Source of the DNA: Macrostomum lignano
Lineage: Eukaryota
DNA length: 64,000 nt
Assembly (NCBI GenBank): GCA_002269645.1
Contig: NIVC01000143.1
Coordinates: 62,001 to 126,000 of the forward strand
Direction of reading: 5' to 3'
Below the pieces are notes generated by a model, which had not been told where the DNA came from, ran no database searches, and worked only from the letters and a program-made list of their open reading frames with translations. The stretch's first letter is position 1; the number at the start of each line of letters is the position of its first letter. Position numbers and translations under genes: made by a program. Below are positions 1 through 64,000 of this stretch, in pieces.

Positions 1-2518
1 CCTCTCCAAATCCTCTATTAACCCCCCAAAAATCATGTTGTTTTACCTGTTTGCAAAAATTGACTGCCTGCCATTGTCCAGATTGAGACTCTCGTCTGTC
101 CCTCTCTCCTCTTTGCTCTCTCATCTCTAATCTCTCCTATCTCCTCTCTGCTCTCATCTGCTCGTTTATCAATCATTTCTCATCTCATCTCTTATCTCTC
201 ATCTCTACTCTCTTATCTCTCCTTTCTGCACTCTCATATCTAGACTCTCTTCTTTCTCCTCACTACTTTCTCCTCTACTTTTTCCTCTCTTCTCTTTTAT
301 CTCTTCACTCTCCTCTCCTTTATCTCCTCTCTGCTCTCATCTTTCTACTTTCTCCCCTCTCCTCTCTCCCTTATCCTCTCGCTTCTCTCTCCTCTCTCTC
401 CCCTCATCTTTACTCATTTATCTCTTCTCTCTCGTCTTTTGGCTCTACTCCCTCCTGTCTCCTCTTTCTCCTCTCTTACCCCCTCTCCTCTCTCCTCTCA
501 ATTCCCCCATCTCTTCTCTCGCCTTTATTCTCTTTTTCTTTTCTCTAATCTGCCCTTTTGATTCTCTCTTTTCATGTTCTCTTTCCTCTAATATTTTATT
601 CACTCTTTCCTTTCTCTTTTCTCTATTCCCTTTCATTTAGCCATTTCATCCTCTCTATGAAACAGATATCATCAAAATCATCTCCGTTAAATGCAATCCA
701 GCGTGTATCATCTCCTTCAAGCTACAATCCATCATTTAAAAAAATATTATCTCTATCAAATTTCAGTCACTCAAGACTATGAAACTGAAGTCTATAAAAT
801 ATGCTTTTTACTTGCCTGGATATACGTCAAAAAATTTAAAAAATCCTCCATAAAACCTCTGAAATATCATAGCATGTTTTCCCTGTTTGCAAAAATTGAC
901 TGCCAGGTCCAGACTGAGACTCTCTCCTGTCTCCTCTCTCCTCTTTGCTCCTTTATCTAATCTCTTCTCTCTGCTCTCATCTCCTCTCTCCTCTCTACTC
1001 TTACTTTCTTATCAATCACCTCCCATCTCTCATCTCTCCTCTCTGCGCTCTTATCTATTTTTTCTTATCTCTATTCTCTCATCTTTCCCCTCTGCTCTCT
1101 CATTTCTTTTCTCATCTCTCTCCTGAGTCCTCTCTCTCTTCTCTTCTCGCTTCTCTCTCTCCCGTCTTCTCTCCTGTCTTCTCTCAATTCTCTCTTATCT
1201 CTCCTCTTCTCTCCTATCTCTCATCTCTACTCGCTTATCTATCGCCTCTCCTCTACCCTGCCCTCTCTCTCTCTTCTCTTTTCTCTCTTGTCTCTTCTCT
1301 CTGCTCTCATTTCTCATACTCCTATTTTCTCTCTTACCCTCTCCTTTTTCATCTCTCATCTTTCCCCTCTCCTCTGTACTCTCTTATCCCTCTCTCCTCC
1401 CATCTTTCCTCCCTCCTTTGCTCTCTCATTTTTCCTCTCTCCCCTCCTTTCTTCCCTCTACATTCTCTTCTCTTCGCTCTCCCTCTTCATCATTCCCGCC
1501 TCACTCCCCTCTTCTCTCCCCTCTGTCGTCGACTCGTCTTTAATCTCACAGCTCTCATATCTACTGTCTTTACTATCATCTTTCTATCCTCTCTTCTCCT
1601 TGAAATCTCTTCTCTCTACTCTCTTATCTGACGGACTGAAAGCGCCGATAATCAAACCAATTGAAATTTATCACCCGCCTCCTCCATCACTGAAATTACT
1701 CAAATGATAGCTGGCTTGAATTTGTGTACGCAACCTCCCCCCAACTACAATTTTGGCAGAAAGTTTAAAAGTATGGAAATCGTTTTTTCAATGCTGTGCT
1801 TTTTGTTTTCATATTTAAAGCAAATAACTTATATCCCCAAACTCAGCGTTGCAAGATCTTTCCAGCAATATAAAATCTCTCCTCTCAAAGCTTAAAACTC
1901 AAGGAACAGTTAGCGTTTGAACTTCCTGATTTAAAGCATTGAAGTATCTATCGAGTGTACATTCACTGCCTGCTAGCTAGTAAGAGGCTCGCAAGTTTAT
2001 TCATTGAATTTAGCTGCCCAGCTAAATACAGTCTTGAAAGACGCCGATAATAAAACCAATTGAATCTCGACACAGTCCTTATCTATCTGTTTACACAGTA
2101 CATTGCTATGTACACTCAGCCCAAACCAACCCCCCTATTCCGGGGGAATCATTAAATTTTACTGCACCCCCAACACGCGGGGTTTTTATTAGCATTGAAC
2201 CCAGAACGCGCGTCACGCACCCCTCCAATACACAGCGGCCTGCGGGGGGAGGTTGGGGAGGTTGTTTTTACAATTATATGCCACTACCCCTCCACTGAAG
2301 AGGCAAAGTGGCCAAAGAAGGTTAAGAAAACAGTTTTCTGCTTTTTTAACGGACTTAATTTTGAAATTTTCAACATTAAAATAGCCTATTTGTTGCGTAG
2401 GAAAATTCTGCATTGACATATATAAGTCTCGCATTTGAGTTGCCAGCCGTCTAGGAGGAGATACGCGTTAAACCCGGCCGGTCGATCGATCGATCGACCC
2501 ACTCAGCTTTAGATATAA
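1..2518 (-). mobile_element. Non-autonomous Helitron unit 1 (~2.63 kb family, truncated by the window edge)
   Basis: Near-identical to 2629-5145. CT-rich low-complexity interior with no credible ORF; Helitron 5' end at 2518. Confidence 0.85.
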
Positions 2519-5145
2519 CGAGGCCAACTCCTCCGTTGGCGGAGTAAGGGGAAGAACTCCCATTGCCAGAATTTCATTTTCTGAAATCCATCAGCTGAAT
2601 CCAATGACACGAATCCCATCGTCCAAATCCTCTCCAAATCCTCTATTAACCCCCCAAAAATCATGTTGTTTTACCTGTTTGCAAAAATTGACTGCCTGCC
2701 ATTGTCCAGATTGAGACTCTCGTCTGTCCCTCTCTCCTCTTTGCTCTCTCATCTCTAATCTCTCCTATCTCCTCTCTGCTCTCATCTGCTCGTTTATCAA
2801 TCATTTCTCATCTCATCTCTTATCTCTCATCTCTACTCTCTTATCTCTCCTTTCTGCACTCTCATATCTAGACTCTCTTCTTTCTCCTCACTACTTTCTC
2901 CTCTACTTTTTCCTCTCTTCTCTTTTATCTCTTCACTCTCCTCTCCTTTATCTCCTCTCTGCTCTCATCTTTCTACTTTCTCCCCTCTCCTCTCTCCCTT
3001 ATCCTCTCGCTTCTCTCTCCTCTCTCTCCCCTCATCTTTACTCATTTATCTCTTCTCTCTCGTCTTTTGGCTCTACTCCCTCCTGTCTCCTCTTTCTCCT
3101 CTCTTACCCCTCTCCTCTCTCCTCTCAATTCCCCCATCTCTTCTCTCGCCTTTATTCTCTTTTTCTTTTCTCTAATCTGCCCTTTTGATTCTCTCTTTTC
3201 ATGTTCTCTTTCCTCTAATATTTTATTCACTCTTTCCTTTCTCTTTTCTCTATTCCCTTTCATTTAGCCATTTCATCCTCTCTATGAAACAGATATCATC
3301 AAAATCATCTCCGTTAAATGCAATCCAGCGTGTATCATCTCCTTCAAGCTACAATCCATCATTTAAAAAAATATTATCTCTATCAAATTTCAGTCACTCA
3401 AGACTATGAAACTGAAGTCTATAAAATATGCTTTTTACTTGCCTGGATATACGTCAAAAAATTTAAAAAATCCTCCATAAAACCTCTGAAATATCATAGC
3501 ATGTTTTCCCTGTTTGCAAAAATTGACTGCCAGGTCCAGACTGAGACTCTCTCCTGTCTCCTCTCTCCTCTTTGCTCCTTTATCTAATCTCTTCTCTCTG
3601 CTCTCATCTCCTCTCTCCTCTCTACTCTTACTTTCTTATCAATCACCTCCCATCTCTCATCTCTCCTCTCTGCGCTCTTATCTATTTTTTCTTATCTCTA
3701 TTCTCTCATCTTTCCCCTCTGCTCTCTCATTTCTTTTCTCATCTCTCTCCTGAGTCCTCTCTCTCTTCTCTTCTCGCTTCTCTCTCTCCCGTCTTCTCTC
3801 CTGTCTTCTCTCAATTCTCTCTTATCTCTCCTCTTCTCTCCTATCTCTCATCTCTACTCGCTTATCTATCGCCTCTCCTCTACCCTGCCCTCTCTCTCTC
3901 TTCTCTTTTCTCTCTTGTCTCTTCTCTCTGCTCTCATTTCTCATACTCCTATTTTCTCTCTTACCCTCTCCTTTTTCATCTCTCATCTTTCCCCTCTCCT
4001 CTGTACTCTCTTATCCCTCTCTCCTCCCATCTTTCCTCCCTCCTTTGCTCTCTCATTTTTCCTCTCTCCCCTCCTTTCTTCCCTCTACATTCTCTTCTCT
4101 TCGCTCTCCCTCTTCATCATTCCCGCCTCACTCCCCTCTTCTCTCCCCTCTGTCGTCGACTCGTCTTTAATCTCACAGCTCTCATATCTACTGTCTTTAC
4201 TATCATCTTTCTATCCTCTCTTCTCCTTGAAATCTCTTCTCTCTACTCTCTTATCTGACGGACTGAAAGCGCCGATAATCAAACCAATTGAAATTTATCA
4301 CCCGCCTCCTCCATCACTGAAATTACTCAAATGATAGCTGGCTTGAATTTGTGTACGCAACCTCCCCCCAACTACAATTTTGGCAGAAAGTTTAAAAGTA
4401 TGGAAATCGTTTTTTCAATGCTGTGCTTTTTGTTTTCATATTTAAAGCAAATAACTTATATCCCCAAACTCAGCGTTGCAAGATCTTTCCAGCAATATAA
4501 AATCTCTCCTCTCAAAGCTTAAAACTCAAGGAACAGTTAGCGTTTGAACTTCCTGATTTAAAGCATTGAAGTATCTATCGAGTGTACATTCACTGCCTGC
4601 TAGCTAGTAAGAGGCTCGCAAGTTTATTCATTGAATTTAGCTGCCCAGCTAAATACAGTCTTGAAAGACGCCGATAATAAAACCAATTGAATCTCGACAC
4701 AGTCCTTATCTATCTGTTTACACAGTACATTGCTATGTACACTCAGCCCAAACCAACCCCCCTATTCCGGGGGAATCATTAAATTTTACTGCACCCCCAA
4801 CACGCGGGGTTTTTATTAGCATTGAACCCAGAACGCGCGTCACGCACCCCTCCAATACACAGCGGCCCGCGGGGGGAGGTTGGGGAGGTTGTTTTTACAA
4901 TTATATGCCACTACCCCTCCACTGAAGAGGCAAAGTGGCCAAAGAAGGTTAAGAAAACAGTTTTCTGCTTTTTTAACGGACTTAATTTTGAAATTTTCAA
5001 CATTAAAATAGCCTATTTGTTGCGTAGGAAAATTCTGCATTGACATATATAAGTCTCGCATTTGAGTTGCCAGCCGTCTAGGAGGAGATACGCGTTAAAC
5101 CCGGCCGGTCGATCGATCGATCGACCCACTCAGCTTTAGATATAA
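2519..5145 (-). mobile_element. Non-autonomous Helitron unit 2 (2627 bp)
   Basis: Direct repeat of unit 1 at a 2627-2628 offset. I saw only about two differences by eye. Both termini are present. Confidence 0.88.
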
Positions 5146-7800
5146 CGAGGCCAACTCCTCCGTTGGCGGAGTAAGGGGAAGAACTCCCATTGCCAGAATT
5201 TCATTTTCTGAAATCCATCAGCTGAATCCAATGACACGAATCCCATCGTCCAAATCCTCTCCAAATCCTCTATTAACCCCCCAAAAATCATGTTGTTTTA
5301 CCTGTTTGCAAAAATTGACTGCCTGCCATTGTCCAGATTGAGACTCTCGTCTGTCCCTCTCTCCTCTTTGCTCTCTCATCTCTAATCTCTCCTATCTCCT
5401 CTCTGCTCTCATCTGCTCGTTTATCAATCATTTCTCATCTCATCTCTTATCTCTCATCTCTACTCTCTTATCTCTCCTTTCTGCACTCTCATATCTAGAC
5501 TCTCTTCTTTCTCCTCACTACTTTCTCCTCTACTTTTTCCTCTCTTCTCTTTTATCTCTTCACTCTCCTCTCCTTTATCTCCTCTCTGCTCTCATCTTTC
5601 TACTTTCTCCCCTCTCCTCTCTCCCTTATCCTCTCGCTTCTCTCTCCTCTCTCTCCCCTCATCTTTACTCATTTATCTCTTCTCTCTCGTCTTTTGGCTC
5701 TACTCCCTCCTGTCTCCTCTTTCTCCTCTCTTACCCCCTCTCCTCTCTCCTCTCAATTCCCCCATCTCTTCTCTCGCCTTTATTCTCTTTTTCTTTTCTC
5801 TAATCTGCCCTTTTGATTCTCTCTTTTCATGTTCTCTTTCCTCTAATATTTTATTCACTCTTTCCTTTCTCTTTTCTCTATTCCCTTTCATTTAGCCATT
5901 TCATCCTCTCTATGAAACAGATATCATCAAAATCATCTCCGTTAAATGCAATCCAGCGTGTATCATCTCCTTCAAGCTACAATCCATCATTTAAAAAAAT
6001 ATTATCTCTATCAAATTTCAGTCACTCAAGACTATGAAACTGAAGTCTATAAAATATGCTTTTTACTTGCCTGGATATACGTCAAAAAATTTAAAAAATC
6101 CTCCATAAAACCTCTGAAATATCATAGCATGTTTCCCTGTTTGCAAAAATTGACTGCCAGGTCCAGACTGAGACTCTCTCCTGTCTCCTCTCTCCTCTTT
6201 GCTCCTTTATCTAATCTCTTCTCTCTGCTCTCATCTCCTCTCTCCTCTCTACTCTTACTTTCTTATCAATCACCTCCCATCTCTCATCTCTCCTCTCTGC
6301 GCTCTTATCTATTTTTTCTTATCTCTATTCTCTCATCTTTCCCCTCTGCTCTCTCATTTCTTTTCTCATCTCTCTCCTGAGTCCTCTCTCTCTTCTCTTC
6401 TCGCTTCTCTCTCTCCCGTCTTCTCTCCTGTCTTCTCTCAATTCTCTCTTATCTCTCCTCTTCTCTCCCATCTCTCATCTCTACTCGCTTATCTATCGCC
6501 TCTCCTCTACCCTGCCCTCTCTCTCTTCTCTTTTCTCTCTCGTCTCTCCTCTCTGCTCTCATTTCTCATACTCCTATTTTCTCTCTTACCCTCTCCTTTT
6601 TCATCTCTCATCTTTCTCCTCTCCTCTCAACCGTCTCCTGTCTCATCTCTCTTCTCTCTCCTCTGTACTCTCTTATCCCTCTCTCCTCCCATCTTTCCTC
6701 CCTCCTTTGCTCTCTCATTTTTCCTCTCTCCCCTCCTTTCTTCCCTCTACATTCTCTTTTCTTCGCTCTCCCTCTTCATCATTCCCGCCTCACTCCCCTC
6801 TTCTCTCCCCTCTGTCGTCGACTCGTCTTTAATCTCACAGCTCTCATATCTACTGTCTTTTCTATCATCTTTCTATCCTCTCTTCTCCTTGAAATATCTC
6901 TTCTCTCTACTCTCTTATCTGACGGACTGAAAGCGCCGATAATCAAACCAATTGAAATTTGTCACCCGCCTCCTCCATTACTGAAATTACTCAAATGATA
7001 GCTGGCTTGAATTTGTGTACACAACCTCCCCCCAACTACGAGTACAATCTTGGCAGAAAGTTTAAAAGTATGGAAATCGTTTTTTTCAATGCTGTGCTTT
7101 TTGTTTTCATATTTAAAGCAAATAACTTATATCCCCAAACTCAGCGTTGCAAGATCTTTCTAGCAATATAAATTCTCTCTTCTCAAAGCTTAAAACTCAA
7201 GGAACAGTTGGCGTTTGAACTTCCCGATTTAAAGCATTGAAGTATCGAGTGTACATTCACTGCCTGCTAGTAAGAGGCTCGCAAGTTTATTCATTGAATT
7301 TAGCTGCCCAGCTAAATACAGTCTTGAAAGACGCCGATAATAAAACCAATTGAATCTCGACACAGTCCTTATATATCTGTTTACACAGTACATTGCTATG
7401 TACACTCAGCCCAAACCAACCCCCCTATTCCGGGGGAATCATTAAATTTTACTGCACCCCCAACACGCGGGGTTTTTATTAGCATTGAACCCAGAACACG
7501 CGTCACCCACCCCTCCAAAACACAGCGACCCGCGGGAGGAGGTTGGGGTGGTTGTTTTTACAATTATGCCACTACCCCTCCACTGGAGAGGCAAAGTGGC
7601 CAAAGAAGGTTAAGAAAACAGTTTTCTGCTTTTTTAACTGACTTAGTTTTGGAAATTTTAACATTAAAATAGCCTATTTGTTGCGTAGGAAAATTCTGCA
7701 TTGATATATGTAAGTCCCGCATTTGAGTTGCCAGCCGTCTAGGAGGAGATACGCGTTAAACCCGGCCGGTCGATCGATCCACTCAGCTTTAGATATAAGA
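5146..7800 (-). mobile_element. Non-autonomous Helitron unit 3 (~2.65 kb, diverged variant)
   Basis: Same family as units 1-2, but its higher-coordinate half shares diagnostic variants with the copy at 18757-21465. Confidence 0.85.
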
Positions 7801-9518
7801 CGAGGCCAACTCCTCCGTTGGAGGAGAAAGGGGAAGAACTCCCATCACCGGAATTCCATTCCCTGAAATCCATCAGCTGAAATTCCTACATGACTTCAAT
7901 CCCATTTTCCAAATCATCTCCATCATCTGTAAAGCCTTTCAAATACCATATATTATTTTCCCTGTTCGCAAAAACTGACTGCGATTGTCCAGACTCAGCT
8001 TCTTCTGTCTAATCTCTTCTCTCTTCTTTTCTCATCGCATCTCTTATCTCTCCTCTCCTCACTACTTTCTTCTCTTAATTCTCTCATCTCTCCTCTCTCC
8101 CTTCTCTCGCTTCTCTCTCCTCTCACTTCTCTCATCTCTACCACCTTATTTATCTCTTCTCCCTCGTCTTTCGTCTATACTCTCTCCTGTCTCCTTTCTC
8201 CCCTGTTTTCTACTCTCTCCTCTCTTCTCTCTTCTCTCCTATCTCATCTCTCATCCCTCATCTCTCATCTCACTCTTTCTTTCTCCTCTACTCTCAGCTC
8301 CTCTCTTCTCTCTCCTCTCATCTCTCCTGTCTCCCTCTGCTATCTCATATATTCCGTCTCATCTCCCTCCTCTTTTCTTCTCTCTCCCTCTTCGTTCCCG
8401 CCTTACTCCCCTCTTTTATCCCATCTGTCATGTCTAATCTCTCCTCTCTCATTTCTAGCCTGTTTTTTATCATCTCTTCCCTCCTCTCTTTTCTCTCTTC
8501 TCTTTACTCTCTTTTCTGACTGACTGAAGATGCCAAATCCATCAAAATTCTCTCAGTGAAACAGAAATCCTCTCCATGAAACTGAATTTCTGAAACCATC
8601 GAAATTCTCTTTGTGAAACTGGACTCAATCGAAATTTTCTCCGTCAAAAAGAATCAGCTCTCAAGATTAATTTGTTACGGTTAGGGTTGGAGCTGCACAG
8701 CTGCGTGTTAAAAGGGGCCGATAAAAAAATTGAGCTAATTGAATCAATAATTGATTGCGCAGTTTATTTCTGTCAGTCAGAATCAGTCTCAGACTCTCAG
8801 CCTCTCAGGTAAAGTTAAAAAAAAGATTGCGCAATCTAAATCAACCGTCCAATACACAGCGACCGACCCCCTTCCAATACGCAGTGGCAGCTAGAGATTG
8901 AACCGCCCAACTGTTGGGGGGGGGGGGGTCCGTCGAATCGAACCCCCATTGAACCCCAAAATGAGTACAATCTTTGCAAAAAGTTAAAAGTATGGAAATA
9001 GTTTTCCCAATGCAGAGCTTTTAGTTTTTATATTTAAAGCAAACAACTTATATCCCCGAACTCAGCGTTGCAAGATCTTTCCAGAAATATAAGCCTCTCC
9101 TCTCAAAGTTTAAAACTCGAGGAACAGTTAGCGTTTGAAATTTACCGATTTCCTGACTGTTTGCTAGAGAAGCTCGCAAGTTTATTCACTGCCAACTGCC
9201 AAGCTAATACAAAGGGCTGCCTATAGAAAAAGGCGCCAATAATAAAACCAATTGAATCTCGACACAGTCCTATCCTATCTATCTGTTTACACTGTACAAC
9301 TGCTATGTACACTCAGCCAAAAGCAACCCCCCGTGCCGGGGAAATCATTAAATTTAACTGCACCCCAAACACGCGGGGGTTTTATTTGCATTGAACCCAG
9401 AACACGCGTCACCCACCCCTCCAATACGTCCCGCATTTGAGTTGCCAGCCGTCTAGGAGGAGATACCCGTTAAACCCGGCCGGTCGATCGATCGGTCCAC
9501 TCAGCTTTAGATATAAGA
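7801..9518 (-). mobile_element. Non-autonomous Helitron unit 4 (~1.7 kb, different internal sequence)
   Basis: Same termini. The interior shares blocks with both the 2.6-kb family and 17552-18756 (e.g. ggactcaatcgaaattttctccgtcaaaaagaa). Confidence 0.8.
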
Positions 9519-12500
9519 CGTTGGAGGAGAAAGGGGATAGGACTCCCATCGCCAGAATTCCATTCATTGAAATTCAATTGGAGTAAAATTCATACAAAGC
9601 TGTTTTTGACTAACAATTAATTACTCAGGCAGTTAGTATCAGTCTCAAAGATAACAATATGGTGATGCAATCTGTAAATAAACTCACAAATATACAGCGA
9701 TCTCAAATTCAAAAGCGATTCTCTGTTGAAATAAAAAACTAATTCAAAGACATCATTAGGGGTGCACAGAAAATGGCAAAATTAAAGGGATAGTGTAAGC
9801 ACATGTCTTTGACTAAGTAATTGGTAATTTGAAACTCATGCGCATTTTATGCCTTTCCACTACTTTTACTTGTTTTTTAATAACCTATGATCGACTGGCT
9901 CGTTTTTAGTCTGAATCCTGCGCACCCCGAGTACAGTACGCGTATGGCATATATTTGTTTGAAGCAATGCATTAGCTACATAATAAGGATGCAAGCAAAT
10001 TGGTAGAGTGGAAGAGAAAAAAGGCAAATCATCATCAAGTTCTTTTCTAAACCTAGAGAAACTCCTAACTTGACTGGCAATACTAAAGTAGTATTTAGGA
10101 GACGATAAAGTCTAGAAAGTAAAGAAAATTTAGGAGACACTGCAAACCTACTATATAAAAATTGAACCCGATTATCTTTTCTCTTCCACTTAAAAATAAC
10201 ATTTAAGTTGGGTTCATATTATGTGCAATAAAATATATTGCCTAATATATATAATATGATTACGTATGGCTACTTTGCGCTTTAAAGAGTCTGAAAAATA
10301 AATGTGGCAATAATTGATTTTTAATGGCTAGGAGCCTAAGCCTTTTTAAAAGCATCCATTTACGCTAAAAATATCTGTCTGTAATTCATTCAGTAACGAT
10401 CTGTCACTGTAACAGTTTTTTCACTCCTTTATAACTTATATTGTAATTACTCTCAATTTGTCACTCATAATTTAGCACTCTGCAATTTATCTCTGATAAT
10501 TTGTCTCTCTCATAATTTTTCACTCGTAATTTATCCCTTTTATAATTTGTCACACTCTCAAGTTGGCACTCTCATAAGTATTAAAGCTGACAATTTTTTC
10601 ACTCTCAAGATGTCACTCTCCCAATCAATTTCTATCATCCTACCTAGGATTTTTACTGTACTGATAATCAGTTCAGTCCTACATGTAATTCAGTTCAGTC
10701 ACTGCCCTAATCAGTTCTGCTTGCCGATGAGCTGGCGCAGTACAATGTTACTCGTCCGTCCGCCTGGAGCCCGAACTTTAACGCCATCGGCACTCCGCGC
10801 ACGACTCAGAGCCACGTAGAGCTGGCCGTGCTGAAAGCAAGCCGTCGTCAGGTCGACGGCGTAGGTGCTCAGCGACTGGCCCTGGCTCTTGTGGATGGTC
10901 ATGGCGAAGCATGGCCGGATCGGGAACTGCAGGCGGCGGAAGGTGAATGGCAACTCAGCGGGACTTGGCTCGAGCGGGATTCGCGGGATGAAAACTTCCC
11001 GTCCTCGGAATACGCCTGTGGCGACCTCCGCAAGCAGCACATTGTCCCGCAAGTCGCGTAGCAGCAGCCGTGTCCCGTTGCACAGCAGCGGTGGGTCGAG
11101 GTTCCGCATCATCATGACGGGCATTCCAGCCTTCAGCTCCAGCCGGTGATGAGGCAGGCCACTGGGGTCCAGCCGGTTTAGCAGCTCCGGTGGAAAGTTC
11201 GTGGCTGCTGCATCGTCATGCGGGATCGAGTCCACCGACAGGTAGACACGGCTTGCACCCGGGAAGAGCGTGAAACAAACAGCATTAGCCTCATCAACTG
11301 TCTTGTTGTGGGGCGCAAGCAGGCTTCGTTCCGCGAACATTTGATCCCTCTCGGGGCTTGGCTCGAAGGATGGGTAGACATAACGGATGAGCTGCTCGGT
11401 GGTTGTTTCATCAGGCAGGGTGATCTCGCTAGGCAATTCAACCGTACCCTCTTCATCCTGTGGCAGCTCACCGTTGCCAACCTGGGATTTCAGTGTTAGC
11501 ACCGATTTATGAAGTAATATTCTGCGATTGTATTCATTAGTAGCACACAATTGCTCATGAGGTAATGAAATTTGTCACCACTTACCAGTTTTTGTTGTTT
11601 TTCTGTAAATGCTGCTGGCATTGCAACAATAAAAAAATGCTTTAGTAATGAGTCAGTCAACAGCTGTCGAGCTCACCTGCATCAAGAAATCCGCGTAGTT
11701 TTGGGAAGCTGAGTCGCCTTCCAACCGCAGATTTCTAGTGAGGTGATGTTGCCGGAAGTGCTGCCACAATGCCGACCGGTTTAAGCAGGCCTCGATAGTG
11801 TTGGCGTGCGTTCCACCTGGCACAACTGCCAGTAGTTGGCGGAAATCGCCGGCCAGCACCAGCAGCGCTCCTCCGAAGGGCCGCTCGACTCGCAACAGAT
11901 CCCGGAGTGACCGTTCGACAATCTCCATGTCCTTGCGATGCGTCATAGGCGCCTCGTCCCACACAATGAGTCGCGTTGCTCGCAACACTTCGGCCAGCTT
12001 GCTATTACGACCAATGGAGCAGAACGCGTTGTCCTGCCGCACTGCGGAAACAGGGATCTTGAACCTGTGACGTAAGAGGTGCACTTATATAATTAACCAC
12101 GCATACGTAGTAGAGAGTATAGTATAAGGAAAGCATGGATTTAGTTGGCATTATGAAGAAAACAAAATATAATTTTTTGTTTCTTAAGAAAGCTCACATC
12201 GAATGGGCTGTCCGTCCATCGGGAAGAATGGTGGCCGCTATGCCTGACGACGCCACAGCAACAGCAACCTGACGTCTGGCGCGAACAGCCTGTAGCAGCA
12301 GCGTCAACAGAAAAGTCTTGCCGGTGCCCCCGGGAGCGTCGACAAAGTGGAGACCTCCACCCCCAACTGATAGATCAGACATCACCGCGTTGAACACGGC
12401 TCGCTGCTCCGCCGTCAGAAGGCCGATCCGGACATCGACTTCTGCCTGGAGCTCTGCAGCTTCTTGCGGTGTCATCAGACACTGAGCCAGTGTGGTCTGA

Positions 12501-15500
12501 GAAAAAATATGCTTCTATGGATGAAATTTCTGCCTGGGATAAGCATCGTTTACAGCAAATAACAGCATAAAAATCAACGTGTAGGAAATCCATAAACGTG
12601 AATGCCAACCTCTACATCAAAGTAACGTGATAAAGGACTCATCACCTTATCTGGTTCTGCTGGTGGCTCAGGCAAGCCGTAGACAGTCAGCCGGCACCCT
12701 CCCATGGCCTCGAGCCGGTGCTTCAGCTCGTGCAGCACATTGGCCTCAGCAGCCTCAACGCTATAGCCCAGGTGCAGCAGGTCGGCCGCCATCTCACTGC
12801 AGAACTCATGCCAGAGCATGGCTGGGTCGCTGGGATCGCCATGAGTTAGAATGGCAGCAAACAGGCGGCGCATAGCGGCTGGCATTCGCGTCTCCGCGGC
12901 CTCGCGCATACACAGTCGCCAGTGGTTGTCGTCCTCGAGCAACCCGCGAGCCTGGCAGGCGGCCTTGAAGCTCGGCAGGAGGACGCCGTTCACAGTACGC
13001 AGCGACTCGAAGGATGTCGGGCCAGGCACATTCACCAACAACAGACGGAGGTAGAAGCACTCTCCCATCCGTGGACTCACTGTGTACATGCGGCCGATGT
13101 TGCCAGTTGTCAGGATGCCCGGCCGGCTGGCAGTCTGACGACCACGACCGGCGCGATGCCACTGGTGAGTCCTACGGTCCCAGGTAAAGTGTCGGGGCAC
13201 TTCCAGATAGAGCAGGTCCCGTGCGATGAGATCCTGTCGGCAAAGCTTCAAAGTGGTTGTATGGGAAATATTTTTGTGAGAAAGCTTTATCAAAGGAATT
13301 TGATTCATTGCAATCCATTTAATCTAATTTATCTATTAGTGATGAATATTGTTGTCTATTGAATTATTTAAACTCACCTCAAAGAAGGCCGTCAGGGTTG
13401 TGGGCTTAGGCTGAGCAGCGACTGCTTGCGCTGTCTCCGGGGTGAAGTAGACCCGTTGGTCATCTGGCATGTGAACGGCCAGCCTAATCACAGCAGGGTA
13501 CCGGCTGTGCACCTCGAAGCCCAAGATCGTGCTGACCGCTTCCATGGGACCTATGTACCTGCCCAGTAGGTACTCATTAATCTCGTCCTTCTGGACCTTC
13601 TTCTTCTTGCCTTCTGGCTGTCTTGCCACCTGGCTGGACTGAAAGGCAGCTGTGCCGCTCACGGTGGCATCGCCATGCACGTCCATTGCTGGGGCTGCCT
13701 CAGGACGGAGCTGAAAGGCCGCCATGTCACTGCCCTTGGTGATGTACTTGACCACGTACTTTATGGCCTTCACCGTCGCGCAGATCTCGACATTGAGGTG
13801 ACATCTGAATTCTCGAAGTAGCGCAGGGCAGAAGGGTACCACCCAGCGGTTGTCGAAGGTAAAGCTCAACCTCTGACCGCCGCGCAACTTTGCGAACTTT
13901 GTCACCGAGAAGCCGCCCATCTCTGTGGATCGCCGACGGTAATGCGGGTAGCCATCCTCCAGCGTCATGGTAGCCGCCAAAAACTGTCTCGGGTAGCGCT
14001 TGCTACACTTCCCGTTCTCCATGCATGACGCAGCGGGGTTAAGCTGCTGCCCGCAGGGACCATGCAACATGTTTTCTACGACCAACTTGTGCAGGTCCGC
14101 GTCGGCAACGGGATCCGGGATCTCGGCAGTGATGATGTCGTCAAATTGATCCGGCGTCAGCTTGTCTGCCAGCCAAAGCAGCGCGTGCACATGCGGAAGG
14201 CCTTAAAAAATAATCAACGAAATAAATGAAATCAATGAAATCAATGAATTGAATGAAATGTCACCTACCTCGCTTCTGGTACTCGAGCGCACAAACTCGA
14301 GCGAGCGTGTCACCAAACAGACTTTTTAGCCTGTCCAAGAAGGCCTTCTTCTTCAGCTCGAACACCCTGGCGGTGATGTCCGGCCGGTCAGCTGCAGTCT
14401 GTCCCGGAAGCAGTTCCTCCAGGATCTCGGGCCACTTCGGATTGCACGTCATTGTCAGGAACAGATCTGGGCGGCCGAAGGCATGGACGTATGCCATGGC
14501 ATCCTGCTGACGCTCTAGACGATACCGAGGGCCTCCGACGTAGCTGGAAGACAGAATGATGTGGTTCCCGACCTCCTCCGGGTTACCGTCATTCTCGTGT
14601 AGCGCGTCCCGCAGACCGCGCAGGCTCTCAGACTCCAGTTCCTTCTGATGGAACCGAATGTAGTTCAGCCTTTCCAGCTCAATCTTTGCCGCCTGGTCGA
14701 CTAAGTACTGCTGAAACAGTCGACGGCCGAAGAGCAGGCTGTTGAACTGGCCTGGCCGTACTTGGATCATAAAGGCGTAGAACTTCATCGAGGTGATTCC
14801 GCGGTCCTCTTTGAGGCCAATGTGCCAACCGTCCTCACCGTATGGAAAGAGCAGCACATACTCCAACGGGTCATAGGAGCGGTGGGTCTCACAGATATTC
14901 TGGAGATCATTGGCTGGTGGTGAAGAGTAGGATAGATTTTATAAAAGGGGGAAGGTCTGCCTTTATTCCAAATAGATTATCATGATCACGTCTTTGATGT
15001 ACAAATGAGCTTTCAAATTAACTTAGTCGAAAGAACGCTTTTAAAAACTGAGATTGAGCATTGAGCTTTTGGCAATTTGGCAATTTGGCAATTTGGCCTC
15101 TACTAACAGTAATGAATCGACGCTCAGATAAACAAAGACAATGGCGCTGTATTCAAGCAGGTTACTCAACTATTTCACCGGCGCTAATGCCACCGACAAA
15201 GCCTTAACCCATTTAGGCAGAGCAAGTAGTGCATTAAATAGTATAAAAAGTGATGTGCAAATCGCTAACTATTCGTTGATTAAAGTTGATTAAGTTGACT
15301 TAAAACTGTCCACTACAACACAATTATGCATTTATCAACCATCATCAAGAGCATCTATAAAACTCACCAGCACCCCTCAGATGCAAAATCACATCCCGCC
15401 GCCGCGCTTGAATAATGCCTTCAGCGTCGCCAAGGTCCACCAGGATGCCGACCTCGCTGCATTCAGGCAAATTGAATCGCCGGACATGCTCTCCAGATGG

Positions 15501-17551
15501 ACGGGCATCAGGGTTGATGACCACATGGGCGCTCTGTAGCTGCGGGTCTTCACGCAGTCGCTCAACTGCGCACTTGAGGCTACGCACATAGCTGTTGTAC
15601 TCGTGCAGAGTGGCCTTCAGCTCCTCCAACAAACGGCCGTTTAGCCCAGATGCCCACTGCTGTCTGGTCTGCAGTTCCTGATCAACGAAGAAGACCTGAC
15701 AGAACCTGGCTTCTTCCCCCGGGTTTGGCAACAGGCTGCCGATTCTGTGGTGCATCTGGCCGTGCAGAATGAAGTTTGGGTTCCACCCTGGTGCCTCTCG
15801 CTGAACGGCACCGAGGGAAGTAAGGTGCAGCGCGCTGTTGTATTTCCTGATTTCCTTCAGGAATTCGCTACTGTGCTGATGCTCGCCAGTCAGCAGCCTC
15901 TTCAGGATGTCAGGCGGATCCCGGCGCGGCTCCAAGTGGGTCTGTGTATGAAAAAGAACAAACTAAACTATAGAAAGAGTACAGTGACAGTAAAGACAGT
16001 GAAGTTTAAGCTGAGATGGACGGTCAAAGTACAACTAATACTTGTAGCAAGACTAAGCAAAAAATAAAGAACTGTCTCAAAAAATCAACCCAAACAAACA
16101 AATTCTCACCTTCCCAGAATTGCAGCACAAACTGGCCAGTTCACCCTTCCATCGGAGGGCATGGCAGTGGGGGCACTGAACATCCATGCGACCTAGCTGT
16201 GTTGTATGTGCCCGAAGTCGCTGCTCTACTTCACGGCGCCGTTCGAGTCGTTTCTCGCGCTCTTCTTCTGGCTCAGCTGCCCGAAGTTGCTGCTCTACTT
16301 CACGCTGCCGTTCAAGTCGTTTCTCGCGCTCTTCTTCTGGCTCAGCTGCCCGGAGTCGCTGCTCTACTTCACGGTGCCGTTCAAGTCGTTTCTCGCGCTC
16401 TTCTTCTGGCTCAGCTGCCCGGAGTCGCTGCTCTTCTTCCCGGCGTCTTTCAAGCCGAGCACTTCGGCGGACTCCAGGCTCCGCTTGTCGCCGAGTCAGC
16501 TCCTGTTGACGTCGAGACTGAAGTCTCTCCTCACGCTGTTCCTCATCCTCCGCTTCTGACCGTCTGCGATTCGCCTCACGTGCCTGTTGCAGGCGAGCCT
16601 CGCGCTCGTTGGGGTTTTCTTCATTGCGCCGCTGCCTGGCCATTTTAGCACTCCGGCTGCTACTCGAAAAACTTCCTCTACCACGCTTAGGCATTGGCAA
16701 TAGATGTAAAATATTCTAATAGATAGAGACTTAGAGATTTACTTGAAGATTCAATATATTGTGTGCAGGTAGATGCAAAAATTGTAGTTTGCATGAAAGT
16801 GGTTTAGCTAGGAATTTTTAGTATATTGGAAATCAAGGTGGCTTTTTTAAATATTCAAATATCATCTCCACTGGGGCGCAGAGAAACCCGCAAATAATTC
16901 CAAAACACTGTACATCGCTATTGTGTACACACCGTGCTGTCCGTGCGCCGAGCCCTATCGCCAACCCCCAATACACTCAAATGATAGCTGGCTTGAATGT
17001 ACGAACGCAACCCCACAATCCCGCAAGACGCCGATAATAAAACCAATTGAATTTCGACACATCTATCTATCTATCTATCTATTCTATCTGTTTACACTGT
17101 ACATTGCTATGTACACTCAGCCCAAACCAACCCCCCCCTTATTCCGGGGCACTCAGCCCAAACCAACCCCCCCCTTATTCCGGGGGAATCATTAAATTTT
17201 ACTGCACCCCAACACGCGGGGGTTTTATTTGCATTGAACCCAGAACGCGCGTCACGCACCCCTCCAATACACAGCGGCCCGCGGGGGGAGGTTGGGGAGG
17301 TTGTTTTTACAATTATATGCCACTACCCCTCCACTGAAGAGGCAAAGTGGCCAAAGAAGGTTAAGAAAACAGTTTTCTGCTTTTTTAACGGACTTAACTT
17401 TGAAAATTTCAACATTAAAATAGCCTATTTGTTGCGTAGGAAAATTCTGAATTGATATATGTACGTCCCGCATTTGAGTTGCCAGCCGTCTAGGAGGAGA
17501 TACGCGTTAAACCCGGCCGGTCGATCGACCCACTCAGCTTTAGATATAAGA
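9519..17551 (-). mobile_element. Autonomous Helitron (~8.0 kb)
   Basis: Contains the complete Rep/helicase gene. 5' end TCTTATATCTAAAGC at 17551. The 3' terminal segment at 9519-9565 is present but lacks the right hairpin arm and terminal GGCCTCG. Confidence 0.92.
10711..16694 (-). CDS. Helitron Rep/helicase transposase (HUH endonuclease + PIF1-family SF1B helicase), 8 exons, ~1561 aa, no stops or frameshifts
   Basis: Exons 16694-16110, 15941-15368, 14913-14269, 14201-13378, 13245-12646, 12496-12198, 12064-11677 and 11481-10711. All introns are GT-AG and phase-compatible (4686 nt in total). Rep motifs: DLFLTMTCNPKW, EYQKRG|LPHVH, YVVKYITKG. Helicase motifs: DAPGGTGKT, LIVWDEAPM, GDFRQLL, FAMTIHKSQGQS, QLYVALSR. 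N-terminal 23-aa repeats and a CPHC...CC zinc motif. Confidence 0.96.
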
Positions 17552-18756
17552 CGAGGCCAACTCCTCCGATGGAGGAGAAAGGGGAAGAACTCCCATCACC
17601 GGAATTCCATTCCCTGAAACCCCTTAGCTGAATCCCATGACCCGAATCCCATCATCAAAACATCTTCAAATCCATCAAACTCCTCTCCGCGAAACAGAAA
17701 TCCTCTCCGTGAAACTGAAAACCATCGAAATCCTCTCCGTAAAACTGGACTCAATCGAAATTTTCTCCGTCAAAAAGAACTCAACTCTCAGGGTTCAGTG
17801 CCATCAGTGGTCTAGGGTTAGGGTTAGAGCTGCACAGAGCTGCGGGTTGAAGGCGCCGATAAGAATATTGAATTAATTGAATCAATTTATTGCGCAACCG
17901 ATTTCTCATTTAGTCAGTATCAGGCTCAGGTAAAGTTAACAAAATGATTGCGCAATCTAAATCAACCCTCCAATACACAGTGGCAGTAAGAAGTTGAACC
18001 CTTCCCATAACTTTATCTATTACGTCTCGCGAAACTAAGTGTAATCTTTGCAGAAAGTTAAAAGTTCGGAAATAGTTTTTGAATGCTGTCCTTTTTGTTT
18101 TCATATTTAAAGCAAACAACTTATACCTCCAAACTCAGTGTTGCAAGCTCTTTCCGGCAATATAAGTTTTTTCTCTTAAAGTTTAGAACTCGAGGAGCAG
18201 TTAGCGTTTACAACTTTCCGATTTAAAGCATTGAAATATCGAGTGTACGCTCACCGCCTGTTAAAGCGACTCGCAAGTTATGCAATGAATTTAACTGTCC
18301 TACAATACACAGGCTTCATATTGAAAGGCAGAACAACTTAACAGTAGCCAAATCATTGCGCAATCATCTATACAGTGCGCCAGTGAGCTAGGGTCCAATT
18401 GTACACACGCAGCCACTTAGAACGCCCCATCCCCCAACTGGAGAGAAATGCACTGGCGAGATAGGAGAAAGTTATGGCGCAAGCAATCAAAATTGATGCA
18501 TTTTATCAGCTCCGAGCAGAAAGAGGGGACAAATAAGATTATCAAAGGTCAAGATTGCAGTTTTCTGCTTTTTTAGGGATCTTAAAATGTGAAAATAAAA
18601 AATTGAAATAGCCCACTGCAGTCCCCGGAAAATTTGCAGTTTCCCCATATAAGTTTCAACGCTGACTTGCAAGTATTCTAGGAGGAGTTATGCAACACAC
18701 AAACAAACAGACAAACAAACAAACAATCATCGCACCAACTTTAGTATTAGGAGAGA
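17552..18756 (-). mobile_element. Non-autonomous Helitron unit 6 (~1.2 kb) with a different 5' end
   Basis: 3' end is the same hairpin (perfect CTCCTCC-ATC-GGAGGAG) + TTGGCCTCG. The 5' end reads TCTCTCCTAATACTAAAGTTGG followed by a (TTTG)n tract, the layout typical of Lep1-like non-autonomous Helitrons. Confidence 0.78.
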
Positions 18757-21465
18757 CGAGGCCAACTCCTCCGTTGGCGGAGTAAGGGGAAGAACTCCCA
18801 TCGCCAGAATTTCATTTTCTGAAATCCATCAGCTGAATCCAATGACACGAATCCCATCGTCCAAATCCTCTCCAAATCCTCTATTAACCCCCCAAAAATC
18901 ATGTTGTTTTACCTGTTTGCAAAAATTGACTGCCTGCCATTGTCCAGATTGAGACTCTCGTCTGTCCCTCTCTCCTCTTTGCTCTCTCATCTCTAATCTC
19001 TCCTATCTCCTCTCTGCTCTCATCTGCTCGTTTATCAATCATTTCTCATCTCATTTCTTATCTCTCATCTCTACTCTCTTATCTCTCCTTTCTGCACTCT
19101 CATATCTAGACTCTCTTCTTTCTCCTCACTACTTTCTCCTCTACTTTTTCCTCTCTTCTCTTTTATCTCTTCACTCTCCTCTCCTTTATCTCCTCTCTGC
19201 TCTCTCATCTTTCTACTTTCTCCCCTCTCCTCTCTCCCTTATCCTCTCGCTTCTCTCTCCCTCATCTTTACTCATTTATCTCTTCTCTCTCGTCTTTTGG
19301 CTCTACTCCCTCCTGTCTCCTCTTTCTCCTCTCTTACCCCCTCTCCTCTCTCCTCTCAATTCCCCCATCTCTTCTGTCGCCTTTATTCTCTTTTTCTTTT
19401 CTCTAATCTGCCCTTTTGATTCTCTCTTTTCATGTTCTCTTTCCTCTAATATTTTATTCACTCTTTCCTTTCTCTTTTCTCTATTCCCTTTCATTTAGCC
19501 ATTTCATCCTCTCTATGAAACAGATATCATCAAAATCATCTCCGTTAAATGCAATCCAGCGTGTATCATCTCCTTCAAGCTACAATCCATCATTTAAAAA
19601 AATATTATCTCTATCAAATTTCAGTCACTCAAGACTATGAAACTGAAGTCTATAAAATATGCTTTTTACTTGCCTGGATATACGTCAAAAAATTTAAAAA
19701 ATCCTCCATAAAACCTCTGAAATATCATAGCATGTTTCCCTGTTTGCAAAAATTGACTGCCAGGTCCAGACTGAGACTCTCTCCTGTCTCCTCTCTCCTC
19801 TTTGCTCCTTTATCTAATCTCTTCTCTCTGCTCTCATCTCCTCTCTCCTCTCTACTCTTACTTTCTTATCAATCACCTCCCATCTCTCATCTCTCCTCTC
19901 TGCGCTCTTATCTATTTTTTCTTATCTCTATTCTCTCATCTTTCCCCTCTGCTCTCTCATTTCTTTTCTCATCTCTCTCCTGAGTCCTCTCTCTCTCTTC
20001 TCTTCTCGCTTCTCTCTCTCCCGTCTTCTCTCCTGTCTTCTCTCAATTCTCTCTTATCTCTCCTCTTCTCTCCCATCTCTCATCTCTACTCGCTTATCTA
20101 TCGCCTCTCCTCTACCCTGCCCTCTCTCTCTTCTCTTTTCTCTCTCGTCTCTCCTCTCTGCTCTCATTTCTCATACTCCTATTTTCTCTCTTACCCTCTC
20201 CTTTTTCATCTCTCATCTTTCCCCTCTCCTCTCTACCGTCTCCTGTCTCATCTCTCTCCTCTCTTCTCTCTCCTCTGTACTCTCTTATCCCTCTCTCCTC
20301 CCATCTTTCCTCCCTCCTTTGCTCTCTCATTTTTCCTCTCTCCCCTCCTTTCTTCCCTCTACATTCTCTTCTCTTCGCTCTCCCTCTTCATCATTCCCGC
20401 CTCACTCCCCTCTTCTCTCCCCTCTGTCGTCGACTCGTCTTTAATCTCACAGCTCTCATATCTACTGTCTTTTCCATTATCTTTCTATCCTCTCTTCTCC
20501 TTGAAATCTCTTCTCTCTACTCTCTTATCTGACGGACTGAAAGCGCCGATAATCAAACCAATTGAAATTTATCACCCGCCTCCTCCATTACTGAAATTAC
20601 TCAAATGATAGCTGGCTTGAATTTGTGTACGCAACCTTCCCCCCAACTACAATCTTGGCAGAAAGTTTAAAAGTATGGAAATCGTTTTTTCAATGCTGTG
20701 CTTTTTGTTTTCATTTAAAACAAATAACTTATATCCCCAAACTCAGCGTTGCAAGATCTTTCCAGCAATACAAATTCTCTCCTCTCAAAGCTTAAAACTC
20801 AAGGAACAGTTAGCGTTTGAACTTCCCGATTTAAAGCATTGAAGTATCTATCGAGTGTACATTCACTGCCTGCTAGCTAGTAAGAGGCTCGCAAGTTTAT
20901 TCCAGGGACTACTCAATTCTAGAGAATTGAGTAGTCCCTGGTTTATTCATTGAATTTAGCTGCCCAGCTAAATACAGTCTTGAAAGACGCCGATAATAAA
21001 ACCAATTGAATATCGACACAGTCCTTATCTATCTGTTTACACAGTACATTGCTATGTACACTCAGCCCAAACCAACCCCCCTATTCCGGGGGAATCATTA
21101 AATTTTACTTCACCCCCAACACGCGGGGTTTTATTAGCATTGAACCCAGAACACGCGTCACCCACCCCTCCAATACACAGCGACCCGCGGGAGGAGGTTG
21201 GGGTGGTTGTTTTTACAATTATGCCACTACCCCTCCACTGGAGAGGCAAAGTGGCCAAAGAAGGTTAAGAAAACAGTTTTCTGCTTTTTTAACTGACTTA
21301 ATTTTGGAAATTTCAACATTAAAATAGCCTATTTGTTGCGTAGGAAAATTCTGCATTGATATATGTAAGTCCCGCATTTGAGTTGCCAGCCGTCTAGGAG
21401 GAGATACGCGTTAAACCCGGCCGGTCGATCGATCCACTCAGCTTTAGATATAAAAGAGAGAGAGA
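18757..21465 (-). mobile_element. Non-autonomous Helitron unit 7 (~2.7 kb family)
   Basis: Full copy of the unit 1-3 family with both termini; carries a 38-bp insertion absent from the other copies. Confidence 0.87.
20903..20940. mobile_element. 38-bp TIR-only hAT-type mini-element with 8-bp target-site duplication
   Basis: CAGGGACTACTCAATTCT-AG-AGAATTGAGTAGTCCCTG has perfect 18-bp inverted arms. It is flanked by GTTTATTC at 20895-20902 and 20941-20948. The paralogous units show a single GTTTATTC (empty site, e.g. 1995-2002). Confidence 0.9.
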
Positions 21466-21476
21466 TAGATATATAT

Positions 21477-21577
21477 ATAAGTCCCGCATTTGAGTTGCCA
21501 GCCGTCTAGGAGGAGATACGCGTTAAACCCGGCCGGTCGATCGATCCACTCAGCTTTAGATATAAGAAGAAGAGAGA
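21477..21577 (-). mobile_element. ~100-bp duplicated Helitron 5'-terminal fragment
   Basis: Direct repeat of ~21365-21455 (gtcccgcatttgagttgcc...ctcagctttagatataa), ending in A|TC on the minus strand. Confidence 0.8.
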
Positions 21578-21626
21578 TGTTCATTTTCCTTTCAATCAGC
21601 CATCTCTAATATTTCTTACTCACTTA

Positions 21627-22967
21627 CTAGGGTCGTCAGAAAAGTTCTGTGTTTTAGAGAATAGCTCAGCTCTATGAATAGCTGAAGAGTTGGGGTTTTA
21701 GCCATAGATATATACAGATATAAAGAGTCGCTAGCTTCAGTTTTAGAGCACCATATCATTTCTAGCCAAAATAGCAGTAATTTTTCAACCACACCCATGG
21801 CGCATTCCGTCCCGCGAGAGAGTTTTTCTAAACGCGACAATCGAGCGATCATCAAGTTTCATGTCCTTCAGGGGCGTTCAGCAACCGAGATTTTTGAAGA
21901 AATGCGGCAGACCATAGGAGACTTTTGCCCATCTTATCAGACGATTCGCCGCTGGGCTATTGCCATTCGCAACGGTAAAGAAGACCTCGACGACAAGCCA
22001 CGCAGTGGACGACCAACGAGTGCTCGGACTGACAGCCTGGTGAGTCAGGTGGAGGCAGCCGTGCTGCAGGACCGGAGACTGACCACCAGGCAGCTGGCTG
22101 ATGCCATAGGGGTGTCCCACGACTCAGTCCACAAGATCCTGACCGAGGACCTTGGGATGCGCAAGGTCTGTGCCAAGTGGGTGCCGCATTTGCTCACTGA
22201 CGATCAGCGGGCTCGGCGGGTCGCCATGTGCGCATCCAACCTGCAGCGGTGTCGGCGGGAGGGCATGGCGTTCTTGCAAAGGATTGTTGCCTGCGACGAA
22301 ACCTGGGCGCATTCTTGGGAGGCGGAGTTGAAGCGGCAGAGTGCCACATGGTGCAGGCCAGGTTCTCCGCGACCTCAAAAGGCCACCCGGAGCATCGGCC
22401 AGCTGAAGGTCATGCACGTGACTTTCTTCGACCGGGAGGGTCTGTTGTTCGATCAGCCTGTGCCAGTGGGGCAGACGGTCAATGGTGATTTCTACCTGTC
22501 GGTTTTGGTGAAAGTTCGGCGTGCCATTCGGGACAAAAGACCTGCACTTCACGCGGCTGGCCCGATTCTGCTTCACGACAACGCAGCCCCGCACCGAAAG
22601 CAAAGCGTGCTGGCTACGATCGAGTCGTGGGGGTGAGAAATTCTTCCGCATCCGCCTTATTCCCCGGACTTAAGTCCATGCGACTTTTTCCTCTTCCCTC
22701 GCATCAAGGAGTCGATGCGAGGCCAGCGTTTCAGCACAGAGGAAGACGTGAATCAGGCCTACAAGGCTGGCATTGCCGCCGTGACGAACAATGGCATGAC
22801 TACAGGCATTGACGGGCTGGTGCGGCGTTGGGAGAAGTGTATTGAAGCTGAGGGCTCATACTTTGAGTGAATAGATGTTAAGGAAGACATTTGTAACTTT
22901 TCATGTTTCTACTGTTTATCGTTCGCAAGTTATTACAATATACACAGAACTTTTCTGACAACCCTCG
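21627..22967 (+). mobile_element. Mariner (DD34D) DNA transposon, ~1.34 kb
   Basis: 25-bp TIRs (21627-21651 and 22943-22967, 23/25 matching). TA immediately left of the element; the right flank is AG. Confidence 0.92.
21797..22870 (+). pseudogene. Mariner transposase with a single premature stop
   Basis: Motifs WVPHLL, CDETW, HDNA and, after an in-frame TGA at 22634-22636 (probable TGG>TGA), EILPHPPYSPDLSPCDF with D-34-D spacing. The frame stays open to TGA at 22870. Confidence 0.93.
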
Positions 22968-23907
22968 AGCCGAGTAAGCCGAGTTTCCAGTCCCTTCTTT
23001 TCTATTCAATGCATCGTAAATTTATACCGCAGAAGTCCCTGCATGGCATAACTAGCCTACTACTTGTGCTTGCGAGAGCGAATTGAAATTAACTGAACTC
23101 GTTTTGAAACAGTCTCCGAACGTACGTCTTGACATTACCAATTTTTTTAACAGAGGAAAATCAAATTAATTAGTAAAATTTATTATCAATTGTAAAATAA
23201 AGCAGTCGCAGGTGAATCAGTGTGGACACTCGCAAGAGCATGTTTTACGAGACTATAGAAAAAGCCGGCCTTTGTTAACATCACAAAGAATAAAAATAGT
23301 AATTAACTTGAAAGAGTAAAGAACAGCACTTGACGTAAAACAGGAAACAAGGGATCTTAGTTAAGACAAAGGAAAGCTTACAGTTCTTACCACTAAAGAC
23401 GCGGCCCTCCCATTGTACTAAATTCATTCAGAGCAAGCCAGGGACGAAAAAAGATGTACATAAATTACATGCACTTTACTGAGTCATCGCCCCAGTACTT
23501 TGCTTTAACAATATTTGAACAAACGTTGGTAAAGAAGACCATTCGGCTAAAAACATCAAAGAACATTCAGCGTTCACCTGTAGAGAACACTGTTAAAGTG
23601 CAAGGACGCATGGAGCCTAAGTTACAGACTTTTTATTGAAGGCCAAATTTCATTTCAACATGCATTAGCTATTTCATAATTTGCAACGTTAACATCAGCA
23701 GGAAAAGCATACGTACCAACTCATTGCGGTATTGTAGTTTTTCAAAACTAATATCCTTCAATCTTTTTAAATTCTGTTTAAATTTGAACCAGAAAGTATG
23801 TAAAAATTGCCTTCATCATGTGTATTTAAACGTAAATATTTCATTTAGAATTTCGCTAATCCACTTCACTGACGCAATGATCTTTGTTAACAATAACAGC
23901 CACTTCT

Positions 23908-26900
23908 TTAATGCAGCTGCCGAACTTCATCTCGATCATCGTATCGTTCAGTGTCCATGCGGTCCATGTCACTCTCGTCCCATTCCTGCAGTTGTCTGCA
24001 ATTAGTTTTTTAATCAACTCGTAGTTAATGCTTACACAAGCATGTTGAAACATGTTGAAACACAACCTAAAGTGACACTTGGAGGCCTAAAAGAAACGCT
24101 CCGACTCTCACCTTTCCTTGTCTTCTTGGGTGAGCTCTCTGCCAACCAGATCCGCGACAGCCGGCTGATTCATCTCGTCGGCGTTGGATTCTGAAGATTG
24201 ATTGTTTACAAAGTAACAAATTGTGTGTGTTGAGATGCCTTGTCATAGTTTGAGCTCTCAATGCACCCGCAACACCCCTGATTCGAATCTGTGCGTGGCC
24301 ACAATCATTTCAAGACTGTCGTGCGATTCACAGCCACGAGGGCCAACCCCCATGGCAAAGAGACTGTACATGCAATTCGATCAGAAAATCAGTGCCACTG
24401 TACACCCTGTAAGAGCGTGTGCATGAGTGCTGTGTCTGCGTACAGTATTGGCGCGCTTGTATGTGCTGAGGAGTCAGCGGAATGGGCAGAATAAATCACC
24501 TTCCGGCTCCTCTCGAGTGGCCAACTCAATCGCCAGTCGACTCAGATGCTCGACATCATCTTGAAGGTAGTCGGCGGTCACGTCCAACTCCATGGAGGCG
24601 ACTCGATCGCCGTTGGACACTCGGGAAGCCGCCGCAGCCGAAGCTCGCAGACGCTGCCGCTCTGTCCGAGCGCTGACCGGCCGGCTGAGCGGCATCGCTG
24701 CAAGCACGCGCGCCTCCGTCTCGATCTCGACATCCTCCAGCTGCATCCGGCCGCTGTCCGGTCTCTGTCCGCTGGAGGCTGACATTAGCAACCGGTCGGC
24801 TTCAGCTCGAGTCCTTAGCAACTGTTCCGCGTCGAGACCGGCGCTTCGCAGGCTTGCATCGGGACGCCAGGATTGACGGCCGCTCAGGGCGTAGAAACGG
24901 TTGCTAAGGGCGCTAGATGGTCTCGAGGAGGCCGCCGAGGAGGGCCGACTGTCGCCGGAGCTCCAGGGGGCGACGTTGCCCTGACGACGAGTTGCATTGG
25001 TCGAAGAGGTCGCGTTCGCCGATTTGTCCTCAACGCCCATCATCAAGAAGCTGCGCTCCTGCTGACTCGATGAGGATTCCATCGTTGACATCATCGACTG
25101 GCGCGCCAGAAGTGCAGACAAGCCACCCGTGGCCGCTGCCGTCAGCTTGTGCTGCTGCTGCTTGCGCGGCGTCGCCGATGACCTCCCTGAACCTGCCGGA
25201 GTCTTCGGCCGTTGCCACTCGAGACCGAACTGCTGCCGCCGTCGCTGCTGCTGCCGCTGACTGCGGGCCGTACCCGGACGAGAACCAGATTCAGAGGGGG
25301 TTGGTGGCGCCCGAGGAGTTTCCTCTTCGTCGTCAGGCGGTGGCGCAGCTTCGTCAGCGTTGTCCGATTGCGCCGGAAACATATCGTCGATTTTGGTTCG
25401 ATTCGTCTGCGAAAAGGCGACGCATCTTCTATATAAGTACTCGAAACGGTTGCACAGGAAGGAATTTTTGTTTGGAGGGGTCTCTTGTTGGTCGCCCCTG
25501 TCTCTTGTTGGGCGCCCCGGTTTTACATGAGAATAAATTATATAATTCTTTAATAACTGCTCACGGGTTGATAATGATATTTCTTTTGGAGTCTTTGGTT
25601 TTAAATTCTTGATTTAAAAATGAAAAAATTCCCCCTGTATCTTGTTGGGCGCCCCTGTCTCTTGTTGGTCGCCCCTGTCTCTTGTTGGTCGCCCCTGTCT
25701 CTTTTTGTCACCCCTGTCTCTTGGTGGGAACCCACACTCCAGTCTTCTAGGCTGTTGGACAGCCTGTCCAAGATATGGCAAAAGTTGAGCTCACGTCATT
25801 CATTGAGCTGGTTATCACTAATTCATTTAGTTTTTGGATGAGCGCAATTTTTGTGGGGGGGGGGGGTGAAGCAAAAGTTGTCAATCTAAATTGTGTCAAA
25901 AGCTAGAATCGAGACTAAGCGCTTGCTTTCACTTTGTGACATTTTAAGCGTACCAAGTTAGTAAACTGAATAATAAAAATGGATCAAAACTTTGCACTCA
26001 CCCTGGCAGGCAGTCGCTTCAAGTCGTTTCCCGAGCTCCGCGGCGTCTCCGCCAGCTCCTTCTGCTGGCGTTGCATGCTGCGGATTTCTTCAAACGTGTC
26101 GTTAGCGCCGCTAGCGCCGCCTTGGTAGCTGGGCATCTTGCCAACATCAGCGCGACGATGCTTCTGTAACAGCAGCTGCTCGGCGTAGCTCAACGACGAG
26201 GTGAACTTGATCTCCAGTCTAGACGACAATCGGGCGCCGTTGTCGTCTTCCGTCGCAGTCCCGTGGCTGGACGTCTGCTGCCTCGGCTGCTGCCGCTGCT
26301 GCTGGCCCGCTGGCTTCTTCCTAGCAGCTGCCGGCTCTGCCGTTGGCTTCTGCGATTCGCCGCCTCCACCGGATCGCCACTCGGCCAGGGCGCGTCGGAA
26401 TTCCTCGGCGTTCTGCCGCTCGTCGACCTCGCCAGTGAGCAGGGCTCCGCCGCCATTAGATGCCATCGCCTCTGAGGTGGACGAACTCGACTCGCCTTCG
26501 TCTCCGTGGAGCAGCTGGCGAACCATGTTGCGCCGGGTTTGACGGCTGGTGTCTTCGAAGACCCCATCACCGCCGCCCCCGCCTCCGCTGTTCGATGAAG
26601 CAGCTGCTGCTGGCGCTCCAGTGGAAAGATTCTGGCCGAGCGACTGACGCGGGGTGTTCACCTGAGGCCATGCAAACAGAATTTATGTAATTTCGTTTTA
26701 TTAAATAAAAAATCCTAGGTATGCATAAGCATTATCGACTGTAATGTGTGTTTGATTGCATCGTGGTGCCCCTTGTACCATAGCCACAAAAATACGTTGT
26801 TTGATTGCAGTATTTTAACTTGTTTTCCAAGGGAGCATTGACCCAACTTGACCCTGCCCAATTGACAGTTAATCAGCTACCGCGTTGGCCCCAGCAACTC

Positions 26901-28057
26901 ACAGCCGATAGAGGCAAAGAGCGATGCTTTCTCAACGCTCCTTTCAGGTGGAAGGCGGCGAAACACCTGGTGCAGTACTCCTCAGCGCACTCCGGGCACA
27001 GCACCGCTGCTGTTCGGTCCTCGCACTGGCCGCAACGAGGCGCTCCGCCGCCTGCTGCGCTAACACCTCCGCCACCTCCGCCGCCTCGAGTGCGGCCTCC
27101 AGTAGGCTTTCTAACGTTCGAGTCCTCGTTAGCGACAGCCGCACCTCTGCTGGCCAGGTGTGCCAGGGTGCCCGGGATCGCGGCAGCAGCTGCGGTCCTG
27201 TCCGGCAGGTTGATTGGCTCGTCTTTGATCAGCTTCACTTTCCGCACTGAAGATGCAGCGGCTTTTGTAGAGCCGGCGGGCTGTTGCAGGATTTGAGTAG
27301 GGAGGTGGGTTGACTGTGTTTTTCATCCTTGCTTGCAGTAGTCATTGATATTCGTGTTTTTTCTCTAGACCATAGATCAACTTGTCTTTTAGCCACTTCT
27401 ATCACTGTTTGTCACATTAGCTATCACTGTCTGTCACATTGGCTATCAGTCTGTCACATTGGCTATCACTGTCTGTCACATTGGCTATCACTGTCTGTCA
27501 CATTGGCTATCACTGTCTGTAACATTGGCCATCACTGCCTGTCACTTTGGCTATCACTGTCTGTCACATCGGTTCTCACCGGTGGACCACTGCTGGGCGG
27601 CGCCGGTTTTTTAGCGCCAGCGCTGACTGACTTGTAGTTAGTTAGCGCGCCAGCCTGACCACGCGACCAGAAGCCAGGGTTGCCACTGACTCTGCAGTTT
27701 GGTGACAATGGTGGTGGTGGTTTTGGGGTTGAGCGCATTGAGTACAGATAGAATTTGCGTACAAGCGCACGATTTTAAATTAAATATTTTGATCAACTCA
27801 CGCCCTCTGCTGTCGCTCATTCTCCATTGCCAGTTTAAGCTCTTGGAGGCGAACTTCCATCTTTTTTGTTTCCTCTTCCATCTGCTTTGTGGACTGTGTT
27901 AGTCTGATGCAGGAGTGCCCTAGATGATTAAAAGATAAAGTTTTGTTAAAAAATACTGCAAAAATGAAAAAAGTGTATTATCAAAAACAAGAATATTGAA
28001 TAAAAAATTTTTATGTGTTACTCACTGCTTTGTTGTCTTATTGTGAAAGTTAATCAT
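23908..28057 (-). CDS. ZBBX: Zinc finger B-box domain-containing protein (ZBBX-like), 8 predicted exons, ~785 aa; start codon tentative
   Basis: Exons 28057-28026, 27903-27802, 27691-27580, 27280-26903, 26661-26002, 25406-24500, 24190-24112 and 23995-23908, all GT-AG and in phase. Contains an N-terminal coiled coil (MEEETKKMEVRLQELK), a B-box CGQCEDRTAAVLCPECAEEYCTRCFAAFHLKGALRKH, and the conserved LEIKFTSSLSYAEQLLLQKHRR block, all recognised as ZBBX-like. An additional upstream exon is possible (acceptor near 28073). Confidence 0.85.
24338..24496 (+). mobile_element. Diverged SINE remnant inside a ZBBX intron, same family as 34822-35190
   Basis: Shares ordered blocks with the reverse complement of 34822-35190: gag(g/a)gccaacccc, tgtacatgc, ctgtacac, cgcgcttgtatg, ggagtc(a/g)gcggaatgggcag. 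Confidence 0.65.
25480..25720. repeat. 20-bp tandem repeat (gcccctgtctcttgttggtc) split by an AT-rich insertion
   Basis: Two units lie left of and three to four right of the ~25520-25630 insert. Confidence 0.8.
25523..25588 (+). pseudogene. cox1: Micro-NUMT: mitochondrial cox1 fragment
   Basis: Translates as LHEN(K/N)LYNSLITAHGLIMIF, matching the conserved COX1 helix II heme-ligand region (YN-x-x-ITAH-x-x-IMIF). AT-rich and embedded in nuclear repeat DNA. Confidence 0.8.
27410..27570. repeat. 22-bp minisatellite (ggctatcactgtctgtcacatt) in a ZBBX intron
   Basis: About seven tandem units, read directly. Confidence 0.9.
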
Positions 28058-28393
28058 AGTGACTGATGATGACTGAAATTAGAAGCGAAAATCGAACTGT
28101 CTATCACACTGGCTATCATTTTCTGTCAATTATAAATAATTTATCAGATTCATTTTTTAAAAATTGGATACAGCTTTTTGAAAATAAGATCAAAGCAAGT
28201 CTTTTGCATCCAAAAATTAAAATAAGAGGTACATACTTAATACCAATTTAGCAAATAATGTCAAACATATATAGAAAGAATACTAAAATAATGTTATATC
28301 AAGCCATATACATAGATTAAATCTTCATTTGCTCTACAGATGATTAAAAAGCTACACTAATGTATAAATTTTATTTGTGATGTTAGCTAGTCG

Positions 28394-28557
28394 CAGGGGC
28401 GTCCCCCATGACCCCCCCCCAGCCGGCTGATCCAGGCCAAATTTTCAGACCCCCCCCCGTCGCAGAGGCCTAGCACCTCCTGCCCCCCGTTGCCGCTGTG
28501 AGCCTGTGACTGACTGTGACCCAACCCCCCCAGAAGGAAGTCCTGGCTACGCCACTG
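28394..28557. mobile_element. hAT-type MITE, 164 bp, 8-bp TSD
   Basis: Ends CAGGGGCGT... and ...ACGCCACTG (8/9 inverted match). Flanked by GCTAGTCG at 28386-28393 and 28558-28565. Confidence 0.8.
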
Positions 28558-31500
28558 GCTAGTCGAGTACATCTAAAGAATATATTCCAGTATTCAATCT
28601 TCCAAAAAAGTTTAGTAAAATTATCTAGTTCATCTATATACTTTCCTTTTTTGAACACTCATTCAACGCGATTAAAGCAACCACATTATTTTTAAAAAAC
28701 TGAAATTAATTTTGAATAATTTCTTAAAAGCATATGCGAATGCAGATTTTTATACTCGTAGGTAATTGTTTCGCAAATGAAAGCCATGTTTATACTAAAA
28801 AAATCTAAAATTATTCTACGCTAAGCTTTTCTTTAGTCTTCTTTAGGATGTATGAGTTAAAAAACCTACGTATTTTTTAACAAGGCGATTGTAAAAATCC
28901 TGTTGTTTTTATTATAAGATCTCCGTCATGGTCAAATTAGAAAGTTTTAACTAGACTCTAGAGAGACAAATTAGACAAAGACAAACCGACATCTGATTGC
29001 GAAAAAAAAATTCTGCATATTTCAGTCAATCTCAAATCTGCAAGAATTCACTTAATGCTGTAAATACAGAGCGGATTTATTTATTTTGAACCTAAAGCTA
29101 AGCCAATCAATCCTTACTAGTACTACTACTACATCGTAAATGTGTCTCCTTCTTCAAGTCAAATTAAAGGAATGACTCTGACAACTTTAAAGTATATCAT
29201 TAGACAACAATCTATTGTAATAATAAGCTTTTATAAAAATAAACAGAGAGCTCGTGTAATGCACTTGTAGAAACATAATTCTTCTTGACATACAATTTTG
29301 TTTTAAACTAATCAACTTTAAACAGCTGATGAATGTTTTTAAATTATTTTTTTCAAAACAATGTCCGAATTTTCTCGCGGTCTAGCCTCGCTCCCGCGGC
29401 TCTTGATGACATCAAATCAGAAATCACAAATGTCCTGGTCTGTTGGATTGTTCCTTCGTTTTTTTGACTGACTTGATCTTTTTCAATTTTGGTCACTCCA
29501 TTTTTAACGATTTTCGCAGTGGAGTCGCCAATTGCAGGACCAGAATCAATTTTCGGATTTTTTCGTATTTTGGATTCTATTTGTAGGATTTTTCTTTTTC
29601 TATAGGCCTAACCTAACAAACTTACTTTGACTGTTGTGTTGCAAATGTAATTTACAAGCAATGCATCTACCATCATTAGGCCTGATATACTAGAACTAGG
29701 CCCTATAGGCCTACTCTATCTATGGTCTATAGCGATAGCACTAGGCCCTAACACAAAAGGCATCTGACTGGGGACTGGAAAACATGTAGGAAAGTTTAGA
29801 CCTAGCATGATAATGATTAAAGACCTTATGGTTATGGTATACCATAGGCCTATAAATGTATTCCTTTGCTTGGTCAATTTTAAAATATGTGATAGGCCTA
29901 TATCAAATAGCTATTGGCATTGAATTGCATTGGCATCTGCCATTTAGAAGTTAGCAACTTTTCTAATTGGGAAAATAGTCAGGCTAGGGTAGCGTAGGCC
30001 TAATATTAAATATTTTAGTTTTAATTTTGGCAGTTGTTATTTGTCTAGACGAATAGCATTTTTACTATTTGTCTGGTTAAATTGCTAACTGTTTAAATTG
30101 CTATTTGTTTTGTGATGAATATTCTAGATTTTTAAGACATTTTCACATATACTGATTCATATTTTGTTGCATACTGGTGTATGTATAAGAAAACAGTGTA
30201 CTCAATTTGGCATAATTTGGTATATAAAACATACACTAGGCCCCTAGTACAACAACATAATAATCAAGATACGAGTAAGAAGTTTTTGAATTCTAGGAAT
30301 ATTCATCCCTGTAGTTTCTATAAAATAGATATTTTAGCATTATCAATTTAACCAGTCAAATAATAAAAAGCCTATTTGTCTGGTATTACCCAGATGAACA
30401 AGTAAGCATGTTCATTATCCAATAACCGGACAAATAACAACTGCCTTTAATTTTTAGTATATAGGATAAGATAGGCCTACTATATCATATCTAGCTATTT
30501 AAAGTTAAATTTAATTTTTTGGTCAATAATTTCTTTTATATTTGATATTCTAGTCTAGGCCTATATAAGATTTTAATAGACCTAAGTAGATAGGAAATAT
30601 ATAATCCCAAGTTTTGCTAATCTTAGGATTCTTGGGATAAAAATATCTAGATTTAAAAAATTCTGGGATTCTTAGGATTAACTTAAGATAGGCCTATCTT
30701 GAACTTTGCCAATCCCAGGATCCTAACAAAGTAGGCTAAGATCCTAGGATTGCATGATTTACAAAAATTCTAATCATTGTTATTGCAATTTTAGCCTATA
30801 AAGCTATCTAATTTGATTTTAAAAGGCTAGAGCTCTTAATAATAAAGTAGAATAGAGTAAAATATTTTGCAAACAAGAAACTGATAGTGAGCTTTAAATG
30901 TTAGTATGACACTAGTTAATTAAAGCTGGCTGCTAGCATCTAGAATAATTTTATTGCTCCCCCTTTTAGTGGGGCCCAGTGAGTTTTCTTATCAGTTGGC
31001 TCTGGCGCAATCATTAAAATTGGCGGTGAAAAAGATTCTAGTTGATAAAATTTGCATTGAAAAAGCCCATTTCAAACAGTTTTTCGAATATTTAATCCCT
31101 TTAGCATTGAAGCAGATACAAGAAATTTTAACCATACAATCCTAGGCTGATTACAAATCTTTTGGCAAAAACGCAATCAAAATTGGAGAAGAATTGCAAT
31201 CTCTAGAGCATTATGGACAAGCATAAAAACAAATATTAGAGATTTAGTATAAGACAAGCATACAAACCTTAGAGATTTAGTATATTTAGATTAGAAGATT
31301 AGAAGAAGATAGATAGAAGAATAGAATATAGGCTGATATCAAAGACTTAGACCTCATCTTCCTAGGGGTTTTTTTAGATAGAGAACTGATAGGCCCTAGC
31401 TTGAGTTGTGGTCTAATAGCAATAGCAAGGTCCCATTATTCTAATCCCAACCTTGGCCAAGGACTTTTGAAGGTAAAGGTCTGCTTAAAATAGTTCTATT

Positions 31501-32867
31501 ACCACTCCTACACTGTATGCAAAGGCAGCTAGGCATCTAAAGGGTGTCTCAATAGTGCTAAGAATAAGGTCTTTTGCATAGGAGGCTTCTAATCTATGCA
31601 AGGTCTAGTACCTTTGATTTTAGCTAGGTTTGAGATAAAAGGAGAGTTCTAATAAACAATGATTTGACTCCTATCTAGTAAGTGCCAGCGCTGCAATTAG
31701 AAACAATGAGGAATTTGCTTCTATTGCTGTAGGCTTTATGCACAGGTTTTTAAATTAATTACATTAGACTGCGAGTAGGCCTACCATATGGCATTTGCAT
31801 ACAGTTAGCATATATATTATTATACTTGCAATTTCCTTACAATCTGCTTATAGCTTCAATTTTGTATCCCTTCAGCCTTAACCTTCTTACTAGCCTGCAT
31901 GTTTCAAAAGCTATGATTTTCACTCTACAAATAGCTTAGCTATAGATATTACTATTTAAGTATAAATGATTGAATTATTGCAAACCAAGATTAGGATCCC
32001 AATGGTCAATCCTGGGATTTTTTAATCTTAGGCAAGTATGATCCTAGGATTAAAAAGCCTGAGATTCAGGTATAATCAAAGCCCTAGGATTTAGGCCTAA
32101 TCCTGAGATTACTAGATCCTAGGATCTTAGGATTGTATTCCCTTTTAGTAGACCTATAGACCTACTTAACTTGATTAAAAAATAATTGCTTAATTTTTTA
32201 GACATGATATATTGACCTTTTTACTTATAATTACAAAAACAAATAAAAATATATATTATATAATATTAATATATATGGTCTTTAAAAGCTTTGTGTTTGA
32301 CAATGACTTATAAAGTTGTTCTGTTGTCTTTGTCTATTATTATTTTGCTTAAAATGTATTTTAGGCTAGATAGTATTATTTTAATTTCACATTTATAATA
32401 CCAATATCAAAACATTTATTCTATTCTATTGACTATTTTACTTATTATAAACACTATATATGATTAATGTTAACTCTTTCTCACTTCATTTAAGTTAAAC
32501 ATGTATTAAAAACAACTTTGTTGTATCCTTTTTAAATATTTAATGACTTTCGTGACCTTATATCCTCATTAATATAATATATAAATAGTGCTAAGGGCCT
32601 TGATAAAAACATTGTAAAGTTTAAAGATTTAATCATCAATCTATACTAAGCTAACCAATTCATTTCAAATATTTTGGTCATTTTTAGGGCAACTTATAGA
32701 GATGTCCCCAATAGTCAGTAAAATTTGTATTAGAAATTTTTCTATAACGTATTTTAATGAATGTCTAGTAAAGAATCTGGCTTATTTTTAGAAGATGGCT
32801 TTTTGATGATTAATGTAAGCTGTTTTTATAATTTACTTTATAAATTTGTCTTCCATTTCAGATCTGA

Positions 32868-34525
32868 ATGAAAGGCAGTGGAAGTAACAAGCCTAAAGAT
32901 TTCCCAGTGTTTGTTTCAACACAAAAACTGGAGTTTATAGCAAAATTGGCTAATACACACAAACAAATCCTTACTATATACAATATCTATAACACTTCAA
33001 TTGCCTTTAGCATTTTATCAACTCATCCAAATCACTACATGGTGAGGGAAAGCAAAGGTGTGATACAGAAACAGTGTTGTGTTGATGTGTAAGTACCATT
33101 GTTATGCAGATAGTCTAAACATTAGCCCAATTCTTAGAAACCACTGTGTCTAAAATTCATCACATTTCTTAAAAAATCACCCTGTCTGAACATTAGCTTA
33201 TTTCCTAAAAAGCACTCTGTCTAAAATAGTTCATTTCTTAGAAACCACTCTGTCTAAAATAGTTCATTTCTTAGAAACCACTCGTCTAAATATTTCATTT
33301 CTTAGAAACCAGTCTCTCTAAGATAGTTCATTTCTTAGAAACCACTCTGTCTAAGATAGTTCATTTCTTAGAAACCACTCTGTCTAAAATAGCTCATTTC
33401 TTAGAAACCACTCTGTCTAAAATAGTTCATTTCTTAGAAAGCACTCTCTCTAAGATAGTTCATTTCTTAGAAACCACTCTAAGATAGTTCATTTCTTAGA
33501 AACCCCTCTCTCTGGGATAGTTCATTTCTTAGAAACCACTGTCTAAAATAGTTCATTTCTTAGAAAGCACTCTCTCTAAAATAGTTCATTTCTTAGAAAG
33601 CACTCTCTCTAAAATAGTTCATTTCTTAGAAACCCCTCTCTCTAGGATAGTTCATTTCTTAGAAACCACTCTGTCCAAAATAGTTCATTTCTTAGAAACC
33701 ACTTTGTCTAAAGTAGTTCATTTCTTAGAAAGCACTCTCTCTAAAATAGTTCATTTCTTAGAAAGCACTCTCTCTAAGATAGTTCACTTCTTAGAAACCC
33801 CTCTCTCTAGGATAGTTCATTTCTTAGAAACCACTCTGTCTAAAATAGTTCATTTCTTAGAAACCATTCTGTCTAAAAGTAGCCCTTTCTTAGAAACTAC
33901 TCCGTCTAAAATAGCTATTTTCTTAGAAATCAAGCCAGGCAACCCTAACCACCCCGCTCATAGGCTGATTCGAGCTCAGGACTTTCGCAGTCTAACCGAA
34001 GACTCGCCGGTAGCGAAACACCGGCTTCGCATTCAACTGCACAGCCAGTCTGGCAGCTCAGTAATTGGCTATCGAGATGTCGACTGCGTGCTCCGACTCG
34101 ACGAGCCGTTGAGCTCGGCTGCTCAAAGCGGCGCTGGTCAATTTGTCGAACCTGTCGGCGTGCCGTCGCCGCTGAGTTCTGCAACCGGCGGGTCGTCTTT
34201 GCCAACGCAGCGACGGTTCGACAATAATCCGACTTTGTCCACGGCGACGACCTTGATGCCGGGAGCGACGCAAGCGCCGCTACCGTTGGGGTTTACTCTG
34301 AGCCTAGCCGTTGTGTGTGTGAGCCTTCTGGCCATGCCGCTGTATCAAGGCATCAGTTCAGAAGAATCTGCCGCAAAGCTGCAAGAACACCAGCAGCAGC
34401 AGCAGTCGCAGTCGTACTGGCTGTGGACTGTGAACAGCCTGTCCAACTTGTCCGTGTCGCACCATGTCAAACTAGTAGCAGCCTATGTCTTGGGCCTGCT
34501 CACTGTGGCTCTGTTTAGATACTGA
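32868..34525 (+). CDS. MOSPD1: Motile sperm domain-containing protein 1/3-like, 2 coding exons, ~260 aa
   Basis: Exon 32868-33088 (FPVFVSTQKLEF...HKQILTIYNIY...QCCVD, MSP domain) splices in phase 2 to 33964-34525. The second exon ends with two TM helices and VKLVAAYVLGLLTVALFRY, closely resembling the MOSPD1 C-terminus. Confidence 0.88.
33131..33930. repeat. 33-bp minisatellite (taaaatagttcatttcttagaaaccactctgtc) filling the MOSPD1 intron
   Basis: More than 20 tandem units; accounts for the spurious N-terminus of track ORF 33704..34525. Confidence 0.93.
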
Positions 34526-34821
34526 AATCTCTTTTTTTCTGTTAATTGATTTAATTGCCAGTAGCCTTGTATATTTATTTGTGTTTGTGTGTGTAGTACA
34601 GGGCTCGGCAAAGGCTTTTTTTACCATACGGAGGGCCAGATAATAGATGAGACAATGGGGAAGATAGAAGTGGAGATGATAAGAGAAAGAGGAGATAAGC
34701 GGAGAGATTAGAGGATAGAGAAGAAGAGAGGAGATAAGCATAGATATGATAAAAGGGCAGAAAAGAGAGATGATTAGAGATAAGATAAGAGTCGATAGAT
34801 TATAAAAAAGGAGAGATGAGA

Positions 34822-35190
34822 TTTTTTTATTAGAGGCAGGGGGGTTGAGTGCACCCTGGCGCACTTTAAGCGACATAGGCACACAACCGGCGAGAGGCAT
34901 TACTGCCCATTCCGCCGACTCCCCTGAGCAGGCATACAAGCGCGAGGATACGTACGCAGGCACACACTCACACAGGAGTGTACAGCGGCCTTAACTTTAT
35001 TTATCGTTAGGCATGTACACTTCACTGCGCCTTGGGGGGGGGGGGTTGGCTCTCAAGGCCGTTAATTGCACGAGCAGAGCCAAGCCGAGATTCCAATTCA
35101 GCCCCAAATTAATGTGACTGCACTTGGAATCGAGCCTGGGTCGCTGGCACACCAGAGCCTGCGCTAGACCGCTGGGCTACGCCCCCCCCC
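34822..35190 (-). mobile_element. tRNA-derived SINE (~370 bp)
   Basis: The minus strand starts GGGGCGTAGCCCAGCGGTCTAGCG (A box) ... GGCTCGATTCC (B box) and ends AATAAAAAAA. Flanks gagagatgaga / gagagataaga resemble an ~11-bp TSD with one mismatch. Confidence 0.78.
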
Positions 35191-35750
35191 CCGAGAGATA
35201 AGATAAAATGGGAGAGATAAGATAAGAGAGAAGAAAAGAGAGGAGATGAGAGTACAGACAAACGAGCTGAGAAAAGACACAAACCTTAAACGAGCCGGTT
35301 TGCTATTGTGAAGTTTCAAAGGACCGGAGAGCCGGGTAGGGTAGAAAGGATTCTCTTTCTAAAAAGTCTTAATAAAAGCAATCGTTTTAATTTATGATTT
35401 ATTAAACAAAGTATTGATATTGCGCAATATTGGCCAGATTTAACATTTTTAACGCTCCATAAAAATGGTTTCCAATTACTCCTGACTGACTACTTTAAGC
35501 AGAGTAGTAGTAGTACTTTGTGCGCTTTCATCAATCGTGTGCTTTTTCTCATCACAGAATTTCGTACGAGTTATGCTTTTTTGCACCGCACTGTACTACT
35601 AGTCAGGGGTATTGTTTGCTTTTTGGCTTATTTTTTTGCGTTGCTATTAAATTTTAACAGCCTTTGAGTTTGTTTGTTTATCTGTCCTAAACAATCCGGA
35701 AAAATCCCGTAAAATCTGTTCTCAAATATACCAGTAGAGTCTAGGGATCA

Positions 35751-38194
35751 TTCTCAGAGATCTCATGAGAGTCCAGACACCCCGTTCTCAGAGATCTCAT
35801 GATAGTCCAGGGCGCCCCGTTCCCAGAGATCTCATGAGAGTCCAGCACACCCCGTTCTCAGAGATCTCATGAGAGTCCAGACACCCCGTTCCCAGAGATC
35901 TCATGATATTCCAGGGCACCCCGTTCTCAGAGATCTCATGATAGTCCAGCACACCCCGTTCTCAGAGATCTCATGAGAGTCCAGCACACCCCGTTCCCAG
36001 AGATCTCTTGATAGTCCAGCACACCCCGTTCCCAGAGATCTCATGATAGTCCAGGACACCCCGTTCTCAGAGATCTCATGAGAGTCCAGCACACCCCGTT
36101 CTCAGAGATCTCATGATAGTCCAAGGACGCCCCGTTCTCAGAGATCTCATGATAGTCCAGGGCACCCCGTTCTCAGAGATCTCATGATAGTCCAGCACAC
36201 CCCGTTCTCAGAGATCTCATGAGAGTCCAGCACACCCCGTTCCCAGAGATCTCTTGATAGTCCAGCACACCCCGTTCCCAGAGATCTCATGATAGTCCAG
36301 GACACCCCGTTCTCAGAGATCTCATGAGAGTCCAGCACACCCCGTTCTCAGAGATCTCATGATAGTCCAAGGACGCCCCGTTCTCAGAGATCTCATGATA
36401 GTCCAGGGCACCCCGTTCTCAGAGATCTCATGATAGTCCAGCACACCCCGTTCTCAGAGATCTCATGATAGTCCAGCACACCCCGTTCAGAGATCTCATG
36501 AGAGTCCAGACACCCCGTTCAGAGATCTCATGAGAGTCCAGACACCCCGTTCTCAGAGATCTCATGATAGTCCAGCACACCCCGTTCTCAGAGATCTCAT
36601 GAGAGTCCAAGGACGCCCCGTTCTCAGAGATCTCATGAGAGTCCAGCACACCCCGTTCTCAGAGATCTCATGAGAGTCCAGACACCCCGTTCCCAGAGAT
36701 CTCATGATATTCCAGGGCACCCCGTTCTCAGAGATCTCATGAGAGTCCAGCACACCCCGTTCTCAGAGATCTCATGAGAGTCCAGCACACCCCGTTCCCA
36801 GAGATCTCATGATAGTCCAGCACACCCCGTTCCCAGAGATCTCATGATAGTCCAGGGCACCCCGTTCTCAGAGATCTCATGATAGTCCAGCACACCCCGT
36901 TCTCAGAGATCTCATGATAGTCCAGGGCACCCCGTTCTCAGAGATCTCATGAGAGTCCAGCACACCCCGTTCTCAGAGATCTCATGATAGTCCAGCACAC
37001 CCCGTTCTCAGAGATCTCATGATAGTCCAGCACACCCCGTTCTCAGAGATCTCATGAGAGTCCAGCACACCCCGTTCCCAGAGATCTCATGATTGTCCAG
37101 CACACCCCGTTCTCAGAGATCTCATGATAGTCCAGCACACCCCGTTCTCAGAGATCTCATGATAGTCCAGGGCACCCCGTTCTCAGAGATCTCATGATAG
37201 TCCAGCACACCCCGTTCTCAGAGATCTCATGATAGTCCAGCACACCCCGTTCCCAGAGATCTCATGATAGTCCAGCACACCCCGTTCTCAGAGATCTCAT
37301 GATAGTCCAGGGCACCCCGTTCTCAGAGATCTCATGATAGTCCAGCACACCCCGTTCCCAGAGATCTCATGATAGTCCAGGGCACCCCGTTCTCAGAGAT
37401 CTCATGATAGTCCAGGGCACCCCGTTCTCAGAGATCTCATGATAGTCCAGCACACCCCGTTCTCAGAGATCTCATGATAGTCCAGGGCACCCCGTTCTCA
37501 GAGATCTCATGATAGTCCAGCACACCCCGTTCTCAGAGATCTCATGATAGTCCAGGGCACCCCGTTCTCAGAGATCTCATGATAGTCCAGCACACCCCGT
37601 TCTCAGAGATCTCATGATAGTCCAGGGCACCCCGTTCTCAGAGATCTCATGAGAGTCCAGACACCCCGTTCCCAGAGATCTCATGAGAGTCCAGGGCACC
37701 CCGTTCTCAGAGATCTCATGAGAGTCCAGGGCACCCCGTTCTCAGAGATCTCATGAGAGTCCAAGGACACCCCGTTCTCAGAGATCTCATGATAGTCCAG
37801 GGCACCCCGTTCCCAGAGATCTCATGATAGTCCAGGGCACCCCGTTCTCAGAGATCTCATGAGAGTCCAAGGACACCCCGTTCTCAGAGATCTCATGATA
37901 GTCCAAGGACGCCCCGTTCTCAGAGATCTCATGAGAGTCCAGACACCCCGTTCCCATAGATCTCATGAGAGTCCAGCACACCCCGTTCCCATAGATCTCA
38001 TGAGAGTCCAGCACACCCGTTCCCATAGATCTCATGAGAGTCCAGCACACCCCGTTCCCAGAGATCTCATGATAGTCCAGCACACCCCGTTCTCAGAGAT
38101 CTCATGAGAGTCCAAGGACGCCCCGTTCCCAGAGATCTCATGAGAGTCCAGGGCACCCCGTTCTCAGAGATCTCATGAGAGTCCAGGACACCCC
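35751..38194. repeat. 35-bp minisatellite (ccccgttctcagagatctcatgatagtccagcaca), ~2.4 kb
   Basis: About 70 contiguous units with no spacers; internal palindromes GAGATCTC and TCTCATGAGA. Confidence 0.95.
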
Positions 38195-38969
38195 AATGGC
38201 AAAAATCCTTAAGATGCGTTATTTAGTTAATAGTTCCAGACTAAACAAACACTACTCATAGGAGTACTTAAACTGCTTTCACAAGCAACAGGTGTTGGGT
38301 TCATTTATTATTATAATGAAGACTTAAAACTTATTCTATACCCTATTGTTTACCTACCTGTTAACGATTACCAACTTGTTTTTTTAATGAAAAATAGTTG
38401 TTTCACTGTATTATAGTACTACTTGTGAAATCAGTAGTCTGTGCAAGTTGCAGTGATGCAAAAATTTTGACCCTATCTCAGGTATTGTGCCTGTTGCTGT
38501 AATATAAAATATGTAAGTATAAATTATTTGAGATAAACTACTAAATTGTCTGTGATTTTCTATACCTACTGCAAGTAGTGTTTATAGTGTTATCTTTAGC
38601 CCAGGCTTTAATCTTATCGATGCCTTACTCCGAGCACAAGCTTGTGTAGTGCATGTACAGAACTGGCAATTATTCATAAATAATACATTATGTATTATAG
38701 CAAATTTGCTTTTAACTGCTAAATAATGCACACCATTTTCACTGTTGATTAGCAGCAATTAAAATATATTAAATTGATCAATTGAGTTCAGTTTTATTAA
38801 CGTGTACATAATGTTTCCAAACTTAAAGCTTAAATTGAGTCATAAAATAGCTCTTATTTGCGGTTTTTTATTTCATACATATAGTTCAGCTGACGCAGCC
38901 GCTGTATGAACTTCCATTGTGTTCGATCGCTTGGGAATCGGGAAACTGTTTCACTAAACATGGCAAATT

Positions 38970-39762
38970 GCTGGGCCAGTCTCCCAGATCCCCAGTTGCT
39001 GGGCCAGCCTTCCAGATTCTCAGTTGCTGGGCCAGCCTCCCAGATCCTCAGTTACTGGGCCACCAGCCTCCCAGATCCTCAGTTGCTGTGCCAGTCTCCC
39101 AGATCCCCAGTTGCTGGGCCAGCCTTCCAGATTCTCAGTTGCTGGGCCAGCCTTCCAGATCCTCAGTTACTGGGTCACCAGCCTCCCAGATCCTCAGTTG
39201 CTGTGCCAGCCTCCCAGATCCTCAGTTGCTGGGCCAGCCTTCCAGATCCTCAGTTGCTGTGCCAGCCTCCCAGATCCTCAGTTGCTGGGCCACCAGCCTC
39301 CCAGATCCTCAGTTGCTGGGCCAGCCTTCCAGATCCTCAGTTGCTGGGCCACCAGCCTCCCAGATCCTCAGTTTCTGGGCCAGTCTCCCAGATCCCCAGT
39401 TACTGGGCCAGCCTTCTCTCAGTTGCTGGGCCAGCCTCCCAGATCCTCAGTTACTGGGCCACCAGCCTCCCAGATCCTCAGTTGCTGTGCCAGCCTCCCA
39501 GATCCTCAGTTGCTGGGCCAGCCTTCCAGATCCTCAGTTGCTGGGCCACCAGCCTCCCAGATCCTCAGTTGCTGGGCCACCAGCCTCCCAGATCCTCAGT
39601 TGCTGGGCCACCAGCCTCCCAGATCCTCAGTTGCTGGGCCACCAGCCTTCCAGATCCTCAGTTGAAGGGCCACCAGCCTCCCAGATCCTCAGTTGCTGGG
39701 CCAGCCTCCCAGATCCTCAGTTGCTGGGCCAGCCTCCCAGATACTCCGTTGCTGGGCCAGCA
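38970..39762. repeat. 28-bp minisatellite (gccagcctcccagatcctcagttgctgg) with +cac length variants
   Basis: Tandem units read directly; generates repetitive ORFs in all three plus frames. Confidence 0.93.
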
Positions 39763-40449
39763 CCCCGGATCAACAAGTGGTAGCTTTAACTCCACTCTAG
39801 CCATTCTAGCCATAAATCTCCACTCTCTCCTCACCAGTTTAAGTTAGAGCTTTGTGACGCAACTTGCATCACCTACAGTTTGGGCGAGAACTTCTAGCGT
39901 GTGTTAATTGAGTCAATTGGTTCGAAGAGGAAAGTGAAGATAAAAGAATTCATCCGTTTTCTAAGACTATCAAATAAGTTCTAAGTTATCAATGATAAAC
40001 ATTCCGTCATTATTCATTGCCATGCAGTTTCAATAGGTGTTAAATCAAAAGTACACGGCTAACTTTATTGCAGAAATGTTTGAGTGTGTTGTGTACTCCT
40101 TATAATCAGACCATTTTCCGCGTAAATATTGTTTTTTTAATAAGTTAGAGAACAGTGAGTCAGCAGCCATTTACCCCCCTCTTTCAATGCTCAACTAGCT
40201 TTAAGTGTGGAGGTCAAAATTCGTTGTCTGTATTGAAAGCCGATAAAAACAAGGGGTGGGTGCGGAATGCTAATTGAGGCTATTTTTAGTGTATATAGTT
40301 TTACAGTCAGCCAGTCAATACAACTGCAAAACCCCCCACCCTCCACCCAAGTCCAGAAATCTTACTCTAGCCTGTCATTTGGTTAAGACCCCCCGTAGGG
40401 CTTTGGCTGCCACACCCTCCTCTTAGTATTGGGGTGGAGATCGCAGCCA

Positions 40450-40635
40450 CGTCAGCCAATCAGCGAGCTCCGCGGCCTCAAACCCTTCTTACCCTTTAGG
40501 CCTTATTTTGGCTCGCTGAATCACCCCACCAGCTTGAAATCTCTTACCCTCCCCCGTCTGCCGATTGGCTGTGGAATTGAGCTTCGCAGTCTATAAATAC
40601 TGACCAGCATGACGCACAAATTATCTCACTATCAT
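40450..40635 (+). promoter_or_regulatory. Pol II promoter of the GYGKKDY gene
   Basis: CCACGTCA plus CCAAT (40456-40460), inverted CCAAT (ATTGG 40564-40568), TATAAA at 40592-40597 and an Inr-like TCATTC about 35 bp downstream, ~70 bp before the ATG. Confidence 0.7.
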
Positions 40636-40705
40636 TCATTTATTCAATTAACTGTACTTTCGCGCCTAATTAATTAATATTGCGTCTTGATTTACTGCAC
40701 CAATA

Positions 40706-41671
40706 ATGCGTCTGGTTGTGCTATTCGCCTTGGCCACAGTGGCCCTAGCCGGCGGCTACAATAGTCGCGAGGACTACGAGAAGCTCTATTACAAAGACGA
40801 TTACAAATATCCAGTAGCAACTTATGGTAGCTACAAGACCTACGACAAGAAGGACGACTGCTACGACAAGAAGGACGACGGCTACGGCAAGAAGGACTAC
40901 GGCTACGGCAAGAAGGACTACGGCTATGACAAGAAGGGCTACGGCGAGAAGGATTACGGCTACGGCGAGAAGGATTACGGCTACGGCAAGAAGGATTACG
41001 GCTATGGCAAGAAGGATTACGGCTACGGCAAGAAGGACTACGGCTATGGCAAGAAGGACTACGGCTATGGCAAGAAGGATTACGGCTACGGCAAGAAGGA
41101 TTACGGCTACGGCAAGAAGGATTACGGCTACGGCAAGAAGGATTACGGCTACGGCAAGAAGGATTACGGCTACGGCAAGAAGGATTACGGCTATGACAAG
41201 AATGACTATGGCTACGGCAAGAAGGACTATGGCTATGGCAAGAAGGACTATGGCTATGGCAAGAAGGACTATGGCTACGGCAAGAAGGATTACGGCTACG
41301 GCAAGAAGGATTACGGCTACGGCGAGAAGGATTACGGCTACGGCAAGAAGGATTACGGCTACGGCGAGAAGGATTACGGCTACGGCAAGAAGGATTACGG
41401 TTACGGCAAGAAGGATTACGGCTACGGCGAGAAGGATTACGGCTACGGCAAGAAGGATTACGGCTACGGCAAGAAGGATTACGGCTACGGCAAGAAGGAT
41501 TACGGCTACGGCAAGAAGGATTACGGCTATGCCAAGGACTACGGTTACGACTACAGCGATTACTATGGCGATTACTATCCTGGCTATGCCGATATCTACG
41601 GCTACAACGATTATTACGGCGGCTACGACAAGGCGTACGGCTACGGCAGCAAAAAGAGCTACCGAAAGTGA
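40706..41671 (+). CDS. Secreted Tyr/Lys/Gly-rich repeat protein, (GYGKKDY)x30, 321 aa, intronless; candidate eggshell/adhesive/sclerotisation protein
   Basis: Signal peptide MRLVVLFALATVALA|. 30 heptads (40880-41524) whose variation is largely synonymous, with conservative K>E changes. Unique Tyr-rich N- and C-terminal flanks; upstream TATA box. Confidence 0.9.
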   Translation: MRLVVLFALATVALAGGYNSREDYEKLYYKDDYKYPVATYGSYKTYDKKDDCYDKKDDGYGKKDYGYGKKDYGYDKKGYGEKDYGYGEKDYGYGKKDYGYGKKDYGYGKKDYGYGKKDYGYGKKDYGYGKKDYGYGKKDYGYGKKDYGYGKKDYGYGKKDYGYDKNDYGYGKKDYGYGKKDYGYGKKDYGYGKKDYGYGKKDYGYGEKDYGYGKKDYGYGEKDYGYGKKDYGYGKKDYGYGEKDYGYGKKDYGYGKKDYGYGKKDYGYGKKDYGYAKDYGYDYSDYYGDYYPGYADIYGYNDYYGGYDKAYGYGSKKSYRK

Positions 41672-42132
41672 ACAGTTGCTGTGCGAACTCCATTTTAATA
41701 GTAGATTAGCGCGTTTGCTAAGTTAAATTGTCGATCGAACCGTTTATTTAGCAATTTTGTTTTTGAAAATATAAACCCTATGCTATAAACTTAAGCTTTC
41801 TGTTGTCTTGGTCTTCAATTTTTAAAACTATAGCGAGAGTGCCTACGAGTAATAGAGCTTGGGAAAGAATATCTCATAGAAATATTGCTTCGTTGAGCTT
41901 TTGAAAGCTCCATATAGTATTTATATATCTATAAAGCTATATACTAGCTAATATAGGGTTACTTGCAGTTGATTGCTTTGTTAAATGACACAAACTAACG
42001 CTTTTACATGTAAGAAGAAGCTTTGATGACAAGTTGTTTTATATTTCGAGTATACTTCAAATTCATGCACTTTTTAACCAGCTAATTACTCTTAGTTACC
42101 TGGGCACAGAAAAAGCATCCATCTTACACCTA

Positions 42133-42670
42133 AATGAGCTCCTCGAGATCCCAGACAGCCACAATGAGCTCCTCGAGATCCCAGACAGCCACAATGAGCT
42201 CCTCGAGATCCCAGACAGCCACAATGAGCTCCTCGAGATCCCAGACAGCCACAATGAGCTCCTCGAGATCCCAGACACCACAATGAGCTCCTCGAGATCC
42301 CAGACACCACAATGAGCTCCTCGAGATCCCAGACAGCCACAAAATAGCTCCTCGAGATCCCAGACAGCCACAATGAGCTCCTCGAGATCCCAGACAACCA
42401 CAATGAGCTCCTCGAGATCCCAGACACCACAATGAGCTCCTCGAGATCCCAGACAGCCACAATGAGCTCCTCGAGATCCCAGACAGCCACAATGAGCTCC
42501 TCGAGATCCCAGACAGCCACAATGAGCTCCTCGAGATCCCAGACACCACAATGAGCTCCTCGAGACACCAGTATGAGCTCCTCGAGACAGCATAATAAGC
42601 TCCCAGACACCACAATGAGCACCCAGACACCACAATGAGCTCCCAGACACTGAGACACCACAGTGAGCTC
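42133..42670. repeat. 30-bp minisatellite (aatgagctcctcgagatcccagacagccac)
   Basis: About 17 tandem units with 28-30 bp variants. Confidence 0.92.
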
Positions 42671-42979
42671 CCACACTTCAAAATGAGTGTAATTTCCCAC
42701 CGAGTCAATGCTTTCCACAAACCAAAATCCAGTTGACTGGTTTTAGAACTCCCCGTCTGAACCAATGGCATGCATCCGAGAGCATATGCACAGCTTGAGC
42801 CAATAGGAGCTATCGCTGTCACTTTATTGGCTAGCCGGCAGTCATACAGAATCGTATATTAAAACTGAATCCCGGTTTATAGCTAAGCCAAGGAAAGGAA
42901 GCTTGGGGAAAAATTTAATAACGAAACAACAGACTTTCGACATGAAAAGAATACCCCAATATATTCGGTTTCGTTGAAG

Positions 42980-62996
<20,017 letters not shown>

Positions 62997-63029
62997 GTGA
63001 GAATGTAGGGTTTTAATTGCTTTGTTTCA

Positions 63030-63885
63030 CTTGTCACTCAGTCCTGTTCTCACTGCTTCCATCTTGTCACTCTCATTCTCATTGAGTTACTCTTATATTC
63101 TCATTGTGTCACTCCTATTCTTATTTTTCTCTCTAATTATCGTTGTGTCACTCTTGTTCTCATTGTGTCACTCGCATTCTCATTGTGTCACTCTATTATC
63201 GTTGTGTCACTCTTGTTCTCATTGAGTCACTCGCATTCTCATTGTGTCACTCACATTCTCATTGAGTCACTCGAATTCTCATTGAGTCACTCGCATTCTC
63301 ATTGTGTCACTCTCTTTCTCATTGTGTCACTCGCATTCTGATTCTCATTGAGTCACTCTCATTCTCATTGTGTCACTCACATTCTCATTGAGTCACTCGA
63401 ATTCTCATTGAGTCACTCGCATTCTCATTGTGTCACTCTCTTTCTCATTGTGTCACTCGCATTCTCATTGATTTACTCTTATATTCTCATTGTGTCACTC
63501 TCCTTCTCATTGTGTCACTCTCCTTCTCATTGTGTCACTCTCCTTCTCATTGTGTCACTCTCCTCATTGTGTCACTCGCATTCTCATTGATTTACTCTTA
63601 TATTCTCATTGTGTCACTCTCACTCTCATTGAGTCACTCTTATTCTCATTGTGTCACTCTCATTCTCGTTGTTTCACTCTCATTCTCATCGTGTCACTCT
63701 CACTCTCATTGTGTCACTCTCATTCTCATTGTATTACTATCATTCTCATTGTGTCACTTTCATTCTTGTTGTGTCCCTCTAATTCATATTGTCACTTTTA
63801 TATTCTCATTGTGTCACTCTTATATTCTCATTGTATCACTCCCATTCTCATTGTGTCACTCCCATTCTCATTGTGTCACTCCACA
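63030..63885. repeat. Degenerate ~18-20-bp minisatellite (attctcattgtgtcactc)
   Basis: Read directly. Confidence 0.88.
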
Positions 63886-64000
63886 ATGCCAGCACACTGT
63901 ATACTATACAGAGCCGAGGCTTCGGTTAAATAGTCACTTTTTTAGCCTTTCCATGCCAGGTGAAGTGCAGTAGTCAGACCCGAGACACATACTTGACCTG

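What the first reader, a model, noticed from the sequence alone, without database searches (positions are those of the whole stretch)
40450..41671. Secreted (GYGKKDY)30 protein: candidate catechol-crosslinked eggshell or bioadhesive component
Seen: strong TATA/CCAAT promoter, single exon, signal peptide, and 30 heptads in which Tyr, Lys and Gly are each 2/7 of residues, with Tyr always next to Gly/Asp and a KK pair. Codon variation is mostly silent, so the peptide rather than the DNA repeat is conserved. Known: Tyr/Lys/Gly-rich DOPA precursors include the schistosome eggshell protein p48 (GYDKY repeats), sandcastle-worm cement Pc1 (GGYGYGGKK-type) and mussel foot proteins. Inferred: a tyrosinase substrate for quinone tanning or wet adhesion. 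I do not recognise this heptad from a described protein.
Basis: partly seen in the sequence, partly recalled or inferred. Interest (0 to 1): 0.75.

Follow-up and report, generated by a model that had tools for sequence, protein, structure and literature searches.

The report
Secreted tyrosine-rich heptad-repeat flatworm protein
A Macrostomum flatworm genome carries a probably real, intron-free, undescribed gene for a secreted, disordered protein made of about 30 GYGKKDY repeats, most likely raw material that is oxidatively cross-linked into the eggshell or egg cement, though no expression or chemistry could be checked here.

Summary
ORF 40706..41671 (+) encodes 321 aa: a signal-like N-terminus, about 31 heptads (24 exact GYGKKDY) and Tyr-rich acidic flanks. 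Composition is Y 27%, G 22%, K 21.5%, D 15%. A TATAAATA box lies 107 nt upstream of the ATG, and two CAGCCAATC(A/G)G boxes lie further upstream.

Three frames are open across the 21-bp array. Only the GYGKKDY frame shows silent-biased variation (18:7, against 5:20 and 1:24), in-frame indels and locally preferred codons. It is also the only one with a signal peptide.

The window comes from Macrostomum lignano or a sibling species, judged from Helitron hits, a shared satellite and a shared repeat element.

No orthologue, Pfam family, PDB relative or literature mention was found. The protein is predicted disordered. Similar (D/G)YGY(G/D)KK repeats behind signal peptides occur in unrelated eukaryotes (oomycete, chytrid, aphelid, metagenomic ORFs), all uncharacterised and matching only within the repeats.

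Best reading, by inference only: a lineage-restricted structural precursor cross-linked through tyrosine oxidation. It resembles schistosome eggshell protein p48 (26% Y, 15% G), which tyrosinase cross-links. Eggshell or egg cement is more likely than temporary adhesion. This is a new member of a known kind, of moderate interest, and its function is untested.

The parts
40453..40463 (+). Distal CCAAT box (CAGCCAATCAG), about 165 nt upstream of the inferred transcription start
   Evidence: One of only two matches to CAGCCAATCRG in 64 kb, expected 0.07. Fits the NF-Y extended consensus (from my own knowledge).
40561..40571 (-). Proximal inverted CCAAT box (CAGCCAATCGG on the - strand), about 60 nt upstream of the inferred transcription start
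40592..40599 (+). TATA box TATAAATA, 107 nt upstream of the ATG
   Evidence: There are 5 matches in the window on both strands.
40620..40705 (+). Inferred 5' UTR. The transcription start is placed about 30 nt after the TATA box. The stretch contains no ATG and no AG acceptor.
   Evidence: Read directly from the sequence. The start site itself is inferred, not shown.
40706..40750 (+). Signal peptide, residues 1-15 (MRLVVLFALATVALA), with inferred cleavage after A-L-A
   Evidence: Hydropathy 2.97. It is the only helix (residues 3-15) in the AlphaFold model. No dedicated signal-peptide predictor was available.
40751..40879 (+). N-terminal flank, residues 16-58. Non-repetitive, 23% Tyr, acidic (pI 4.9). 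It ends in two degenerate heptads, YDKKDDC and YDKKDDG.
40880..41530 (+). Heptad core, residues 59-275. About 31 units of GYGKKDY, basic (pI 9.3), 28.6% Tyr, with 21-nt consensus GGCAAGAAGGATTACGGCTAC.
41531..41668 (+). C-terminal flank, residues 276-321. 35% Tyr, acidic (pI 4.9), Lys-poor until the SKKSYRK end.
41669..41671 (+). Stop codon TGA
41768..41775 (+). Possible non-canonical polyadenylation signal AATATAAA, about 100 nt after the stop. There is no canonical AATAAA on this strand.
   Evidence: This evidence is weak.
40692..41693 (-). Antisense ORF (SRNPSCR)n, 333 aa. Judged to be a by-product of the sense frame's composition, not a gene.
   Evidence: Silent:replacement ratio 1:24. Codon index 0.50-0.58 against 0.81-0.83 for the sense frame. 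No signal peptide.

Best explanation
This is an intron-free, lineage-restricted gene of a Macrostomum flatworm. It encodes a secreted, intrinsically disordered polyampholyte of about 36 kDa (mature form 306 aa, pI 9.0, 29% Tyr). The architecture is signal peptide, acidic Tyr-rich flank, about 31 basic GYGKKDY heptads, then a second acidic Tyr-rich flank.

Shown:
- The gene anatomy.
- Frame-specific constraint on the repeat.
- The flatworm origin of the window.
- The absence of detectable relatives outside the repeat.

Inferred:
- The protein is packed into secretory granules.
- After release, its tyrosines are oxidised, either by a tyrosinase or phenol oxidase to DOPA and quinone, or by a peroxidase to dityrosine.
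- The oxidised tyrosines react with each other and with the neighbouring lysine amines, so a soluble precursor becomes an insoluble tanned matrix.
- The most likely destination is the eggshell (shell granules of oocytes or shell glands) or the cement that fixes the egg. This would make it the macrostomid counterpart of schistosome p48-type eggshell precursors, by function rather than by descent.
For: Real gene:
- Among three open frames, only this one has silent-biased repeat variation: 18:7 against 5:20 and 1:24. Five of 7 variable columns fall at codon position 3, hypergeometric P = 0.017.
- Both indels in the array are in frame.
- Six of the 7 unit codons are the locally preferred synonym. 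The codon index is 0.81-0.83 against 0.50-0.60 for the other two open frames.
- It is the only ORF of 41 in the window that has both a hydrophobic N-terminus and an upstream TATAAA.
- A paired CCAAT motif occurs only here in the window.
- The flanks are unique sequence, not part of a repeat family.

Secreted and disordered:
- (mean pLDDT 38; the only helix is the signal peptide).

Host:
- Helitron hits to Macrostomum lignano at 72-80% identity, against about 47% or less (a few up to about 63%) for the other listed hits.
- The same 28/31-bp satellite (87-90% identity) and the same 2.6-kb element occur in GCA_002269645.1.

Function by analogy:
- Schistosome p48 has 26% Y and 15% G and is cross-linked by tyrosinase (PMC3499410).
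- Planarian capsule tanning needs tyrosinase acting on Tyr-rich proteins (PMC5544531).
- M. lignano oocytes deposit eggshell granules, and shell and cement glands surround the antrum (PMC4490696; PMC7336406).
- Reproduction-related genes evolve fast in Macrostomum, which fits the orphan status.
- The non-repeat flanks are also 23-35% Tyr, so Tyr richness itself appears to be the selected property.
Against: - There is no transcript, protein, localisation or chemical evidence of any kind.
- No orthologue is available to test purifying selection on the unique flanks.
- The silent-site statistic rests on about 7 variant types spread by repeat duplication. Two of the silent columns are CpG transitions.
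- The gene sits in a field of at least 20 minisatellite arrays, where open frames across repeats are common.
- There is no canonical AATAAA on the sense strand.
- Composition alone cannot separate eggshell from other secreted materials.
- The gene does not appear among the M. lignano proteins held in the searched collections.
Confidence: 0.45

Rival explanations
1. It is a secreted structural or adhesive protein used somewhere other than the egg. Candidates are the duo-gland temporary adhesive, rhabdite or mucus secretion, seminal-fluid or mating-plug material, and other tanned extracellular material. The Tyr/Lys cross-linking or cation-pi cohesion chemistry would be the same.
For: The composition (Tyr about 27%, Lys about 21%, Gly about 22%) resembles mussel mfp-5 and sandcastle-worm Pc-1. 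That comparison is from my own knowledge, apart from the DOPA content of Pc-1, about 10% (PMC11667028). A secreted tyrosinase is expressed in the adhesive-gland area of the polyclad Theama (PMC9229212). The Macrostomum tail holds many gland types with fast-evolving orphan transcripts.
Against: Macrostomum adhesion is explained by the very large Mlig-ap1 and Mlig-ap2 proteins. No L-DOPA was detected in flatworm temporary-adhesive footprints. The repeat was not found in the held supplementary files of the adhesion paper (4 files, about 1.2 million characters) or the seminal-fluid screen (3 small files, about 27,000 characters).
Confidence: 0.2
2. It is not a functional gene. A 21-bp minisatellite, one of many in this region, happens to be open in frame and to lie behind a chance ATG, hydrophobic stretch and TATA-like sequence.
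For: About 55% of window positions 33-64 kb is minisatellite arrays, and several arrays give long ORFs in more than one frame. Three frames are open across this array. No homologue and no record of the protein exist. There is no canonical poly(A) signal.
Against: The silent bias is frame-specific, the indels are in frame, and the codon index is high. The signal-like N-terminus and TATA box coincide only here, against an expectation of about 0.3 ORFs by chance. The paired CCAAT boxes occur only here. The non-repeat flanks, 45 codons on each side, keep the frame and the Tyr-rich composition.
Confidence: 0.12
3. It is a multi-copy prohormone. Cleavage at the KK pairs, removal of the lysines and use of the preceding Gly as amide donor would release about 25 copies of the tetrapeptide DYGY-amide.
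For: The architecture formally fits: a signal peptide, 27 copies of DYGYG and 28 KK pairs. The exhaustive search pulled out APGWamide-type precursors of the form (KR)APGWG(KR) as periodic look-alikes (P0288, P0240, P0295).
Against: Five units carry EK and one carries KN in place of KK. The flanks are just as Tyr-rich but lack cleavage sites and acidic spacers. Thirty spacer-free copies of a tetrapeptide with KK rather than KR sites would be unusual (my own knowledge).
Confidence: 0.07
4. It is an antimicrobial or defence peptide precursor of the Gly/Tyr-rich type, like the C. elegans NLP/CNC peptides.
For: It is a secreted Gly/Tyr-rich repeat with basic residues. A paper on the C. elegans epidermal innate immune response was among the few literature hits for 'GYGKK' (PMC10526450; the context of the match was not read).
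Against: Each heptad carries an Asp, so the net charge is only +17 over 321 residues, which is a weakly cationic polyampholyte. There is no homology. At 36 kDa it is far larger than those peptides.
Confidence: 0.04
5. The real gene is on the other strand. ORF 41693..40692 (-) would encode an Arg/Ser/Cys-rich (SRNPSCR)n protein, for example a sperm basic protein.
For: The ORF is 333 aa and open. On the - strand, AATAAA lies 48 nt after its stop (TTTATT at 40639 on the + strand). TATAAATA lies on the - strand at 41918-41925, 225 nt upstream of its ATG.
Against: Repeat variation is 1 silent to 24 replacement in that frame. The codon index is 0.50-0.58. There is an upstream ATG with a short uORF between that TATA box and the ATG (read). 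The openness of this frame follows from the scarcity of xTT, xCT and xTC codons in a Y/G/K/D protein, which is an inference.
Confidence: 0.03

Closest known systems
Schistosoma mansoni eggshell precursor p48 (with p14 and p19, and the Fasciola vitelline DOPA proteins vpB/vpC)
   Same: Same phylum. Secreted, very Tyr-rich and Gly-rich (p48 has 26% Y and 15% G, against 27% and 22% here; PMC3499410). Built from short repeats containing Tyr, Lys and Asp (that detail is from my own knowledge). Cross-linked by tyrosinase into the eggshell.
   Different: No sequence relationship was detected. The repeat unit differs. p48 is made in vitellocytes, a cell type macrostomids lack, since their shell granules form in oocytes and shell glands. 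Expression and DOPA content are unknown here.
Sandcastle-worm cement protein Pc-1 and mussel foot protein mfp-5
   Same: A Tyr-Gly-Lys dominated composition with Tyr next to Gly and paired Lys. The Pc-1 decapeptide VGGYGYGGKK and the mfp-5 composition of roughly 27% DOPA, 20% Lys and 20% Gly are from my own knowledge. Pc-1 contains about 10% DOPA (PMC11667028).
   Different: This protein carries one Asp per repeat, which makes it a polyampholyte rather than a polycation. It has no Ser or phospho-Ser. There is no homology. It comes from a flatworm, whose known adhesives differ and lack detectable DOPA.
Uncharacterised (D/G)YGY(G/D)KK-repeat ORFs from other eukaryotes: L004 (metagenome, DYGYDKK x about 20), L005, P0214/L001 (GKKDFGY x 8), P0001 (oomycete Thraustotheca, DGYGKKD), P0008 (chytrid Blyttiomyces), P0005-P0007 (aphelid), P0002-P0004
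   Same: A signal peptide followed by near-identical heptads. BLASTP against L004 gives 55-67% identity, E = 1e-34. The L004 repeat unit most often reads GACAAGAAGGATTACGGCTAC, which differs from the unit here at one base.
   Different: The similarity is confined to the repeats, and the termini and attached domains differ. The L004 flanks are 21% GC. L001 has what look like short fungus-like introns (read from the sequence). These are convergent or untraceably distant, and none has a known function.
Multi-copy amidated neuropeptide precursors (for example APGWamide precursors)
   Same: A signal peptide followed by tandem X-Gly-dibasic units with a similar period (P0288, P0240, P0295).
   Different: Those precursors use KR sites and acidic spacers. 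Here the flanks share the Tyr-rich composition of the repeat, and several 'sites' are mutated.

Membership tests
Platyhelminth eggshell precursor proteins (p14/p19/p48 type) | N-terminal secretory signal | tested here: met
   The hydrophobic stretch at residues 2-15 has hydropathy 2.97 and an A-L-A motif before the inferred cleavage site. It is the only helix in the AlphaFold model. This is heuristic, because no SignalP was available.
Platyhelminth eggshell precursor proteins (p14/p19/p48 type) | Very high Tyr plus Gly content in short repeats | tested here: met
   Y 27.4% and G 22.4%, against 26% and 15% for p48 (PMC3499410).
Platyhelminth eggshell precursor proteins (p14/p19/p48 type) | Sequence homology to a known eggshell precursor | tested here: inconclusive
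   No named flatworm eggshell protein appeared among the 8 hits, and none of the roughly 28 sequences I read from the 150 hits listed looked like one.
Platyhelminth eggshell precursor proteins (p14/p19/p48 type) | Expression in the cells that make shell granules (oocytes or shell glands in Macrostomum) | not testable with these tools
   No transcriptome was accessible. The repeat was absent from the held supplementary files of PMC4490696, PMC5977470 and PMC6410801.
Platyhelminth eggshell precursor proteins (p14/p19/p48 type) | Tyr converted to DOPA or quinone, and cross-linking by tyrosinase | not testable with these tools
   This needs chemistry or mass spectrometry.
DOPA-based marine adhesive proteins (mfp-3/mfp-5, Pc-1) | Tyr flanked by Gly or Lys at high density | tested here: met
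DOPA-based marine adhesive proteins (mfp-3/mfp-5, Pc-1) | Homology, or expression in an adhesive gland with DOPA in the secreted glue | not testable with these tools
   No homologue was found. The literature argues against DOPA in flatworm temporary adhesion (PMC9229212).
Multi-copy amidated neuropeptide prohormone | Every peptide copy bounded by conserved dibasic cleavage sites | tested here: not met
   Among the 28 in-register units, 5 have EK and 1 has KN instead of KK.
Multi-copy amidated neuropeptide prohormone | Spacer or flank regions compositionally distinct from the peptide units | tested here: not met
   The flanks are 23% and 35% Tyr and have no cleavage sites.
Non-coding minisatellite | No frame-specific constraint: variation, indels and codon choice indifferent to reading frame | tested here: not met
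   The silent:replacement ratio is 18:7 in one frame only, both indels are multiples of 3, and the codon index is 0.81-0.83 against 0.50-0.60. The number of independent variants is small.

The most novel reading that the evidence does not exclude
The gene is the main, or a major, eggshell matrix precursor of Macrostomum. It is also one instance of a previously unrecognised, repeatedly evolved class of secreted (D/G)YGY(G/D)KK heptad polyampholytes. In animals, zoosporic fungi and oomycetes alike, these would be stored as self-coacervates (basic core, acidic ends, Tyr stickers) and then locked by Tyr-Lys oxidative cross-links. That would make it a general design for fast-setting extracellular shells, open to genetic study in a transgenic, RNAi-amenable flatworm.
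Probability: 0.15. Interest if true: 0.6.

Novelty: new member of a known kind. Interest (0 to 1): 0.35.

Why it matters
Quinone tanning of flatworm eggshells is classical biology and a drug-target idea for parasitic flukes. Its substrates, however, are known at sequence level mainly from trematodes. A small intron-free precursor in Macrostomum would give a clean handle on how a Tyr/Lys polyampholyte is stored, released and cured, because RNAi by soaking, in situ hybridisation and transgenesis all work in that animal. It would also offer a simple 7-residue design for biomimetic cross-linkable materials. The recurrence of near-identical heptads in unrelated eukaryotes suggests a convergent solution worth naming. 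If the gene turns out not to be expressed, the finding is only a coding-looking minisatellite.

Tried and rejected
Searches that found nothing:
- Pfam scan of the protein gave no family.
- PDB sequence search gave only RNA polymerase II CTD heptads at E = 0.25, which is spurious.
- The word-indexed search of 5.8 billion proteins gave 8 hits, all matching only within the repeat.
- Exhaustive phmmer against 1.84 billion representatives gave 992 hits. All of the roughly 28 sequences I inspected are unrelated 7-residue-period repeats or APGWamide precursors, and none matches the unique termini.
- Exact-sequence look-ups found nothing on record.
- tblastn of the whole protein and of both termini against the window found no paralogue.
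- Full-text searches for the heptad and its permutations gave 0 papers. Related motifs gave only irrelevant hits.
- Searches of the held supplementary files of three M. lignano papers found neither the peptide nor the DNA repeat. The one shell/cement-gland transcript named there, RNA815_13, is collagen/VWA-like and not this gene.
- Rfam and tRNA scans of the window were empty.

Other attempts:
- AlphaFold2 on the single sequence gave no fold (pLDDT 38), so no fold search was run.
- The mariner transposase did not identify the host, with a best hit of 68% identity to an unnamed protein. The Helitron did.

Readings rejected:
- The + frame-1 ORF 40824..41726 and the - strand ORF 40692..41693 as genes.
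- Membership of a transposable-element family for the flanks.

Considered but not testable: tyrosine O-sulfation of the roughly 30 Asp-Tyr-Gly sites. An acidic residue at -1 fits the loose sulfotransferase preference, which I state from my own knowledge.
Full report
**What is there**

The window holds an ATG-initiated ORF at 40706..41671 on the + strand, encoding 321 residues. Tandem Repeats Finder reports a 21-bp array at 40840..41536 with 33.5 copies, 92% matches and 1% indels.

The product is 27.4% Tyr, 22.4% Gly, 21.5% Lys and 15.0% Asp. It contains:
- 24 exact GYGKKDY units;
- 5 GEKDYGY units and 1 DKNDYGY unit;
- one unit with an in-frame 6-nt deletion;
- two degenerate YDKKDD(C/G) units.

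Within the core, Tyr is flanked D_G 30 times and G_G 29 times. The architecture is as follows.

| Part | Residues | Properties |
|---|---|---|
| Hydrophobic N-terminus MRLVVLFALATVALA | 1-15 | signal-like |
| N-terminal flank | 16-58 | acidic, pI 4.9, 23% Tyr |
| Heptad core | 59-275 | basic, pI 9.3 |
| C-terminal flank | 276-321 | acidic, pI 4.9, 35% Tyr |

The mature protein would be about 36 kDa with pI 9.0.

Upstream lie TATAAATA (40592-40599) and two copies of CAGCCAATC(A/G)G in opposite orientation (40453-40463 and 40561-40571). These are the only two matches to that 11-mer in the 64 kb, against an expectation of 0.07, but the pattern was chosen after seeing the sites. No ATG lies between the inferred transcription start and the ORF's ATG. 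The sense strand has only a non-canonical AATATAAA about 100 nt after the stop.

**Is it a gene or a coding-looking minisatellite?**

This had to be asked for two reasons. About 55% of window positions 33-64 kb consists of at least 20 different minisatellite arrays. Three frames are open across this array: the GYGKKDY frame, a + frame-1 ORF at 40824..41726, and a - strand ORF at 40692..41693 encoding (SRNPSCR)n.

Several tests favour the GYGKKDY frame.

| Test | GYGKKDY frame | + frame-1 ORF | - strand ORF |
|---|---|---|---|
| Silent:replacement differences among 28 in-register units | 18:7 | 5:20 | 1:24 |
| Codon index against local genes and two M. lignano genes | 0.81-0.83 | 0.57-0.60 | 0.50-0.58 |

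- Seven columns vary among the 28 in-register units, and five of them are at codon position 3 of the GYGKKDY frame (hypergeometric P = 0.017).
- Both indels in the array are multiples of three.
- Six of the seven unit codons are the locally preferred synonym.
- Of 41 ATG-ORFs of at least 100 aa in the window, 2 have a hydrophobic N-terminus and 7 have TATAAA 40-200 nt upstream. Only this ORF has both.
- The flanks are unique sequence, both in the window and against 43 kb of M. lignano DNA.

There are caveats. The variation reduces to 4 silent and 3 replacement variant types spread by duplication, giving binomial P of 0.02 to 0.17 depending on the null. Two of the silent columns are CpG transitions.

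The - strand does carry an AATAAA after its ORF and a TATAAATA 225 nt upstream. Its frame fails the variation and codon tests, and its openness follows from the composition of the sense frame.

I put the probability that this is a real gene at about 0.8.

**Whose genome is it?**

- A degraded Helitron (10711..16700, - strand; Helitron_like_N and PIF1 domains) has best hits to Macrostomum lignano proteins at 72-80% identity. Most other taxa score about 47%.
- Two M. lignano loci fetched from GCA_002269645.1 share the 28/31-bp satellite of 38968-39761 at 87-90% identity. They also share the CT-rich 2.6-kb element at 70-88% identity.
- The window is therefore from M. lignano or a sibling species.

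**Relatives**

- Pfam gave nothing. PDB gave nothing beyond a spurious heptad match. The literature has no mention of the heptad.
- The indexed search of 5.8 billion proteins and the exhaustive search of 1.84 billion representatives found nothing that matches the unique termini.
- The exact protein is not on record, and there is no paralogue in the window.
- The searches did show that near-identical heptads behind signal peptides recur elsewhere:
  - DGYGKKD in the oomycete Thraustotheca, and GYGKKG in the chytrid Blyttiomyces;
  - related units in the aphelid Amoeboaphelidium;
  - GKKDFGY x 8 in a Logan contig that, as I read the sequence, has short fungus-like introns (L001);
  - DYGYDKK x about 20 in a metagenomic ORF whose flanks are 21% GC (L004);
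  - further units in L005.
- Similarity to these stops at the repeat borders. I read them as convergent, or too distant to trace. All are uncharacterised.
- AlphaFold2 predicts no structure apart from the signal helix (mean pLDDT 38).

**Most likely mechanism**

The following points are established in the literature.
- Flatworm eggshells and capsules are tanned by tyrosinase acting on Tyr-rich precursors (PMC3499410; PMC5544531).
- Schistosome p48 has 26% Tyr and 15% Gly.
- In M. lignano, eggshell granules accumulate in oocytes. [quoted passage not shown]
- Reproduction-related genes evolve fast in the genus, which fits an orphan gene.

The inference is as follows. The protein is stored in granules, where its basic core, acidic ends and Tyr 'stickers' would favour a condensed phase. 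It is then secreted and cured by oxidation of Tyr, either to DOPA and quinone or to dityrosine by a peroxidase. The two lysines in each heptad would serve as nucleophiles.

That the non-repeat flanks are also 23-35% Tyr argues that Tyr density, not a released peptide, is the selected property. I put this reading (eggshell or egg cement) at 0.45.

**Rivals**

| Rival | Main points | Confidence |
|---|---|---|
| Another secreted structural or adhesive use | Weakened because Macrostomum adhesion is attributed to Mlig-ap1 and Mlig-ap2, and DOPA was not found in flatworm adhesive footprints (PMC9229212) | 0.20 |
| Unexpressed minisatellite | See the gene-versus-minisatellite tests above | 0.12 |
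| Prohormone giving about 25 DYGY-amide peptides | The architecture formally fits, but 6 of 28 units have lost the dibasic site and the flanks do not look like spacers | 0.07 |
| Gly/Tyr-rich antimicrobial precursor | Weakly cationic and far larger than those peptides | 0.04 |
| Antisense gene | Fails the variation and codon tests | 0.03 |

**Comparison and novelty**

By function, the closest known system is the p48-type eggshell precursor of trematodes. By chemistry, the closest are mfp-5 and Pc-1; their sequences and compositions are from my own knowledge, apart from the DOPA content of Pc-1.

Membership of any of these families by descent is not supported. The defining functional features (expression site, DOPA) could not be tested.

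I classify it as a new member of a known kind, namely secreted Tyr-rich low-complexity structural precursors. It has an undescribed heptad and an interesting echo in unrelated eukaryotes. Interest is moderate, because nothing about it is surprising for a flatworm. It is, however, a clean, testable candidate in a tractable model.

Noticed in passing
L004:74-1000; L005:331-810; L001:690-1139; proteins P0001, P0002-P0008, P0214: Near-identical (D/G)YGY(G/D)KK heptad repeats behind signal peptides occur in unrelated eukaryotes: an oomycete, a chytrid, an aphelid, a fungus-like Logan contig, and metagenomic ORFs including one with flanks of 21% GC. All are unannotated. The similarity stops at the repeat borders. 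This may be a convergent class of cross-linkable wall or shell proteins.
   Followed up: partly
window 1-7914 and 18756-21434: A 2.63-kb CT-rich unit is repeated three times in tandem (99.9% and 95.6% identity). A further copy follows after the Helitron (96% identity). The same element occurs in M. lignano contig NIVC01004741.1 at 70-88% identity.
   Followed up: partly
window 10711-16700 (- strand): A degraded Helitron with Helitron_like_N, PIF1 and Pif1_2B domains spread over several frames. Its N-terminal region (16209-16485) holds a 69-bp tandem repeat that is in frame and encodes EEEREKRLER-type units.
   Followed up: partly
window 21797-22636 (+): A truncated mariner/Mos1-type transposase ORF with HTH_48, HTH_32 and a partial DDE domain. 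The best database relatives are only 68% identical and unnamed.
   Followed up: partly
window 24474-27247 (- strand): A GC-rich (about 54%) multi-exon host gene with an ANCHR-like B-box zinc finger (26873-27247) and low-complexity Gln/Ser/Ala-rich exons. It was not characterised further.
   Followed up: no
window 33131-63881: At least 20 different minisatellite arrays with periods of 5 to 35 bp, some up to about 110 copies and up to 2.4 kb long, cover about 55% of this half of the window. The gene sits as a unique-sequence island between arrays 38968-39761 and 42126-42650. Several arrays are open in two or three frames, for example 38906-39847.
   Followed up: partly
window 28000-33000: An AT-rich stretch (30-35% GC) lies between GC-rich genic DNA and the minisatellite field. 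I saw no ORFs or repeats of note there.
   Followed up: no
window 40692-41693 (- strand): The antisense frame of the gene is open for 333 codons, encoding (SRNPSCR)n. It is flanked on the - strand by TATAAATA (41918-41925) and AATAAA (40639-40644). It fails the silent-site and codon tests, but strand-specific RNA-seq would settle it.
   Followed up: yes
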